Assembly: GCA_028717885.1 (NCBI GenBank)
Contig: JAQUMX010000001.1
Span: 42,409-106,408, forward strand
Reading direction: 5' to 3'
DNA length: 64,000 nt
Source of the DNA: Candidatus Omnitrophota bacterium
GTDB lineage: Bacteria; Omnitrophota; Gorgyraeia; Gygaellales; Profunditerraquicolaceae
The position numbers and the translations under genes are program-made. How positions within the stretch are numbered: position 1 is the stretch's first letter; the number at the start of each line of letters is the position of its first letter. Below the pieces are notes generated by a model. The model had not been told where the DNA came from. It was given only the letters and a program-made list of their open reading frames with translations, and searched no databases. This document shows positions 1-64,000 of the stretch, piece by piece.

Positions 1-435
1 AGTGTAAACTTCAAAAAAAGAAAGCGGGCCGTATTTTGATTTATGATTGTAAGCCTCGATTGCGGGTTTTAATCTTTCTACCAACCCTTGGAGGGACTCT
101 CTTGAAATCATCCCTTCAAATTCTTTTTTTGGGCTATAAGTGCCTCTCGGTTTCAGAACCCGGATCCGCTCCCTAAAATCAGACAAATGCGGAGAAGTAT
201 ACAACCCTACTCTGTACCCGGCCTCTCTCAATATATAGGTAATAAAAGCACAGGTAGAACCTTTGCCTTTTGATCCGGCAACATGAATACAACGTAAACG
301 ATCCTGGGGATTGCCAACCGCCTTTAAAAAATCCATGACCCTTTCCAGTTTCAGGGATACTTTATAAGGGTATGCCACGGCCTTCTCGTAATTAATAAAC
401 GACTCGAGATATTTGATTACCTGCAGGTAGGTCAT
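1..435 (-). CDS. folC: Folylpolyglutamate synthase/dihydrofolate synthase, N-terminal part (gene runs off the left edge)
   Basis: Reverse-complement translation from the ATG at 433-435 gives [13 protein letters not shown]...[19 protein letters not shown]..., containing the Mur-ligase/FolC P-loop HVAGTNGKGS-type motif. No stop before the window edge, so it is absent from the ORF track. Confidence 0.6.
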
Positions 436-449
436 TTGACTTTAAAACA

Positions 450-2009
450 TCAATGCCTGAAATGCCTGATACCGCAAAAAACCATCGCGATTTTGTATTT
501 ATCGCAGGCCTTGATGATTTCCGCGTCGGCAATTGAACCTCCGGGCTGGATGATTGCTTTTACGCCGGCCTTTGCCGCTTCGATAACCGCGTCTTCCTTC
601 GGGAAAAACGCATCCGAAGCAAGCGCGGTATTCTTGGCTAATTTTCCGGCCTTCTTTTTCACAATCATTACGGAATCTACTCTCGACATCTGTCCTGCGC
701 CGATAGCAATGGTCTTATTGCCGTTTGCTAAAACAATGGCATTAGATTTTACATGCTTGGCTACTTTCCAGGCGAAGATTAAACTTTCCATTTCCTTTTT
801 GCTGGGCTTAATTTTGGTCACCACCTTAAGGTTGTTTAGATCAAGGGTTTCCAGGTCTTTATCCTGCACCAGCAAGCCGCCGCTAACCCGTTTAAGTTCC
901 AGTTCTGCGATCGGCTCCAAATCATATACTTCCAGTAAACGCAGGTTCTTTTTTTCTTTGAACAAAGCTGCTGCTTCGGGTTCAAAACCGGGAGCAATAA
1001 TACATTCCAGGAACCCGGCTTTGGCAATTGCCTTTGCAGCCTTAAGGTCAAGCTTGCGGTTCAATGCCACAATCCCGCCAAAGGCAGAGAGCGAATCGCA
1101 TTTCCAGGCATTGATAAATGCTTTCTCCAACGACTTATCTTCCGCAACGCCGCAAGGGTTATTATGTTTTACGATCACTGCCGCGGGCGAGCTAAATTCC
1201 TTCGCCAATTCAAAGGCAGCGTTAAGATCCAAAATATTATTGAAGGAAAGCTCTTTGCCTTGCAATTGCTTTAAATTAATCAATCCTTGGCTCTTGCCTT
1301 TTTCTTCGTAAAAGGCGGCTTTTTGATGCGGATTTTCTCCGTAACGCAGTTCCTGGATTTTTTCAAAACTTAAATTTAGCTGCTGCGGAAACTCTCCCTT
1401 ATTTTCCTTTTGCGCCGTCAAATGCTGGCTTAAATACCCAAAAATTGCCCCGTCATACTGGCTTGTCCTGCCAAATACTTCCACTGCCAAATCGCGCAGC
1501 AGCCCTTCCGGCAATGAACCTTTATTTTTTCTCAACTCTTCGATTACCTGCGCATAACGCGCCGGATTACAGATCACCGCAACCGACTGATGGTTCTTTG
1601 CCGCTGAACGCAACATTGACGGCCCGCCGATATCGATATTTTCGATTACCTCTTCGATTTTTACTCCGGGCTTCTGCGTAGTTTTTTCAAAGGGATAAAG
1701 GTTAACTACTACCATATCTATAAGGCCGATATTATGCTCCTGAATGGTCTTCATGTGCTCGCTATTTTCCCTTAAAGCCAATAATCCGCCGTGGATTTTC
1801 GGATGCAAGGTCTTTACTCTTCCGTCGAGCATTTCGGGAAAACCAGTATACTCGGAAACCTCTTTTACCGGAATATTATTTTCCCGGAATAATTTTGCGG
1901 TTCCTCCGGTAGAAAGAATCTCTACGCCGAATTTATTCAGCTCCTTGGCTAAATCCAAAACTCCGGCCTTATCCGAAACACTAATTAACGCACGCTTAAT
2001 CTTTACCAT
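450..2009 (-). CDS. purH: Bifunctional AICAR transformylase / IMP cyclohydrolase
   Basis: 519 aa. MGS-like N-terminus (KRALISVSDKAGV...) and AICARFT domain throughout. Strong SD (AAGGAGAGGAAGG) upstream of the ATG at 2007-2009. Confidence 0.9.
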   Translation of the reverse strand: MVKIKRALISVSDKAGVLDLAKELNKFGVEILSTGGTAKLFRENNIPVKEVSEYTGFPEMLDGRVKTLHPKIHGGLLALRENSEHMKTIQEHNIGLIDMVVVNLYPFEKTTQKPGVKIEEVIENIDIGGPSMLRSAAKNHQSVAVICNPARYAQVIEELRKNKGSLPEGLLRDLAVEVFGRTSQYDGAIFGYLSQHLTAQKENKGEFPQQLNLSFEKIQELRYGENPHQKAAFYEEKGKSQGLINLKQLQGKELSFNNILDLNAAFELAKEFSSPAAVIVKHNNPCGVAEDKSLEKAFINAWKCDSLSAFGGIVALNRKLDLKAAKAIAKAGFLECIIAPGFEPEAAALFKEKKNLRLLEVYDLEPIAELELKRVSGGLLVQDKDLETLDLNNLKVVTKIKPSKKEMESLIFAWKVAKHVKSNAIVLANGNKTIAIGAGQMSRVDSVMIVKKKAGKLAKNTALASDAFFPKEDAVIEAAKAGVKAIIQPGGSIADAEIIKACDKYKIAMVFCGIRHFRH

Positions 2010-2039
2010 TTACCTTCCTCTCCTTTTTTGTAGTAGTTT

Positions 2040-2304
2040 CTAACGATAAGTTATCGTACAAATGAATCTGGACGTCTTTTCGAGCGAATGGAGCTTTTAG
2101 GCAAAGCAGCTCGAACATTTTTGGGAATTCCGAGGCCGTCCGAAGGACGGCAATCTCGGAACGGCAAAATTTGTTTTAAGCGCCGAGGTAGAGACCGAGG
2201 CGCGAGTAATTTTGCCGCCAAAAATGCGAGAGATCTTTGCCGGCCCGAAGGGCAAAAGCGAATTTGAGCGAGAGAAGACGGACAGATTCATTTAAACTTG
2301 CTAA
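2040..2304 (-). promoter_or_regulatory. Structured 5' leader of purH, closed by a long-range ~19-nt inverted repeat (possible riboswitch-like element)
   Basis: AAATGAATCTGGACGTCTT at ~2061-2079 and its near-perfect reverse complement at ~2272-2300 flank ~200 nt containing several GC-rich hairpins (ccgtcc-gaa-ggacgg; gcccttcgggc; tccgag...ctcgga). Confidence 0.3.
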
Positions 2305-3006
2305 TTATTTGTTGAAACGGAAGTTTACGAGATCCGTATCTTGCATAATATATTCTTTTGGCTCCAGCCGCATTTTTCCTGCCTGCTTTACCGCATTTTC
2401 TCCGCCCAGCTGGATAAAATCATTAAAGCTAATGATTTCTGCGCGGATAAACCCTTTTTGAATATCCGAATGAATTGCGCCCGCAGCTTCCCAGGCGCTA
2501 ACTCCTTTTTTGATCAACCAGGCGCGGGTTTCCTTTTCGCCCGTCGTAAAAAAACTGATAAACCCGCCCTCTGCCACCGCGCGAAAATATAATTTATCGG
2601 TATTTTCCAGGTCATCTTTTTCCGCGATCACTACCGGCTTTAAGGTAGCCAAAGAATAGGAAGCGATTGCCTTCTTTTCCGCGTCATCTAAAGCCGCGGC
2701 TGAAGCGAATTCCTCTTTTTCCAGGGCCGCTTTTATTTTTTCGGCAATTGCTTTTTCCGCCGGCTCGCTAATCCGGCTTAAACGTGTTTCAATAAATTCC
2801 AGGTCCTTTAAGATCAGGTCTGCGCGAAAATCTTTGAGTGTCACCACTGTATCGGACTCATAAAGGCCGTCTTCGCCTACCAAATCCACCTGGACATAAG
2901 TCTTCTTTTTGGCCTTAGTAATCTTATCTACTTCATCCAAACGGCTGTCTTTAACGTTCACCTTACCTAATTTAATTTCTGGGAGAGAAAATAAAGAGAT
3001 TTTCAT
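2305..3006 (-). CDS. YchF/Obg-family protein fragment: coiled-coil insert plus TGS domain, lacking the N-terminal P-loop G-domain motifs
   Basis: 233 aa. The C-terminus (EKETRAWLIKKG...IHSDIQKGFIRAEIISFNDF...AGKMRLEPKEYIMQDTDLVNFRFN) is colinear with the YchF TGS domain. The ATG overlaps the stop of the upstream gene (TAATG), so there is no room for a G1 motif. Confidence 0.6.
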   Translation of the reverse strand: MKISLFSLPEIKLGKVNVKDSRLDEVDKITKAKKKTYVQVDLVGEDGLYESDTVVTLKDFRADLILKDLEFIETRLSRISEPAEKAIAEKIKAALEKEEFASAAALDDAEKKAIASYSLATLKPVVIAEKDDLENTDKLYFRAVAEGGFISFFTTGEKETRAWLIKKGVSAWEAAGAIHSDIQKGFIRAEIISFNDFIQLGGENAVKQAGKMRLEPKEYIMQDTDLVNFRFNK

Positions 3007-4964
3007 TAAACTTCCACTTCTGCTTTCCTAGTTGCCTGGTATTGGTTAATAATTCCCGAAGCGATTCTTTGCGGGACTTCTTCATAATGCGAATAACGCA
3101 TGGTGTACGAGCCTCTGCCGCCGGTTAAAGAACGTAAGTCATTGGCATAGGTAAACATTTCCGCTAACGGCACATTGGCTTTAACAATCTGTGATTTTCC
3201 TTTGATATCCATACCCATGATCCTGCCGCGGCGGGAATTAATATCTCCGGAGATTGCCCCCAAATATTCTTCGGGGATTACGATATCAACGCTCATAATC
3301 GGCTCCAACAAAACCGGGCCGGCTGCCATGACTGCTTTTCTCAAAGCCATTGCCCCGGCAATCTGAAAAGCCATATCCGAAGAGTCAACTTCATGATAAG
3401 AACCGTCATAAAGGATCACCCGGATATCCTGGATCTGATAACCGGCAACCGCACCTTCCAAACAGGCCTGCCGAATTCCTTTCTCCGCAGAAGGAATAAA
3501 ATTCCTGGGGATCGCTCCGCCAAAAATCTTATCGACGAATTCAAAACCTTTTCCTCTTTCCATAGGCTGAATTTCGATCCAGACATCGCCGTACTGGCCG
3601 CGGCCCCCGGATTGGCGCTTGAATTTCCCCTGGACCTTAGCGCTCTTGGTAATCGTCTCCTTATAAGAAACCTTTGGTGTGCCTAAATCTACTTCGACAT
3701 TAAACCTTTTTTTCAGCCGCTCTACCATAACAGTTAAATGCAGGTCCCCTAAACCGGAAATAATCAATTCTTTTGTCTGCGGGTCATGCATCACTTTAAA
3801 AGTCTGGTCTTCTGAAGTCAATTTATGTAAAGCCACGGAAATTTTATCTTCATCTGCGCGGGTTTTTGGCTTCACCGAAGCGGAAATCGCCGGCTCGGGG
3901 AAGACAATCGGGTCAAAAAGCAGCGGGTTTTTCTCATCGCTCAAGGAATCCGAGGTGAGAGTTTCTTTTAATTTTGCAATTGCCACAATATCACCGCAGG
4001 AGGCCTGGTCAGTAGTACGCTCTTCTTTTCCCTGAAGCAGATAAACCGGGCCGATCCTTTCTTTGACCCGCTTGTTCACATTATAAAAACCGGTATTTGC
4101 CATTAATTTCCCGCTAAAGATCCTCAACAGAGAAAGCTGGCCCACATAAGGATCAGCGATCGTCTTAAAAACAAAAGCAGATAATGGCGCGTCTTCCTTA
4201 AGTGCGATCTCCTTCTTTTCTTCCGGCTTTGCCGGATTACCTGCCTCCACTTTCAGCCTTTCTAAAGGAGAGGGCAGATAATGTATTACCGCACCCAGCA
4301 ATTCTGCTATCCCCTTATCGCTTAAGCCGGAGCCGGTCAACACCGGAAAGACCTTACGGTTATCTACTGCCAAGTGCAGGCCCTGGGTAATTTCTTCGCT
4401 GGAGAGCTTTTCTCCACCAAGATATTTTTCCAGTAATTTATCGTCGCTTTCTGCGACTGCTTCGATTAAATCCGGAGCATCCATGGATTCCAAGGTGACT
4501 GCGTTCTTGGAAAGCCGTTCCTTGATATCCAGAAGCGTTTTTTGCGCATCTGCCCCTTCTTTATCGGTCTTATTGATAAAAATAAGGCACGGCAACCCTG
4601 ATTCTTCCAATAATTGCCAGGCGCGCTCTGTACCGACCTCTACGCCGCTGGTAGCATCTACTACCAAAATCGCGCTATCAACCGCGCGGATACCGGAGAT
4701 CGCCTCCCCGAAGAAATCAGCGTATCCGGGAGCATCGATAATCTGGATTCTTGTTCCCTGGTAATCGCAATAAAGCAGGCTAAAATTAATCGAGCTTTTT
4801 CTTTCGATTTCATCAGCGCTATAGTCGCTGACTGCGGAGCCTTCCATTACTGAACCTCTACGGGGGGTAGCTTTACAAAAATAAAGCATGCTTTCTGCGA
4901 GGGTGGTCTTTCCGGACTGGGCGTGGCCTAAGAGGATAAAATTCCTTTTATTCTTGGCATCCAT
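3006..4964 (-). CDS. EF-G-like translational GTPase paralogue (EF-G2/ribosome-protection-like)
   Basis: 652 aa. G1 GHAQSGKTTL, G3 DAPGYADF and G4 NKTDK are present, but the G2 region is divergent (EIERKSSI instead of ERGITI). Domain II-V-like C-terminus. Confidence 0.7.
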   Translation of the reverse strand: MDAKNKRNFILLGHAQSGKTTLAESMLYFCKATPRRGSVMEGSAVSDYSADEIERKSSINFSLLYCDYQGTRIQIIDAPGYADFFGEAISGIRAVDSAILVVDATSGVEVGTERAWQLLEESGLPCLIFINKTDKEGADAQKTLLDIKERLSKNAVTLESMDAPDLIEAVAESDDKLLEKYLGGEKLSSEEITQGLHLAVDNRKVFPVLTGSGLSDKGIAELLGAVIHYLPSPLERLKVEAGNPAKPEEKKEIALKEDAPLSAFVFKTIADPYVGQLSLLRIFSGKLMANTGFYNVNKRVKERIGPVYLLQGKEERTTDQASCGDIVAIAKLKETLTSDSLSDEKNPLLFDPIVFPEPAISASVKPKTRADEDKISVALHKLTSEDQTFKVMHDPQTKELIISGLGDLHLTVMVERLKKRFNVEVDLGTPKVSYKETITKSAKVQGKFKRQSGGRGQYGDVWIEIQPMERGKGFEFVDKIFGGAIPRNFIPSAEKGIRQACLEGAVAGYQIQDIRVILYDGSYHEVDSSDMAFQIAGAMALRKAVMAAGPVLLEPIMSVDIVIPEEYLGAISGDINSRRGRIMGMDIKGKSQIVKANVPLAEMFTYANDLRSLTGGRGSYTMRYSHYEEVPQRIASGIINQYQATRKAEVEV

Positions 4965-5083
4965 AGACTTTCGCTCCTTCGTTAAAAAATAATCCTAATA
5001 TTTTTGGGGGTAAATCGGATTGAATTATTTTTTAAGAGATAATCAAATTATAGCTCGGTAAGCTGGGAGGGTCAAGCAATACT

Positions 5084-8000
5084 TTAACGCCAGGGGCCGA
5101 TTAATTTGGAAACATTCACCGTGCTGGATGTACTGTCAGTAATACCATTGCTATCCGTGACCGTCAAAGTTACTTCGTAGGTTTTATCCTGCCACCAAGG
5201 AGAATTGCGAAAAGTGTGGTCTGGGTTGGCCGCGGCAGATGAAGTGCCGTCCCCAAAATTCCAGTTGTAGCTCGCAATATCGGCGCCATCAGCCTCGGAG
5301 TTGGCGGCATTGAATTTAACTGCGGAGCCAGTAGTGGGAGCCGGAGTTTCAATAGAAATCTTTGCCTTTGGCGGCAGTTTTACGTGTAGAGTCACGGTTG
5401 CGCTATCAGAATCAAGCGCTCCGTCATTAGCCTTAAAAGTAAAGGAATCATCTCCTATATAATCGGTATTAGGCGTATATGTCAGGTCAGGCGCTGTTCC
5501 GGATAAGGTGCCGCTGGCCGGATTAGTCAGAACAATATAGGTTAGGCTATCTTTATCCTTATCCGTAGCTTTTAAAGTAATTGTTTTTGGCGTATTTTTC
5601 CGGACGTTGACTGATTGACTCTGGCTTACAGGCGCGTGGTTAACATGCTTTACTTTAATTGAAACAGTTGCCGGATCAGATTCCAGTTGACCATCACTGG
5701 CTTTAAAGGTAAATGAATCGTCTCCATAAAAACTCTCACTCGGAGTATAGGTCAAATTCGCAGCTGTTCCGGTTAATGAGCCGTTGCTAGGATTAGTAAC
5801 CACGGAATAGGTCAGGTTATCGCCATCAGCGTCGGTTGCGCTTAAAGTAATTGCGACAGGCGTATCTTCGTCAGTATTTACAGACTGATTGTGGCTATTC
5901 GGCCGATGATTAGTATGCCTGACGTTGATCGATACAGTAGCGGTATTGGAATCAAGATGGCCGTCATTGGCCTTGAAGCTAAAGGAATCCGTGCCTTTAT
6001 ACTTATTATTAGGCGTATAGGTCAAATTCGCAGCTGTTCCAGTTAATGAGCCGTTGCTAGGATTAGTAACCACGGAATAGGTCAGGTTATCGCCATCAGC
6101 GTCGGTTGCGCTTAAAGTAATTGCGACAGGCGTATCTTCGTCAGTATTTACAGACTGCTCATTAGCATATGGGGTATCGTTGATGGCATTTATCGTAATC
6201 GTGACAGTAGCGGTGTTGGAATCCGCCAGGCCGTCATTAGCCTTAAAGGTAAAGGAATCTGGCCCGTTATAATTCGCAGTCGGCGCATAGTTCAGGTTAG
6301 GCGCTGTGCCTGAGAGCGTACCATGCGCAGGATTAGTCACCACGGAAAAAGTCAAATCATCGCCGTCTACATCGGTAGCGGTCAAAGTAATATCTTTAGC
6401 CGTATCTTCATCCGTGGTTACGGATTGGTTATCGGCTATTGGCGCGTTGTTATTAGAAACCTCGGTAATCCCATCCGAATAACCGATACTGCTCCAACTC
6501 CCTGCCCCGTTCTTAGCTTTTACGCTAAAATAATAGGTCGTGCCTTTTACCAAACTTAAACCTCCGGAAGTAACTGATGCGGTCGTGCCGGTAGAGGTCC
6601 AATCAACGATTGCTTCTCCATCGGCAGAGTCTTGGGTAATTTTGTATTGGTATTCCTGGATCCCTGACTCTGCATCAGTAGAGCTAAAAGAAGCGTATAG
6701 CTGATTCTGATTGGAAGTCGTAGCGCCCTCATCGGTAACTACCGGTGTCGTGGGCGCACTAGTATCACCGGCTGCTGCCACTGCCCGGGCAGCATTGATC
6801 CTGCCGTAACCGAAGTAAGAATCTTTTCCTGCTGCACCGAGGTCATCGGCGCTAGAACGCAATAACCATCTGATTTCTGCGTCGGTAAGGCTAACGTTTT
6901 TAGCCAATATTAAAGCTATCGTGCCGGAAACATGCGGGCAAGCCATTGAGGTGCCCGAGGCTTCGGCGAGGTAATTCTCGTCCGTAGCTAAACTTAAAAT
7001 TTTCACTCCCGGAGCCGATACCCACACCGCATCTCCCCAGTTAGATTCCGTGTAACGCGCATCATTATAATCCGTGCCGGAAACTGCGATCACTTTCGCG
7101 TAATTGGCAGGAGAATAATAAGCCACATCATCGTTACTATTGCCCGCGGCAAAAGTAATAATACAGCCTTTTGAATAGGCATAATCTACTGCTGCTTCTG
7201 CCACCGGGTCATAAGCTAATCTGGACTCCGGCCCCCAGCTATTATTGACCACCCGCGCTCCGTTATCAGCGGCATAATGTATCCCTTCGGCTAAATCAGT
7301 AACATATCCCGAACCACCATCCCCTAATCCTTTACAAACCATAATCTTGGAATTAAAAGCAATGCCCACGACTTCATAATTATTATTCCCCACTGCGGCA
7401 ATAGTCCCTGCGACATGCGTTCCATGGCCGACAACATCCGTGGGATTGCCGTCCCTGTAAACAAAATCGTAGCCATTTACGTCATCGATGTAGCCGTTCC
7501 CGTCGTCATCAACACCGTTGCCGGCTATTTCATCGGAATTAACCCAGAGATTGCTTTGTAAATCAGGGTGGCTTAAGGCAGCTCCGGTATCTACTACAGC
7601 CACTACAATATTATCGCCCCGGGAACTATCCCACGCCGTGCCGCACTGAATTTTTTTTAGGCCATAAAGATCATCAAAAGGACCTAAAAGCCCGCTCGAA
7701 CTGTAAAACGGGTCATTCGGAGTAAACGAACTCTTCATGCGGTAATTTGGCTGGGCGAATTCAACTGAAGAATTATTTTTTAAAATAGAGACCACTTCTT
7801 CCGTAGTTGCCCCTTCGGGAATGGTAATTTTATAAATCCGGAATAATCTTTGCTCTTCCGGGCTTAATTTCTTATAGGCCTCGGCAAAAATCTCTTCTTC
7901 GGTTACCTCCTGGTATTTTTTTCCAAAGAACCAATACCAATTATCCGAATCCTTTTCCAAACGGTTTTCTTTTTTGAATTGGTTCACTACGCGGGTAATC

Positions 8001-8401
8001 GGAAAGACCCTTTTTAATTCCAGATAGGGGATTTTTGCTTCTGCGAGTGCGCGGGAAGGCGACGCATTCTCTTTAAAACCCACCACCACCTGGTTTTCTA
8101 CCGGCTGAATAACAGGAGCAGCGTTTTCCTCAGGCACCGCTACCTGCGTAGCGGGTGTTTCGCCATCGCTTAAAGCCTTTTGCCGCACTTGGCCATCTTG
8201 CTTGCTCAGCTGGTTCACTGGATAAAGCACAAATTCGCCTTTTTCTATGCCTTTCATTGGTTCGGCATTATTATTTGTATTCGGCTCTTCTTGCTCCGGA
8301 ATAAAGATTTTATTGATCGCCTCTTCGCCGGCAGCATTTGGATGCATTGGCCAAGAAAGAAACACAAGTAAGAGGATGCAGATCGTCATATTTTTGATCA
8401 T
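5084..8401 (-). CDS. Secreted subtilisin-like (S8) serine peptidase with four tandem cadherin/Big-like repeats and a C-terminal PKD domain
   Basis: Signal peptide MIKNMTICILLLVFLSW. S8 triad motifs VAVVDTGA, HGTHVAGTIAA and GTSMACPHVSG. Four ~90-aa repeats (SVNTDEDTPVAITLSATDADGDNLTYSVVTNP...). PKD-like WNFGDGT at the C-terminus. Confidence 0.85.
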   Translation of the reverse strand: MIKNMTICILLLVFLSWPMHPNAAGEEAINKIFIPEQEEPNTNNNAEPMKGIEKGEFVLYPVNQLSKQDGQVRQKALSDGETPATQVAVPEENAAPVIQPVENQVVVGFKENASPSRALAEAKIPYLELKRVFPITRVVNQFKKENRLEKDSDNWYWFFGKKYQEVTEEEIFAEAYKKLSPEEQRLFRIYKITIPEGATTEEVVSILKNNSSVEFAQPNYRMKSSFTPNDPFYSSSGLLGPFDDLYGLKKIQCGTAWDSSRGDNIVVAVVDTGAALSHPDLQSNLWVNSDEIAGNGVDDDGNGYIDDVNGYDFVYRDGNPTDVVGHGTHVAGTIAAVGNNNYEVVGIAFNSKIMVCKGLGDGGSGYVTDLAEGIHYAADNGARVVNNSWGPESRLAYDPVAEAAVDYAYSKGCIITFAAGNSNDDVAYYSPANYAKVIAVSGTDYNDARYTESNWGDAVWVSAPGVKILSLATDENYLAEASGTSMACPHVSGTIALILAKNVSLTDAEIRWLLRSSADDLGAAGKDSYFGYGRINAARAVAAAGDTSAPTTPVVTDEGATTSNQNQLYASFSSTDAESGIQEYQYKITQDSADGEAIVDWTSTGTTASVTSGGLSLVKGTTYYFSVKAKNGAGSWSSIGYSDGITEVSNNNAPIADNQSVTTDEDTAKDITLTATDVDGDDLTFSVVTNPAHGTLSGTAPNLNYAPTANYNGPDSFTFKANDGLADSNTATVTITINAINDTPYANEQSVNTDEDTPVAITLSATDADGDNLTYSVVTNPSNGSLTGTAANLTYTPNNKYKGTDSFSFKANDGHLDSNTATVSINVRHTNHRPNSHNQSVNTDEDTPVAITLSATDADGDNLTYSVVTNPSNGSLTGTAANLTYTPSESFYGDDSFTFKASDGQLESDPATVSIKVKHVNHAPVSQSQSVNVRKNTPKTITLKATDKDKDSLTYIVLTNPASGTLSGTAPDLTYTPNTDYIGDDSFTFKANDGALDSDSATVTLHVKLPPKAKISIETPAPTTGSAVKFNAANSEADGADIASYNWNFGDGTSSAAANPDHTFRNSPWWQDKTYEVTLTVTDSNGITDSTSSTVNVSKLIGPWR
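5760..6160. repeat. Near-identical ~129-nt direct repeat (period 270 nt) inside the protease gene
   Basis: 5760-5888 and 6030-6158 are essentially identical at the nucleotide level. Two further diverged copies follow, matching the protein domain repeats. Confidence 0.8.
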
Positions 8402-8436
8402 TTTTATACCTCATATATATTTGGGGCCTGACAAAC

Positions 8437-8505
8437 AAAAACCCCTAGGGTAAATTCCTAGGGGTAGATAAACAAAAAACTCTAAAGGTAATCTTTAGAG
8501 TTTTT
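8437..8505 (-). terminator. Two tandem rho-independent-type hairpins
   Basis: cccctaggg-taaattc-ctagggg and ctctaaag-gtaatc-tttagag, each flanked by an A-run on one side and a T-run on the other. They lie downstream of the minus-strand OMP gene. Confidence 0.5.
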
Positions 8506-8696
8506 CTCTTCTGGCAGCTCCGCTACCCCCGACAAAAATGTCTTGGGCCGGAAGCTTTGCGCCCCCAGGTTACCCTGAGTTTACCTTTTTCAGTATTACA
8601 AAATACCAAATTGTCAAATTACCATTACATAAAAAAGTATAGCATATTTTAAAGGTTTTTCAATAATCGGCGCTATATATAGGTAAGGGTTTAGGG

Positions 8697-9935
8697 CTAC
8701 CAGATATACCTTAATATTACGGAAGGATAATAGAGGATGCTGTTGACGTTTCTGATAAAATCTTCATTATCATAAATCAGGCCTGGCTGGTTGGCCGATT
8801 CTTTAAGTTTGCGCTGTTTACGCAGGAAATAATTGAAAGCAACGCCTCCCATAAGATGGGAAGTGATTTTATAGTCCAACTCGATCGACGCATCTATGCC
8901 AAAGCCGTTCCTGCCGTGCTGCTCGAAAACATTATTGGTCAGGTTCCACCAGCCATATGCTTTTGTAGTCAGCCACGCATAGGCAAACTCCATCCGGCCG
9001 GAAAACCTGCCGGAGGTAACTAAAGTACGGAATCCGAACCTGGGGCCGCGGTAGAAAACCTTGTAAAACGAATCTTCTCCGGCAATCGGATTATCCGTCG
9101 GCACCCACCACTCCACGGTATCTATTTTGTCGGTAGTGCGGTAACGGCTTTTTTGCCACTGGTAACCTACCAACAGGTCAAAAATCAAGCTGTCGTTGGG
9201 ATTACCCATTTTGAATAAATCGAATAGTTCGCCGAATTGCTTGTTTTCCCGCACCGTATCGGCATTTAAATCCAGTAGCCGGTAATAAAAATTAATATCC
9301 GAAAGCTGCGCCTGTGCTTTTTCGCGCGAATGCGACTCAAACCAGATGTCGGGATTAGTTGCCGGCTGCCAGTCGGTATCTGTAGCATATGATTTTTTAA
9401 AAAGGCTGCTGTCGAATTTTCCGCCAAGGAAAAATTTATCCAAATATCCCATCTCTCCTTTAACGCCGTACATTTGCCCGCGGTTCGGATAAAATAAGCG
9501 CGAGATTTTCCTGCTCGCGCCGTCAATAACCTCGAAGGTTTGCTCTCCCTGAACACAAAAACCGTATTCCATGGCCAAATCAAATTCCAATTTAGACAAA
9601 ACTTTCTCAATGGTAGATTTTCTTGCGTTTGAGGCATCTTTGGAACCTTCAATAAGAGGATTGCCTGCAGGAGGGTCGTTAGCTAATGCGGGATCTTGCT
9701 GGCTTAACCCCTGATCAAGCATCACGGAGTTTAAAGCATCTTCTCTTTGTGCGCGGGAATGAATGACTGATTCGGTGAGGTCCAGGAACTGATTGATTTG
9801 ACCGGCCCTTATATCCGTAGGCATCTCTGCCAGGGCAAACACGGGAAAAAGCAAAAACCCAAACAGGAAAATCTTCCCCGATAAATGCTTATTCAAGGTA
9901 AGTATAAATTTTGCCCTTAAAATTGCGCAAAACAT
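8697..9935 (-). CDS. Outer-membrane beta-barrel protein (signal peptide, C-terminal aromatic residue)
   Basis: The ORF-track frame is 8697..10007. The likely start is the Met at 9935 (MFCAILRAKFILTL...FALAEMP signal), which leaves only a short overlap with the kamA stop. Ends ...VILRYIW. Alternating amphipathic pattern. Confidence 0.4.
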   Translation of the reverse strand: MFCAILRAKFILTLNKHLSGKIFLFGFLLFPVFALAEMPTDIRAGQINQFLDLTESVIHSRAQREDALNSVMLDQGLSQQDPALANDPPAGNPLIEGSKDASNARKSTIEKVLSKLEFDLAMEYGFCVQGEQTFEVIDGASRKISRLFYPNRGQMYGVKGEMGYLDKFFLGGKFDSSLFKKSYATDTDWQPATNPDIWFESHSREKAQAQLSDINFYYRLLDLNADTVRENKQFGELFDLFKMGNPNDSLIFDLLVGYQWQKSRYRTTDKIDTVEWWVPTDNPIAGEDSFYKVFYRGPRFGFRTLVTSGRFSGRMEFAYAWLTTKAYGWWNLTNNVFEQHGRNGFGIDASIELDYKITSHLMGGVAFNYFLRKQRKLKESANQPGLIYDNEDFIRNVNSILYYPSVILRYIW

Positions 9936-11085
9936 ACTTTCCTTTTGCCTGAGAAAGGATATAGTTTGGCCCAACGGGAATTTTTCCGCCGCCGCCCGGG
10001 CCGTCAATCACATAGGTGGGCACTGCATAGCCCGAAGTGTGGCCGCGTAATTTTTCCATGATATTTATCCCTGCGGCTACGGGCGTACGGAAATGCTGCG
10101 TCCCTCTTACGGGATCGCATTGATAAATATAATAGGGACGGACCCTAATTTGCAGTAATTCATGCACCAGGCGCTTCATAATATACGGCCGGTCATTAAT
10201 CCCTTTTAAAAGCACGGTTTGGCTGCCTAAAGGAATCCCCGCGTCGGAAAGCATATCACAGGCAATCTTGCAACGCTTGGTAATCTCTTTAGAATGATTG
10301 AAATGGATGCTGATCCAAAGCGGAGAATATTTTTTGAGCATATTCACTAGTTTTTCGGTCACGCGCTGCGGCAAAGTAACAGGCACGCGCGTACCGAGCC
10401 TTAAAAATTCCACATGGGAAATTGCGCGGATTTTTTGGATCAGGTTTTCCAGCTCTTCATCCTCAAGGATCAAAGGATCCCCTCCGGAAATCAAAACATC
10501 GCGGATTTTGCGGTTGGATTTAATATATTCAACGGCTGCGTCAAATCTTTGCGCGCCACTTTCTTCTTTTTGCTCATGTTCGCCGACCAGGCGCCTGCGA
10601 GTGCAGTGCCGGCAATACATTGCGCAGTGATCGGTAGCTAATAATAAAACCCTGTCCGGATAACGGTGCACTAAATGCGGCGCAGGAGAATCCCTGTCTT
10701 CGGCGCAAGGGTCGGTCATTTCATGCGGAGAAATCAATGACTCGGCTTCCACGGGGACTGCTTGCCTTCTGATCGGGCATTCCGGGTCTTCCGGGTCAAG
10801 CAAGGCTGCCCAATAAGGGGTAATCGCCATAGAAAGCCTGCCCTTGGCTTTATCCACACCTTTTTCTTCTTCCGGGGTTAATTTAATGATCTGGGAAAGT
10901 TCTTCTTTGTTGCGGATACGGTTCTTTAACTGCCAATGCCAATCCTCCCAATCCAAAGGGTTGACATCTTTATAAATACTGATCTGTTGATAATCGCGGA
11001 TCCTTTTGATTTGGCGCGCAGGAGTAATTTCCGTTAATAACTTTTGCTGCTCGGCAACAACGGTATTACTGTTTGTGCTGCTCAA
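9889..11085 (-). CDS. kamA: Lysine 2,3-aminomutase (radical SAM, KamA family)
   Basis: 398 aa. CAMYCRHCTRRR CxxxCxxC motif in KamA-type context, PLP-binding region. Colinear with KamA/EpmB over the full length. Confidence 0.85.
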   Translation of the reverse strand: MSSTNSNTVVAEQQKLLTEITPARQIKRIRDYQQISIYKDVNPLDWEDWHWQLKNRIRNKEELSQIIKLTPEEEKGVDKAKGRLSMAITPYWAALLDPEDPECPIRRQAVPVEAESLISPHEMTDPCAEDRDSPAPHLVHRYPDRVLLLATDHCAMYCRHCTRRRLVGEHEQKEESGAQRFDAAVEYIKSNRKIRDVLISGGDPLILEDEELENLIQKIRAISHVEFLRLGTRVPVTLPQRVTEKLVNMLKKYSPLWISIHFNHSKEITKRCKIACDMLSDAGIPLGSQTVLLKGINDRPYIMKRLVHELLQIRVRPYYIYQCDPVRGTQHFRTPVAAGINIMEKLRGHTSGYAVPTYVIDGPGGGGKIPVGPNYILSQAKGKYVLRNFKGKIYTYLE

Positions 11086-12086
11086 TTGGACTTACCTTTC
11101 CTTTCTGAAGCGCTAAGCAATATCGCTTCGATTAAATCTTCGTAGCGCATGCCCGCGGCATAGGCCATGATCGGGAAATTAGATTCCTTAGGGTCTAAGC
11201 CCGGTAAAGGGTTGATTTCCAAAACATACGGCACATTATTAGAATCAAGCCGGATATCGGTCCGGGAAATATCCAGGCAGCCTACTGCACGGTGCGTCTT
11301 GAGCGCTGCTTCTTTAACCAATTCTTCGGTTTTTTTATCCAGGCGCGCAGGGCAGTGAAAAGTAGGGACCAATCCTAATTGTTCGTTACCCTGGAATTCT
11401 TTCATCCTCCAGGAATAAAAATATTCTCCGCTGTTTTTGCAGGTGGAAAAATCGATCTCCAGGATAGGCAGTATTGAAGTCTTGCCGTTTTCCAGAATAC
11501 CGACGGTCAATTCCTTACCTTCGATAAATTCTTCTACCAGGGCCTCCTGTTTATACACGCGGATCACTTCTTTTACCTTATTCATAAGGTCCTGCTGATT
11601 ATGCACCACGTTGGATTTATTAATCCCTTTGGCCGATCCTTCGCAGTTGGGCTTGACAATCAAAGGAAATTTCAAATCCGGCGATAACGCAGCATTCTCT
11701 TTGGAAAAAACCTGGAAATTCGGAGTAATTACCCCTTCTGCTTTTAATATTTTTTTCGTAAGCGCCTTATTCAAAGCAAGCGCCAGAGAAAAAGTGCTCG
11801 AACCGGTGTAAGGAATATTCAAATAATCCAGGATTGCCGGGACTTCAGATTCGCGGAACTTTCCGCATCTTCCCTCTGCGATATTAAAAACCATATCTAC
11901 GCGGTTTTTCTTAAAAAAAGAAAAAAGGCGCGGGTATTCCACATCGATTGCTTCGACGCTGTGCCCTTTGGTTTTTAGAGCAGAGACAATTGCGCCTATG
12001 GTCTCTTCGGAGTCAAATTCGGAGAAATAATCCTCGGGCTTGGTCTGGTCCTTTTTCTTCAAATTATAGGTAAGTGCGACTTTCAT
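11082..12086 (-). CDS. ATP-grasp ligase, D-alanine--D-alanine ligase-like
   Basis: 334 aa. Ddl-like three-domain layout; ATP-grasp motifs (FPLIVKPNCEGSAKGI, ...EEFIEGKELTVGIL..., LEINPLPGL). Start overlaps the kamA start codon region (ATGA). Confidence 0.7.
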   Translation of the reverse strand: MKVALTYNLKKKDQTKPEDYFSEFDSEETIGAIVSALKTKGHSVEAIDVEYPRLFSFFKKNRVDMVFNIAEGRCGKFRESEVPAILDYLNIPYTGSSTFSLALALNKALTKKILKAEGVITPNFQVFSKENAALSPDLKFPLIVKPNCEGSAKGINKSNVVHNQQDLMNKVKEVIRVYKQEALVEEFIEGKELTVGILENGKTSILPILEIDFSTCKNSGEYFYSWRMKEFQGNEQLGLVPTFHCPARLDKKTEELVKEAALKTHRAVGCLDISRTDIRLDSNNVPYVLEINPLPGLDPKESNFPIMAYAAGMRYEDLIEAILLSASERKGKSN

Positions 12087-12093
12087 CTGTATT

Positions 12094-13086
12094 TTAATTA
12101 AGGTTATACCTCTTGATTGCGCTATCCAGTATTTTTCCGATCATCTGTTCATAAGTAATCCCGATCTCTTTTGCCACCAACATAAAAACATCTTCCGTGG
12201 AAAGCGAAGGAAGCGGGTTAATTTCCAAAACAAAAGGGTTCCCCTCGTTATCTACGCGGAAATCTACCCTCCCAAAATCACGGCATTCAACCGCAGTATA
12301 AGTCTTTAAAGCCAAATCCTCGATTTTTTTCCTTAATTCCGGAGCGAGCCTCTCCGGACAAACATATTCCAGCCTGTCGGAAGTAATCCTGGCAAAGGTA
12401 TAGAATTTATCGTTAAGCTTGAACCTGCCGTCAATTTTAATCTGTACGATGGGCAACACCTCCGGCTGGTCATTTCCCACGATTGCCACGGTAAATTCCT
12501 GGCCGCTGATAAATTCCTCGACCAGCGCCGGCTGTTTATAGGTAGTCACGATAAATTCAACCTGTTTTTTTAGCTCATCCATATTTTCCACGCGGGAATT
12601 TTCGCTCAAACCCTTGGAAGAGCCTTCAAAACGCGGTTTTACGATTAAAGGAAACTTGCAATGGTCCGCATTTACCAATTCCTCCGTATTTTTTACCTCG
12701 AAAAATTTCGGCGTAGGGATTTTTTCCGCGATAAAAATCTTTTTTGCCATCACCTTATCCAAGGTAAGCCCCAATGTCAAGGCATCGGCCCCGACAAAAG
12801 GTATTCCTGCCATTTCCAGAACTACCGGCACTTGCGATTCGCGGTTCCTGCCCGTCATACCCTCGGAAATATTAAAAACAATGTCAACTTTCAACGAATC
12901 GATTTTTTCCAGAAGGTTGGTGACATTGCCGATACGCTCGACCTTAAAGCCGTTTGCCTCGATAGCCTTGGCAATGACGTCGATAGTGGATGGCGCGTCG
13001 AATTCCGCATTTGCATCCTCCGGATCATCGGCTTTAAATTTATAATCTGTTTTTAAATCGTAGGTTAACCCGACTTTTTTAGCCAT
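12094..13086 (-). CDS. ATP-grasp ligase, D-alanine--D-alanine ligase-like (second tandem paralogue)
   Basis: 330 aa, same architecture as the neighbouring ligase (FPLIVKPRFEGSSKGL; EEFISGQEFTVAIV; LEINPLPSL). Confidence 0.7.
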   Translation of the reverse strand: MAKKVGLTYDLKTDYKFKADDPEDANAEFDAPSTIDVIAKAIEANGFKVERIGNVTNLLEKIDSLKVDIVFNISEGMTGRNRESQVPVVLEMAGIPFVGADALTLGLTLDKVMAKKIFIAEKIPTPKFFEVKNTEELVNADHCKFPLIVKPRFEGSSKGLSENSRVENMDELKKQVEFIVTTYKQPALVEEFISGQEFTVAIVGNDQPEVLPIVQIKIDGRFKLNDKFYTFARITSDRLEYVCPERLAPELRKKIEDLALKTYTAVECRDFGRVDFRVDNEGNPFVLEINPLPSLSTEDVFMLVAKEIGITYEQMIGKILDSAIKRYNLN

Positions 13087-13317
13087 TATACTTAATTATT
13101 TCCGTTTTTTACAAATTTTACACAAAAAAAGGGCCCTCTCTTTCCTCCTGAGCCCTGATCATAAGCCTATTTTTCCAATTTCTCTATTTTCCTCGCTTAA
13201 ATCGCTAGAATTTTCCCTAATTTACCTATTTAACAATATTTTTTTATCATAACCTCGGCTCTTTGTCAAGCATTTTTTCTCGACGAGAAATTCGATAAAT
13301 CGAGTGTTTTTAATTAT

Positions 13318-14265
13318 TTAGCGCCTAAGAGGCAATTTTCTTTTGCGAAAAGCGGCAGGAAAATATTTCATCTTATGGAGGAATAAAACAATCAGATGGG
13401 GGCTATGGATAATGCAATACCCCCACTGCAATAATTCAAAGAGGATTATGCCCGGTAAATGCAGGATAAAGGCGAAAAATTTTTCATTTTTGATGATTGC
13501 TAAATAGCGGTTCTTAATCAAATCCAGGTGGCGCTCCTGGCTTAAATATCTTCTGGCAAAAGGCTTGCCAATACCTTTTGATTCCAGCCGGAATGAGCCT
13601 CCGCGTACATGATAAGCGATTGCCGCAGGCGTATAATATGCTTTCCATCCCGCGCGCTGCGCCCTCCAGGCGAGATCAAGGTCCTCGTAAAACACGTGGA
13701 ATGCCGGATCAAAATAGCCTTCCGGTTCTTTGATTTCTTCCAGCATTTTTTTGCGGTAAAATAGTACCGCGCCATTGACGCCAAAAACATACTCCGGTTT
13801 TTCGTATTGCCCGCAGTCTATCTTTCCATAGCCTCTTTCCTTAGCAGTGCGCCAGTAACTTAAAAACAGGCCGGTAGTGTCGATTGTTCTGGCGTCGCTA
13901 CGTAAAATCTTTCCGCTTACCATGCCGATTTTTTTATCTTGCGAAATAGCCTTCAAGGCCTGCTCAATATATCCGCACTCAAGCGTAACATCGTCGTTCA
14001 AAGCAAAAATATACTCGCCGCAAGAATCATTAATCCCCTGGTTTAAGGATTCACAATAGGATAATGGCCCTTTAAATAATTTTACCGGCGGGTAGAGCTT
14101 ACGGATTCCTTGGCCGAAAGCAACTTGAGATGAATTATCGATAACAATGAGTTCGAAATCTTGGATGGTTTGCTTCAAACATGAAGCAAGGCATTTTTGC
14201 AGATAATCCTGCTTGCCGCAGGTAACAATAATGATACTAACGATTGTGTTTGACGGTTTTTCCAT
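13318..14265 (-). CDS. Family 2 glycosyltransferase
   Basis: N-terminal IIIVTCGKQDYLQKCLASCLKQT...ELIVIDN and DxD region (LNDDVTL), typical GT-A fold GT2. Confidence 0.75.
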   Translation of the reverse strand: MEKPSNTIVSIIIVTCGKQDYLQKCLASCLKQTIQDFELIVIDNSSQVAFGQGIRKLYPPVKLFKGPLSYCESLNQGINDSCGEYIFALNDDVTLECGYIEQALKAISQDKKIGMVSGKILRSDARTIDTTGLFLSYWRTAKERGYGKIDCGQYEKPEYVFGVNGAVLFYRKKMLEEIKEPEGYFDPAFHVFYEDLDLAWRAQRAGWKAYYTPAAIAYHVRGGSFRLESKGIGKPFARRYLSQERHLDLIKNRYLAIIKNEKFFAFILHLPGIILFELLQWGYCIIHSPHLIVLFLHKMKYFPAAFRKRKLPLRR

Positions 14266-14287
14266 TTTGCAATAGAATTATAACATA

Positions 14288-15400
14288 ATGCTTTTCATAC
14301 TACTATCTCTAATCTGCGTACGCCCTTTTATCTCTTGCCTGGCTTACCCAAGAGAAAATTTTTTCTTCTCTCTCGCTTCTACAGCCATCTTATTAGCCTA
14401 TCTTGCAATAAAAGGAAAAAATGTTTCTCTGCCGCGCAGCTGTAGGTTCGCTTTACTTGCCTTCCTTACATGCCTGCTGATTACGGTAATCTTTTCTTTT
14501 AATACTTTCGTTTCTTTAAGAGAAGCAAATAACTATCTTCCGGCAATCTTGTTTTTCTTTGCGGCTTGCGCTTTTTCGCAAAGAGAGCGCAAGCGGGTTT
14601 TATTTGTTATCCTGGCTACCGGATTAGTCGTGGCTTTGGCCGCGATCTATCAATATTTCTTCGGCTTTGAACACACGCTCTACTTTATAGAAGGCCAGAA
14701 AAACCGCAATTATTTCACCCTAGAATACCTGACGAGAAAACGCGCCTTTTTCCCGTTTGTTACCCCGAATGCCCTGGGAGGATACCTGGCAATGATTCTG
14801 CCTCTTTGTTTTATTTTCAAAAAAATCCGCTGGGTAATTGTTCCCCTTGCCTTTGCTTTGCTTCTTACTAAATCATTAGGCGCTATTTTAAGTCTAATCT
14901 TTGCGCTCTTAATGTATTTTATAATTACCGGGTCTTCAAAAAAGAAACTGATTCTCACAGGATGCGGATTATTAATAATTCTTTCGGCCGTATTCTTAAA
15001 CCGGCTTTCCGCACGGAGCGAACACCTTCAGCCGTTATTTTCTTCTCTGATGCGCATCAATTACTGGCAGCAAACCCTGCAGATTATCCAACGCTCCCCG
15101 CTTCTGGGTGTCGGCCCCGGGGATTTTAACCTTCCGCAATCGCGCTATGCCCATAACGCATATTTACAAATCTGGGCAGAGATGGGTATTTTTACTTTGC
15201 TTTCCTTTTTCTGGTTAATCTCGGCAGGCATTGCTTCTGCAGCCAAAAGAATTAAAGAGCTTATGAATAAAAAAGAGGCGCTTTTTTTACTCACGGCATA
15301 CCTGGTTTTCCTACTGCATAATGTTATAGATTTTACTTTTTTCCTGCCGGAAGTATCCTGGTACTGGTGGATCATTGCGGGGCTATTAGCCGGGGCTTAA
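14288..15400 (+). CDS. Polytopic membrane protein, O-antigen ligase/polymerase (Wzy_C)-like
   Basis: 370 aa, about 10 predicted TM helices, with a periplasmic loop region (RYAHNAYLQIWAEMGI) reminiscent of Wzy_C. One of only two plus-strand genes. Confidence 0.55.
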   Translation: MLFILLSLICVRPFISCLAYPRENFFFSLASTAILLAYLAIKGKNVSLPRSCRFALLAFLTCLLITVIFSFNTFVSLREANNYLPAILFFFAACAFSQRERKRVLFVILATGLVVALAAIYQYFFGFEHTLYFIEGQKNRNYFTLEYLTRKRAFFPFVTPNALGGYLAMILPLCFIFKKIRWVIVPLAFALLLTKSLGAILSLIFALLMYFIITGSSKKKLILTGCGLLIILSAVFLNRLSARSEHLQPLFSSLMRINYWQQTLQIIQRSPLLGVGPGDFNLPQSRYAHNAYLQIWAEMGIFTLLSFFWLISAGIASAAKRIKELMNKKEALFLLTAYLVFLLHNVIDFTFFLPEVSWYWWIIAGLLAGA

Positions 15401-16288
15401 GAGGCGCTTCTTAAGCATCTTTGGCGCCAATACCAACACTTCAAAGCTTGCCTTAAGAAAATAACCCGGGCTAGTGAGCAGCATATAAAGGTTGCGCCAA
15501 AGGTCGTAAATCAGGAATACGAAAGGAAGCCTCAATACCCCCCATATTGATTCGTTCTTTAAGAGCATAAAATAGCGGTTGCGCATGCTTAAGTATTGGG
15601 TAAACCTGCCTCTTTTACGCGACACCCCTCCCAGATGGATACAGACTGCCTGCGGGCAATAAAATGAGCGCCAGCCTTTTTTTTGCAAACGCCAACTTAA
15701 GTCAATATCCTCGGCAATACAAAAAAAATCTTCATCGAAATATTCCCCATCCTGCCGCACACTCTCCAGGGATTTTTTTCGATAAAGCGCTGCGGCAGCG
15801 CTTACCCCGAAAATAAATCCGGGGCAGTTATATTTTTCATTATCCGGCTCTCCGTAGCCTCGGTTATAGAACCTGCGTAGCAAAGAGAGTTTGATGCCTA
15901 TAGTATCAATCAGCTTACCCGAATTTTGCAGCACCTTAGGCTGGATAGCGGCGATTTTTTCGTCGTTTTCTGCCGCAGAACAAATTTTTTTTAAAAAATG
16001 TTCCTGCAATTCAATATCATCATTCAGGGCCAGGACAAAATCCCCCCTGGATTCTTTTATCCCCCGGTTATAAGCTTTGGCAAAACCGGCATTAAAACTG
16101 TTCTTAATCAATTTTATCTGCGGGTAATTTTCTTGCAGGAGTTTCAGCGTTTGATCCGAAGAGGCATTGTCTACGACGATTACTTCCAGGGGTAAAACAC
16201 CCTGCGCAAATAAAGATTTCATCAGGGGCAAGATTTTGCTTTGCGAATTATAGGTGGCTACGACAACAGAAATTCCAGGCATGGGCAC
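15386..16288 (-). CDS. Family 2 glycosyltransferase
   Basis: ISVVVATYNSQSKILPLMKSLFAQ...EVIVVDNASSD; LNDDIEL DxD motif. Confidence 0.75.
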   Translation of the reverse strand: MPMPGISVVVATYNSQSKILPLMKSLFAQGVLPLEVIVVDNASSDQTLKLLQENYPQIKLIKNSFNAGFAKAYNRGIKESRGDFVLALNDDIELQEHFLKKICSAAENDEKIAAIQPKVLQNSGKLIDTIGIKLSLLRRFYNRGYGEPDNEKYNCPGFIFGVSAAAALYRKKSLESVRQDGEYFDEDFFCIAEDIDLSWRLQKKGWRSFYCPQAVCIHLGGVSRKRGRFTQYLSMRNRYFMLLKNESIWGVLRLPFVFLIYDLWRNLYMLLTSPGYFLKASFEVLVLAPKMLKKRLLSPG

Positions 16289-16300
16289 AATAAGGAAAAT

Positions 16301-17692
16301 CTATTCCTGGTTATAGGGTTTGCGAAAAAGAGAGCGGAATTTTGCGAAAAATTTCCCAGGATAATTCGATAAATACGCAGCCGGGGAAGAAATTACTTCC
16401 TGCAAAGAAAGATTCTGATCTTCGGCAACGCTGATGGACTCATACAATAATTTCTTCAGGTGTTCGTAATCGATCCCTCTAATCTTCGGCTCGTAACTAC
16501 TCCTGCGGTAACGATCATGGCTATCGATCAATGAAAGGTTATTCTCTATACAATACTGAAAAAGATCGCTCCCGGGATGCGGGGTATAATAAGCCGGGCT
16601 ACAGTGATAAGGCCGGATTTTTTTAATCATTGTTACCGTCTCTTCCTGCTCTTCCTTAGTCTCCGTCGGCACGCCCAACATATAATTCGCCCAGATTTTG
16701 ACATTTAGCTTATGGCAAATTTCTGCGGCCTCCAGGTTCTGCTCTAGGCTACATCCCTTCTTTAAAAATTTTAAGATCCGGGGGCTGCCGCTTTCAAATC
16801 CGATCAGGCAAAGGATTAGCCCGCAATCACGCAAACGCCTAAATGCATCCTTATTTTTCACGATCAGATCCGCCCTGCTTTGGCAAACAAAGGGCTGCCG
16901 GAAACCGTTGCCCTGGTATTTATCGCAAAATTCCAATACCCATTTCCTATCTTCGGTTAGGCAGTCATCATGAATCATGAATGAGTTAAACCTGAATTTG
17001 CTGCGCAGGGCTTTTAATTCCTCGATAACATTGTCAACGCTCCTGCGCCGCACGTTCTTGCCGAAAATAATCCTTTCCGCCGGCTGGCAATAATTACAGT
17101 TATAGGTGCAGCCGCGGCCGGCAATAATCGTGACAAATGGCCGCAACAAAAACGGGACAAAAGGCTCTTCCGGTAAAGCAAACAGGCCCCTGTCCACAAA
17201 AGGCAACCTATCCAAGTCAGGTTTTTCTCCGTAAATTAAACGCGGATTTTGTTCTCCTGCTTCTTCCTTACGCAAGAAGTCTAATAATGAAACCTCCGCT
17301 TCGCCGACAAAAACGTGGTCTATATTATTATTTGCCGCAAGCTCTTCCGGGGCAATTGAGGCGTGCGCGCCACCCACCAACACCTTAACCCTAGGACGGA
17401 TGCGCTTAATCGTTTCTATGCATTTATTCACCGGATTGAAATCAACGCTCATCATGGTTAATCCGGCGATATCGAAATCCTGTTCTGTCAATACACTTTC
17501 AAGATGCTCCCAGCCTTTTAGCCTTCGCAGGTCGATCAGGCTTACGGGATAGCCGGCAGATTTCAAAGTGGCACTTATGGAACAAAGGCCATGGTTCATC
17601 CAGCTGCCTTCATTCCCGGAAGCATTATTAAAACCGCTCTCGGTTATGCCGGCATAGAAGAGAATTATTTTTTTCTTGAAAGAAGGTCCCAT
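16301..17692 (-). CDS. B12-binding-domain radical SAM enzyme (class B, probable C-methyltransferase or related)
   Basis: 463 aa. N-terminal cobalamin-binding Rossmann-like region, then CTYNCNYC radical SAM cluster motif. Confidence 0.75.
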   Translation of the reverse strand: MGPSFKKKIILFYAGITESGFNNASGNEGSWMNHGLCSISATLKSAGYPVSLIDLRRLKGWEHLESVLTEQDFDIAGLTMMSVDFNPVNKCIETIKRIRPRVKVLVGGAHASIAPEELAANNNIDHVFVGEAEVSLLDFLRKEEAGEQNPRLIYGEKPDLDRLPFVDRGLFALPEEPFVPFLLRPFVTIIAGRGCTYNCNYCQPAERIIFGKNVRRRSVDNVIEELKALRSKFRFNSFMIHDDCLTEDRKWVLEFCDKYQGNGFRQPFVCQSRADLIVKNKDAFRRLRDCGLILCLIGFESGSPRILKFLKKGCSLEQNLEAAEICHKLNVKIWANYMLGVPTETKEEQEETVTMIKKIRPYHCSPAYYTPHPGSDLFQYCIENNLSLIDSHDRYRRSSYEPKIRGIDYEHLKKLLYESISVAEDQNLSLQEVISSPAAYLSNYPGKFFAKFRSLFRKPYNQE

Positions 17693-17838
17693 TTTAAACT
17701 CTTGTAATCAAGAAATAATTCCAATTCATTTTCTTTGATTAATTTATTCCTTTGAATAAGCGCCCTTTTCTTAAGCATCGCCCTAAGCATCGGCGCAGTA
17801 AGCAGAAATGACTTAAATCTTAATCCTCTGGGGATTTC

Positions 17839-18684
17839 TTATATCGGCATCAACAAAAAGGAAGTTTCTTTTAAGAATATTTTTCCGAAATTTTTCTTTA
17901 GATAGCGCGCAGGGAGGTTTTTAATAATACAACAGTATCGGTTGCGCAGGCCAAAAATAAGGTAATCTTTTTTCATCGGCGTATTATCTTTTCTGGTAGC
18001 GCCGCGTTCGTGATAAGCTACTGCGGAAGGGTTATAAACACATTTCCAGTTCCTTAAACACGCCCTCCAGGAAAGGTCCACATCTTCCACGTAATTCACG
18101 AAGTCCTCGTCAAAAAATTCCCGTCCGGATCTTATATCCTCCAGCATCGCTTTCCGGTATAAAGGAGCTGCCCCGCATGCGCCAAATACAAGCGCGCCTT
18201 CAGAATTATCGTATTGACCGCGGTCTTCTTCGCTCTGCCCCCGCGGATGCATGAAACAATGCCGCATGGTAATGCCGGTAGAATCCAGGATTTTGGTTTT
18301 GTTGCCGTTAGTCTGCCGGTAAAGCTTCCCGGAGACAATGCCGATTGATGAATCGTTTTTCATCATCTTTACCATCTCCCCCACAAAATCCGGTTCCAAA
18401 AATACGTCGAAATTAAGCGGCAAAATAAATTCGCCTTTGGCTAGATGAATGCCTAAGTTGTGGCTCTTGGAAAACCCTAAGTTTTCTTTATTTTTTACAA
18501 TCTTTACCTGAGGAAAATTTTTCGCGATGTATTCCAGAGAAGAATCCGTAGAACTGTTATCTACGACTATGAGTTCAATCGCAGGATAAAGCTGTTTCTT
18601 TATGGAATCCAGGCATTTCTCGATATAGCCCGATGAATTCCAATTTACGATGGTAATAGAAACTAACCCTTCAGCGCTTTTCAT
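17839..18684 (-). CDS. Family 2 glycosyltransferase
   Basis: VSITIVNWNSSGYIEKCLDSIKKQ...ELIVVDNSSTD; LNFDVFL. Confidence 0.7.
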   Translation of the reverse strand: MKSAEGLVSITIVNWNSSGYIEKCLDSIKKQLYPAIELIVVDNSSTDSSLEYIAKNFPQVKIVKNKENLGFSKSHNLGIHLAKGEFILPLNFDVFLEPDFVGEMVKMMKNDSSIGIVSGKLYRQTNGNKTKILDSTGITMRHCFMHPRGQSEEDRGQYDNSEGALVFGACGAAPLYRKAMLEDIRSGREFFDEDFVNYVEDVDLSWRACLRNWKCVYNPSAVAYHERGATRKDNTPMKKDYLIFGLRNRYCCIIKNLPARYLKKNFGKIFLKETSFLLMPI

Positions 18685-21671
18685 AACGGATCGTATAGTT
18701 TTGGGTCATCTAACGCTTTATCATATTTTTTTGCTCCGGGAAAAAGATGGCATCGTTGGCATTCATACGGCTTATCTTCCTGCTTCATTTTGCTCCTGAA
18801 CTTTTCGAACATTTCCCCGTTCCATACCTGTTCTGCATCTTGAGAATTTAAATCGCCGAGTACCCTTCCGGTAATACAACACGGTGCCACTGTCCCGTTA
18901 AAACGCACGAAAAACGTCTTCCATGGTTCAAGGCAAAAATCCTTTTCGCAGGCGCTTAACGCTTCGCTTTTCTTGCGGTCAGGCTCATCAAGAATAAATT
19001 TTTTTGCTACTGCCGAGAGCGATTCCGGGAACATTAAGGAAAAAACCATTCCTTTTTCTTTATATAACTGATCGCGCAATTTTTCTGTCTGGGCATAATA
19101 CTGATTGGCTAACTCCACTGTTTGTGGCAGGTTCGTTCTCTCTTTTTCCATCTCGGGAGTATGGGCAACAAGGTTGGTTATCGTAATTCCGCGCACATGG
19201 TGCGCATATGCCTTCTCTAGCAAGATAGGCAACTCCGCCAGGTTTGAGGCGTGCGCCACAAATTCGATGAAAATTACCGGTGGGGCAAGCTGTAAGTCAT
19301 CGCTGTTTTTTATCGGATTATATTTGGCTTTCATCTCATTCAATCGTGCGATATTCCCCCATAATTTTTCCCATCCGTCGGTTCCGTGGATCTTTTGATA
19401 AGTCTGCCTTGTCCCGGCGCTGCAGGAGAATGTAATCTCTGCCTGATTGTATTTTACCATAGCCTCGGCGATTCTCGCATTAAGCAATAACCCATTGGTA
19501 TTAAATGTCACTCTTGCTTTTTTCTTCGCGGCGATTTTTAAAAAACGGATAAAATCCGGATGCAGCAACGTTTCGCCGCGGCCAAAAAGCGCTAATTTAG
19601 TGTCCGGGGAGAATAAACGGGAAAGCCGCTTAAATACCTTCCTGGTCATAAACCCCTCGTCAGAAGCGGCTAATTTATAGTAACTACGCCCGCACATCCG
19701 GCATTGCAAATTACATTTCGTGCTGATTTCCGCATAAATTAAAATTGGCTTGCTGAAAAGAATAACCGGGAGGAATTTACATTCCGCTTCATTTACTTGG
19801 ATGTTCGTTCGCTGCTGAGCCACTCTCTTAACAAAACGCCTTTCGGCTAAGTTACGCATTAAAAGGAAAATCCTGTAAATCCTGGTGGAAGTAATTTTAT
19901 TTAACCGTTTGGAAATTGCGGTATATTCATTTTCCATACTTAAGAAACTTTCCCTTGCGCGGCCCAGGCTTCCCTCTAAGTCTGCTACCTTAGCCTGAAG
20001 ATTATCCCGCTCTCCGATAAACGCATTCAACTGATTATTCAAGTTGTTAATATGGAACTTAACCTGCTCTCTTTCCGCCTCGAGGTTATGGATATGGCCA
20101 TGAAGCGATTTACGCTCTTCGGAAAATGCCGCGACCTGCTTTTCCAGGTTATTAACATGCTCCTTGACGTTTTCTCGTTCTGATTCGAGGTTTCCGATAT
20201 GAAGTTTTATCTGTTTTCTTTCCGTTTCCAGGTTACCTATATGCAGTTTAACCTGCTCCCTTTCCGTTTCCAGGTTACGAATGTGGGTATTTAACGAGGT
20301 GTATTCTTCTAAAGATGCGGTAATTTGACTTTCCAGGTTACGCGCATGATTTTGCGCATTATCTCTTTGTGCCTGGAGGATAGTAATTTCCTCTTTAAGT
20401 TTTTCAATGTGCCTGGCTTCGGGGACAAGAAAAAGCTGCCCTTTCCTTTTAGCGCTCAAGCTATCCGGGGCAAGCTGCGGAGAAGCTACCCACGCTCTTA
20501 ACGCCTGAGTGGTTTTTTCAAAAGAATATTCCTCTATCACGAAATGTTTGGCTCGCGCTGCATACTGCTGCAATAATTTCGGCTGCGCAGCCAATTCCAG
20601 GATCATCTGCGCTAAAGCGCTCGGGTCTTCCTGTGTAAATGAGAATGCCATTTGATTGCGGCTTAAAGCCTGGGTCAATTCGCTGGGGGCAGTGGTTAAA
20701 ATTGGCAACCCTGCTTTCATCCAATCCAGCAGCCTGTGGCGGCTGCCTAAAACAACTTCATAACAATTCTTATCGATATTTATCGCGAGATTGCTCTCCA
20801 GGTAAATATTCGGTAAGTCATCTAAAGCAAGCCATCCGAGTAAAATATACCTGTTTTTGTGTGGAGAGGAATTTATTCTTTCGCTAAATTTCTTATAAGT
20901 AGTTTCATCCTGCCCGGGAATTACGCCACCCGTAGAAACAAATTTTATTTTCTTATTTTTGTTCATGGCAATTTCCAGCGCCGCAAACAACGTATCGGTA
21001 TCAGCCCAGGTATTATATCCGCCGGACCAGAGGATTACAAAATCATCATTTTGCACTAACCTTCCCCGGATAATATTTTTTACAAGCTTATGCTCCCCTT
21101 TTTCTATAGCGCAGGGCATTACATGGGCAAATTCATAACCCACTGTCTCCTTGTTAAGCCTGCCGGCATCCCCTAATTTTCCCATCAGGGCGAATTTTTG
21201 CGGCAAAGAATAACAGGAAAAAATATCCCCTCTTGCCAGAATATTCCTTTCCAAATCTAAAAAAAGGTAGAGATAATCATCATTATTTTCGGTGAATGAT
21301 TTCAATTGCGCCTCGGCAAGCAAATCTCCCCGGTCAAACCAGACCGGTTTTGCGGTGTTTAGGCCTATTACAGCTTTTGACTGCAGAAATGAGCTGATCG
21401 AAACAATACAATCGGGGCGAAAGCGGTCGTGAATTTCCTGAAGCGCCGCAGGAGTAGTAAACTGTTGTTGGTTCAGGGAAAAAACTGATAATCCATTGGC
21501 TTTTGGCTCTTTGACGGCAGAGTTAACGGTATTTAAACAAACCAGGCATACTTGATGCCCATCATCAATTAAAGGCTTTGCCATCTGCCAGGTCCTAATA
21601 CCGGGGCCGCTTAAGAAATTTTCGTTCTCTATTGGCAGCGGCCTTTCTCCGACAATCAAAACTTTACTCAT
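18681..21671 (-). CDS. Tripartite fusion protein: N-terminal GT-B (GT1/GT4-like) glycosyltransferase, central coiled coil with 14-residue repeats, C-terminal radical SAM + SPASM domain
   Basis: 996 aa. N-terminal region is glycosyltransferase-like. Residues ~400-590 are heptad-rich (HIGNLETERKQIKL repeats). C-terminus has CNLQCRMCGRS (CxxxCxxC) and Cys-rich SPASM-like motifs (CQRCHLFPG; CLEPW...APCCITG). Confidence 0.65.
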   Translation of the reverse strand: MSKVLIVGERPLPIENENFLSGPGIRTWQMAKPLIDDGHQVCLVCLNTVNSAVKEPKANGLSVFSLNQQQFTTPAALQEIHDRFRPDCIVSISSFLQSKAVIGLNTAKPVWFDRGDLLAEAQLKSFTENNDDYLYLFLDLERNILARGDIFSCYSLPQKFALMGKLGDAGRLNKETVGYEFAHVMPCAIEKGEHKLVKNIIRGRLVQNDDFVILWSGGYNTWADTDTLFAALEIAMNKNKKIKFVSTGGVIPGQDETTYKKFSERINSSPHKNRYILLGWLALDDLPNIYLESNLAINIDKNCYEVVLGSRHRLLDWMKAGLPILTTAPSELTQALSRNQMAFSFTQEDPSALAQMILELAAQPKLLQQYAARAKHFVIEEYSFEKTTQALRAWVASPQLAPDSLSAKRKGQLFLVPEARHIEKLKEEITILQAQRDNAQNHARNLESQITASLEEYTSLNTHIRNLETEREQVKLHIGNLETERKQIKLHIGNLESERENVKEHVNNLEKQVAAFSEERKSLHGHIHNLEAEREQVKFHINNLNNQLNAFIGERDNLQAKVADLEGSLGRARESFLSMENEYTAISKRLNKITSTRIYRIFLLMRNLAERRFVKRVAQQRTNIQVNEAECKFLPVILFSKPILIYAEISTKCNLQCRMCGRSYYKLAASDEGFMTRKVFKRLSRLFSPDTKLALFGRGETLLHPDFIRFLKIAAKKKARVTFNTNGLLLNARIAEAMVKYNQAEITFSCSAGTRQTYQKIHGTDGWEKLWGNIARLNEMKAKYNPIKNSDDLQLAPPVIFIEFVAHASNLAELPILLEKAYAHHVRGITITNLVAHTPEMEKERTNLPQTVELANQYYAQTEKLRDQLYKEKGMVFSLMFPESLSAVAKKFILDEPDRKKSEALSACEKDFCLEPWKTFFVRFNGTVAPCCITGRVLGDLNSQDAEQVWNGEMFEKFRSKMKQEDKPYECQRCHLFPGAKKYDKALDDPKLYDPL
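19990..20300. repeat. Tandem 42-nt repeats encoding the 14-aa coiled-coil repeat
   Basis: Units such as tttccgtttccaggttacctatatgcagtttaacctgctccc recur head-to-tail with small variations. Confidence 0.6.
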
Positions 21672-22585
21672 TATTTTAGCCTTCTCTTGGTATTAATTTT
21701 CCCTGCCAACCTCTTAGATAAAGAAACCGGAAGATACATCATCCCGGATAAGTAAGCAAGGATTAGCTGTTTCTTGAACTCAGCCGGTTTAAAATCCCTG
21801 AACCAGAGGAATTCTTTTTTTAAGAAATCCTTCAACAGGTACTTCAGGCTATAATTGTTGGCCAAAAAAACCAACCGGCTCTTATGATAGCGGTAATAGA
21901 AACGGGCAGTCAGGCCTTGAGTGGAATAATTTTCCCTGTGCATCAGGACAGAACTAGGCACAAAGACGACTCTTTTGCCGGCCTTCTTGGCACGAAACGC
22001 CAGGTCCGCATCTTCATAATAAAGAGGGGAATAACTGGCATCGAAATAGCCGACCTCCTTAAGTAGGCCGCGTTTAAAACCCATGGAAGCTCCACAGACA
22101 TAATCTACTTCCTGTAAAACATTATACTGCCCTTGGTCCATTTCGCCCCTACCGATATGCAAAGAAAGCCCGTTGTCAAAAATCATTCCTCCGGCATATT
22201 GGATGGTTTTTCCGTCTAAATCGAGGATTTTTGACCCGGCAATTGCGACATCCTGATCATATATCAATACCTTAACCAGTTCCGAAAGCCAGCTCTTTGT
22301 CACTACGGTATCCATATTCAATAAAGCAATAATTTCACCGAGCGAATTCCTGATCCCCCGGTTTACCGTGCGCACAAAACCGCGGTTCCGGCGGCTTTTT
22401 ATGATCTGCACTTGAGGGAATTTTTGTTTTATTTTAGCCAGGGAACTATCCGAAGAGCAGTCATCCGCCACGATTACTTCGAAATTCGGATAATCGCAAG
22501 CATAAACCGATTGCAGGCAATCGCAGATTACCTTTTCACCGTTATAATTAGGTATAATTACAGAGGCAAGCGGGTATATTTTCAT
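21671..22585 (-). CDS. Family 2 glycosyltransferase
   Basis: ASVIIPNYNGEKVICDCLQSV...EVIVADDCSSD; LNMDTVV. Confidence 0.75.
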   Translation of the reverse strand: MKIYPLASVIIPNYNGEKVICDCLQSVYACDYPNFEVIVADDCSSDSSLAKIKQKFPQVQIIKSRRNRGFVRTVNRGIRNSLGEIIALLNMDTVVTKSWLSELVKVLIYDQDVAIAGSKILDLDGKTIQYAGGMIFDNGLSLHIGRGEMDQGQYNVLQEVDYVCGASMGFKRGLLKEVGYFDASYSPLYYEDADLAFRAKKAGKRVVFVPSSVLMHRENYSTQGLTARFYYRYHKSRLVFLANNYSLKYLLKDFLKKEFLWFRDFKPAEFKKQLILAYLSGMMYLPVSLSKRLAGKINTKRRLK

Positions 22586-24243
22586 GGCAGCCGCACTTTC
22601 CAGTTATGCTCCAGATAAACCGTCCCGTGGTCGCCTTTAGAAAAAACCATATGCAGCGGGTAAAGCGCATGATAAAGGCTAAGGAATTTTTTTTCACGTT
22701 CATTCCAAACCCCAAAAGAAACCCGGTATTCCCCCGGCAACAAAGGAAGGCTGCGAAAGATAAATTCTCTTTTATTGGTATGCCCCATCTTCGATACCGC
22801 GCCTTGGCAAAAAATGCGGTCATCCCTGTAGAAACCAACCCAGATATAATTCTCGGGGTCATATTTTTTGATCTCGGGGAAAAAAACAGATAATTTAACA
22901 AGTTCTCCGGTGTGGAATTTATTTTTCTCCTCATGTAAAGAGTTATAAACCCTAAGGGAGCCTGGCCCAGTATCCGGCGATTCTAATTTTTGCATCCAGT
23001 TATTCCTTAATGTCTCCAGGTCCGGGTGGATTTTTCCTGAATCCGATGGAAACTTGGAAAAGCCAGCCAGAGGCATATTCAAAAGCTGGTTACTTAAATC
23101 GGCTTGCCCCTTAACTAAAAATTTATAACAGCCATCATGGTAATCAAAAGCAACTGTTTCATTCTTATCCCAAATCGCTATTGACACCCTGTAATCCCCG
23201 GGAGCCAATAATACACTCTGATAATTCAAGGTAAACGACCCTCTTCCTTTTTTTAAGATAGGGAATACCTGGCCGTCAAAAGCGGTATTCGGGCCATAAC
23301 AATATACCCCGTCGTTACGGAAGATTGCCACCCCGAAGTGAGGCTCTTTGATATCATTTAACGCCGTAAAATCTACCTTTATCCGCAACGGGGCGCGGCT
23401 CTTTAAAGACACACAATTAAAACCAAAACGGTTTTTAAAAGCTACCTTTTCTATGACTACTTCTTTTGTGCCTAAAATTTTACCCCAATTCTGCGGTTCA
23501 TCCGCCCATTTCTTGGTATTTTCAAAAATGCTTTCCGCTGCATTTGTCGATCCGATGAAAAACCCTTCTTTCGCCAAAAGTTCCCGATACTGCCTTACCG
23601 CTTCTTCTTTTTCTCCGAAATAAACGAGTCTGCCGTGCTCAAGCAAAGCGATCCGGTCACAGATCCTCTCCATAAGCTCCATATTCTGGTTCGTAATCAC
23701 CAGGGTTTTTCCGGCGCGCCTAAAATCCATAATTTTCTCGAAACATTTATTTTGAAAAAGCAGGTCCCCTACGGCAAGGATTTCATCGATAATCAGGATA
23801 TCAAAATCCAGATTAGCAATAATGCTAAAGCCCAGGCGTAACCGCATCCCCTGTGAATAAGTGCCTAACGGTTGGTCGATAAAATTACCCAGCTCTGAGA
23901 ACCCGATAACACCAGAAAGCTTTTCCTCTATTTCTGTGCGGTTAGCGCCTAATATTGCGCCGTTTAAAAAGATATTTTCCCGGCCGGTCAATTCATCCTG
24001 GAACCCCACGCCAAGGTTAAACAACCCTAATTTCCGGCCCCTGGTTTTTACCTCGCCCTGCGTTGGATATAGCACATCGGCAATGATATTAAGCAAAGTG
24101 GTTTTCCCCGCCCCGTTCCTGCCGATTATCCCGACAATCTCCCCCTTTACAACATCAAGAGAAACGTCTTTCAAGGCCCAGAAGCCGCTTGGCTGGTAAT
24201 TTTTCCCTACCTGCGACAGTTCAATTATTTTTGTGTTTTGCAT
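22582..24243 (-). CDS. ABC transporter ATP-binding protein, polysaccharide export type (Wzt-like) with C-terminal substrate-binding extension
   Basis: Walker A GRNGAGKTTLL, signature YSQGMRLRLGF, Walker B ILIIDEILAVGD. Extra ~250-aa C-terminal domain, as in O-antigen/teichoic-acid exporters. Confidence 0.8.
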   Translation of the reverse strand: MQNTKIIELSQVGKNYQPSGFWALKDVSLDVVKGEIVGIIGRNGAGKTTLLNIIADVLYPTQGEVKTRGRKLGLFNLGVGFQDELTGRENIFLNGAILGANRTEIEEKLSGVIGFSELGNFIDQPLGTYSQGMRLRLGFSIIANLDFDILIIDEILAVGDLLFQNKCFEKIMDFRRAGKTLVITNQNMELMERICDRIALLEHGRLVYFGEKEEAVRQYRELLAKEGFFIGSTNAAESIFENTKKWADEPQNWGKILGTKEVVIEKVAFKNRFGFNCVSLKSRAPLRIKVDFTALNDIKEPHFGVAIFRNDGVYCYGPNTAFDGQVFPILKKGRGSFTLNYQSVLLAPGDYRVSIAIWDKNETVAFDYHDGCYKFLVKGQADLSNQLLNMPLAGFSKFPSDSGKIHPDLETLRNNWMQKLESPDTGPGSLRVYNSLHEEKNKFHTGELVKLSVFFPEIKKYDPENYIWVGFYRDDRIFCQGAVSKMGHTNKREFIFRSLPLLPGEYRVSFGVWNEREKKFLSLYHALYPLHMVFSKGDHGTVYLEHNWKVRLP

Positions 24244-24258
24244 AATCTTAAGTGATTT

Positions 24259-25134
24259 TTAATAAGCCAGGTAATCGTTAATATATTTTCTATTTTTGAA
24301 ATAGAAGATAAACCCGATTACCATAACCGCCACGGCGATTAATGGCATGGTTACTGCCCAGGCGAACCAATGCACATCTAGTTTAATTGCCTGATAAAAA
24401 CCCTTTAAAAGAGTAAGCCTGTAAAAACTTAAAATGGCAACAAAGGGGTTCCAAAGATATAAGCAATAGGCTTTTTGGCTGAGCGCTTGCCTTACCAGAG
24501 AAAGCGAATAAAAAACAGGGGTAAGATAAAATAATGCCTGCAGCAAAATCTCCAACATATATTTTGTGTCACGCCAACGGATATAGGCAAGGCAAGCTAT
24601 CAATGCCAGGCCAAAAGTTATCATACAATGCATCAATAATACAGCAGGAAGAAAAATAATAAAAAGCGGTACACCTTTTAAAATAAAGAGCGTAAAAAAC
24701 ACCAAGATTGCCAGGGAAGGAAGAAAATTCAACAAGTTTGCAATAACCAATGATAAGGGAATCAAATAATGAGGAAAATTTGCTTCTTTAATCAAATTCC
24801 TGTTATCCATCAGGCAAGTAGCAGCAGAAGAAACAGCCTCCTGAAAAAACCGCCAGGTAAAAACTGCGGTCATCAGGTACAAGAGAAAATTTGCCTCTTT
24901 GATTTCTATTTTCATAAAAACGGAAAAGATCACGTAAAGGATCACGCTAAAAAAAAGCGGGGAAAGAAACGCCCAGAGAAAACTTAAAACCGGCCTTCTG
25001 TAGCGGGCTCTTAAGTCTTTGGCAATAAGCTCCCGCAGCAACGACCTTCTGGAAATAATTTCTTGGAAAATATTTTTCATTGTGGCATCAATTAAGCAAA
25101 GCTTTCTGCTATCTGTTTGCCGTCCAACAGGCAA
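24259..25134 (-). CDS. ABC-2 type transporter permease (Wzm-like)
   Basis: 291 aa, six TM helices, ABC-2 family features. Immediately downstream of the ATPase. Confidence 0.7.
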   Translation of the reverse strand: MPVGRQTDSRKLCLIDATMKNIFQEIISRRSLLRELIAKDLRARYRRPVLSFLWAFLSPLFFSVILYVIFSVFMKIEIKEANFLLYLMTAVFTWRFFQEAVSSAATCLMDNRNLIKEANFPHYLIPLSLVIANLLNFLPSLAILVFFTLFILKGVPLFIIFLPAVLLMHCMITFGLALIACLAYIRWRDTKYMLEILLQALFYLTPVFYSLSLVRQALSQKAYCLYLWNPFVAILSFYRLTLLKGFYQAIKLDVHWFAWAVTMPLIAVAVMVIGFIFYFKNRKYINDYLAY

Positions 25135-26393
25135 TCTTCCATGGACTTATAGCTCCAGGCGCCGTAACGGCCAAGCGGAAAAACTCTTTGTTTACGCAAA
25201 TACCCGTTAATACTCTTTAAAGACGGCGCGCGTAACCGGTCATAAATTATATAGCCGTATTTAATATCGTTGCTGTCTTGAATTAGTATTTTATCTTTTG
25301 GCTTGATGACTTTTGCGTGCTTAAGGCCATTGATAATTTTCCCGCCGATTCTTTTTTTATCCAACGGCTTTTCCCCGGAATAGGAGACTTCTGCATATAC
25401 CGAGCTTGCTCCTGGCGGAGCAAGTGAAGCGGAAAAGTTTTTTGGGAACCCCGCGCGGAAAAAAACGAATTTCTTTTCCGGAAAATAAACCCAGTGTTTA
25501 TCAGGGGTCCCATTGCCTGAAATCCCCAGGTTAAGGTTAAAAATGGAATTGTATTTTAAGTTCTTTAAAGCGCCTCTGACGCCGGAAGGCAGGTTCTTGC
25601 CCAGTGCCGCAATTTCCGGCAAGGGCAAGGTCAGGATTAAAGCATCGTATCGGTATCTCCTCCCGTTTTTAAAACTGACCTCTCTTTTTTTAAAATCCAA
25701 TGATTCCGCCTCATAGCCCAGATAGAGGTGCTTAACTTTCGCAGAAAACGCTTTTGACACCTCCTGGATGCCCCCTTGTTTTGGATACCAAAATGCCGCG
25801 TTATAGCCAAAAACTTTTTTATTCTCGCGTAACGCTCCCGAGATAATTTCTTTTAAGGTTGGCCTCGGGATAAATCCGCCAAACCAGTCGCAAGTAAGCT
25901 CCTTGCAATCCACGGTCCAGAATTTCTGGTTATAAGGAACCATGAAATGCCGGGCAATTCCTTTGCCGAAGGTTAGGTGCATCCATTCAAGAAATGAGAA
26001 GCCATGTTTTGCTTTATGCGGCAGATTGCGCTGCGCATCGATAAATCCGCTTAAGCATTCTTTAATCACCGGCCGCGGCAAGCCAAAAAGGTTTGCCTGG
26101 AACGGATAACGAGTAAAGCGGTTATACGAATAAACCCAAGCGCTTTTTTTATGCTCGATCAGGTTTTCCTGAAATAAATTTCTTATTAAATCCAGTGCAT
26201 AGGCAGAGCGAAAATGCAATAAATGCCCGCAATAATCAAAAGTAAAACCGGACATGGTTTTTGAACGGCAGAGCCCGCCGCACTCAGCCTCCTTTTCAAA
26301 CACCAGGCATTCTTTATTGAGCCTTTGTAAATGCCAGGCCGCGCTTAAACCGGACAATCCTGCCCCTAAAATCAAAATCCGTTCTTTAGTCAT
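25092..26393 (-). CDS. FAD/NAD(P)-binding oxidoreductase (amine-oxidase / UDP-galactopyranose-mutase-like fold)
   Basis: N-terminal dinucleotide-binding motif ILILGAGLSGLSAA...VFEKEAECGG. Confidence 0.6.
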   Translation of the reverse strand: MTKERILILGAGLSGLSAAWHLQRLNKECLVFEKEAECGGLCRSKTMSGFTFDYCGHLLHFRSAYALDLIRNLFQENLIEHKKSAWVYSYNRFTRYPFQANLFGLPRPVIKECLSGFIDAQRNLPHKAKHGFSFLEWMHLTFGKGIARHFMVPYNQKFWTVDCKELTCDWFGGFIPRPTLKEIISGALRENKKVFGYNAAFWYPKQGGIQEVSKAFSAKVKHLYLGYEAESLDFKKREVSFKNGRRYRYDALILTLPLPEIAALGKNLPSGVRGALKNLKYNSIFNLNLGISGNGTPDKHWVYFPEKKFVFFRAGFPKNFSASLAPPGASSVYAEVSYSGEKPLDKKRIGGKIINGLKHAKVIKPKDKILIQDSNDIKYGYIIYDRLRAPSLKSINGYLRKQRVFPLGRYGAWSYKSMEDCLLDGKQIAESFA

Positions 26394-27381
26394 TAATGCT
26401 TACCCTGGACATATTTTTCGCTAACAACAAGGCGGTTAAAAAAACAACTGCCACAGCTATAGCTGCCTGCCAATTCGCAGACCTATAAGTAATGATTGCG
26501 GCAAAAACAAAAAACAGGTTCCAAAAAATAGCGAAGCCGAGGGCCTTTTTCTTCGAATAACCCATTGCCAAACACCTTAATACCAGATGGTCATTGCTTT
26601 TCTTAAAAGGGATTTTTTTCTTTTTTAGGCGCATCAAAATAAGAAATAGCGTATCGTAAATAGGAAAACCTAAGATTAATATCGGGGTCACTAACGCCAT
26701 CTTCTTATCCATCGGGGCATAACTTAAGGTCAAGGCCAGGCCCGAGAGTAAAAAGCCTAAAAAATGGCTCCCGGCATTCCCCATGTAAACGCGCGCCGGA
26801 GGCAGGTTATAGGCTAAGAACCCTAAGACACTGCCGATCATGGCAACCGAGACGACCATTACTTTAAGGTCATGGCTTAAAAAAGCAACCAGCAAAAAAG
26901 CAGCGCCGATAATTGCGGCGGTAAAAGCCGTCACCCCATCCATAATGTCCAGGTGGTTAAAGGCATTGGTAATCGCCAGTACCCAAATTACCGTAATTAT
27001 GCTATTCACAACATTGCCGAGATAAACGATCTGGGTTTTTACGCCAAAACTGATCAAGACAAAGGCACAAATGATTTGCGCCGTAAACTTTAGCCCCACG
27101 GAGAGTTCCTTCCAATCATCTATAGCTCCGAAGGTAAGCATAAGAAGCGAAGAGAAAAAGAGCCCGAAGATTTCTTTGGAAAATATCTTCATAATAAAAA
27201 GGCCGTAACTGCCAACCAGGAAAAATGCCGCTGCTAAGGCAATTCCTCCGACAACTGCTACATCCCCCCTAGAAAAAACGCCGTATTTAAATGCGGCCCT
27301 TCTTAAAAGAAAGGTCAAGAATAGCCCGGATAAAAAAGCCGCGGCAAAAATGATCAAAAGATTAATTATTGGCGCGTTCAT
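26386..27381 (-). CDS. Polyprenyl-phosphate sugar-1-phosphate transferase (GT4 MraY/WecA family)
   Basis: 331 aa, ~10 TM helices; DDxxD-like and NxxNxxDGIDGL-like motifs (NAFNHLDIMDGV). Confidence 0.7.
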   Translation of the reverse strand: MNAPIINLLIIFAAAFLSGLFLTFLLRRAAFKYGVFSRGDVAVVGGIALAAAFFLVGSYGLFIMKIFSKEIFGLFFSSLLMLTFGAIDDWKELSVGLKFTAQIICAFVLISFGVKTQIVYLGNVVNSIITVIWVLAITNAFNHLDIMDGVTAFTAAIIGAAFLLVAFLSHDLKVMVVSVAMIGSVLGFLAYNLPPARVYMGNAGSHFLGFLLSGLALTLSYAPMDKKMALVTPILILGFPIYDTLFLILMRLKKKKIPFKKSNDHLVLRCLAMGYSKKKALGFAIFWNLFFVFAAIITYRSANWQAAIAVAVVFLTALLLAKNMSRVSIND

Positions 27382-28549
27382 CGTACGTTTTATTTATCCC
27401 TTTATTGCGGGCCAAATCCGCATAAAGCTGCCGGTGCATGGCGCAGCTATTACGTAAATCAAATTCTGCTTTTAAAAATTCCAGGGAATCGCTGCCCATG
27501 GACTTTCTTAAGGCGTTGTTATATAAAAGAAAAATTATTTTTTCGGCTAAAGCAAGGGGGTCTTTCTGCGGGACAAGAAAACCGTTTTTACCATCCTTAA
27601 TCACTTCTTTGATTCCGCCTGTGTCCGTGGCTACCACCGGGCAGCCGCTGGCAAGCGCCTCCAGGGCAGAAATCGGCAAGCCTTCCCAAAGAGAAGTCAG
27701 CACTAAGCAGTCGGTAGCAGACAAAATCCGAGGGATATCTCTGCGCCAGCCGGTAAGAATGATTTTTTCCTGCAGGCCCAGCCCTAAAATTAACTTTTCG
27801 ATTTTCCCGCGTAATGCCCCGTCCCCGACCAAAATAAATTTTACGCCACTAATTTTTTTCAGTACTAAATCAGCAGCCCGGATAAAATCCAGTACCGACT
27901 TTTGCGGCTTAAAACAAGAAATATTAGCCACTAGAAGGCCATCTTCGCCTAACCCGAACTCTGCTTTTACCTGCCGGTTTTGGGTTTGTTGATTAAAAAA
28001 ACCGTAATCAATACCGTAACGGATTAAGTGATACTGATCAACTTTCCCCACAGAATGTGACAACCCTCTTTCCCGGTCATACTGAGAAACTACCACCAGC
28101 TTATCGCTAAAGCCGGCAGCTTTTCTTTCCAGAAAAAGATACAAATTGCGTAAGGCACGCGGCTGATATTGATGAAAAGGCCAACCATGCACGGTATGAA
28201 TAATACACTTAGCTCCTGCTAATTTTGCTGCTGTACGGCCGAGAATACCTGCTTTGGAACTATGGGTATGTACGATTTTAATTTTGTTCTTTTTGATGAA
28301 AGAGTAGATCTCGATTATCGCCTTCAGGTCTTTCCAAGGGTTTATCGTTCGCTCCAAAGACTTTGATTTTCTTATAGTTAAGCCGTTTATTTTCCCGAAG
28401 TCATCAGACAGGAGCCCTTCTTGGGCAGTAAATAAAAAAAGCCTGAAATCTTTATTTTCCGTGAGGCTGCGGATCAGCTCAAAGAGCTGCATTTGTGCTC
28501 CGCCTAGCTCTAACTTGGTGACAATAAAGAGGAGGTTTATCTCAGGCAT
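27362..28549 (-). CDS. GT-B fold glycosyltransferase (GT4/GT1 family)
   Basis: 395 aa. C-terminal EGLPISALEALASGCPVVATDTGG (EX7E-type motif region). Confidence 0.75.
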   Translation of the reverse strand: MPEINLLFIVTKLELGGAQMQLFELIRSLTENKDFRLFLFTAQEGLLSDDFGKINGLTIRKSKSLERTINPWKDLKAIIEIYSFIKKNKIKIVHTHSSKAGILGRTAAKLAGAKCIIHTVHGWPFHQYQPRALRNLYLFLERKAAGFSDKLVVVSQYDRERGLSHSVGKVDQYHLIRYGIDYGFFNQQTQNRQVKAEFGLGEDGLLVANISCFKPQKSVLDFIRAADLVLKKISGVKFILVGDGALRGKIEKLILGLGLQEKIILTGWRRDIPRILSATDCLVLTSLWEGLPISALEALASGCPVVATDTGGIKEVIKDGKNGFLVPQKDPLALAEKIIFLLYNNALRKSMGSDSLEFLKAEFDLRNSCAMHRQLYADLARNKGINKTYDERANN

Positions 28550-28583
28550 AGCGAATATATTATAAGCTTTTTGAAAAATAATA

Positions 28584-29621
28584 TCAACAGATTCGCGGCA
28601 ATGGTTCGCTGGTAAGCATATCTACAACACGCCGGGTATTAAGTAAGGTGCGCAAAACGACCTTTCCCGCATGCCCATTTACTACGGAACCGATAACCCT
28701 GGCATTTTTAGCTAAAGCGTGTTTGCGCAAAGAGCTTAAAACCTTATTAGCTGCGCTTTGGCGCACAATCAGAATCGCAGCCCCTTCATTAGCAACATAT
28801 AAAGGGTCAATACCCAGGAGTTCGCAAGCAGCCCTTACTTGAGGGCTAAGCGGAATATTTTTTTCTTCGATCTCGATTCCCAGGTGGATAGCTTGCGTTA
28901 CTTCATTCAAAGTAGTGGCGATCCCGCCCCGGGTAGGATCACGCATGAATTTTACGGCATTGGTCTTCTTTAATAAAGGCAGCAATAAATGATTTAAAGC
29001 TGCGCAGTCGCTTTTGATACGAAAATCGAACTCCAGAGAGCGCCTGCGGGTTAATACTGCTAAACCGTGTTGGCCGATATTGCCGGTAATAATAATTTTA
29101 TCGCCCGGCGAAAGGCTTTTTAAAGATAATTTTTCTTTGCTGATCAATTTGCCGATACCCGCGGTATTAATGAAAAGTTGGTCGCAAGCGCCTCTTTCTA
29201 CCACTTTCAGGTCGCCGGTTGCGACCACTACACCGGCCTCTTTAGCGGCCCGAGAGATAGAATCAGTGATTCTTTCTAACAGGGAAAGTTCAAGCCCCTC
29301 TTCGATAATCATCGCCAAAGAAAGGTATTGCGGCTGTGCACCCATCATCACCAGGTCATTTACCGTCCCGCACACCGCAAGTTTACCAATGTCCCCTCCC
29401 GGGAAAAGTAACGGGGAGACCACAAAGGAATCCGTAGTAAAGGCTAATTTTTGCCGATAATCCAGGTAGGCGCTATCACCCAGCTCAGAGAGCACGGGAT
29501 TGTTTAGCCTGCTTAAAAAAACTTCCTTAATCAATCGGTGCGTGAGTAAACCGCCGCTACCGTGCCCTAAAAGGACTTGCTTTTTTTCCATGTTTTTTAA
29601 ACCTCTACTCCCAACGAGCAT
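28584..29621 (-). CDS. hypE: HypE-like AIR-synthase-family protein (hydrogenase maturation carbamoyl dehydratase homologue)
   Basis: 345 aa, PurM-like fold. N-terminal LLGHGSGG. C-terminus ends ...PRIC, the diagnostic HypE terminal cysteine motif. Confidence 0.8.
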   Translation of the reverse strand: MLVGSRGLKNMEKKQVLLGHGSGGLLTHRLIKEVFLSRLNNPVLSELGDSAYLDYRQKLAFTTDSFVVSPLLFPGGDIGKLAVCGTVNDLVMMGAQPQYLSLAMIIEEGLELSLLERITDSISRAAKEAGVVVATGDLKVVERGACDQLFINTAGIGKLISKEKLSLKSLSPGDKIIITGNIGQHGLAVLTRRRSLEFDFRIKSDCAALNHLLLPLLKKTNAVKFMRDPTRGGIATTLNEVTQAIHLGIEIEEKNIPLSPQVRAACELLGIDPLYVANEGAAILIVRQSAANKVLSSLRKHALAKNARVIGSVVNGHAGKVVLRTLLNTRRVVDMLTSEPLPRIC

Positions 29622-30220
29622 AAATCCGCTTCGAGTTGCTGCGCGCCCTTAAACACAAAACCCTGTATTCCCAAAGCCCGCGCACCCTCTACTAATTCCG
29701 GCCTATCGTCGGTATAAAAAGCTTTTTCTGCGGATACGCCCAGGGCTTCCAGGGCGCTGTGATAAATCGCTTCTTCGGGTTTGGTGACGCCCAGCTCAAA
29801 AGAAGTAAAGACGTGATCGAAAATAGGAAAGATCGGAAAGGCTCTTTTTAGGTATTCGAAGTGCAGGGTATTCACATTAGAAAGCACTGCTGTTTTATAA
29901 CGGCCTCTTAGCGAACTGGCAATAGAAAAAACCGCGCGGTTCTTGGCGCTAAAGAAAAAAATCTCGTTCCAAATCGGTAAGAATGTATTAAAATCCATCT
30001 TTAGATTCAAAGCCTGTTTTACCTGTGCGAAAAATTCATCCGGCGTGACTCTCCCCGCCTCGAAAAGAGTAGTGATCTGGGAATTAAAAAATAAACTGTA
30101 AATCTGTTTTCCGCTTTTTTCGCAAAAATTTGACATTCTATCCGCCGCGAGCATATGGTCAAAATCGATTAAAACATTGCCCAAATCAAAAATTATCGCT
30201 TCTATTTTTCCGTCAACCAT
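29597..30220 (-). CDS. HAD-superfamily hydrolase
   Basis: Motif I IIFDLGNVL (DxG); 207 aa. Confidence 0.6.
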   Translation of the reverse strand: MVDGKIEAIIFDLGNVLIDFDHMLAADRMSNFCEKSGKQIYSLFFNSQITTLFEAGRVTPDEFFAQVKQALNLKMDFNTFLPIWNEIFFFSAKNRAVFSIASSLRGRYKTAVLSNVNTLHFEYLKRAFPIFPIFDHVFTSFELGVTKPEEAIYHSALEALGVSAEKAFYTDDRPELVEGARALGIQGFVFKGAQQLEADLCSLGVEV

Positions 30221-31248
30221 CAGTTACTCTTTTCTTCTTTTGTTTTTCTGAATAAATCGAGGAACCGGTCTTCGTATTCTTTGTAGACATTCCATTTATC
30301 GAGCATGGATTTCAACTCATGCGCCTTGGCAATATCATTCTTGGCTTCGTTAAAAAGCGTTTCGATCTTGTCTTTTATGGAGAGGGGCAATTTGGTGAGC
30401 TGGTTTAGCGACCTCTTGATTTTTTCGATCTCTTCCTCGCCGATCGGCGCAGCCGGTGCCCCTAATTTCAGGTAATCCAATAGCCGATTGATCTCCTCTT
30501 CCATGGATCGGGCTTGGGTAAAAAGATCGGAGACGTCGATATCAAGCTTCAGGATTTTTCCCAGCGCCTCCAAAACGCTGGCCGAGGCTTTAGGGTTTTC
30601 GATTTGTATCGTGTAAAGCGGGATATCCGCAAGTAAACAAAGGCCGTCAATCCCGGCTTTTTTCGCATTCCCCAGGAATAAACCGTTCATACCGCTAATT
30701 TGCCCTTCTTTAAGCAAGCTGAAATTAAAACTCTTCAAATGCTCGATCAGCGGCTTAGAAGTAGCAGTAAACCAGACTGCCGGAGGCTGCGTATGGTCAA
30801 TTGCCTGCGGCATCGCGGCAAAGCCAACGATAGTCTTTACTTTGAAACTCTTTGCCAAGGAAATGATTTTACTGCTGTAGGCCTCCGCCTTTGCCAGGTC
30901 CGGCTGGGCATTGCTGATAAAAATAATTAAATCGTTAGTTTCGGATTTTCCGCCCTGGTTTTTAAGAGTGGTCGCGCGTTTCGCCGCTGGGTTCTTCCAA
31001 TAATAAAATTTACTCTGAGGAAGTTCCGGGGTCGAAAGCAGGCCGTCCTGAATAAAGCTGCCGGTAAGGTAAAAAAATTCTTCCGATGGGATATACGCAA
31101 ATTCCAGTGCGCCTAATTTTTCCACGAGATAAGAAGCAGCCTTAAAAGAAACTTCCCCCATCCCCGGCCAGGCAACAACCAGAATCGGATTTTTTAAACG
31201 CGGTCTCTTTGTGATCTTGATCCCTTCCATATGTCTTGCCCCCTCCAA
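30220..31248 (-). CDS. PAC2-family (proteasome-assembly-chaperone-like) protein
   Basis: N-terminal LVVAWPGMGEVSFKAASYLVEKLGA resembles the PAC2 GxPGxGxVG motif. Confidence 0.35.
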   Translation of the reverse strand: MEGARHMEGIKITKRPRLKNPILVVAWPGMGEVSFKAASYLVEKLGALEFAYIPSEEFFYLTGSFIQDGLLSTPELPQSKFYYWKNPAAKRATTLKNQGGKSETNDLIIFISNAQPDLAKAEAYSSKIISLAKSFKVKTIVGFAAMPQAIDHTQPPAVWFTATSKPLIEHLKSFNFSLLKEGQISGMNGLFLGNAKKAGIDGLCLLADIPLYTIQIENPKASASVLEALGKILKLDIDVSDLFTQARSMEEEINRLLDYLKLGAPAAPIGEEEIEKIKRSLNQLTKLPLSIKDKIETLFNEAKNDIAKAHELKSMLDKWNVYKEYEDRFLDLFRKTKEEKSN

Positions 31249-31257
31249 AGTTGAAAA

Positions 31258-32382
31258 TTAAAATTGGTAATTCTCCAAAAACCCTTGCAGGATCTGAGCC
31301 CCCTTATAGAGGTTTGCGATTTCCACGTATTCATTCGCGCTATGCGCGCACCCTGCCGAGCCAAACCCGGTTGCCACTGCCGGGATATTTTTTTCCTTAA
31401 AAAACGTAATCACCGTAGCCCCTTCCGAGCCTTTTATTTTTGGCCGTACCCTGCAATCTGTAACAGCCTTTTTTAACTGCCTTACCAAAGCGTGGCCCTC
31501 GGGGATCTCATACGGCTGTTGTATCCCTTCGATTTCGATTTTAAATCTTTTCGCGTACTTCTTTATGATCTGCTTTAACTCCGCTAATAACTTTCCTGCC
31601 CGCATTCCAGGCAAGAACCTGAAATCCAGCTCAATCTCGCACCAGTCGGCAACTACGTTCACCTTATCTCCTCCTTTAATCGTTCCGGTATTTACCGTCG
31701 GAGGCCTTAAGTATTTATTTTTCTTAAACACGGACTTCTTTGTTTTTAATTCCTTTAAAATATTTGCCGCTATATCAATCGCATTTATTCCGCGCCACGG
31801 GTAAGCGCCGTGGCTGCGCTTTCCGCTAATCTTAATTTTTAGATGCATCAATCCTTTTTGAGTGACAATAATATCGAACTCATCGGCGTCTAAAATCAAT
31901 GCTACATCCGGCTTTAATACCCCTTTCTTTAAGAGAGGAATCAGCCCCAGGCCCGGACCTGATTCTTCATCGGCAGTAGCGGCAAAGATTAAGTCATAAC
32001 CTAAAACTTTTTTCTCTTCTGCCAGGCTCCTGATTACTTCCAGGCTAACCGCAAGGTTACATTTACAATCCGTAGCTCCCAGGCCATAGATTTTTCCCCG
32101 ATGAATCCGCGCGGCAAAAGGCGGGAATTTCCAATTATTGCCTGCTGGCACGGTATCCAGGTGCGGAGTAATTAACAGGGAGCGCTTTGACTGCTTACCT
32201 TTTATTCGCGCAATGATATTCGGCCTGTTTTTCGCAAAACTATAAATGCGGCTGCGCACCCCGCAATCAGCGAGGTATTTTTTCACGAACCGCACAATTT
32301 TAACTTCATTGCCAGCCGGGTTTTCGGAATTAATCCGGATCAAATCCTGGGCCAGCTTAATCAGCCGGTTTTTATTAATCAT
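31258..32382 (-). CDS. M20-family metallopeptidase / deacylase (ArgE/DapE-like)
   Basis: ITPHLDTVPAG and GATDCKCNLAV metal-binding motifs; 374 aa. Confidence 0.75.
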   Translation of the reverse strand: MINKNRLIKLAQDLIRINSENPAGNEVKIVRFVKKYLADCGVRSRIYSFAKNRPNIIARIKGKQSKRSLLITPHLDTVPAGNNWKFPPFAARIHRGKIYGLGATDCKCNLAVSLEVIRSLAEEKKVLGYDLIFAATADEESGPGLGLIPLLKKGVLKPDVALILDADEFDIIVTQKGLMHLKIKISGKRSHGAYPWRGINAIDIAANILKELKTKKSVFKKNKYLRPPTVNTGTIKGGDKVNVVADWCEIELDFRFLPGMRAGKLLAELKQIIKKYAKRFKIEIEGIQQPYEIPEGHALVRQLKKAVTDCRVRPKIKGSEGATVITFFKEKNIPAVATGFGSAGCAHSANEYVEIANLYKGAQILQGFLENYQF

Positions 32383-32389
32383 TTTTTAT

Positions 32390-33118
32390 TTAGAAGCTAT
32401 AGTTTATACTTCCTGCGAAGGCATCGCTGTCAAACGCCTGGCCTTCCAGGTTAAGCCAAAATTTTTTACCTAAGGGAATATTGATCCCGTAAATAAAGCC
32501 GATGTCTTTGGTAAAATCCGACATGCGGCGCTTCTTCTCTCCGTTTACAGTGTGGATATAATCCACTCTTGACCAGCGTGTCCCCAGGTATGGGCTAAAT
32601 TCCTTAATATCATAAGAAACCAACAAAGAGGTCTGCCAGTCGTCAAGGATCGCCTGATTCTTGATAGTGCCTAATTCTACGCTTTTTGGATGCACGCTAA
32701 TATGCTGGAAACCAAAAACCATCCTCCAATTATTTTTATCGAGGAATTTTAGCCGCAAACCATACCCCCCGGCAAAACTCGAAGGGTACACCACTTCGTC
32801 GCTGGTATAAGGATGCTGCTTGATGTTGCCTCCGCCAGCCTTTAGATCGATAGAAAACCAGTCAAAAATTCCGTAGGACATCCCGTAAAACTGCTGCTGG
32901 TTCCTCATCGTGCCATGGCTATCTTCCAGGTATCTTTTAAACAGGCTATAGGATTCGAAATTAGCGAAAAATTTATTCCGCTTCGGCAGCTTCGTTCCGT
33001 AACAAGGAGCAGCTAAAGAAAACTCCGAAACACAAAATATTAAGCTCAAAATAAAAACCAAAATCCGCAACTTTACCCTAAAGGGCATTCTTCGCAACGC
33101 GGCCTCCTTTTTGAACAA
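32390..33118 (-). CDS. Small outer-membrane beta-barrel-type protein
   Basis: Signal peptide; alternating hydrophobic strands; terminal ...GSINYSF. Confidence 0.35.
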   Translation of the reverse strand: MFKKEAALRRMPFRVKLRILVFILSLIFCVSEFSLAAPCYGTKLPKRNKFFANFESYSLFKRYLEDSHGTMRNQQQFYGMSYGIFDWFSIDLKAGGGNIKQHPYTSDEVVYPSSFAGGYGLRLKFLDKNNWRMVFGFQHISVHPKSVELGTIKNQAILDDWQTSLLVSYDIKEFSPYLGTRWSRVDYIHTVNGEKKRRMSDFTKDIGFIYGINIPLGKKFWLNLEGQAFDSDAFAGSINYSF

Positions 33119-33705
33119 AAATCTTTAGCTAACCTTACTAAAAGCGCGTGGTATTCATTGAATAATTCCGGTTGGTTTTTTAAATTACGCATAAACAGGT
33201 TTTGCACTTCGCCGTAAGTAGCATCTGCCTTAATAAGCTTATGCCGCAAGAGGATGCGCTTAGTATAAGCATCGACTACAAAAACCGGCTTATTTAACGC
33301 ATACAAAAGGATCGAATCCGCGGTTTCCGGGCCTATGCCTTTTACCATAAGCAGGGCATTACGTAAATCATAAGTATCGCCTGCGGACATCTTTTTCGCA
33401 TTGCCCTGGTGCCGGGAAAAGAAAAATTCTAAAAAAATCTTCAGCCTTCGCGCTTTCAGATGATAAAAACCGCTTGGCTTGATTAATGCCGCAAGCTCCG
33501 GCTCTTTTAATGCCTGCAGCTTTTTTGCGCTTAAGGCTTTTTTCTTTTTCAGGTTGGCAATTGCCTTTTCCACATTCTGCCAGCTGGTGTTTTGCGTAAG
33601 GATCGCGCCGACCATTACTTCAAAAGGGCTTTTAGCCGGCCACCAGTGTTGCGGCCCGAAATAGCGGTAGAGCTTTTTATAAAAAGAGCTTAAAATTTTT
33701 TGCAT
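33073..33705 (-). CDS. HhH-GPD DNA glycosylase (endonuclease III-related)
   Basis: LMVKGIGPETADSIL helix-hairpin-helix and a catalytic-Asp region. C-terminal Cys residues (CSKRRPRCEECPLG) suggest a [4Fe-4S] loop. Confidence 0.7.
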   Translation of the reverse strand: MQKILSSFYKKLYRYFGPQHWWPAKSPFEVMVGAILTQNTSWQNVEKAIANLKKKKALSAKKLQALKEPELAALIKPSGFYHLKARRLKIFLEFFFSRHQGNAKKMSAGDTYDLRNALLMVKGIGPETADSILLYALNKPVFVVDAYTKRILLRHKLIKADATYGEVQNLFMRNLKNQPELFNEYHALLVRLAKDFCSKRRPRCEECPLG

Positions 33706-33708
33706 TGC

Positions 33709-35655
33709 TTAAGCTTCCAACGGATTATAATTATAGTAGGCAAAAATCGTATAGGCAGTGCCGGAAACACACCCCGTAGAATTACCCTTGGGCGTCATCC
33801 ATCCGTGCCCGGTATCGACAAAACTCTGCGTGGCAAAAGGCAAACAGCTCTGCCCGGATGAATGGGCGCTGGAGATCGTCATTTTTTCCAGAGTTGCCAG
33901 ATTATCATCTGCTTTCATTTCATAAAGATGGCCCTTGGCCTTAAGCCCTTTTTTATAATAGTATTCCGACATAATTTTATAGGCGACGACCATCTGCGCG
34001 GTCCACTCCGAAGAAATCACTCCTCCTCGCGCTAAATTTTGCTCCGGGGCAAAATCAAAACCTCTTAATTTAACGCTGTAGCCTTCGGGCCGGCAAAAGA
34101 CTACTTCAGCGCTGCAAAATTCTTGCGCTAACTCAATAATCCTCTCCGGGTTAATCCCTAATTCTTCCAGTTTTTCCGGGCCAATGGCGGCAATAGACCA
34201 GGCATAGGTATCGGTGGCGATAATGGCACCGGATTTTTCTTTTTTGATCGCTGCATCGGATTGTTCATACACATGTTTTAACAACCATTTCAATACGCTG
34301 TCTGCTGCCGTACGGTATTCCTGCTTGCCGGTAATTTTATAGAGCATATTGAAAAACGCGTAAGCATCAAGATTATGGTCCGCGGCGAACCATTCGATAT
34401 TCCTGCCTCCACGGATGCCTCCGTCGCTATCCTGGAGGCCGATCACTGCGCGGGCAATCTCTTCAGCTAATCCCAAATAAGTTTTATCCTGGCTTTTTTT
34501 GGTATATTGCAATATACCAATCCCCAGCCAAAGATTTGACCCGCTTTGCACGGATAATTCTGCCGGAGAGCCGCTTTCCGCATAGTAAGCGTTCATAAAC
34601 ATGCCGTTCACTCTTTTGGCCTTTTGCGCAAAAAAATCCAGGATCATTTGCGCCCTTTCGAAATCCGCAAAATTAGTATAGGCCTGGAGCGCCAAAGATT
34701 GATCGTAAATAAACGCCCAATTCTTAATATTGCTTTCGCCTTCAAAACTGATCACCAGCCCCGTAGAGCCATCCTGGCGTTTCTTGAGCCACTGGTACAT
34801 CTTTTCCAGGTTGGCTTTTTCCAGCTGCGCCTTTTTCTTATCCAGGTGCAACAATTCCTCTGCAACACCGTTCTCTTTTTTCTGCACTGCGATTAATTCT
34901 GCCTGCAACCTTTCTTTATCGGCGGATAATTTGTCGACGAGGGAAAAAATTTCCGCTTTTCTTTGTTCGAATTTTTTCTTATCCGCTGTTTTAGGAACTC
35001 CTAAATATTTCTTCTCCTCTTCCAACAAGACTTGCAGCCTGGAATCGGAATTCTGGATTTCCAGTTCCAACTGCGCGCGCTGGCGTGCCAACTCCTTTAC
35101 TTTTTGCTTGGCAATGCTCGATTCCTGGACAATACCTACCAATTGATGCACCAAAGCGCGGTTACCTTTAATCAATTTTATATTCAACCAGGTCCCCATG
35201 ACAAAAACCGATGCCAGGAACGCAATTAAACCCAGGGAAACAGGAAGAAAAAGTTTTTTTGCCCTGGCGTAGCGTATGAAGAGCATGTTTTTCTTTTCAT
35301 CCATCTCTTCGAAATGCACACCTACCAGGAATTTCTCTATGCCCTGCGAGGGTTCCTCCATCCAGGCAATCCTGCCTACTGCGGGAATCTCTTTATCCAG
35401 AAAAGGAAGTTCGATTTTTAAAGATAAATCCGCGCGCTGCTGGCGTAATACGACCACCCACTCCGCGCAAAGGTTATTTATTTCCAGGCATAACCCATCT
35501 TGGCTGACGTTGCGCGTAAACCCTTGCAGCCAGTCGGAAAGAAAAATATCCCAACGGTCCCTGCCGACTAAGGCAAATTGTACGGGAAATACCGTATCGA
35601 GCCTGATGTATTTTCTGCGGTCCGCAAAGACAGATTGTTTTTTACGCCAGATCAT
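33709..35655 (-). CDS. PilZ-domain protein fused to a TM segment, coiled coil and a C-terminal (alpha/alpha)6 glycosidase-like domain
   Basis: N-terminal RKYIRLD...NVSQDGLCLE (PilZ RxxxR/DxSxxG motifs); TM helix LPVSLGLIAFLASVFVMGTW; heptad-rich segment; C-terminal ~330 aa with a six-hairpin-glycosidase-like pattern. Confidence 0.55.
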   Translation of the reverse strand: MIWRKKQSVFADRRKYIRLDTVFPVQFALVGRDRWDIFLSDWLQGFTRNVSQDGLCLEINNLCAEWVVVLRQQRADLSLKIELPFLDKEIPAVGRIAWMEEPSQGIEKFLVGVHFEEMDEKKNMLFIRYARAKKLFLPVSLGLIAFLASVFVMGTWLNIKLIKGNRALVHQLVGIVQESSIAKQKVKELARQRAQLELEIQNSDSRLQVLLEEEKKYLGVPKTADKKKFEQRKAEIFSLVDKLSADKERLQAELIAVQKKENGVAEELLHLDKKKAQLEKANLEKMYQWLKKRQDGSTGLVISFEGESNIKNWAFIYDQSLALQAYTNFADFERAQMILDFFAQKAKRVNGMFMNAYYAESGSPAELSVQSGSNLWLGIGILQYTKKSQDKTYLGLAEEIARAVIGLQDSDGGIRGGRNIEWFAADHNLDAYAFFNMLYKITGKQEYRTAADSVLKWLLKHVYEQSDAAIKKEKSGAIIATDTYAWSIAAIGPEKLEELGINPERIIELAQEFCSAEVVFCRPEGYSVKLRGFDFAPEQNLARGGVISSEWTAQMVVAYKIMSEYYYKKGLKAKGHLYEMKADDNLATLEKMTISSAHSSGQSCLPFATQSFVDTGHGWMTPKGNSTGCVSGTAYTIFAYYNYNPLEA

Positions 35656-38030
35656 TTGATTTTTTCTAAAATTGCCCTTTGTTTGATTTTTTTCGCTAAA
35701 TTTTCGAAGAAAGCCTTAAAATCCTGGTAATCCGCTTCTTTTACGTATTCCTGTTTTAAAGCGACTCTTTGGCTGACTAAAAGTTTATTCCCTTGCCGGC
35801 TGTAGGCGATATTAAACCTTATCCAGGGGCTATCTTCATTGATCGTTTCCGGTATATATTTTATAGCAAAATTGCCCGGAATTGCAATCTCGAAATCCGA
35901 TTCTTTGGTTTCCGGAGAACCGAAGTCGATCGGGTATTTACGTTTATCCCTGGCAACCAAAGAAGTGTCTAAACTGGCCAGTGCAGGCAAAATTCTTAAG
36001 GGCCCCGCGACGATCAAGTATTCCGGCCCGTTAAAAGAATAGTCCAATTCTACGGGAGTATTCAAGTCATCCAGGTTCTTAATCTGATAATCGCCGAGTT
36101 TTGCTCCGATGGAAATATCCTGGATTTTTTCTTTTAGCGCCTCGGCAATAAGCTCCGGCGGAGTATAAAGCAGCCAGTACCGTTGCGCCTGGTCGTAAAT
36201 ACCAAATGTCGAATTCGTCTTTTGCGCAAAAATGCTCTCATCGGGCTTCACCGAAATTTTCAGGCTCTGCTTTACCAGGTTATGCTCTGCAGCAAACATG
36301 GGGGTAGGCTCTATAGAATACCCTTCCGGCTTAAAAATAAGCACCTTGCGGTTCTGGTCTCCTTGGGGCAGGTCCCCAAAAGAACAGGTCTGGGCTGTTG
36401 AATCCATAAATACGGTTTTTCCGCCCAAAGCAATCGCTGCGATAGCATGATTAAATAACATCGAAGGAAAATCATCGTTCAAGTTATAATATTCCTTGGT
36501 CGAAATCAAGAGCGGCCATGCCGAGAACCCGGCTTCCCTTAACATAGTTACCAAAAGAATGGCTTTATCTTTACAATCGCCGTATTTATTTTTAAAAGTA
36601 TCTACGGCGAAATGCGGCTCATATCCGGCCTGGCCATATTCTACGGCCACATAACGGATCTCCTGGCAGCAAAAATTATAGATCTGCCTGATTTTTCCTT
36701 CGGGGTCTTTTTGGTTCTTAATCAATTCCCGGACCTTGGATTTGATAGCGTCATCCGCCCGGATTTTATCTTTTGCCAGCCCCCACCACCAATCGAAAAT
36801 TTCCTGCCAACTGCCAAAAGTCGAAAGCATTATCGTAGGATTGATTTCCACTTCCGGAGGCATATTTGCTTCCGGCAGGATTTGCGGGATTTTTTTAAAT
36901 TGCCAATGGTAAACTACCCTGTTGCTTTCTTCGCTTACCTTGGGGCTTAAATCTGCGCCAAAATCATTGAATTTTTCGTTGAGGATCTTTCTTTGCAGCT
37001 TCAAAGTTTTTGGCAATTCCAAGTTAAAATCCGCAAGTAATATCGGGTCGGCCGTTTGCACGGGAAAACCTAAGACAATATCTTTTTTATTAATCAGCTG
37101 GTTACGGATGATTTTTACCTTATACTCGATCACTGCGCCTTCGGTTACTTCCGGAAAAGAAATAATATAAACGTGGGCATTACTGTAAAGCGGGAAATTC
37201 AGGTATTTGGAAACATCGCGGATATGCCGGGAGCCGACCTCAACCACAGTCCCGTCCGGCTTAATAGTGCGGGCATAATCCAATTCTATCCTTTCGAAGG
37301 TGGAATCATAGTCGATCTGGCTTTCGGCGTAGTTTTGTTTGCCTCTTTCATTAAGGATCTTGACCAAATAATGCAGCTCCGAAATTTCTTTTGCGTCCTG
37401 CGTAACCTTGATTTTTTCATCGGAGAGCAGGATAATCCCTCCTGCCTGAGGGTATTCTTTCTCCGAAGGCGCTTGTTCTATGATGCGGCTGACTTCAGGG
37501 CTGACTTCTTTGATATTCGCCAAACTCGATTGCATTTCGATAGAATCAACGCGCCCCTGTGCCAATAGCTTAAATTTTCCCGCAGCGATTTTTTGATAAG
37601 CCTTTAATGCCGTATCAAATAAGTTGAGTTTTTCCGCAGTCAAGCCATAGTAGTAGCTGCTTTCATCATCGAGAAAGCCGTCTTTACTAAAAAGGTCGAG
37701 CGCTTCGCTAAAATTCGACGCGTAATAATAGGCGATTGCCAGGTATTTTTTTGCTGCCTCAGACTGCGAATGTTTTAATTCCAGGATCGCGTTGTTATAA
37801 TCACCGTGCGCAAAATACAATTTCCCTAACTCGAAATAGATTCGGTCCAAGTCTTTTCCTTGGGCGATTAAACTCTTATAGGCAGAAATTGCCTGCTGGT
37901 AATACTGCTGGGAGATCTTGGTATATTCTTGCGCTTGACTATCGTCTTTAATTTGCTTACAACCCAAAAATAACAAACTCAAAGACAAAAATAAAACTAA
38001 CTTTAACTTAACGGTATCGATAATACGCAT
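35652..38030 (-). CDS. Transglutaminase-like cysteine-protease-superfamily protein with N-terminal TPR repeats (DUF3857/transglutaminase/DUF3858 layout)
   Basis: Core YGDCKDKAILLVTMLREAGF (catalytic Cys). TPR-like N-terminus after a lipoprotein-type signal (LFLGC). Confidence 0.7.
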   Translation of the reverse strand: MRIIDTVKLKLVLFLSLSLLFLGCKQIKDDSQAQEYTKISQQYYQQAISAYKSLIAQGKDLDRIYFELGKLYFAHGDYNNAILELKHSQSEAAKKYLAIAYYYASNFSEALDLFSKDGFLDDESSYYYGLTAEKLNLFDTALKAYQKIAAGKFKLLAQGRVDSIEMQSSLANIKEVSPEVSRIIEQAPSEKEYPQAGGIILLSDEKIKVTQDAKEISELHYLVKILNERGKQNYAESQIDYDSTFERIELDYARTIKPDGTVVEVGSRHIRDVSKYLNFPLYSNAHVYIISFPEVTEGAVIEYKVKIIRNQLINKKDIVLGFPVQTADPILLADFNLELPKTLKLQRKILNEKFNDFGADLSPKVSEESNRVVYHWQFKKIPQILPEANMPPEVEINPTIMLSTFGSWQEIFDWWWGLAKDKIRADDAIKSKVRELIKNQKDPEGKIRQIYNFCCQEIRYVAVEYGQAGYEPHFAVDTFKNKYGDCKDKAILLVTMLREAGFSAWPLLISTKEYYNLNDDFPSMLFNHAIAAIALGGKTVFMDSTAQTCSFGDLPQGDQNRKVLIFKPEGYSIEPTPMFAAEHNLVKQSLKISVKPDESIFAQKTNSTFGIYDQAQRYWLLYTPPELIAEALKEKIQDISIGAKLGDYQIKNLDDLNTPVELDYSFNGPEYLIVAGPLRILPALASLDTSLVARDKRKYPIDFGSPETKESDFEIAIPGNFAIKYIPETINEDSPWIRFNIAYSRQGNKLLVSQRVALKQEYVKEADYQDFKAFFENLAKKIKQRAILEKIK

Positions 38031-39096
38031 TGCAAGCTCCTTCTCGAGAAACCATACAAGGCCCGACCGGCTGCTCCGGCCGACAGGCGTTTTTGAATAA
38101 CGGGCAATCTAACGGAGAAGCTAATCCTCTTAAGATATCGCTGCATTTACACTTCGTAAGGCGTAAAGCGTTTGGCGTAATGCGCCTGATCTTAAAAATT
38201 TTTTGCGCGTCAAAGTCCGTAAATTCTTTAGCCAAATTTAACCCGCTATCGGGGATTCTTCCCAATGAACGCCAAATGCTGTCGCTTTGCACAAAGGCTT
38301 TACGCATGATTTTCTGCGCTTGAATGTTCCCCTGGGCGGTCACCACACGCCGGTATTGATTTTCTACCCGGGGTTTATTTTCAACTATTTGGCGTAACAA
38401 TAGATACAATCCTTCTAAAATATCCAAAGGCTCAAAACCGGCAATACAGCAGGCGGCCTTAAATTTTTTTGGGATGAAGGCATATGGCCTTGTGCCGATA
38501 ATCGCACTTACATGCCCCGGGCAAAGAAAACCATTAAGTTTAAGCCTTTTATCCTTAAGCAGATATTCCATAGCAGGAGGAATAAGCTTTAAGGAGGAAA
38601 GGAAAAAAAGGTTCTTTATTTTTTCTTTTCGCGCCTGCAAAATCGTAGCGGCAATTGTCGGAGCAGTAGTTTCAAAGCCTACTGCCAAAAAAATTATCCT
38701 TTTCCCGGGGTTCTTTTTTGCCAGGTTGATAGTTTCCAGTGGCGAATAAACTATTTCTACCCGGGCAGAATTTGCCCGTTCCTGCTCCAGGCTGGATTTA
38801 CTTCCGGGGATACGCAACATATCGCCGAAAGTAGCAATAATAGCTTGTTTTTCCCTGGCCAGAAAAATCGCATTATCAATGTATTCTACCGGGCTAACGC
38901 AGACCGGGCATCCCGGCCCGGAAATAAGCCTTAGGCCTTTCGGCAGCAATTTATCCAAACCGAACCTGCAGAAGTTCTGAGTATGCGTACCGCAGACCTC
39001 CATAAGATTTATTCGGCCTGCGGGCATAATCCGCCGGATTTGGGCTGCTATTCTCTTTGCCAATCTTAAATTACGGAATTCATCAACGTATTTCAT
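38008..39096 (-). CDS. hypD: Hydrogenase maturation factor HypD homologue
   Basis: MKYVDEFR...MEVCGTHT (CGxH) and GPGCPVC motifs; 362 aa. Confidence 0.85.
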   Translation of the reverse strand: MKYVDEFRNLRLAKRIAAQIRRIMPAGRINLMEVCGTHTQNFCRFGLDKLLPKGLRLISGPGCPVCVSPVEYIDNAIFLAREKQAIIATFGDMLRIPGSKSSLEQERANSARVEIVYSPLETINLAKKNPGKRIIFLAVGFETTAPTIAATILQARKEKIKNLFFLSSLKLIPPAMEYLLKDKRLKLNGFLCPGHVSAIIGTRPYAFIPKKFKAACCIAGFEPLDILEGLYLLLRQIVENKPRVENQYRRVVTAQGNIQAQKIMRKAFVQSDSIWRSLGRIPDSGLNLAKEFTDFDAQKIFKIRRITPNALRLTKCKCSDILRGLASPLDCPLFKNACRPEQPVGPCMVSREGACNAYYRYR

Positions 39097-39292
39097 CTAT
39101 CAGCCTTAAAGTCTCTTTCGCTTTTTGCGGATCAATTTTCTGGATCGCAAAACCTGCGTGTACCAAACAATAGTCGCCTACTTTTGCCTGAGGGAGCATA
39201 GAAATATTTATTCTACGGGTAAGCCTTCCGGTCTCTACCTCGGCAAATTCGCCCTTAATCTGTTTTATTTTCATGGGGATAGCCAAACACAT
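39083..39292 (-). CDS. hypC: HypC/HupF-family chaperone
   Basis: 69 aa beginning MCLAIP, the diagnostic N-terminal Cys2. Confidence 0.8.
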   Translation of the reverse strand: MCLAIPMKIKQIKGEFAEVETGRLTRRINISMLPQAKVGDYCLVHAGFAIQKIDPQKAKETLRLIDEIR

Positions 39293-39293
39293 C

Positions 39294-40385
39294 TTATTCC
39301 CTCGAATGGGCAGCTACTGCCACCTGGCCTAAGGATATGGAAACGTCGCTGCTCGATAAGCTCTGGTGGGTTATTGCTTTGAACTTAAGCTTACATAATA
39401 ACTCCAAAGTTAAGCCAAGTAAAAGCTTATTTTGAAAAACACCCCCGGAGAGGGCTACCTGATCAATCTCGCTTTCTTTGCGTAATTTTAGGCAGGTTTT
39501 TGCGATCATTTGCGCTATTGTGCAGTGAAACCGGAAGGCAATTTCATCTTTTGGTTTACGCTTCTCTAAATCTTCCAGGATTTGCCTGAAAATAGCTGTG
39601 GGGTCAATGATATATTGCCCTTGTTTTTTTTGAATCGTAAATTTATACTCTGCTGCCTTACCGGCATAGCAAGAAGCGGCCCTTTCTAGTTCAATCGGCA
39701 ATTCTGCTTCTTCTGCGACCTGATATTTTTTTAAAATCAGGCATCCTGCCGCATCAAAAAGCCTGCCCATGCTGCTTGCTGAGGGCGTATTTAGCCTTTG
39801 CTGCATGAGTTTTCTTAAGATACGGCATTGTTTTTGGTACTGTGCAGGCAAAACTGCGCAATTATCCCAAGCACAGACTAACCTCCAGGGCTCTAAAACA
39901 GCTTTTTCTCCCCCTAATAGCGGGATCTCTTTCAAATGCGCCTTTCTCTGATAATTCCCGTAATTACAAATCAGGAATTCCGAGCCCCAGATCGAATTAT
40001 CGCTGCCTAACCCCGTACCATCAAAAGCTACCCCGATAATTTTACGGTTAGTTAAGCCATTTTCCGCCATACAAGCGGCAATATGTGCGTGATGGTGCTG
40101 CACCGCAAAAAAACTATAACTCCCGCGGCCCAGGCTTAAGGCGAATTTACTGGATTGATAATCCGGATGCAAATCATAAGCAATAATTTTTGGTTTCTGG
40201 CGCAAAAAATACCTTGCCTCTTTTTCAAAAACTGTCAAATCATCCGGGTCGCTTAAATCATTGTGCGCTGTAGCAAGAAAAGCGGCCCTGCCCCGGGCAA
40301 AACAAAGGGTATTTTTAGTTTGCGCCCCAAAACCAAGCACTGCTTTATCCGCTGCAAATGGCAGAGGTATTTTTTTTAGTTTCAT
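39294..40385 (-). CDS. HypF-like carbamoyltransferase comprising only the C-terminal Kae1/ASKHA domain (no acylphosphatase, Zn-finger or YrdC domains)
   Basis: 363 aa. VLGFGAQTKNTLCFARG... and the HypF metal-site motif VQHHHAHIAACMAE. The start overlaps the upstream gene's stop, leaving no room for the N-terminal domains. Confidence 0.7.
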   Translation of the reverse strand: MKLKKIPLPFAADKAVLGFGAQTKNTLCFARGRAAFLATAHNDLSDPDDLTVFEKEARYFLRQKPKIIAYDLHPDYQSSKFALSLGRGSYSFFAVQHHHAHIAACMAENGLTNRKIIGVAFDGTGLGSDNSIWGSEFLICNYGNYQRKAHLKEIPLLGGEKAVLEPWRLVCAWDNCAVLPAQYQKQCRILRKLMQQRLNTPSASSMGRLFDAAGCLILKKYQVAEEAELPIELERAASCYAGKAAEYKFTIQKKQGQYIIDPTAIFRQILEDLEKRKPKDEIAFRFHCTIAQMIAKTCLKLRKESEIDQVALSGGVFQNKLLLGLTLELLCKLKFKAITHQSLSSSDVSISLGQVAVAAHSRE

Positions 40386-41137
40386 TTTCGTAATAAAAGC
40401 TGGTATCTGTTCAGAAACCTTCTGCTTACCCGGCCGGCTTTGCCTCCGGAAATTGATTTCGCCCCCAAACGCGTCAAAGGCATAACCCCCATCAGAGAAT
40501 TAGTCAAAAACGCTTCATTGCAAGCTGCTAAATCTTCCAGGGTAAAATTACCTTCGTATATATTTAGCCCGTCTTTCTTGGCAAAATCAAAAATTAATCT
40601 ACGGATTACTCCGGGCAGGCAACCGTTAGCTAAGGCAGGCGTAAAAAGCTCACCACTTAAGCGAAAGAAAATATTGCTCCTCGCACCTTCGCAGATATTG
40701 CCGCGCTGATTCAGGATAATCGCCTCATCAAAGCCTTTCTTCCTTGCTTCCTGCAAACTTAAATTATAAAGTGCACGATTGGTGGACTTGATGCGCGCAG
40801 ACAAACAACGTTCATCCTGGCGTAAAGATGAAGTTATCGCGGAAAAGCCTTTTTGGTATCTTTGCGCTGAAAATGGCTGATACGCTGTTGCAGAAACAAA
40901 AATCTCTGCTCCGGAAGGGGCTGCCTCGAGGACTACTCGCACCCGGGCATCGTTTAAACAGTTTAGCTTAACTGTGGCATAAATTTCATTCTCTAACTGC
41001 CTGCGGCTGACAGGCAGTTTTAAATTGATTAACTTAGCCGATAGCCTCAAGCGTTCCAGGTGCCAATCTAAATGCACAATTTTCCCCCGCAAGCAACGCA
41101 TAGTTTCGAATAGCCCGCTAATCTTCTTAATCTCCAT
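40382..41137 (-). CDS. Class IV (fold-type IV) PLP enzyme, aminodeoxychorismate lyase-like
   Basis: 251 aa; size, colinearity and position directly after pabB. Confidence 0.55.
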   Translation of the reverse strand: MEIKKISGLFETMRCLRGKIVHLDWHLERLRLSAKLINLKLPVSRRQLENEIYATVKLNCLNDARVRVVLEAAPSGAEIFVSATAYQPFSAQRYQKGFSAITSSLRQDERCLSARIKSTNRALYNLSLQEARKKGFDEAIILNQRGNICEGARSNIFFRLSGELFTPALANGCLPGVIRRLIFDFAKKDGLNIYEGNFTLEDLAACNEAFLTNSLMGVMPLTRLGAKSISGGKAGRVSRRFLNRYQLLLRK

Positions 41138-42434
41138 AAATCGCCTCTAATATGCCTTTAGCCTTCACCAGGGTTTCTTGATACCCCTCTAAAGGCTTAG
41201 AATCCGCAACGATGCCTCCGCCGGCCCAGAAATAAAGATTATTTCCTCTTTTTAAAATTGTCCTGATCAGAATATTAAAATCCATCCTGCCGCAAAAACT
41301 CAAATAGCCTAAGACGCCCGTATAAGCCAAGCGCTTATTAGGCTCCAGTTCTTTGATTATCTCCATGGCGCGGATTTTCGGGCATCCGGTGATAGAGCCG
41401 CCAGGAAAACAAGCGCGTAAAAGATCGAACCTGTCGCAATCGCGAAAAAGCCTGCCTTCAATAGTAGCGGTAGTCTGGTAGACCGTACGGTAAGCTTCTA
41501 ACTGCCTTAATTTACTTACCTTGATCGAATTATAATCGCATACCCTTCCTAAGTCATTTCTTTCCAAATCCACGATCATAGTCAATTCTGCTTTATCCTT
41601 AGCGCTCTTTAAAAGTTCCAGCTTCAAGGCTCTATCTTTTTTGGCGTCTAAATGGCGCGGCCGCGTGCCTTTCATGGGAACCGTACTTACTTTCCCCTGG
41701 GACAATTTCAGGAAGCGCTCCGGAGAAGAACTTAAAATCTGATGGTCCCCGGCATCGAAATACGCGGCAAAAGGCGCAGGGCTTGATTTTCTTAAACGTA
41801 AATAAATTTCTGCTGCCGATAGGTTTGTCCGGGCAAAGAAACGCTGGGAAAGGTTAACCTGATAAATGTCCCCTTGCCGGATATATTCTTTCGCCTTTTT
41901 TACCGCAGCCAGGTAATCGGCCTTCCTGAAATTAGATTCCAATTGGCTAGCTTGAGGCGCTTGTTTTTTATTCTCTCGCGTAACATTTGTTGCAAAGATT
42001 ATTTTTTCCGCTTTATCTAAATTCGATTCTGCCAAAATTTTGGCTAAAGAAGCGTTCTTTTCCGGAAAACCCGTACAGCAAATTAAAATCCTGCGCGTAA
42101 AATTATCTAAGGCAATTACCGTATTATAAAAATTAAAAATGCCTCCCGAATCATACCCCATATAGCCCACTGCGCCACCGATAAAAGGCGGAGCTCCGGG
42201 ATGCGCCTCTAATGAATATTCCCGGCTTGCTTTAGCCAATTCCCGGAAAGGGTCATGGCTTCTTTTTAATCTTATCTTAAGGAACGGCTCAAATCCCAGG
42301 AAAGAATACCTTGCGCTCTCGCGATTGGCCAACCCGGAATCCAAAAAAAACAAATCAGGATAACCGCAGAGCCGCTTAAAAATAGCTGCAGGGTCGAATT
42401 TTGGCTTATACGATTTCCAAATGAAGTATGCCAT
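41127..42434 (-). CDS. pabB: Chorismate-binding enzyme, aminodeoxychorismate synthase component I-like
   Basis: 435 aa; C-terminal FPGGSITGCPK chorismate-binding signature. Confidence 0.75.
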   Translation of the reverse strand: MAYFIWKSYKPKFDPAAIFKRLCGYPDLFFLDSGLANRESARYSFLGFEPFLKIRLKRSHDPFRELAKASREYSLEAHPGAPPFIGGAVGYMGYDSGGIFNFYNTVIALDNFTRRILICCTGFPEKNASLAKILAESNLDKAEKIIFATNVTRENKKQAPQASQLESNFRKADYLAAVKKAKEYIRQGDIYQVNLSQRFFARTNLSAAEIYLRLRKSSPAPFAAYFDAGDHQILSSSPERFLKLSQGKVSTVPMKGTRPRHLDAKKDRALKLELLKSAKDKAELTMIVDLERNDLGRVCDYNSIKVSKLRQLEAYRTVYQTTATIEGRLFRDCDRFDLLRACFPGGSITGCPKIRAMEIIKELEPNKRLAYTGVLGYLSFCGRMDFNILIRTILKRGNNLYFWAGGGIVADSKPLEGYQETLVKAKGILEAIYGD

Positions 42435-43227
42435 CTATTCTGAAAGAACGTTCCTCATTGCGTAAAGAACAGTAACCGATAACATAGCTGACTCCTCTTT
42501 CCTGCTTGATTTCCCTAGGAGTTACCTGCCTTTCCGTAACCTGGGCATTTACCGAAGAAAGGTATTTAATCTTTAATTTCATTTCCCGGGCAATTGCTTC
42601 CTCGATTTCAGCGATTCTCTGGGCATTTAAGTCCTGCAGGAATTGCGGGTTAAGCGAAAAAAGGCGGGAAAAATTCCTAAAATCGCTTACCCCCTGGGAA
42701 ATCAACTTTTCTTTTAAGTGTTTAAAAACCAACCAGGTAATCTCTACGTCGGAAAGCGCCCGGTGCTGCTGTTGCTGCTTGATTCCTAAATGCTGCACCA
42801 CAAACCAAAGCGCATAGCGCTCTAATTTAGGTAAGAGCCTTCTCGCCATTTTTAAAATATCCAGGACAATGATCTCTTTAGGAAATTCACTTTTAATAAT
42901 CCTGGCTTCATTTTGCATGAATTCCAGGTCAAAAGAGGCATTGTAGGAACAAATACAGCTGCCTGCGATAAATTTCAAGAATTCCGGCATTACCTCTGTA
43001 ATCTTCGGCGCATCCCGAAGCATTTCTTTACTGATTTTATTTACCGCGAAGGCCCCAGGAGAAACTTCTCTTTCCGGATTAACCAAGGAGGAAAAAACAG
43101 CCAGCTTTTCTTCTCCCTTAAACCTGATTGCCGCGATCTCTACCACCCGGTCTCCTGCCCGCGGCTCTAATCCGGTAGTTTCCGTATCAAAAATAGTGAA
43201 TTCTACTTCTTCAATTAGCCTGTCCAT
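42406..43227 (-). CDS. DEDDh 3'-5' exonuclease (DnaQ/epsilon-like) with C-terminal extension
   Basis: Exo I motif FTIFDTETTGL, Exo II and III (HRALSD) motifs; 273 aa. Confidence 0.75.
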   Translation of the reverse strand: MDRLIEEVEFTIFDTETTGLEPRAGDRVVEIAAIRFKGEEKLAVFSSLVNPEREVSPGAFAVNKISKEMLRDAPKITEVMPEFLKFIAGSCICSYNASFDLEFMQNEARIIKSEFPKEIIVLDILKMARRLLPKLERYALWFVVQHLGIKQQQQHRALSDVEITWLVFKHLKEKLISQGVSDFRNFSRLFSLNPQFLQDLNAQRIAEIEEAIAREMKLKIKYLSSVNAQVTERQVTPREIKQERGVSYVIGYCSLRNEERSFRIDGILHLEIV

Positions 43228-44122
43228 TTTTTTTCACGATTAACGCGGGAATCAGCCTGAGCGGCTTGTAAGAAAATTTTACCTGCTCAAGATTTTTTAA
43301 ACCGGAATCATCCATTACATTGATATATTTAAAATTTTTTGCCCGAACGCAGAATTCCTGAAAAATAAATTGCGCTATCCCCTTAAAAGAAAGGTCAGCC
43401 ACTTCATAGAGGACGCAAAATGTTTGCCGGTTTAATTTATAGCCTACGGTAAAAGCACGCACCTTTCCTCTGACTTTCACTACCAACCCTTCACAGCCCA
43501 GTGAATCGAAATTACGCAACAAAACTTTTAAAGCACTAAAGCTATCTTCCAGCATTCCCTGATAAACATGATCGCAATTTAGTTTAGCGCGCTGCTTTGC
43601 CCAGGCGTGATATAAATTAAGGCATTCATTGCGATGAGAATTCTTGAGGCTATCGACTTGAAATTCATTATGCTTTAAAAAGTAGTTTTTGCTGGAACGC
43701 TTAGATTTAAATTTATTCCCTTTTAATTCTGCCAGGTCACTGCGCGCACAAAGGTAATCAGAGGATTTCTTTTCGATAGATAGCCCCAGAGAGCGGTAAA
43801 AATCCAAATCCTTCTCTTCTACGTTTTCGATGCGGGAAATTTCCTTGTTTTTGTTCAATCCATCCAGTGTTTTAAAAATCTCCTGGACCAAACCGGGGGT
43901 TAATTTTTTTGTGAGCGGCCCCAGGTATAAAAATATACCGAAATTGTCCTTAAAAAAAATGCAGAGGCTCTCTTGAACTAAAGCCCAATATATCCGGAAC
44001 AACCCTTTCCAGATATAAATATCGGCAAAAGAATAAACAGCAAGCTCGTGGCTGGATAGTTTTAAAAAACGCTCGACAAGTGACTTATTCCGGAGTGTCA
44101 GCCTATTTAGTTTCATCCTCAA
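43211..44122 (-). CDS. DUF2156-like (MprF C-terminal / aa-tRNA-dependent GNAT-fold transferase-like) protein; assignment tentative
   Basis: 303 aa. Size and bipartite pattern resemble DUF2156. No strong motif could be verified by eye. Confidence 0.3.
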   Translation of the reverse strand: MRMKLNRLTLRNKSLVERFLKLSSHELAVYSFADIYIWKGLFRIYWALVQESLCIFFKDNFGIFLYLGPLTKKLTPGLVQEIFKTLDGLNKNKEISRIENVEEKDLDFYRSLGLSIEKKSSDYLCARSDLAELKGNKFKSKRSSKNYFLKHNEFQVDSLKNSHRNECLNLYHAWAKQRAKLNCDHVYQGMLEDSFSALKVLLRNFDSLGCEGLVVKVRGKVRAFTVGYKLNRQTFCVLYEVADLSFKGIAQFIFQEFCVRAKNFKYINVMDDSGLKNLEQVKFSYKPLRLIPALIVKKNGQAN

Positions 44123-44609
44123 TATTTAATTCAATAATTTCGGAAACTTCTTCGTAAGCAACAAGGAGCTGGGGATTTTCGTGTAAAATCTTTTTTTGCT
44201 CCGGAGAGTCAAGGAAAGCGGCCAGGTATTCGCTGTAATCTTTGAATTCTTTACTCTTTAAATTTTCTTTGACGTAAGGGCAATTCAAATCTACGGTCAA
44301 GAGCACTTTTTTATTGCGTAAATTGATTAAAAACGGATACAGCTGGCATTCAAACGGCCGGCAGGAATAGATACGGCATTGGTTTTGCCTATTTAAAAAC
44401 GGGCAGATAAAACCTTCCCCCTCGGGGTTAGCAACAGGATTGATCCTTTTATTCAAAGAAATCGTGCAGGCAGGCAAATTTTCTTTCTCTAAAAGCGCCT
44501 GTACTTCCTCGTCCAAAAGGCAGGGCGCCCAGACGGAATTCTCCTCCCGAAACCTGCAGCAGCCTTGGCATTTTAAACAAATTTCCTGAGGGACAAATTG
44601 CTCTATCAT
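44103..44609 (-). CDS. YkgJ-family Cys-cluster protein (CxxCxxCC)
   Basis: N-terminal CLKCQGCCRF plus additional Cys (CPFLNRQNQCRIYSCRPFECQLYP). Confidence 0.6.
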   Translation of the reverse strand: MIEQFVPQEICLKCQGCCRFREENSVWAPCLLDEEVQALLEKENLPACTISLNKRINPVANPEGEGFICPFLNRQNQCRIYSCRPFECQLYPFLINLRNKKVLLTVDLNCPYVKENLKSKEFKDYSEYLAAFLDSPEQKKILHENPQLLVAYEEVSEIIELNIEDETK

Positions 44610-44995
44610 TTTACGACGCTTCCTAATTTAACCTCTTTTTGCGGGCTAACTACCACAATCCCGTTTTCATCGGAAGCAGCCAGGATCATCCCCTGGCTTT
44701 CCACTCCCCGTAAGATCGCCGGCTCTAAATTATCTACGACTACCACTAATTTCCCGACTAAGTCTTCTTTTTGATAATAGGCCCTGATGCCTGCCACAAC
44801 CTGTTTCTGCCTATCGCCTAAGTCCAAAGTCAAAAGATAAAGCTTATCCGCATTCGGATGATCCAGGACTTCCTTGATTTTGGCGACCCTTAATTCCAAT
44901 TTTCGAAAATCTTCGATTGTAATCATTAAAGTCCTCCCTATTTTTCTTTTTTTAACTAAAGCTGAACGGAATTTATTTATGCGGGGAGCCGTCAA
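44606..44995 (-). CDS. tRNA-binding-domain protein (Trbp111/CsaA/EMAP-II-like OB fold)
   Basis: 129 aa with LELRVAKIKEVLDHPNADKLYLLTLDLGD...QVVAG, the hallmark of the standalone tRNA-binding domain. Confidence 0.7.
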   Translation of the reverse strand: MTAPRINKFRSALVKKRKIGRTLMITIEDFRKLELRVAKIKEVLDHPNADKLYLLTLDLGDRQKQVVAGIRAYYQKEDLVGKLVVVVDNLEPAILRGVESQGMILAASDENGIVVVSPQKEVKLGSVVK

Positions 44996-46121
44996 TCATT
45001 TCTGCGCGGGCATGAGCAACCTCGCAGAAATATTCTACCGGGGTATCCATCTTCCCAGTTTCTAAATGCGCATGGGCAGGGCACCAGATACAAAGATTAA
45101 CCAATGAACACTTGCGGCACTTATCCAAAAATGCTTTATTATCCGAACGCAGGTCCCTGACCTGCAGCACGAATTTTTCCCAAATCTGGCTTAAATCTCC
45201 TGTTTTTAAATCGCAGATGCACTGCGGATGCCATAATGAAGAACAAAGGCGGAAGTACCCTTCGTAACTGACCGTGAAACTACCGTTACCGGTTCCACAA
45301 TGAAAAAGATGATTGCAATTAAAATGCTCGAATTCCGGGTTGATCAATTCATTGCAGCCCTTCCTTAAAGCCCCGTAGCGTTCATCGTCCGCTTTTTCTA
45401 TCGCTACGATTTCTTTCGGAGAAAGCCGTTCGGATTTAATCTCTTCGTTGCGCTTTGGATTTGCATCGAAGCGCAAATGCAAAAACGGATCGAAGCGAAA
45501 ATAATCTTTCGTCCTCTCCCGGCAAAATTCGGAAATTAAAGGCAGCTCATGCACATTGGAGCGGATTGCCATTGCCTTATAGCGCACCTTAATCCCGTTA
45601 TCTAGGAGCATCTTCAAGCCCCGCATAAAAGCCTTAAAAGAGCCCTTTTTATTGCTTACCTTTTCATATGTTGCTTCGGTAACGCCGTATACCGTTACTT
45701 CGATATCCCGGGGAGGGTATTTTTTAAAAAGATCGATGTGTTTCTGCGTAATCAGCGTGGCATTGGTAAAAACCGAAATAAACAACCCCTTCTTCTTAAG
45801 GTACATATAGATTTCAAAAAAATCTTCCCGCAAAAGCGGTTCTCCTCCGGTAAGCAAACACCAGAGTGCGCCCAAGGAAACTGCCTGGTCGACGATTGCC
45901 TTGATCTGCTCTAAAGGGATTTCTTTTTTCTTCGCCTCTAAATCGTTTTGAGGCAGGTTAATGTAGCAGTGCCGGCAATCGTTGTTGCAGCGGGCGGTCA
46001 GTTCCAAATCAAATGAAATGACATTGCGCTGGTTGCGCATTTTTTCCCAGACCGGGAATTCAGGCAATGACATGCTGGAAACAAACATTTCGTTGTTTTG
46101 CGGTTTTTCTTCTTCCATCAT
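44973..46121 (-). CDS. Radical SAM / SPASM-domain peptide-modifying enzyme
   Basis: CNNDCRHC cluster motif near the N-terminus; C-terminal Cys-rich SPASM region (CGTGNGSF...C...CRKCSLVNLCIWCPAH). Confidence 0.8.
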   Translation of the reverse strand: MMEEEKPQNNEMFVSSMSLPEFPVWEKMRNQRNVISFDLELTARCNNDCRHCYINLPQNDLEAKKKEIPLEQIKAIVDQAVSLGALWCLLTGGEPLLREDFFEIYMYLKKKGLFISVFTNATLITQKHIDLFKKYPPRDIEVTVYGVTEATYEKVSNKKGSFKAFMRGLKMLLDNGIKVRYKAMAIRSNVHELPLISEFCRERTKDYFRFDPFLHLRFDANPKRNEEIKSERLSPKEIVAIEKADDERYGALRKGCNELINPEFEHFNCNHLFHCGTGNGSFTVSYEGYFRLCSSLWHPQCICDLKTGDLSQIWEKFVLQVRDLRSDNKAFLDKCRKCSLVNLCIWCPAHAHLETGKMDTPVEYFCEVAHARAEMIDGSPHK

Positions 46122-46633
46122 AGTATAGGTTTAAGGACCTTTCTGATTTTAATGGGGATCCTTCTCCAGCACCAGACCAAAGTAGGAAGGATTCTTTCCC
46201 GGCTTAAAAAAACAATCAAGGTCTGTTCTTTACCTAGCCCTAAGCGCACGGCTTTGCCGTTACGCTCGATTTTCGAAACAAACCCCAGCATATTTTTTTT
46301 AGGGATAAAACCATCAGGATAAAAAAGGCTGTCCCCCTTAATCAGGTAATGTTCCGGAAAATCTTTGATCACCCTGTGGATAATCAACTTTTCCGCGCAA
46401 GGATGAATAAAAGCAACTGCTTTTCCAAAAACCGATTTTGCGCTGGACAAGGGTGAAATCGTCACAATATCCCCGTCACGGATAAAAGGCGACATGCTAA
46501 AACCTTTTACCTGAAAACGGAAAAACGCCCTTTTTTCCAATGTTGCCAGCATCAACTCAGATAGCGCCTTGCCGGAAAGAAATAACTCTTCATCGCTGAC
46601 AACACAAAATTCTGACCTATTTTCCAATTTCAA
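46118..46633 (-). CDS. S24/S26-family serine peptidase (LexA/signal-peptidase-like), possible leader peptidase
   Basis: KGFSMSPFIRDGDIVTISP matches the S24/S26 catalytic Ser region. Lys-containing downstream segment. 171 aa. Confidence 0.5.
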   Translation of the reverse strand: MKLENRSEFCVVSDEELFLSGKALSELMLATLEKRAFFRFQVKGFSMSPFIRDGDIVTISPLSSAKSVFGKAVAFIHPCAEKLIIHRVIKDFPEHYLIKGDSLFYPDGFIPKKNMLGFVSKIERNGKAVRLGLGKEQTLIVFLSRERILPTLVWCWRRIPIKIRKVLKPIL

Positions 46634-46925
46634 CGAGCATATTCCTTTTCATTAACTCCTGGGTAAACCCAAGAATATCCTGTTCTATGTCGCTTGTACC
46701 GCTTTCAAAATCGCTGCTTAAATCTTTGGCAATTACTTTTAATGTTTTTTTACCATCCATCCTGTCCCAGATCGCCCTCCCGGTTTCATTCAGGGTAAAT
46801 ATTTCATCCTCCAGGTCGCCGATTCCGCTGGTGATAGGGATAATGATAAATTCTCCTTGTACCTGCCGCGCTACCACATCTTCACTGGGTTTATAAACTT
46901 TTTCGATGCTCACCTTTTTCTCCAT
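46617..46925 (-). CDS. PqqD-family protein (RiPP recognition element)
   Basis: 102 aa with the PqqD pattern (...FTLNETGRAIWDRMDGKKTLKVIAKDLSSDFE...DILGFTQELMKRNMLV). Confidence 0.7.
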   Translation of the reverse strand: MEKKVSIEKVYKPSEDVVARQVQGEFIIIPITSGIGDLEDEIFTLNETGRAIWDRMDGKKTLKVIAKDLSSDFESGTSDIEQDILGFTQELMKRNMLVEIGK

Positions 46926-46934
46926 ACCACCCTC

Positions 46935-48116
46935 CTATATTTTCCTCGCACACAAATTATCGATTCTTTCTTTCCAATTCTCCACTTCCCAAGCCCGTTC
47001 GTCCTCTCCCACTAACCCTAAAAACCTTGCCTGGGCATGGGCAATTTGGCAAAGATAGTCGCTCGGCGTATCCAGCGTGCCGTATTCCGACCAGGATTTT
47101 GCCGGGCACTGCTCACAAAGCCCTTTTAAAAAACAACGGGCGCAACGATCCAAATAATCCTTATTTTTCGCCCTGATTTGCCGGACCTTAGGGAAAAAAT
47201 TAGTCACTGCGTCTTCCAATGTCCCTTTAGATAGGTCATAGGTAGTTTGCGGATGCCGCAACATCATACAGGGCTGGAAAAAACCGTAAGCATCTACGCA
47301 CCCGCTGCAATTGCCGGAGCCGCAGGAAAAAAGGTTATCTGCGGATGCGCGCATAAATTTAGAGCAGAATTCCTGCATGCCTTTGATATATTCGTCTTTT
47401 TTCCGGGTCAAAACTCCCAAGCCCTCTTCTGCAGAAAGCCTTAATTTTTTAATCTGCTCGCTCTTGGCATCCCGCCTGCAGCGTAAATCAAAAAACATCG
47501 AATATGACGGCGGACGGTTATCCATCCAGGGGATCTTTTTTGACCAGGCTTCGAATTCTTCGATTTCATTCTTATTCTCATTGAGCAAAGCGCCTTTTAC
47601 CACAAAAGGGACTTTGTTTTCCCATAAAAGATTGATCCCGCGAAAAGCAGCCGCATAAGACCCTTTTACCTGGGTCACTGCTTCATAGGATTTTTCTTTC
47701 ATTCCATAAACAGTCACTTCCATTTTTTCCATAGGAGGAATATGTTTAAATAATTCTATCCATTTTGGGGTAATCAGCGTGGCGTTGGTAAAAATCATCA
47801 CCTTTAGCCCCAGCCTACGGGCAAAAATGTAAAGCTCTTTGAAATCTTCCCTTAAAAACGGCTCTCCGCCGGTAAACCTGACGGTCATGCACCCTAAATC
47901 CGCGGCTTCCTTAAGGATCTCTTCGATCCTTTGCGTCGAAAGCTCTCTTTTTTTGGCCGCAGGGTCATCCTTGGATAAATTAATACAGCAATGGACGCAA
48001 TTATTATTACAGCGTTCCGTCAACTCGATATCCAACCAGCCTAAAACCGGGCCGCTGCCTTTACTAAATTGCGGAGCACTTGCATTTACTATTGAAACGT
48101 AAGATTCGTTCTTCAT
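46935..48116 (-). CDS. Radical SAM / SPASM-domain peptide-modifying enzyme
   Basis: CNNNCVHC; C-terminal SPASM Cys cluster (CGSGNCSGCVD...C...CARCFLKGLCEQCPA). Confidence 0.8.
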   Translation of the reverse strand: MKNESYVSIVNASAPQFSKGSGPVLGWLDIELTERCNNNCVHCCINLSKDDPAAKKRELSTQRIEEILKEAADLGCMTVRFTGGEPFLREDFKELYIFARRLGLKVMIFTNATLITPKWIELFKHIPPMEKMEVTVYGMKEKSYEAVTQVKGSYAAAFRGINLLWENKVPFVVKGALLNENKNEIEEFEAWSKKIPWMDNRPPSYSMFFDLRCRRDAKSEQIKKLRLSAEEGLGVLTRKKDEYIKGMQEFCSKFMRASADNLFSCGSGNCSGCVDAYGFFQPCMMLRHPQTTYDLSKGTLEDAVTNFFPKVRQIRAKNKDYLDRCARCFLKGLCEQCPAKSWSEYGTLDTPSDYLCQIAHAQARFLGLVGEDERAWEVENWKERIDNLCARKI

Positions 48117-50068
48117 AATTTTTTTAAAATCCCCACGATTTCTTTATCTTTATTAAACCTCTGAATATAACAGGGGACATTTTCTACGATATCATCAACC
48201 AGGACCAAAGTTTTATCCCACCAATCCGTAGTGACAAAAGGCTTGATCAGGCAGCTTAAAACCCTCTTTGTCGCCTCATTTTTATCCTTAAGAGGGATCA
48301 GCCTGTTTTCCTTGGCCTTTTCCAGAAAAAGCAAAGCCGTAAGCGGAACGGATTTCCCGGAAACCGTGGGGCAGTCCCCGTGGCTCCAGGTACCGTATGC
48401 CTTGAAATCATTTTTGCATTTACGCACGATAATCCGGTCATCACAAAGTATCTGCGCGTCGTCTTTCAAAATATTCGCCATGGTAGTTTTTCCGGCTTCG
48501 GAGTGGCCGACAAAAAGCAAACCCTTGCCGTTAAGGTCGACTCCGCAAGCATGCAAATAACAGCCTTGCCTGTCCGCCAAAATGCGCGCAATCAAAATCT
48601 GATCCGTAGGAAAGAGAGTCAAAGAATGCAAATCCCCTTTACGGAAATATTCGTCTTCGGTATTGTAGATCCTGGCGCTGGTATGGTCATGATTAAAAAC
48701 AGCAACCCGGTGCAAACTTTTATCTTCTGCCTGGGGCGAGATGCCTAAATATATCCAGGAAGAATTATTTTTATAAACTGCCCAGGGAGGCTTGCGGTAA
48801 AATTCCTTGCCCAATTCTTTTTCTTTTAATTCCGGAAGCGAAAAATGGTGCCTGATGCTGACGATATCCTTGCCGGGCTTGTCAGTAGCAAATAAGTTGA
48901 ATTTAGGATGAAAGGTCTTTCCATCCATCGGAACATCTGCCTCTACCTGAATGGTAATATCTGCGATATTAAAATAGCGTCGGTGGGTCATTATCCAATC
49001 CTCCTTGAATTTTTCATTCTCCCTGGCCGCATCACAAAGATAATCTATTTTTGCGTCGTATCTGCCATGTTCCAGGTAACTGTATACCGGGCAGATCCGG
49101 CAATTCTGCCGCTGCGCGCAGGACCCGCAGTTCTCTTCATATTCTTTGGTAACTTTAATTTTTTTTCCTAACGAAGGAATAAAATTTTCCCATCCTTCCT
49201 CGAAGGTGCCCTTGCGCAGGTCATAGCGCATCTTTGGATCCTTTAAAAAGCAGCAGAATGTCATTCCTCCGTAAGGATCGACATGAAAATCCCTGCGCAT
49301 CGCTACACAAGAACCAAAAAGATATTCTTCCTTGCTGTCATGGCAATAGCGGTGGCCAGCTTCGCGGTGCATCTGGTCTTCATATGATAAATCCGGCTTG
49401 TCTAGCTCAATGACTTCTTTGGCAGGTAAGCGTTGGCGGATAATTTCCTCATTTATTTTTTTGTCTGCGCAAGCGGAAAGATACAACCATGCAGCTCCCA
49501 CACGGTAATGCTTGCTTAGAGATTCGGCTAATTTAACCATCTCCTGAAATTGATGGTAATTATCGCGCATAGGGATCAACTGCACGATAAAACCGGCGCC
49601 TGCTTCTTTAAGATAGCGAAACCCACGCATGGTCTGCTCGAATGAACCGGGGTTACGCGTAATGCGATCGTGCACTTCGGCGGTAGCTCCGTAAATCGCC
49701 ACCATTTTCGCGCCTTTTTTCTTTAAAAGCTTGGCGATTTTAGGCGTAATTAACGCACCATTGGTATTAATAGAATAAGAATTCGCATTACTGGTAATAT
49801 ATTCGAAAATTTCCGTAAAATCCTTGCGCAACATCGGTTCCCCGCCGGAAATCGACCACCTGCGGCAACCCATTTTCTTGGCATCGGAAACCAGTTTCTT
49901 GATTTCTGCTAAGCTAAGCTCATTTTTCGCTTCTTTGGCATCGGGACCCACCCGTAACCAGCAATGCCGGCAATTATTATTGCAGCGATAGGTTAGATCC
50001 AAACTTCCTTCGAGCGGAAGGCGCGGAAGGATAAATTGTTGTTTTACCTCAGAATATTCAATAGACAT
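48113..50068 (-). CDS. Radical SAM / SPASM enzyme fused to a C-terminal HPr-kinase-like P-loop domain
   Basis: N-terminus CNNNCRHC plus SPASM Cys cluster. C-terminal ~250 aa with FVGHSEAGKTTMA Walker-A in an HprK C-terminal-domain-like context. Confidence 0.7.
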   Translation of the reverse strand: MSIEYSEVKQQFILPRLPLEGSLDLTYRCNNNCRHCWLRVGPDAKEAKNELSLAEIKKLVSDAKKMGCRRWSISGGEPMLRKDFTEIFEYITSNANSYSINTNGALITPKIAKLLKKKGAKMVAIYGATAEVHDRITRNPGSFEQTMRGFRYLKEAGAGFIVQLIPMRDNYHQFQEMVKLAESLSKHYRVGAAWLYLSACADKKINEEIIRQRLPAKEVIELDKPDLSYEDQMHREAGHRYCHDSKEEYLFGSCVAMRRDFHVDPYGGMTFCCFLKDPKMRYDLRKGTFEEGWENFIPSLGKKIKVTKEYEENCGSCAQRQNCRICPVYSYLEHGRYDAKIDYLCDAARENEKFKEDWIMTHRRYFNIADITIQVEADVPMDGKTFHPKFNLFATDKPGKDIVSIRHHFSLPELKEKELGKEFYRKPPWAVYKNNSSWIYLGISPQAEDKSLHRVAVFNHDHTSARIYNTEDEYFRKGDLHSLTLFPTDQILIARILADRQGCYLHACGVDLNGKGLLFVGHSEAGKTTMANILKDDAQILCDDRIIVRKCKNDFKAYGTWSHGDCPTVSGKSVPLTALLFLEKAKENRLIPLKDKNEATKRVLSCLIKPFVTTDWWDKTLVLVDDIVENVPCYIQRFNKDKEIVGILKKL

Positions 50069-50127
50069 GCTTGTTGGGTACCTCTAGAGCTCAAAAGATG
50101 GGCCTGTTTATTTCAAAAGGCGCTTAA

Positions 50128-50170
50128 CTGCTATATTATACAATAGATTAAGATATTTTAAAGGGTTTTT
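50128..50170 (-). promoter_or_regulatory. Putative sigma70-type promoter (extended -10 TTGTATAAT) between the small ORF and the radical SAM genes
   Basis: Minus-strand reading: TTTAAA-16nt-TGTATAAT, then AGAGGT RBS before the ATG at 50068. Confidence 0.3.
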
Positions 50171-50215
50171 TCCGGCAAATCAATTACTTACCAGGAAAAA
50201 CGCCCTTATATTCCT

Positions 50216-50416
50216 TTATGAGTTTGCCATCTGGTCACACCAATTGCCGCCGCAATATCTTTCATTGAAAAAATGATAACATCCATAGTCTTTACCGTCA
50301 GGGCCCGATAGAGGATATACATACTTGCAGGATCGCAGTATATTCTCCTGCCTATGGCTTTCTCTGGCCAGAATAACAATCTTTGGCCTTAACCATTTTT
50401 TCTTTCTCTGAAACAT
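50216..50416 (-). CDS. Candidate RiPP precursor peptide: 66 aa, basic leader, Cys-rich core, C-terminal Ser
   Basis: Strong RBS (AAGGGAGGT, 5 nt before the ATG). Sequence ...RSCKYVYPLSGPDGKDYGCYHFFNERYCGGNWCDQMANS. Sits between the ABC exporter and three radical SAM/SPASM genes. Confidence 0.45.
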   Translation of the reverse strand: MFQRKKKWLRPKIVILARESHRQENILRSCKYVYPLSGPDGKDYGCYHFFNERYCGGNWCDQMANS

Positions 50417-50469
50417 CTATACCTCCCTTGTGTTTACCATTTAAAGATTTAGTTGTCTTTTATAGCGCC

Positions 50470-52200
50470 TTAATCGGTCTGATTTTGAAAAAATTCCCGG
50501 TAATCCTGGCTGGCTGACAAAAGTTCTCTGTGGGTGCCGGTTTCCATCTGGCTGTCCTTTTTAAGAAAATAAATCCTATCTGCATCTTTTACCGAAAAAA
50601 GGCGGTGAGAAATAATCAGCGTGGTTAATCCTGCTCGCTGTTCTTTAAGATTATTGAATATCTTCTCTTCGGTCTGAGAATCTACGGAAGAGGTGGCTTC
50701 ATCTAAAATTAAAAGCCTGGGTTTCCTGAGAATTGCCCTTGCCAAAGCTACCCTTTGTTTAAACCCCTGAGAGAGCCGAAAGGCATCTTCCCCAATCAGG
50801 GAATCAAATCTGTCCGGCAATTGGCTGACAAAATTGTCAATACAGGTGATCCGCGCCGCATCTTCGATTTCCGCTTGAGAAACCCCCTTTAAACCATAGC
50901 AGATATTCTCTTTTATCGAAGCATCGAATAAAAACGGCTGCTGAGTGGCAATAGCGATATTTTCTCTTAAGTCCCTGATTTTAATCAGTTTTAAATCCTG
51001 CTGGTCTAAAATAACCTCCCCTTTCCAGGGATCATACAGCCGTAGGATCAAATTAAAAAGCGTGGTCTTTCCGCATCCCGAAGGGCCGACAATCCCTGCC
51101 CAGGAAAAAGCCGGGATATGAAAATTTAACCCCTTAAAAACAGGGGCGTTTTCTTGATACCCGAACCAGACGTCTTGAAAAATAATTTCTCCGCGCACAT
51201 TTTTTACGCTTTTTGCCTGAGGCAGGTCACGTACTTTTGGCCGTGCATGTAAAACCTCGAATAACTTTTCCAGAGAAACCGATTCCTGTACAAAATTCCG
51301 TAACCTAAACCCCATCGATTCCAATAAGCCGCCTAGTTGCGTCAGGTAGATCATTACTGCTGTGTAGCTACCCAAGGTAAGGCCGCCCTTGATAATCAGC
51401 CATCCGCCGTAGAGGGTGATTACTCCGAAAATTGCCTTGGAGAGAAAGCTGGAAGTGATGGAGCTAACCAGCCCCCAGCGAAAACTTTTTATCCTCCAGC
51501 GTATATTTTTGATCAGAGAATCAAGGTACCTGTGCCTTTTAAAATTCTCCAGGCCCAGTGCTTTAATAATCAGGATTTTGGAGAATGCCTCATTCAGTTC
51601 TTTATAAAGATAGGCGCTGAACCTCCAGATCTCTTCATAAATCGGCCGTAGTTTATTTTGGATGTAAAAACTCTGGATAAGAAAAAGCGGGCTTAAAATT
51701 ACCAACAGGACGGTCATGCGCAGGTTTAACCAGAGGCAGATTCCCAGGATCATGACCATCTTAACGATATCGCACAAGATCTGCGGGCATTGTTCAAGCA
51801 AAAAATTAGCCACAATTTCCGTATCAGACAGCCTGAAGAGGTTTTCTCCGATAGATTTACTGTAGAAAAAAGAGATGTCCTGGGAAAAGAATTTTCTGAT
51901 CAGCTTATGGGATAAATTTAGGCGCAATTTTACGGAGATGCGGTTTTTCACGATATCGCTTGCCAGCGTGAATAGAGTACTAAAAACAAATACTACGGCG
52001 CCCCAAAACGAGAGGCTTAAAAATTTTCCCAGGTCCTTTCCCAGGAATGCCTTATCGATAAAAAGCTTAGAAAAATAAGGGCCGATAAGAAAAAACAGAG
52101 AGGAAAGAAAAGAAAGAAAGAAAAGCACCAGGATTTGCCTTTTATAAAGCAGGACAAACCCCATTAAATTCCTGATTTTCGTTTTTGTTTCCGCTTTCAT
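50470..52200 (-). CDS. ABC exporter, fused TMD-NBD (type I exporter, peptide/lipid export family)
   Basis: 576 aa; six N-terminal TM helices; Walker A GPSGCGKTT, signature LSQGFKQRVALARA, Walker B LLILDEATSSVD. Confidence 0.8.
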   Translation of the reverse strand: MKAETKTKIRNLMGFVLLYKRQILVLFFLSFLSSLFFLIGPYFSKLFIDKAFLGKDLGKFLSLSFWGAVVFVFSTLFTLASDIVKNRISVKLRLNLSHKLIRKFFSQDISFFYSKSIGENLFRLSDTEIVANFLLEQCPQILCDIVKMVMILGICLWLNLRMTVLLVILSPLFLIQSFYIQNKLRPIYEEIWRFSAYLYKELNEAFSKILIIKALGLENFKRHRYLDSLIKNIRWRIKSFRWGLVSSITSSFLSKAIFGVITLYGGWLIIKGGLTLGSYTAVMIYLTQLGGLLESMGFRLRNFVQESVSLEKLFEVLHARPKVRDLPQAKSVKNVRGEIIFQDVWFGYQENAPVFKGLNFHIPAFSWAGIVGPSGCGKTTLFNLILRLYDPWKGEVILDQQDLKLIKIRDLRENIAIATQQPFLFDASIKENICYGLKGVSQAEIEDAARITCIDNFVSQLPDRFDSLIGEDAFRLSQGFKQRVALARAILRKPRLLILDEATSSVDSQTEEKIFNNLKEQRAGLTTLIISHRLFSVKDADRIYFLKKDSQMETGTHRELLSASQDYREFFQNQTD

Positions 52201-53285
52201 TTTAGCAATTGGCTATATATACCTTCTAAAGATTCTACTATATTATCCCAGTTATAGCCAGCGGCAATTCTTTTTGCTTCCAGGCCTTTTTGCTTTACCA
52301 CTTCCGGATGGTTAATCAGATATTCAAGCTTATTTCTTAAGTCCCGGGCATTGCCTTTCTGAAAATAAACCCCTGCGTCTTTTAAAACTTCTTTGAACTC
52401 CGGGATATTGCTTACCAACAAGCATTTAGCGAATGAAGCAGCTTCCAACATCGAGAAAGAAAGCCCTTCAATCTCAGAAGGAAAAACCGCCAGATACGCC
52501 TGGCTATAAAAAAAATCTAGCGCCCTACTGTCAACTTGCCCTACAAAAACCGTATTTTCTCCTGCTATGCTTTTCAAATATTCTAAATATTTTTTCGCGA
52601 ATGCAGCATCCCCGGCAATCACCAGCTGAAAATCACTCTTTAGCGCCTTAAAAGCCGTAATCAGGCAATCTATGCCTTTCTCTTCGGTGATCCTGCCGGA
52701 AAACAGAATGAATTTGGCATTTTTCCATCCGGCGTACTGCGGCCCAATCTCCGGAGTAGCTTCCTTTAAATTAATGCCGTTAGGAATATAGGTTGCTCTG
52801 CCGGCAAACATTTTTTCCATATTTTTCGAAACCACGATCGTTTTGTCGGCAAAATAGAGCGCGGGGAACTGGCAAGCCCAAAGAAAAATTTTTGCGAACC
52901 ACGGCCATTTTTTTCTTTTCCAATCTAAAGCATGGATCGTTACTACCGTTTTTTTTCCAAATATCCTGGGTAGAAAAGAAAAAACCGACGGCCCCAGGCA
53001 ATGATAGTGCACTATATCTACCTTACGAAACAATACATCGGCAGTGGCAAAAAATGAGGCGATAAAAGTAGCAAGGTATTTATTCTTTAACGTCGGAGTT
53101 TCGATTACGTTCACCCGGGGAAAAAGCTCTTTTTTTCTGAAAACACGCTGCAAATTCTCTGCATGGCCATAGACAATAAATTCCGCATTCTTTAAAGAAA
53201 GCCTTTTTACTGTCTCTTCAATATTCCTCTCTACCCCGCTGTAACAAGCAGGAATCCCCCGGGAACCGATAATAGCAATTCTCAT
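52197..53285 (-). CDS. GT-B fold glycosyltransferase (GT4/GT1)
   Basis: 362 aa; C-terminal EGLSFSMLEAASFAKCLLVSN EX7E-type region. Confidence 0.75.
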   Translation of the reverse strand: MRIAIIGSRGIPACYSGVERNIEETVKRLSLKNAEFIVYGHAENLQRVFRKKELFPRVNVIETPTLKNKYLATFIASFFATADVLFRKVDIVHYHCLGPSVFSFLPRIFGKKTVVTIHALDWKRKKWPWFAKIFLWACQFPALYFADKTIVVSKNMEKMFAGRATYIPNGINLKEATPEIGPQYAGWKNAKFILFSGRITEEKGIDCLITAFKALKSDFQLVIAGDAAFAKKYLEYLKSIAGENTVFVGQVDSRALDFFYSQAYLAVFPSEIEGLSFSMLEAASFAKCLLVSNIPEFKEVLKDAGVYFQKGNARDLRNKLEYLINHPEVVKQKGLEAKRIAAGYNWDNIVESLEGIYSQLLK

Positions 53286-54496
53286 TTATTTTTTACGCTC
53301 ATCTCTCCGGCGCCTGCTGTCACGCTTAAAATCGCCAGGAAGATCCAGAACAAATAAAAGGTTGTCTGCCATAATAAGCCGTCAAACGCAGCCATATTAA
53401 TCAGCAGGCCCAAAAAGCCCAAAAATAAAGCGCTCTGGCGGTTTTTCCATGCCTTTTTAAAAACAACACCTAAAAGAAGCATTAATCCCAAAAAGCCCAA
53501 CAAGCCTGTTTCTGCTAAATGCATAAGATAAATGCTGTCCGGCACTCTTACTTCCGGATTAAGCCGATAACGCGTAAAATTTGCGGCAAATTCCCGGTAA
53601 TGATTTAATCCGATTCCCACAAGAGGATGGTTTTTTAAAACATCCCAGGTAATTAAATAATTCTTTGCCCTGTGGCTAAATCTGACATAATAAAACAGCC
53701 TGACTATCCCGAAGCGTTTGGAAAAACCTGGCCCAAAAATCGAGAATGCGCTCAGAATAGAAAAAAACAAACAACCCAGCCAAAGATAAGAAATCCATTT
53801 CTTTTTGCCTACTTGCCAGAGCCAGAAAGAGCAGATCAGTAAACCAGCAAACCATGTCCCGCGGGAAAAGCTTAAGATAATCCCCGCTACAATCAGGCAA
53901 AAACAAGCTAGGTTAAAGAGTTTAAGCCTGTAAGTTGGGGCGTTACGGTAAAAATAATTCGCCAGGGGCGCACAACCGATCAAGTATGCTCCCACAATAT
54001 TCGGATGCACCAAAGTTGACATTACTCTCTTGCCGATGAAGCGTAGATAATACGGATTATCCAACAAATACAGATAAACAGGATTGGCTTTAAAAAACAT
54101 TTCTAGAATGCCTAAAAGCGAAACGATCCCTGCGCAAACTACCAAACAATAGAGTATTTCCTGATAGTCCTTTGATTTGGCTACCTGCCGGAAGATAAAA
54201 AATACCGAAGCGGCACTAAGGCAGAAATCCTTATAAAAAACAAAGGCCTGATTTGAAGATAACGCTCCCGGCAAAAGCAAAAGGAAATATGCGCCCAGAA
54301 CCGCTGCCGAAGGATTTAAAAAATATTCCCGGAAATTAAAACGCTGTTCGATTAAAGAAAGCAGAAAAAGCATGCCTAATCCGAGATTAAGCTGTAGTTT
54401 ATACTGCGCCTGGAACGGATCCGGCACAAAAGAGATCCAACAGATAAAGAAAATTAAAGACAGCTTGATTATCCGGCGTAAACCTCCTCTTAACAT
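53282..54496 (-). CDS. O-antigen ligase/polymerase (Wzy_C)-like membrane protein
   Basis: 404 aa, ~11 TM helices, large loop with HLAETGLLGFLG-type Wzy_C pattern. Confidence 0.6.
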   Translation of the reverse strand: MLRGGLRRIIKLSLIFFICWISFVPDPFQAQYKLQLNLGLGMLFLLSLIEQRFNFREYFLNPSAAVLGAYFLLLLPGALSSNQAFVFYKDFCLSAASVFFIFRQVAKSKDYQEILYCLVVCAGIVSLLGILEMFFKANPVYLYLLDNPYYLRFIGKRVMSTLVHPNIVGAYLIGCAPLANYFYRNAPTYRLKLFNLACFCLIVAGIILSFSRGTWFAGLLICSFWLWQVGKKKWISYLWLGCLFFSILSAFSIFGPGFSKRFGIVRLFYYVRFSHRAKNYLITWDVLKNHPLVGIGLNHYREFAANFTRYRLNPEVRVPDSIYLMHLAETGLLGFLGLMLLLGVVFKKAWKNRQSALFLGFLGLLINMAAFDGLLWQTTFYLFWIFLAILSVTAGAGEMSVKNK

Positions 54497-54499
54497 CTG

Positions 54500-55822
54500 C
54501 TACTCCTTCATCCCTGTTGTCAAAGCAGCCAGCAAGCCGCAGTAAATCCAGAACATATATAAAGGCACTACCCACAATAAAGCATCAAAATAAACCATCG
54601 CAAACAGGATAATCAAAAACCCGGAACTTAACGCCAAAACAAGGCCGGAATCGCTGCGCTTAGCCCGGATATATTTTACGGCATCCCGCATTAAGATATA
54701 AATAAAAAAAACAAAGGAAAGGAAAACGATTACTCCCCCTTCAGCCAAGATCGTCAAGTACATATTATCGGCGATTTTGGCATAATCACGCTTAATTTCA
54801 GGGTTATAAAAACCATAATATGAGCGGAATTGCGCCAGCCCTACTCCGGCAAAAGGATGGTCCTTAGCCATTTGTAGCGCAATTTTCCAGTTATTTGCGC
54901 GCGAATTGGAGTCAACTAACATGCCGATACTAAACCTGAAAAATACAGCGCCCACCCGCGATGTGGGATTGAATTTCGTAATCAGCGTAGAGAATAAAAC
55001 CAAGGTCACAAAAATCAGGATAATATGGCGCCACATTTTTCTATTTTTGAAAAAGGCATAGAATAAAGATGCTGCCAAAACAGCGAGAAACACTCCCCGG
55101 GTAAAAGTAACAAAAACCCCGGCGCCGATCGTAATCGTCATTATCCCGGCAATTAAACGCTGCTTCTTCCTTCTTTCCGCAATAAATGCCTCGAAGAAAA
55201 GCGGCAAGAGCGCCCCAAGAAAAACCCCCAAGACCTGCGGCACTGACTGAGTAGCCATTGCGCGGCGCTGAAAGAGAAAAAACAGGTAAAAAGCATTGTA
55301 AATTAGTTTTTCGAAAATCAGATTCCGGTCAAGAATGAATTCGACCACGGCAAACCCGGCCACAATCAAGGCAAAAACACCAAATAATGCCAAGAATGCT
55401 TTTTTGTTTTTCGATAGGGGGAATTCATTTTTAAATAAGAAGTACAAAATGGGGCCGGGTAAAACGAATTTGACAAAACAGGATGCGGCGGCGGGCCTAT
55501 CTTTTACCCAAATCAGATTAAAAGAAAGAATTGCCAAAAATAAGACCACTAAGAAGTCTTTTGTTCCGAAACTGGCGATTCTTCCGGCAAAGACAGAAAC
55601 AGCCAACCCGATCAACAGCATAATAAGTATAGGCGTACTGCAGCTTGAATAAAGCGCTTCCGGTAAAAACGATAGCCAAAAAGCCAAGAACAGGCAAATC
55701 ACCGAGAAGGCCCCCGACGAATATCCCTGCAACTTATGCCTTGCCGACAAAGAACCTGGAAAAATGCCTTTCATAAAATGAAACCCTCCATAGGTAGAGA
55801 AGAAAATCCAGCGGATTATCAA
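54500..55822 (-). CDS. O-antigen ligase/polymerase (Wzy_C)-like membrane protein
   Basis: 440 aa polytopic; loop YLTILAEGGVIVFL similar to the neighbour. True start may be an internal Met, which would reduce the overlap with the upstream gene. Confidence 0.6.
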   Translation of the reverse strand: MIIRWIFFSTYGGFHFMKGIFPGSLSARHKLQGYSSGAFSVICLFLAFWLSFLPEALYSSCSTPILIMLLIGLAVSVFAGRIASFGTKDFLVVLFLAILSFNLIWVKDRPAAASCFVKFVLPGPILYFLFKNEFPLSKNKKAFLALFGVFALIVAGFAVVEFILDRNLIFEKLIYNAFYLFFLFQRRAMATQSVPQVLGVFLGALLPLFFEAFIAERRKKQRLIAGIMTITIGAGVFVTFTRGVFLAVLAASLFYAFFKNRKMWRHIILIFVTLVLFSTLITKFNPTSRVGAVFFRFSIGMLVDSNSRANNWKIALQMAKDHPFAGVGLAQFRSYYGFYNPEIKRDYAKIADNMYLTILAEGGVIVFLSFVFFIYILMRDAVKYIRAKRSDSGLVLALSSGFLIILFAMVYFDALLWVVPLYMFWIYCGLLAALTTGMKE

Positions 55823-56822
55823 AAAGCAATAAACGCAGTACCGCCCCTTTCCATCTTCTAAAAAAGAAAAAGTTCTGCCGGTTCAAGATTGCGCCTAATA
55901 AAAACTTCTTTACCGGGCAAACTTTAAATTTTGACGCGGTTAAATCCGGGATTTTTACCCTGAGTAATTCCTGGCAAAGATAAAGCACAAAATACACAGA
56001 ATTAAAAAAGTGGTTTTTGCGCGCATTATCCCGGATATAATCCCAGTCCAATATTTGCCCATGTTTTTTCAATAATTCTGCGATATCTACCAACGAATTT
56101 AAAGTAATATCCCGGATATGCCTGCGCAGATGCAAGGTTAAGTAAAGAAAATTATCCTCTTTTGAAAGGCTATAAATTTCACGGCCTGCCGCAATAAGTG
56201 GCTCCGCCCTCTCCCAGGCCATAGGCAGCCTCAAAACATATGGCCTGCTAGGCAGGAGCTTCCAATGCACATCGATATAAATATACTGCTCCTTAAAAAC
56301 TTTTTTGGAAAACATCAATTCATATTCGCCTTCCTGCACGCAATGCTTTACTGTTTCCTCGTTTGCTCGATATCCCGATTGAAGGAAAATTTCTTTTAAA
56401 GGCAAAAGCTCATGCCTGGCAATAAACAAGTCTACATCAACCATGATTCTTAAAGCATGGTCCTTGTATAAAGCATAGACCAGCGCCAAGCCTTTAAGCA
56501 GGATAATCTTAATTTTCTTATCCGATGCTAATTCCAGAATGCGAAAAATTTCTTTTTCCAGGACTAAATTTCGTTGCAGGTTTGCCAGGTAGATTTGCTT
56601 CAAAGAAACCATTGTCCCCGAGGGAATATGGTTTGACTGGCTAAATTTTTCGAGATTTACATACAATAAGGGGCTGAGTTTCTCTTTTTCGGCGATCTGT
56701 TTTATTTTTTCCCAGTCTAATGGCAGGGCTAATAAGGCGTTTAATTCTTTTTGCGCGGATTCTTCGAGGCTAAGCGAGGCACAGAGCAGGATTAATTTTT
56801 GTTCATCAGGAATTTTTGGCAT
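55734..56822 (-). CDS. Uncharacterised nucleotidyltransferase-family protein (NTP_transf_5-like)
   Basis: 362 aa; the family is frequently found beside PqqD/HprK-like genes. Central MVDVDLFIARHEL resembles the nucleotidyltransferase Asp pair region. Confidence 0.45.
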   Translation of the reverse strand: MPKIPDEQKLILLCASLSLEESAQKELNALLALPLDWEKIKQIAEKEKLSPLLYVNLEKFSQSNHIPSGTMVSLKQIYLANLQRNLVLEKEIFRILELASDKKIKIILLKGLALVYALYKDHALRIMVDVDLFIARHELLPLKEIFLQSGYRANEETVKHCVQEGEYELMFSKKVFKEQYIYIDVHWKLLPSRPYVLRLPMAWERAEPLIAAGREIYSLSKEDNFLYLTLHLRRHIRDITLNSLVDIAELLKKHGQILDWDYIRDNARKNHFFNSVYFVLYLCQELLRVKIPDLTASKFKVCPVKKFLLGAILNRQNFFFFRRWKGAVLRLLLFDNPLDFLLYLWRVSFYERHFSRFFVGKA

Positions 56823-56833
56823 AATTTGCGCGA

Positions 56834-57826
56834 TTATCTTACGACCATCCGTGCCAAATAATAAGCCAGGGCAGAAATCAATGCGGAACAGGGAATGGTC
56901 AAAATCCAGGCCCAGACAATCCGTCCGGCAACCCCCCAGCGCACAGCGCTTAAGCGCCGCAAAGAACCAATCCCCATAATCGAACCGGTAATAGTATGCG
57001 TGGTGCTTACCGGAATACCAAAAGCTGAAGAGATAAACAGTACAATGGCAGCTCCGGATTCAGCGCAAAAGCCATCTACGGGTTTTAATTTTGCAACTTT
57101 TTGCCCCATAGTTTTCACAATCCGCCAGCCGCCAAACATCGTCCCCAAAGCAATTGCCCCCTGGCAGGCGATGACCACCCAGAGAGGTATATAAAATTTC
57201 CCGCCTAAAATGCCTGCGCTAAAGAGCAGGCTGGCAATAATCCCCATAGTTTTCTGCGCATCATTGCCGCCGTGCCCCATACTGTAGAAAGCAGCTGATA
57301 TTAATTGCCCTTTCCTAAAAACGTGGTCTACTTTTAAAGGGGCGCTTTTACGAAAAAGGCGATAGACGATAATCCCTAGGCTTAAACCTAAAATCAAACC
57401 GGCTATCGGAGAGACAAAAATAAAAATTACGGTCTTAAGGATGCCGCTCCAAACTAAAGATCCCGGCCCGGCTTTAACCAATGCCGCGCCAATCATCCCG
57501 CCGATCAGCGCATGCGAGGAACTGGTAGGCAAGCCAAAGTACCAAGTGATAATATTCCACCCACAGGCACCGGCCAATGCCCCAAAAATTACCGACTGGT
57601 TTATGATATTGATATCGATGATCCCTTTACCGATGGTATTGGCAACGTGAAGGCCGAAGAAAAGGAAGGCGACAAAATTAAAAAATGCTGCCCAGATGAC
57701 AGCGTAGCGTGGGGAGAGGACGCGCGTAGAAACTACTGTGGCAATGGAATTTGCCGAATCGTGAAAACCGTTTAAAAAATCAAAAAGTAATGCCAGAACA
57801 ATCAAAAAAACTATTGCCAGTGTCAT
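56834..57826 (-). CDS. pitA: Inorganic phosphate transporter, PiT family
   Basis: 330 aa polytopic; GANDVANSIAT-like motif (GFHDSANSIATVV) repeated in the second half (GHGGNDAQKTMG). Confidence 0.85.
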   Translation of the reverse strand: MTLAIVFLIVLALLFDFLNGFHDSANSIATVVSTRVLSPRYAVIWAAFFNFVAFLFFGLHVANTIGKGIIDINIINQSVIFGALAGACGWNIITWYFGLPTSSSHALIGGMIGAALVKAGPGSLVWSGILKTVIFIFVSPIAGLILGLSLGIIVYRLFRKSAPLKVDHVFRKGQLISAAFYSMGHGGNDAQKTMGIIASLLFSAGILGGKFYIPLWVVIACQGAIALGTMFGGWRIVKTMGQKVAKLKPVDGFCAESGAAIVLFISSAFGIPVSTTHTITGSIMGIGSLRRLSAVRWGVAGRIVWAWILTIPCSALISALAYYLARMVVR

Positions 57827-57829
57827 ACA

Positions 57830-58456
57830 TTATGCCTGTTTTACCATGATCGAGCCAACTACATGCGCCACATCTTCGCAAATATCCAGCACGGTTTCCG
57901 CATCCTGATAAATTTCTTTCCATTTGATTACTGCAATCGGGTCTTTCTCTGATTCAAAAAGCTCGGCAAGTACCCGGTCCCTCTTACTGTCTCCGACATT
58001 CTCCAGGCGGTTGATTTCAACGCAGGCTTCCTTGATAATCTGAGAGTTCTTCATATTCCTTAAACCCTTCACTGCACAAGCTACTGATTTAGCCGACTCT
58101 TCGATCATCCCGGAAAAATCAACCAGGTTCTTATTCACTCCGGAGAGCTTATATACCACTAACCTGCTGGCAATGGTATTGATCATATCGATCACGTCAT
58201 CAAGCTCTTTTGCCAAAGCATGGATATCTTCCCGGTCAAATGGGGTAATAAAGGTCTTATTCAATTGTTCGATAATATCGTGCATTGCCTCATCACCCTG
58301 GTGTTCGATGGCCTGAATCTTCTCCAACGCGGCTTCATCCATCTTGCCTTTAGAAACGACCTCCTTAAAATAGCTGGCGGCGTTTACCGCGTAACCAACC
58401 TGTTTTTCGAAAAGGTCAAAAAAATTGAATTCTTTAGGTAAAAAATTCCCGAACAT
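57830..58456 (-). CDS. DUF47/PhoU-like phosphate transport regulator
   Basis: 208 aa, all-helical, TIGR00153-like. Conserved partner gene of PiT transporters. Confidence 0.75.
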   Translation of the reverse strand: MFGNFLPKEFNFFDLFEKQVGYAVNAASYFKEVVSKGKMDEAALEKIQAIEHQGDEAMHDIIEQLNKTFITPFDREDIHALAKELDDVIDMINTIASRLVVYKLSGVNKNLVDFSGMIEESAKSVACAVKGLRNMKNSQIIKEACVEINRLENVGDSKRDRVLAELFESEKDPIAVIKWKEIYQDAETVLDICEDVAHVVGSIMVKQA

Positions 58457-58509
58457 AAGCTTCCCTCCCTATTATTCGCTGCCTTAATTTTCTATTATAC
58501 CCCCCCTTT

Positions 58510-58556
58510 GAAAAATGTAAATAACTTTGCGCTTAAAAATGGTATAATACTTCAGG
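58510..58556 (+). promoter_or_regulatory. Putative promoter with extended -10 (TGGTATAAT) for the glutaminyl cyclase gene
   Basis: TGGTATAAT at 58540-58548, then RBS AAAGGGG before the ATG at 58573. Divergent from the PhoU-like gene. Confidence 0.35.
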
Positions 58557-58572
58557 AAAAAAAGGGGTAATA

Positions 58573-59337
58573 ATGAATTTCTCGCGGATATTTTTTGCTC
58601 TGGTGATTATTTTTTTTCTTGCCGGAAGGGCTCCGGCAGAAACACCTGTATACAGCTATAAAATCGTTAATGCCTACCCGCATGATCAGGAGGCGTTTAC
58701 TGAAGGGCTCGTATTTGAAAACGGCACGCTTTATGAAAGCACCGGCATTAAAGGGCATTCTACCTTACGCCAAGTTAACTTAGAAAGCGGCAAAGTACTT
58801 TCTTTATACAAACTGCCGGATGCCTATTTTGCCGAGGGCATTGCCATTAATGCCGGAAAAATCATACAACTAACCTACCAGTCGCACCTGGGTTTTGTCT
58901 ACGATAAGAAAACTTTTCGCTTATTGGGGAAATTTAGCTATCCCACTCAAGGGTGGGGGCTTACCTTTGACGGTAAAAATCTGATTATGAGCGACGGAAG
59001 CGCTAAGTTATATTTCTTGGACCCGAAAAATTATAAACTTTTGCGCACAATCGAAGTATACGACGAAAATGGGCCGGTGCGGGGCTTAAATGAATTGGAA
59101 TACATTAAAGGGGAGATCTTCGCCAATATTTATCCTACGCAGCGCATCGTAAAAATTAATCCGCAAAACGCGCAGGTCAGCGCATGGATCAATCTGGAGG
59201 GAATCTTAAAAGACGAGCCCGCGGCTGTTGCAGGATGTTCTTTAAACGGCATTGCTTATGACGCTTTAAAAAACCGGATTTTTGTCACAGGAAAATACTT
59301 TCCGAGGGTTTTTGAGATTGAGGTAGTAGAGGAATGA
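58573..59337 (+). CDS. Glutaminyl-peptide cyclotransferase (plant/bacterial beta-propeller type)
   Basis: Signal peptide, then YSYKIVNAYPHDQEAFTEGL...LYESTG...LRQV, characteristic of the bacterial glutamine cyclotransferase family. Confidence 0.75.
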   Translation: MNFSRIFFALVIIFFLAGRAPAETPVYSYKIVNAYPHDQEAFTEGLVFENGTLYESTGIKGHSTLRQVNLESGKVLSLYKLPDAYFAEGIAINAGKIIQLTYQSHLGFVYDKKTFRLLGKFSYPTQGWGLTFDGKNLIMSDGSAKLYFLDPKNYKLLRTIEVYDENGPVRGLNELEYIKGEIFANIYPTQRIVKINPQNAQVSAWINLEGILKDEPAAVAGCSLNGIAYDALKNRIFVTGKYFPRVFEIEVVEE

Positions 59338-59395
59338 TGAGTGGGCACTTCGCTCGCTACGGCCCTAATCGGGCCGTTTAACGCTCGCTCTAGTG

Positions 59396-59430
59396 CCGCT
59401 TAAATTTTCCTTGTCGGAAAATTTAAGCGG
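59396..59430. terminator. Perfect 15-bp stem hairpin (ccgcttaaattttcc-ttgtc-ggaaaatttaagcgg) between the cyclase gene and tRNA-Asp
   Basis: Seen directly. No clear U-run on either side, so terminator function is uncertain. Confidence 0.3.
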
Positions 59431-59503
59431 GGCTGACGGGATTCGGACCCGCGACCTTCTCCGTGACAGGGAGACGCCCTAAACCAGACTAGGCCACAGC
59501 CCC
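59428..59503 (-). tRNA. tRNA-Asp (anticodon GTC)
   Basis: Minus-strand cloverleaf: acceptor GGGGCTG/CAGCCCC; anticodon stem TCTCC/GGAGA with loop CTGTCAC; T-arm GCGGG-TCCGAAT-CCCGT. Confidence 0.75.
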
Positions 59504-59561
59504 ACAAATAAGGAAACTAATTATACCCGAAACTCTTCCTTTTGCAACTCAATTTTCTAAG

Positions 59562-59635
59562 TGGGCGATAGAGGACTTGAACCCCTGACCTTCTGAATGT
59601 AAGTCAGACGCTCTAACCAGCTGAGCTAATCGCCC
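59562..59635 (-). tRNA. tRNA-Val (anticodon TAC)
   Basis: Minus strand: GGGCGAT-TAGCTCAGCTGGTTAGAGC-...TCTGA-CTTACAT-TCAGA...AGGGG-TTCAAGT-CCTCT-ATCGCCC-A. Confidence 0.75.
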
Positions 59636-59684
59636 GAAATATCCCATATTATAAAACAGGAACGAATGGACGGCAATACCTATT

Positions 59685-60050
59685 CTATTGATTCGGAAGA
59701 GTGGTTGTCTCGTTCTTTTTGCGTGTTACTTTGAATTTTGCCTGCTGCTCGGCAGTCAGCACAGCCATGATTTCATCGTGGGCTTTTATCCGCAGTTCTT
59801 TTGCCTTATTCCTGGCATTTTGCATCAGAACCCTTAAATCTTGCGAGCCCTTACCGAGAATTTGCTTAACTTTTGCCTGCTGCTCGGCAGTCAAGTTTAA
59901 TTCTTTGGTTAATTCGTCTACCCGGGATTGAATTTTGCCGACTTTCTCATTTGCTTGTGCCGGTACCGATCCGGTTTGGGAAAACAAATAGTTCGCGCCA
60001 AACACCAGAGAGAACATTAAGAACAAAAACCAGGTGCGCATAGAAAACAT
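59685..60050 (-). CDS. Spy/CpxP-family periplasmic protein (LTxxQ repeats)
   Basis: Signal peptide; two LTAEQQAK motifs. Confidence 0.6.
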   Translation of the reverse strand: MFSMRTWFLFLMFSLVFGANYLFSQTGSVPAQANEKVGKIQSRVDELTKELNLTAEQQAKVKQILGKGSQDLRVLMQNARNKAKELRIKAHDEIMAVLTAEQQAKFKVTRKKNETTTLPNQ

Positions 60051-60065
60051 CCTCTCTCTCCCTCT

Positions 60066-60731
60066 TTAAAATAATTCTTTAACCGCTTGTAGCGGGTCTT
60101 TAGCTGCTAAAATCGGCCGGCCAATCACTAAAAAATCGCTTCCTGCCGCAATTGCCTCTTTGGCCGTAGCTGTCCTTTTCTGGTCATTACTCACAGCTTC
60201 TTTGGGCCTAATTCCCGGGGTCACTGCTAAAAATTGCTGCTTAATTTCTTTTTTTAAAAATTCTACTTCCCGGGCAGAACACACTACACCGTCGAGCCCG
60301 CTCTCCACTCCTAACCTGGCAAGAGTTAAAACATCGCTGGAAGTAGTTTCCTTGCTGGTTAATACCGTAACCCCCACCAACAGCGGGCGCTTTATTTTTA
60401 AAAGTGAAGCTTCTTCTTCAGCAGCAGTAATTGCTGCTTTAATCATTTCTTCATCTCCCAGGATATGCATGGTGAGCATTTTGACTTTCAGCCGCACTGC
60501 CTGGCGCACTGCCTGGGCAACGGTATTGGGGATATCGAAAAATTTCAGGTCCAGAAAAACTTCCCCGCCTTTTTTCTCAATATATTCAAGTACCTGCGGG
60601 CCGCAGCCCGTAAAAAGGTGGATCCCTACTTTAAAAATCTTGATTTGCGGATAAAGCAAATCCACAAAATATTTTGCCCGTTCGAAATTATCCACATCCA
60701 ATGCTAAAATTACCTTTTCGGAACTTTTCAT
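60066..60731 (-). CDS. pyrF: Orotidine-5'-phosphate decarboxylase
   Basis: VILALDVDN...KIFKVG...DLKFFDIPNTV motifs. Confidence 0.8.
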   Translation of the reverse strand: MKSSEKVILALDVDNFERAKYFVDLLYPQIKIFKVGIHLFTGCGPQVLEYIEKKGGEVFLDLKFFDIPNTVAQAVRQAVRLKVKMLTMHILGDEEMIKAAITAAEEEASLLKIKRPLLVGVTVLTSKETTSSDVLTLARLGVESGLDGVVCSAREVEFLKKEIKQQFLAVTPGIRPKEAVSNDQKRTATAKEAIAAGSDFLVIGRPILAAKDPLQAVKELF

Positions 60732-61648
60732 GCCTTTAGCGCCCCCACGATATCTTCAAGATGAGAAACACGGTTCTCTTTTAGGTATGAACGGATGCCT
60801 TCGATAATTGTATTACTTATTTTTGGATCGATAAAATTTGCCGTTCCCACTGCCACCGCGCTTGCTCCAGCAAGGAAAAATTCTAAAGCGCTGGAAGCAT
60901 CAATTATACCACCCATTCCGATAATCGGAATCTTTATTTTTTGAAAGGCCTCCCAGACCATCCTAACTGCTATTGGCCGGATTGCCGGCCCGCTTAAACC
61001 GGCAGTTATACTCGCAATCTTTGGCTTCCTGGCCTTAACATCGATGCTCATACCCAAAAGGGTATTGATCAAACTTACTGCATCGCTTCCTGCGTTTTGC
61101 GCTGCCAAGGCAATCTGCGTAATATCGGTAACATTGGGGGAAAGTTTAGTAATCAGCGTTTTAGTGCTCACCTTACGCACTGCCTTAACCACCTGAAAAG
61201 TTGCTTCGGGGTCCTGAGAAATTAATGACTTCTGCGTTTTAACATTCGGGCAGGAAATATTCAATTCGATTGCCGCCACATCGCGGATTTTTTCCAACTC
61301 ATTAGCCAAAACGACAAATTCTTGCGGGTCATTTTCCGAAGCTATGCTTACAATAATAGGGGCTTTTGCCCGGCGCAAAACCGGCAATTTTTCTTTGATA
61401 AATTTATTTATCCCAGGATTTTCCAGGCCGATAGAGTTCAACATCCCGGCAGGGGTTTCACAGGTGCGCGGCAGCGTATTTCCCGGCCGCCCCTTTAAAG
61501 TAATTGTCTTAGAAACTACCGCCCCCAGCTTATGCAGGCCTACCAGGCCGCTAAATTCTTCCGCATAGCCGAATGTCCCGGAAGCTACCATCACCGGATT
61601 TTTCAATTTCAACTTTCCGATTTTCACGCTAAGATCAGGATTTTTCAT
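60728..61648 (-). CDS. pyrD: Dihydroorotate dehydrogenase catalytic subunit (class 1B)
   Basis: NPVMVASGTFG...; FMN-binding GGI...GASAVAVGTA C-terminus. Confidence 0.8.
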   Translation of the reverse strand: MKNPDLSVKIGKLKLKNPVMVASGTFGYAEEFSGLVGLHKLGAVVSKTITLKGRPGNTLPRTCETPAGMLNSIGLENPGINKFIKEKLPVLRRAKAPIIVSIASENDPQEFVVLANELEKIRDVAAIELNISCPNVKTQKSLISQDPEATFQVVKAVRKVSTKTLITKLSPNVTDITQIALAAQNAGSDAVSLINTLLGMSIDVKARKPKIASITAGLSGPAIRPIAVRMVWEAFQKIKIPIIGMGGIIDASSALEFFLAGASAVAVGTANFIDPKISNTIIEGIRSYLKENRVSHLEDIVGALKA

Positions 61649-61653
61649 CGCTT

Positions 61654-62799
61654 TTAAAAACTCGGCTCTATGCAGAGTACTTTATATTTCTTAAAATCCT
61701 TTAAGCCCCCTTGAATAAAACTAAGGTTAGTCAGGTATTTCATTTTGCACCAGCTCAAGAATTTAGAACGCGGCTCCATAGTAATGTTCCATTTGATATA
61801 TTGATAAGAAAAATAAACCAGCAGGAGAAATGCGGCGGCGCTAAAAATTTTTAGCCAAAGCGCCGGAAAAAATAAGCTTAAGCCCAGCCCGGCAAGAAAA
61901 AGTAAAAGAAAAAAATGCAGCAGATGAAAGTTGCCGATATAAACAAACCCCCGCACCGGTAACTTAAGCGTAAAAGAAGGGCTCCCTTTTAAAAATTGCA
62001 GGATGATTTCCAGGCCGCTTTTCTGCACATATTTATCGATCAAAGGCAAGTGGGCTTGCCCGTAAGTAACCCAGACTTTACGTAAAGCCTTTAAATCCGC
62101 ACGGTGCATATGGTCAACCTTGGCTTTAGGCGCAAAATAAAATTTCCACCCCTTGGAGCGGTGCTGATAACTTAAATCCATATCTTCGCCTGTGGGCCGT
62201 TCCCAGAATTTCGCTCCAACCCCTTTCATCGCGCTTCTGCGGTAAGCAACATTACAAGTGCCAAAAAAGAAGGCGCGGTGGCCTCCGATATCCGTTGGCT
62301 TTGGCTGTTGGGGAAAAGCCGGATAATAACCTTCGGGGATAAAGCCATAGCGCGGAGCCACCATATTAAAACGAAAATGCTGGCACCAGGCTTCGACCTC
62401 ATTGTCCGGATCAACCTTCAAAGTATAAACCTCGCCGCCGACTGCCGCGATTTTTTCATCCCTTTGAAAATGCTTGAGCATTTCGCTGATCCAGTTTTTT
62501 GCCGGTGCACAATCCGCGTCGGTAAAAAAGAGAAAATCGCCTTTTACTACTTCCAACGCCTTATTCCGGGCATAGCCAGGAGAAGGGCAATTGGGAATTT
62601 CCACTAATTTAATAAAGGGGTATTTCTTTTGCCAGTCCTTAATGATAGCGACAGTCTTATCCGTAGACCCTCCGTCGGCGATTACCCATTCCCAGGAATC
62701 ATGCGGGCAGTCTACATCCAGCAGGTATTCAAAAGTTTTAACAATAGTGCGCTCGAAGTTTTTCACCGGGATGATAATGGAAACAAAACTATTTACCAT
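61654..62799 (-). CDS. Family 2 glycosyltransferase with C-terminal TM segments, inserted between pyrD and pyrK
   Basis: VSIIIPVKNFERTIVKT...; DxD (FTDADCAP); C-terminal hydrophobic helices. Confidence 0.65.
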   Translation of the reverse strand: MVNSFVSIIIPVKNFERTIVKTFEYLLDVDCPHDSWEWVIADGGSTDKTVAIIKDWQKKYPFIKLVEIPNCPSPGYARNKALEVVKGDFLFFTDADCAPAKNWISEMLKHFQRDEKIAAVGGEVYTLKVDPDNEVEAWCQHFRFNMVAPRYGFIPEGYYPAFPQQPKPTDIGGHRAFFFGTCNVAYRRSAMKGVGAKFWERPTGEDMDLSYQHRSKGWKFYFAPKAKVDHMHRADLKALRKVWVTYGQAHLPLIDKYVQKSGLEIILQFLKGSPSFTLKLPVRGFVYIGNFHLLHFFLLLFLAGLGLSLFFPALWLKIFSAAAFLLLVYFSYQYIKWNITMEPRSKFLSWCKMKYLTNLSFIQGGLKDFKKYKVLCIEPSF

Positions 62800-63590
62800 A
62801 TTACCTCCTCCGCTTGAAAAACCGGTCCGTCCTTACAAACCCGTTTAAAACCTTTGCTTGTTTCTACTGCGCAGCCTAAACATGCCCCAATGCCACAAGC
62901 CATGTGCTCTTCCAAAGAAACTTGCGCGGGAATACCGAACTCCTTTGATAATTTGGCGATTTCCTTAAGCATTGGGCGCGGGCCGCAGGCAAAAATATTC
63001 GGGCGTAATGCGAAATGAGTTGTGCGTAAAACCTGCTTCAACAAATCAGAAACATAACCTTTTGCACCTTTACTCCCGTCGTCAGTAGATACCCGCACTT
63101 CAAAGCCGGATTTTTTGAACTCCGTTTCGCAAAGTATCTGAGTTTTTGTTTTTGCTCCGATTAAAGCGATTTTTTGAATTTTGGATTTAGGATCTACGCT
63201 TTTCTTTAGTTTTTCGGCAAGAAAAACCAGGGGCGCTACACCCATACCCCCTGCCACTAAAATTATTTCCCCTCTTTTCTGGAGATTAAAACCGTTTCCC
63301 AAAGGCCCGATAACATCTAAATAATCTCCGGAATTTTTTTGCGCCAGCATTTCCGTGGCCTTGCCTACTACCTGAAAAAGCACCTCAAAATTATTCTTCT
63401 CTATCCTGTGGACCCCCAGGGGCCGGCGCAATAACGGCACAACCGAATCCTGGACCCTTATTTGCACAAATTGACCCGGAGCGCTATTGGCGGCAATCTT
63501 TTTCGAAGCAATTTTCAGAAGAAAAAAATTGCTGGCTAATTTCTGCTTGCTTAAAATGCGCGTTTTCTCCTGGTAAATAGTTTTTCCCAT
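62793..63590 (-). CDS. pyrK: Dihydroorotate dehydrogenase electron-transfer subunit
   Basis: FAD/NAD-binding ferredoxin-reductase-like fold; C-terminal Cys cluster (CGIGACLGCAV...C) for [2Fe-2S]. Confidence 0.75.
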   Translation of the reverse strand: MGKTIYQEKTRILSKQKLASNFFLLKIASKKIAANSAPGQFVQIRVQDSVVPLLRRPLGVHRIEKNNFEVLFQVVGKATEMLAQKNSGDYLDVIGPLGNGFNLQKRGEIILVAGGMGVAPLVFLAEKLKKSVDPKSKIQKIALIGAKTKTQILCETEFKKSGFEVRVSTDDGSKGAKGYVSDLLKQVLRTTHFALRPNIFACGPRPMLKEIAKLSKEFGIPAQVSLEEHMACGIGACLGCAVETSKGFKRVCKDGPVFQAEEVIW

Positions 63591-63593
63591 TTT

Positions 63594-63962
63594 TTACTTA
63601 AGATAAAACCAGACCTTTAAAGCTATTATAAATATAGAGGTATAAAGAAAAGAAGACAACTCTTTTTTTATCCATCCGGATTTAATCATGCAATATTGTT
63701 CCGGTGAAGTAGATAATAGCGTGCCCAGAGCGGGGAAGAATTTCGGTACCTTCCGGCAATACCAATCGAAGCGCTCCGAAAACCTTTCTGCGAGAACTTT
63801 TTCTTCTCGGTTGATTTGCGGGATATAAATCGCCAGATATACGGCAAGAAATACTGGAATCACCCACCAGCGAAAAAGGGCGGTAATTACGCCCAGGCCA
63901 ATACATAACGTTCCTAAGTACATGGGGTTTCGCGTCAGCAAATATGGGCCGGTAGTCACCAA
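63594..63962 (-). CDS. Isoprenylcysteine carboxyl methyltransferase-like / phospholipid methyltransferase-family membrane protein
   Basis: LTRNPMYLG motif typical of the ICMT/PEMT family; hydrophobic. Confidence 0.55.
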   Translation of the reverse strand: MVTTGPYLLTRNPMYLGTLCIGLGVITALFRWWVIPVFLAVYLAIYIPQINREEKVLAERFSERFDWYCRKVPKFFPALGTLLSTSPEQYCMIKSGWIKKELSSFLYTSIFIIALKVWFYLK

Positions 63963-64000
63963 GGTATTTCCATCCGGATTTTCCTGAGCCTTAAAACCGC

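Follow-up and report, generated by a model that had tools for sequence, protein, structure and literature searches.

The window, that is, the whole stretch of DNA that we analyzed, is 64,000 nucleotides long and comes from a Candidatus Omnitrophota bacterium. In it, a gene for a radical SAM/SPASM enzyme fused to a kinase-like domain lies among genes resembling those for the maturation of ribosomally made peptides. The features are as follows.

44973..46121, minus strand: third radical SAM/SPASM maturase, ScmF-like paralogue, 382 aa (profile matches and full-length alignment)
46118..46633, minus strand: S24/S26 peptidase of the archaeal signal-peptidase-I type, 171 aa; candidate leader peptidase
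46617..46925, minus strand: discrete PqqD-family RiPP recognition element, 102 aa (PF05402, E 2e-13)
46935..48116, minus strand: second radical SAM/SPASM maturase, ScmE-like paralogue, 393 aa; its position in the cassette is conserved
48113..50068, minus strand: radical SAM/SPASM-ScmC fusion gene, 651 aa, predicted to be bifunctional
49526..49996, minus strand: radical SAM core of the fusion protein, aa 25-181 (Pfam PF04055, E 3e-24)
49961-49984, minus strand: CxxxCxxC motif (C29/C33/C36) for the SAM-binding [4Fe-4S] cluster
49034..49309, minus strand: SPASM-type auxiliary-cluster region, aa 254-345, in which seven Cys are invariant
48116..48982, minus strand: ScmC domain, aa 363-651, 289 aa (PF27840, TIGR04249, AlphaFold, Foldseek)
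48485..48508, minus strand: Walker A P-loop GHSEAGKT, aa 521-528, aligning with GDSGVGKS of HprK/P
48434..48445, minus strand: CDDR motif, aa 542-545, aligning with the catalytic Asp-Asp (ADDR) of HprK/P
50216..50416, minus strand: precursor peptide gene, 66 aa, with leader KKKWLRPKIVILARESHRQENILRS and core CKYVYPLSGPDGKDYGCYHFFNERYCGGNWCDQMANS
50470..52200, minus strand: MsbA-like ABC exporter, 576 aa, with no N-terminal peptidase domain
52197..55822, minus strand: genes for a GT4 glycosyltransferase and for two membrane proteins of the Wzy_C (O-antigen-ligase-like) type, lying between the exporter gene and the NTP_transf_5 gene
55734..56822, minus strand: NTP_transf_5 protein, 362 aa (PF14907, E 2e-52)

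The frame of the fusion gene runs from an ATG start through 651 codons without interruption, and its last 4 bp are shared with the start of the radical SAM gene that follows. The protein consists of three parts, namely a radical SAM core, a complete seven-Cys SPASM region and a C-terminal ScmC domain. The score of PF04055 against the protein was 86.5 bits (cut-off 29.5). The residues C29, C33 and C36 were unchanged in 24 of 24 aligned full-length homologues, and a GGEP motif occupies aa 75-78. The Cys residues of the SPASM region (C254, C272, C314, C317, C323, C326 and C345) were likewise invariant in the 24 homologues and follow the pattern for two auxiliary clusters, C-x(n)-G-x4-C ... CxxC-x5-C-x2-3-C ... 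C. When this region was scanned alone, the Pfam SPASM HMM stayed below threshold (14.8 bits against 21.5, E 0.036), and the SPASM assignment therefore rests on the Cys pattern and on the full-length alignment to SPASM paralogues. Together with the fold matches to PEPCK and HprK described below, these data confirm the original prediction that a radical SAM/SPASM enzyme is joined to an HprK-like P-loop domain. The kinase-like domain was predicted to have about 250 aa, but its actual size is about 289 aa.

At least 120 full-length homologues of the fusion protein were found, and the best 120 listed have 626-692 aa, 63-81% identity, 96-100% query coverage and the same two-domain annotation. We examined about 160 of the closest loci, drawn from two independent collections. 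Fused genes outnumbered standalone ScmC genes by 63 to 11 in the genome set and by 56 to 14 in the metagenome set, the latter being the survey that the original prediction had called for. The fusion occurs in many bacterial phyla, Omnitrophota included, and in methanogenic archaea. The standalone ScmC proteins share 50-69% identity with the fused domain, and in a neighbour-joining tree they are interspersed with the fused proteins. Thus, most of the closest relatives have the radical SAM fusion, which is neither rare nor odd; by itself it is the usual architecture of its family rather than an exceptional event. The statement that HprK-like kinases of RiPP clusters are normally standalone proteins agrees with the published descriptions of the lasso and LPP (Linear Polyphosphorylated Peptide) systems (PMC9266682, PMC13381572), but it does not apply to the ScmC family. 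We rejected the idea that an assembly error or a frameshift had artificially joined two genes, which is almost certainly wrong: standalone ScmC genes do exist, but the single frame is unbroken, full-length homologues of equal length and architecture come from different samples and sources, fused ORFs recur in both collections, and H362, R363 and R364, at the junction of the two domains, do not vary among the 24 full-length homologues.

The C-terminal domain has a beta-rich N-terminal subdomain followed by a P-loop subdomain. Its membership in the ScmC family (PF27840) is taken from the precomputed annotation of a database protein that is 100% identical to the window protein and carries PF04055 and PF27840; PF27840 is also present on all standalone relatives. 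The top NCBIfam match of the domain was TIGR04249 (ScmC, E 1e-11), with HprK-related kinase B and HPr(Ser) kinase ranking next, and TIGR04249 was the best NCBIfam match of this domain in all 30 aligned sequences (best E 1e-13). The match covers profile positions 121-232 of 292 and reaches 44.7 bits, below the equivalog cut-off of 125 bits. TIGR04355 (HprK-related kinase B), which serves as an indirect proxy for the lasso-peptide kinases, gave a best E of 1e-9. The matches to the true HPr kinases were weak, with 18-19.6 bits for PF07475 (Hpr_kinase_C; gathering score 33.3) and 24 bits for TIGR00679 (HPr kinase/phosphatase; cut-off 240); the similarity to HprK is limited to about 60 residues and lies under every curated cut-off. 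Judged by sequence, ScmC and HprK-related kinase B are closer relatives of the domain than true HprK is.

The AlphaFold model of the ScmC domain alone was confident (pLDDT 88.4), and its PDB matches at E <= 0.001 in Foldseek were only PEP carboxykinases and HPr kinase/phosphatases, with modest TM-scores of 0.2-0.5. That is, the domain has the P-loop kinase fold common to these two enzymes. The full-length model was mediocre (pLDDT 70.7, pTM 0.54) and uninformative on the packing of the domains. The motif on which the original prediction was based, FVGHSEAGKTTMANIL, is located at aa 519-534. Within the Walker A motif, G521, S523, A525, G526 and K527 are invariant, and H506, within YLHACGV, lies upstream of CDDR. 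In the profile alignment, H506, K527, D543 and D544 align with the MH, GKS and DD of HprK/P (1jb1 and 1ko7), and these residues were invariant or nearly so, both in the 24 fused sequences and in an additional 29 relatives, most of them standalone and all of them 54-69% identical to the domain in the window. The domain thus carries the catalytic His, the Walker A Lys and the Asp-Asp pair of HPr kinase/phosphatase. The same His-Lys-Asp-Asp set is reported to be essential in lasso-peptide kinases (PMC9266682). The expected relationship to HprK therefore held for the P-loop fold and the catalytic residues, but not for the PF07475 and TIGR00679 cut-offs. The domain resembles HprK/P and ATP-dependent PEP carboxykinase in its fold class and in the aligned MH...GxSxxGKS...DD(R) motif; it differs from HprK/P in its beta-rich N-terminal subdomain and in its setting, which is RiPP maturation and not carbon catabolite control.

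The precursor gene, which lies shortly upstream of the fusion gene, has a GGGAGG ribosome-binding site 5' of its ATG. Its product matched the leader HMM at E 6.6e-16, and its core contains four Cys and ends in a Ser six residues past the last Cys. A search with the leader-only HMM yielded 188 unique cores from two independent locus sets. Judged by their sequences, these peptides form a previously unannotated family with a WxxPxL leader (family pattern KKxWxKPxLIVLVRGKPEExVLxxCK) and a core that follows the pattern C-K...C...CxxC-x5-Ser. The last residue was Ser in 160 and Thr in 16 of the 188 cores (about 94% Ser or Thr), compared with 12% Ser in random small ORFs. The last Cys stood exactly six residues from the end in 70/75 and 65/78 cores of the two locus sets, and in 116/120 cores in a further count. 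Besides the leader, the initial Cys-Lys, the later Cys positions and the terminal Ser/Thr are the only conserved features. By analogy with the lasso precursors, we regard the C-terminal Ser as the likely target of phosphorylation, that is, as a candidate acceptor.

The order (radical SAM-)ScmC, radical SAM, PqqD, S24 peptidase, radical SAM is found again in about 160 loci, and the precursor gene or genes occupy variable positions inside or beside this cassette. The PqqD-family protein also matched NF033536, the lasso PqqD chaperone, over the full length but below the threshold. The peptidase reached 24.9 bits with PF00717 (gathering score 23.3), its top NCBIfam match was TIGR02228 (sigpep_I_arch, E 2.3e-9), and the motifs GFSMSP and IIHRV are legible in its sequence. 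The matches of bacteriocin-type profiles to the exporter begin only at about profile position 140. PF14907 confirmed the predicted NTP_transf_5 protein at 55734-56822, which is 6 kb from the fusion gene, beyond the glycosyltransferase and Wzy genes. In line with the original prediction, which calls it the usual partner of such kinases, it recurs near the cassette in 29 of 83 loci, many of which are incomplete, and adjoins the cassette directly in the related loci L003, L004 and L001; it was not seen in most loci. The GT4 gene and the two Wzy_C genes are only possible members of the cluster; related loci likewise sit among polysaccharide genes.

The SynChlorMet (SCM) cassette (TIGR04248-TIGR04251) consists of ScmC, ScmD (PqqD) and the two radical SAM/SPASM proteins ScmE and ScmF. 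The window cassette similarly combines an ScmC-type domain, a PqqD-family protein and PqqE-like radical SAM/SPASM proteins. In contrast, its scores are far below the SCM equivalog cut-offs for all components (ScmC 44.7 against 125, ScmD 30 against 100, ScmE about 80 and ScmF 85-98 against 400), and we therefore treat it as a sister cassette. It also differs in the third radical SAM/SPASM domain, which is fused to ScmC, and in the additional S24/S26 peptidase, exporter and NTP_transf_5 neighbour. To our knowledge, the SCM database entries name no precursor, and our literature search found no experiment or paper on ScmC.

We propose, and give about an even chance to, the reading that the fusion protein is a bifunctional maturase of a ribosomally made Cys-rich peptide, in which the radical SAM part forms cross-links and the terminal Ser receives a phosphate from the ScmC domain. 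What we observed are the domain anatomy, the conserved catalytic residues and gene set, the precursor family and the correlations; from here on we infer each chemical step. The discrete PqqD protein would hold the precursor by its WxxPxL leader, and the three paralogous radical SAM/SPASM domains would cross-link its Cys residues, most likely by thioether links and with about one enzyme per Cys after the first. Within the fusion protein, the N-terminal radical SAM domain would take the extra Cys of a C-x2-3-C pair near the C-terminus. With ATP, the ScmC domain, a P-loop kinase of the HprK/PEPCK fold, would then phosphorylate the C-terminal Ser six residues beyond the last Cys, a step modelled on the HprK-like kinases of paeninodin-type lasso precursors; the phosphorylation is assigned to this domain by analogy only. 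Afterwards the NTP_transf_5 protein may decorate the phosphoserine, the archaeal-type signal peptidase would remove the leader, and the MsbA-like pump would export the product. The fusion would thus place two enzymes for one C-terminal segment on a single polypeptide. The coupling of cross-linking and phosphorylation suggested in the original prediction is still the best reading, with its chemistry conditional as above.

The original prediction also offered a second possibility, that the kinase fold is reused as a substrate-binding module. In this reading, ScmC would be a docking or chaperone module, dependent on nucleotide or not, that presents the C-terminal tail of the core to the radical SAM domains. 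The NCBIfam name of TIGR04249 is 'SCM_chp_ScmC', with a description that gives no function, and the local, sub-threshold similarity to true kinases, the beta-rich half with no assigned role and the fixed C-x5-Ser tail, which also fits a binding determinant, agree with this possibility. But the conservation of the Walker A Gly/Lys, the His and both Asp in the 24 fused sequences and 29 relatives is hard to explain without catalysis, and speaks for an active kinase rather than for a binding module that has lost its activity. Moreover, the discrete PqqD protein already supplies leader binding, and the homologous HprK-like proteins of RiPP clusters are proven kinases. We therefore keep the docking module as an unlikely rival.

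It is also improbable, in our view, that ScmC acts elsewhere, on another Ser/Thr of the peptide, on a small molecule or on a sugar or lipid carrier of the polysaccharide genes. The best structural matches, the PEP carboxykinases, act on small molecules, LppK of the LPP system modifies Ser3 of the core and not the C-terminus, and the cassette has GT4 and Wzy genes as neighbours, both in the window and at related loci. Against such a target, the terminal Ser/Thr is the sole conserved core feature apart from the leader, the Cys-Lys start and the later Cys positions, and ScmC tracks the precursor and radical SAM genes far more closely than the polysaccharide genes do.

In class III/IV lanthipeptide synthetases, a kinase domain activates Ser/Thr. 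In the same manner, the C-terminal Ser could be phosphorylated transiently, and elimination or attack would then form a ring between the last Cys and the terminal residue, leaving a product without phosphate. A ring of fixed size would explain the nearly constant spacing of 6 between the last Cys and Ser. We nevertheless find this quite unlikely, for domain scans of the cassette and of related loci revealed no lyase-like domain, the Cys cross-links are already explained by the radical SAM/SPASM enzymes, and the recurrent NTP_transf_5 gene suggests a lasting phosphate to which a further group is added, as in pseudomycoidin.

The proposed phosphorylation of the terminal Ser is close to that of the paeninodin-type lasso peptides. 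The lasso-peptide HprK-like kinases PadeK, ThcoK, SyanK and PsmK have been described together with the NTP-transferase homologue PsmN, and the nucleotidyltransferase-like partner adds hexose to the phosphoserine (PMC9266682). The HprK-superfamily kinase, the conserved C-terminal Ser of the precursor, the His-Lys-Asp-Asp set and the nucleotidyltransferase-like partner are common to that system and the window. In contrast, neither a lasso macrolactam synthetase (C) nor a B2 cysteine protease was found among the cassette genes in the Pfam and NCBIfam scans, and the window kinase domain is fused to a radical SAM enzyme, unlike the standalone RiPP-tailoring kinases PadeK, ThcoK, PsmK and LppK.

[quoted passage not shown] All five parts occur together within 44973-56822 of the window, likewise amid polysaccharide genes, and the [Y/W]xxPx[L/V/I] leader motif is present in the window precursor as W-L-R-P-K-I. 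The window family differs in lacking the YxxPxVLxHQxIxFETxxS leader motif, and its cores are Cys-rich and accompanied by two or three radical SAM/SPASM maturases (three such domains in the window), whereas the LPP paper calls LPPs linear and does not contain the term 'radical SAM' (PMC13381572). The LPP kinase is standalone and polyphosphorylates one Ser, core residue 3 (PMC13381572), whereas the conserved Ser of the window family is C-terminal. The acceptor position thus cannot be transferred from the LPPs, and the precedent for a C-terminal acceptor is the lasso system. The cyanobactin macrocyclases DolG and AphG, with an embedded peptide kinase domain, are a precedent for a built-in RiPP kinase, but that domain is of the eukaryotic type (PF00069), prefers Tyr, acts late on cyclic peptides and has a fold unrelated to ScmC/HprK (PMC12639078).

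Phosphorylated RiPPs are rare; the examples on record so far are lasso peptides, LPPs and a few cyanobactins. We tentatively suggest, as a possibility short of an even chance, that the loci represent a large RiPP class of many anaerobic phyla and methanogens, with cross-linked C-K...C...C(xxC)-x5-Ser cores whose C-terminal Ser is phosphorylated and perhaps glycosylated or nucleotidylated, with one radical SAM enzyme per Cys after the first, and with a fusion that couples the last cross-link to phosphorylation of the tail. LPPs and paeninodins are stated to be restricted to Bacillota (PMC13381572), and the window family occurs in anaerobic bacteria from many phyla and also in methanogenic archaea. 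If the suggestion is true, the class would be a cross-linked, cross-domain counterpart of those phosphopeptides. If ScmC does phosphorylate a Ser of the precursor, the tailoring principle known from those peptides would be combined with radical SAM cross-linking in Omnitrophota, Planctomycetota, Desulfobacterota, Chlorobia, Chloroflexota and methanogens. The fused enzyme offers a compact start for biochemistry, because two predicted activities, one precursor and a defined acceptor residue come together in it. For the SynChlorMet cassette of the databases, a candidate substrate family is new, and so is a testable rule, that the number of Cys follows the number of radical SAM domains.

The counts behind this rule were as follows. 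At fusion loci, which have three radical SAM domains, 123 of 134 precursors had at least 4 Cys; at loci with only standalone ScmC, which have two radical SAM genes, 16 of 18 precursors had 3 Cys or fewer (Fisher p = 1e-12, uncorrected for phylogeny). The exceptions were L061, L120 and 11 precursors of fused loci. One locus, L039, contains both fused and standalone genes, and in another, L150, a precursor with 4 Cys follows the fused gene and a precursor with 3 Cys precedes the standalone gene.

The genes on which the present analysis bears, which show the canonical cassette, are listed below.

Genes of the fusion gene and its surroundings in the window (coordinates, strand, description)
44973-46121, minus strand, third radical SAM/SPASM gene
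46118-46633, minus strand, S24/S26 peptidase gene; top match archaeal-type signal peptidase I
46617-46925, minus strand, PqqD gene
46935-48116, minus strand, second radical SAM/SPASM gene
48113-50068, minus strand, radical SAM-ScmC fusion gene; single unbroken frame, 651 aa, ATG start
50216-50416, minus strand, precursor peptide gene; 66-aa ORF with a strong ribosome-binding site
50470-52200, minus strand, MsbA-like ABC exporter gene
52197-55822, minus strand, GT4 glycosyltransferase and two Wzy_C (O-antigen-ligase-like) membrane proteins, between exporter and NTP_transf_5
55734-56822, minus strand, NTP_transf_5 gene

The stop codon of the fusion gene overlaps by 4 bp with the beginning of the radical SAM gene that follows. 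The Pfam Radical_SAM domain covers aa 25-181 of the fusion protein (E 3e-24). In an alignment of 24 full-length homologues, C29, C33 and C36 (CxxxCxxC) were invariant, as were GGE of the GGEP motif (its Pro nearly so) and the seven SPASM-pattern cysteines C254, C272, C314, C317, C323, C326 and C345. We therefore regard the N-terminal 362 residues as a complete radical SAM/SPASM enzyme. The AlphaFold model of the full-length protein was middling (pLDDT 70.7, pTM 0.54), and no conclusion on domain packing was drawn from it.

When aa 363-651 were searched alone, Pfam Hpr_kinase_C gave a weak local match (19.6 bits; gathering score 33.3). The top NCBIfam match was the SynChlorMet cassette protein ScmC, TIGR04249 (E 1e-11, 44.7 bits; cut-off 125), followed by HprK-related kinase B (E 1.8e-6) and HPr(Ser) kinase/phosphatase (E 2e-5); these three models matched 30, 29 and 18 of 30 aligned relatives, respectively. 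PF04055 and PF27840 are precomputed on a database protein 100% identical to that of the window. PF27840 was taken from this annotation and its name, ScmC, from the gene tables of the loci, the Pfam copy scanned being one without PF27840.

The AlphaFold model of the ScmC domain, made with a 30-sequence alignment, was confident (mean pLDDT 88.4, pTM 0.86). In it, the N-terminal part folds as a beta-rich subdomain and the part after it as an alpha/beta P-loop subdomain. Foldseek against PDB gave 47 matches at E <= 0.001 (probability 0.99-1.00, with modest TM-scores of 0.2-0.5), all of which were ATP-dependent PEP carboxykinases or HPr kinase/phosphatases. In sequence and profile alignments to structures, YLH-x-x-GV...G-H-S-E-A-G-K-T...C-D-D-R aligns on MH-G-V-L-V...G-D-S-G-V-G-K-S...A-D-D-R of HprK/P. 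The motif quoted in the original prediction, FVGHSEAGKTTMANIL, corresponds to aa 519-534 of the fusion protein. H506, K527, D543 and D544 show little or no variation in the alignments of fused and standalone ScmC alike. A review describes a His-Lys-Asp-Asp set as conserved and essential in lasso-peptide-tailoring HprK-like kinases (PMC9266682); the HprK residues to which this set appears to correspond are our own reading of the alignments. The ScmC domain is an HprK/PEPCK-superfamily P-loop domain with its catalytic set intact, and a member of Pfam ScmC; it is outside the HprK/P family proper and below the equivalog level of TIGR04249.

We think it likely that the fusion protein is truly a bifunctional maturase, the ScmC domain of which would be catalytically active on the adjacent precursor, the chemistry being what we infer. 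A non-catalytic docking role of the ScmC domain is disfavoured because the catalytic set is invariant, and we consider it unlikely.

The leader of the window precursor is common to small ORFs beside the cassette in four of the related loci fetched for comparison (L001, L003, L004 and L005), and a leader-only HMM was built from these five leaders. It found 113 unique precursors in 62 genome loci and 86 in metagenome loci, which combined give 188 unique cores. The leader consensus is KKxWxKPxLIVLVRGKPEExVLxxCK, of which the WxxPxL core fits [Y/W]xxPx[L/V/I/F/A], the motif recognised by discrete lasso-type RREs (PMC13381572). Two 57-aa ORFs, at 50206-50379 and as called by the gene-caller in L003, were rejected as the upstream small gene, because the conserved leader is found only in the 66-aa frame 50216-50416 and in L003:9649-9852. 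At L003:9552-9852 the public gene call (57 aa, frame 1) upstream of the fusion gene overlaps and hides this precursor ORF, which may be one reason why the family stayed unannotated. A profile search of 5.8 billion proteins gave at least 393 family members. None of the 120 best listed members carries a Pfam domain, and the source names, where given, are all 'hypothetical protein'; likewise, no Pfam or NCBIfam model matched the window precursor.

The core is hypervariable save for its cysteines and last residue, and its usual spacing is C1-K-x14-17-C2-x4-8-C3-x2-3-C4-x5-Ser. The final residue is Ser in 160 and Thr in 16 of the 188 cores, against a baseline of 12% Ser-ending random small ORFs in the loci of the genome-set precursors. 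The last Cys stands exactly six residues before the end in 70/75 and 65/78 cores of the two locus sets. A third precursor set was used as support only; its C-terminal Ser count is partly circular because the search profile included the core. The system thus gains a candidate precursor family and a candidate phospho-acceptor. That the ScmC domain acts on a different acceptor seems improbable to us. The fixed spacing suggests another explanation, in which phosphorylation is transient and results in a ring that links the last Cys with the terminal residue; we judge this very unlikely.

A single cassette holds 10 different cores in L022 (8974-16609) and 8 in L037 (2261-12801), a great expansion of the precursor gene in which the leaders are nearly identical. 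A second, different precursor type was seen at L001:11240-11458 (72 aa, leader KYETPKLVSL, six Cys, C-terminal Thr), adjoining the second copies of standalone ScmC and PqqD in L001.

The number of cysteines in the precursor went with the type of ScmC gene. At least four Cys were present in 123/134 precursors of fusion-carrying loci and at most three in 16/18 precursors of loci with standalone ScmC only (Fisher p = 1e-12, in a test that ignores shared ancestry). The latter count includes one precursor (2 Cys) of L085, which was fetched together with L086 to enlarge the standalone set; both have fragmented radical SAM genes with the look of an error-prone assembly, and L086 was left out. L112, a possible counterexample with standalone ScmC and 4-Cys precursors, was excluded from the counts because a fused gene, truncated where the contig ends, is present there too. 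In L150 the precursor after the fused gene has four Cys and the one before the standalone gene has three. L150 and L039 each carry fused and standalone ScmC genes on a single contig, the second cassette of L150 being in tandem.

The additional Cys is a member of the C-x2-3-C pair directly upstream of the x5-Ser tail, and the C-x5-Ser tail itself is found with both cassette types, that is, it accompanies ScmC. On the simplest reading, it is this additional Cys that the fused radical SAM domain processes. The window's three radical SAM/SPASM domains are paralogues with 30-31% identity over their full length. Loci with standalone ScmC typically have two radical SAM genes only (e.g. L005, L023, L049, L057, L074, L082, L111 and L140). 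Thus, the fused domain is usually an extra third maturase, and ScmC has usually not merely been joined to one of the two usual radical SAM enzymes. The system also gains a testable rule, in which Cys number is tied to radical SAM domain number.

The order (radical SAM-)ScmC, radical SAM, PqqD, S24 peptidase, radical SAM recurs across the fetched loci, and the precursor genes vary in position, within or beside this cassette. The exporter and NTP_transf_5 often adjoin it; NTP_transf_5 was found in 29/83 loci, a set that includes many short ones. Polysaccharide genes (Poly_export, GNVR, PMT_2, glycosyltransferases) surround related loci, as reported for LPP (Linear Polyphosphorylated Peptides) and paeninodin clusters. 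Precursor and fusion gene are 147 bp apart, and this gap holds a promoter-like site (50135-50162, minus strand; 10/12 consensus matches) through which the enzymes could be expressed independently of the precursor. Genes for a PHO4-family phosphate transporter and PhoU_div (DUF47) lie directly upstream of NTP_transf_5 (56834-58456, minus strand); they may be tied to a phosphorylating pathway, and coincidence is also conceivable.

Downstream of the cassette (38008-44995, minus strand) the window has tRNA_bind, CxxCxxCC, LPG_synthase_C and RNase_T-WYL genes, then HypF-like and HypD. L001:16021-20894 keeps this order, minus two window genes (40382-42434) at the RNase_T-WYL point. The L001 cassette is split, with two standalone ScmC, two PqqD and one glycosyltransferase. 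The common downstream order suggests that the cassette was remodelled at a fixed chromosomal site.

In paeninodin-type lasso clusters, the HprK-like kinases PadeK, ThcoK, SyanK and PsmK phosphorylate the conserved C-terminal Ser of the precursor, often repeatedly, and the nucleotidyltransferase homologue PsmN adds a hexose to the phosphoserine made (PMC9266682). LPP clusters were described in Bacillota by Popov et al. 2026; LppK polyphosphorylates Ser3 of the core, the unphosphorylated precursor is poorly cleaved, and LPPs and paeninodins are stated to be restricted to Bacillota (PMC13381572). The window has all five LPP parts (SpI-like peptidase, discrete RRE, HprK-like kinase, NTP transferase, MsbA-like exporter), likewise amid glycosyltransferase and Wzy genes. 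Beyond these parts, it has three radical SAM/SPASM domains and a precursor with a Cys-rich core, and the kinase is part of a fusion; the term 'radical SAM' is absent from the LPP paper (PMC13381572). With every component well below the equivalog cut-offs of the SynChlorMet cassette (TIGR04248-TIGR04251), the cassette of the window ranks as its sister. Cyanobactin macrocyclases are a precedent for a kinase domain within another RiPP enzyme, although their kinase domain has a eukaryotic-type protein kinase fold unrelated to ScmC (PMC12639078). Literature searches on ScmC, SynChlorMet and HprK with SPASM found no paper, 'ScmC' returning unrelated acronyms only.

We propose a mechanism of six steps. 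PqqD would bind the WxxPxL leader, and the three radical SAM/SPASM domains would then form cysteine cross-links, probably thioethers, the fused one acting on the additional Cys near the C-terminus. The ScmC domain would phosphorylate the terminal Ser, and NTP_transf_5 would possibly extend the phosphate. The leader would be removed by the signal-peptidase-like protein, and the product exported through the ABC pump. All of this chemistry is what we infer, and we give the mechanism as a whole an even chance. The system is of more interest than the fusion event: it appears to be a cross-domain, radical-SAM-cross-linked relative of the lasso and LPP phosphopeptides.

The best 120 homologues, mostly from Omnitrophota and drawn from NCBI, JGI, ENA and Logan assemblies, are 626-692 aa long with 63-81% identity and 96-100% query coverage, all with the two-domain annotation, and H362-R363-R364 at the domain junction is invariant in the 24 full-length homologues. 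The fusion is real, as the original prediction of a radical SAM/SPASM enzyme joined to an HprK-like domain had it, with the domains read essentially correctly, and an artefactual fusion is excluded. It had also been treated as exceptional; it is instead the commonest architecture among the closest relatives. Complete ScmC-bearing ORFs were fused in 63 cases and standalone in 11 (79 loci, one genome per species), and 56 metagenome loci were fused-only against 14 standalone-only (80 loci, fetched by a standalone-ScmC query); these sets are the 'best 80' of larger match lists and phylogenetically clustered, and assignments close to contig ends are uncertain.

By the titles of MAG records, fused genes occur in Omnitrophota, Planctomycetia, Victivallales, Syntrophorhabdales, Chlorobiaceae, Geobacter, Desulfomonile, Acidobacteriota, Chloroflexota, WOR-3, Saganbacteria, Margulisiibacteriota and Calditrichaeota, and among archaea in Methanothrix/Methanotrichaceae, Methanoregula and Methanomicrobiales. 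The cassette is widespread, database-catalogued and experimentally uncharacterised. Relatives of the ScmC domain numbered 5967 at E <= 1e-3 (50%-identity clusters); the best 150 of these comprised about 17 full-length fusions, about 10 apparent truncated fusions and, for the remainder, mostly standalone proteins about 300 aa long, or fragments. Standalone ScmC shares 50-69% identity with the fused domain, and in a neighbour-joining tree its branches are interspersed with those of fused proteins; repeated gain or loss of the fused radical SAM domain is therefore probable. Some standalone ScmC proteins among the database homologues (P0207, P0230, P0239 (labelled Desulfobacterales), P0240, P0198 and P0202) form a subgroup with an Arg/Ser/Trp-rich stretch of about 37 extra residues inserted into the N-terminal beta subdomain (alignment A2, columns 112-148).
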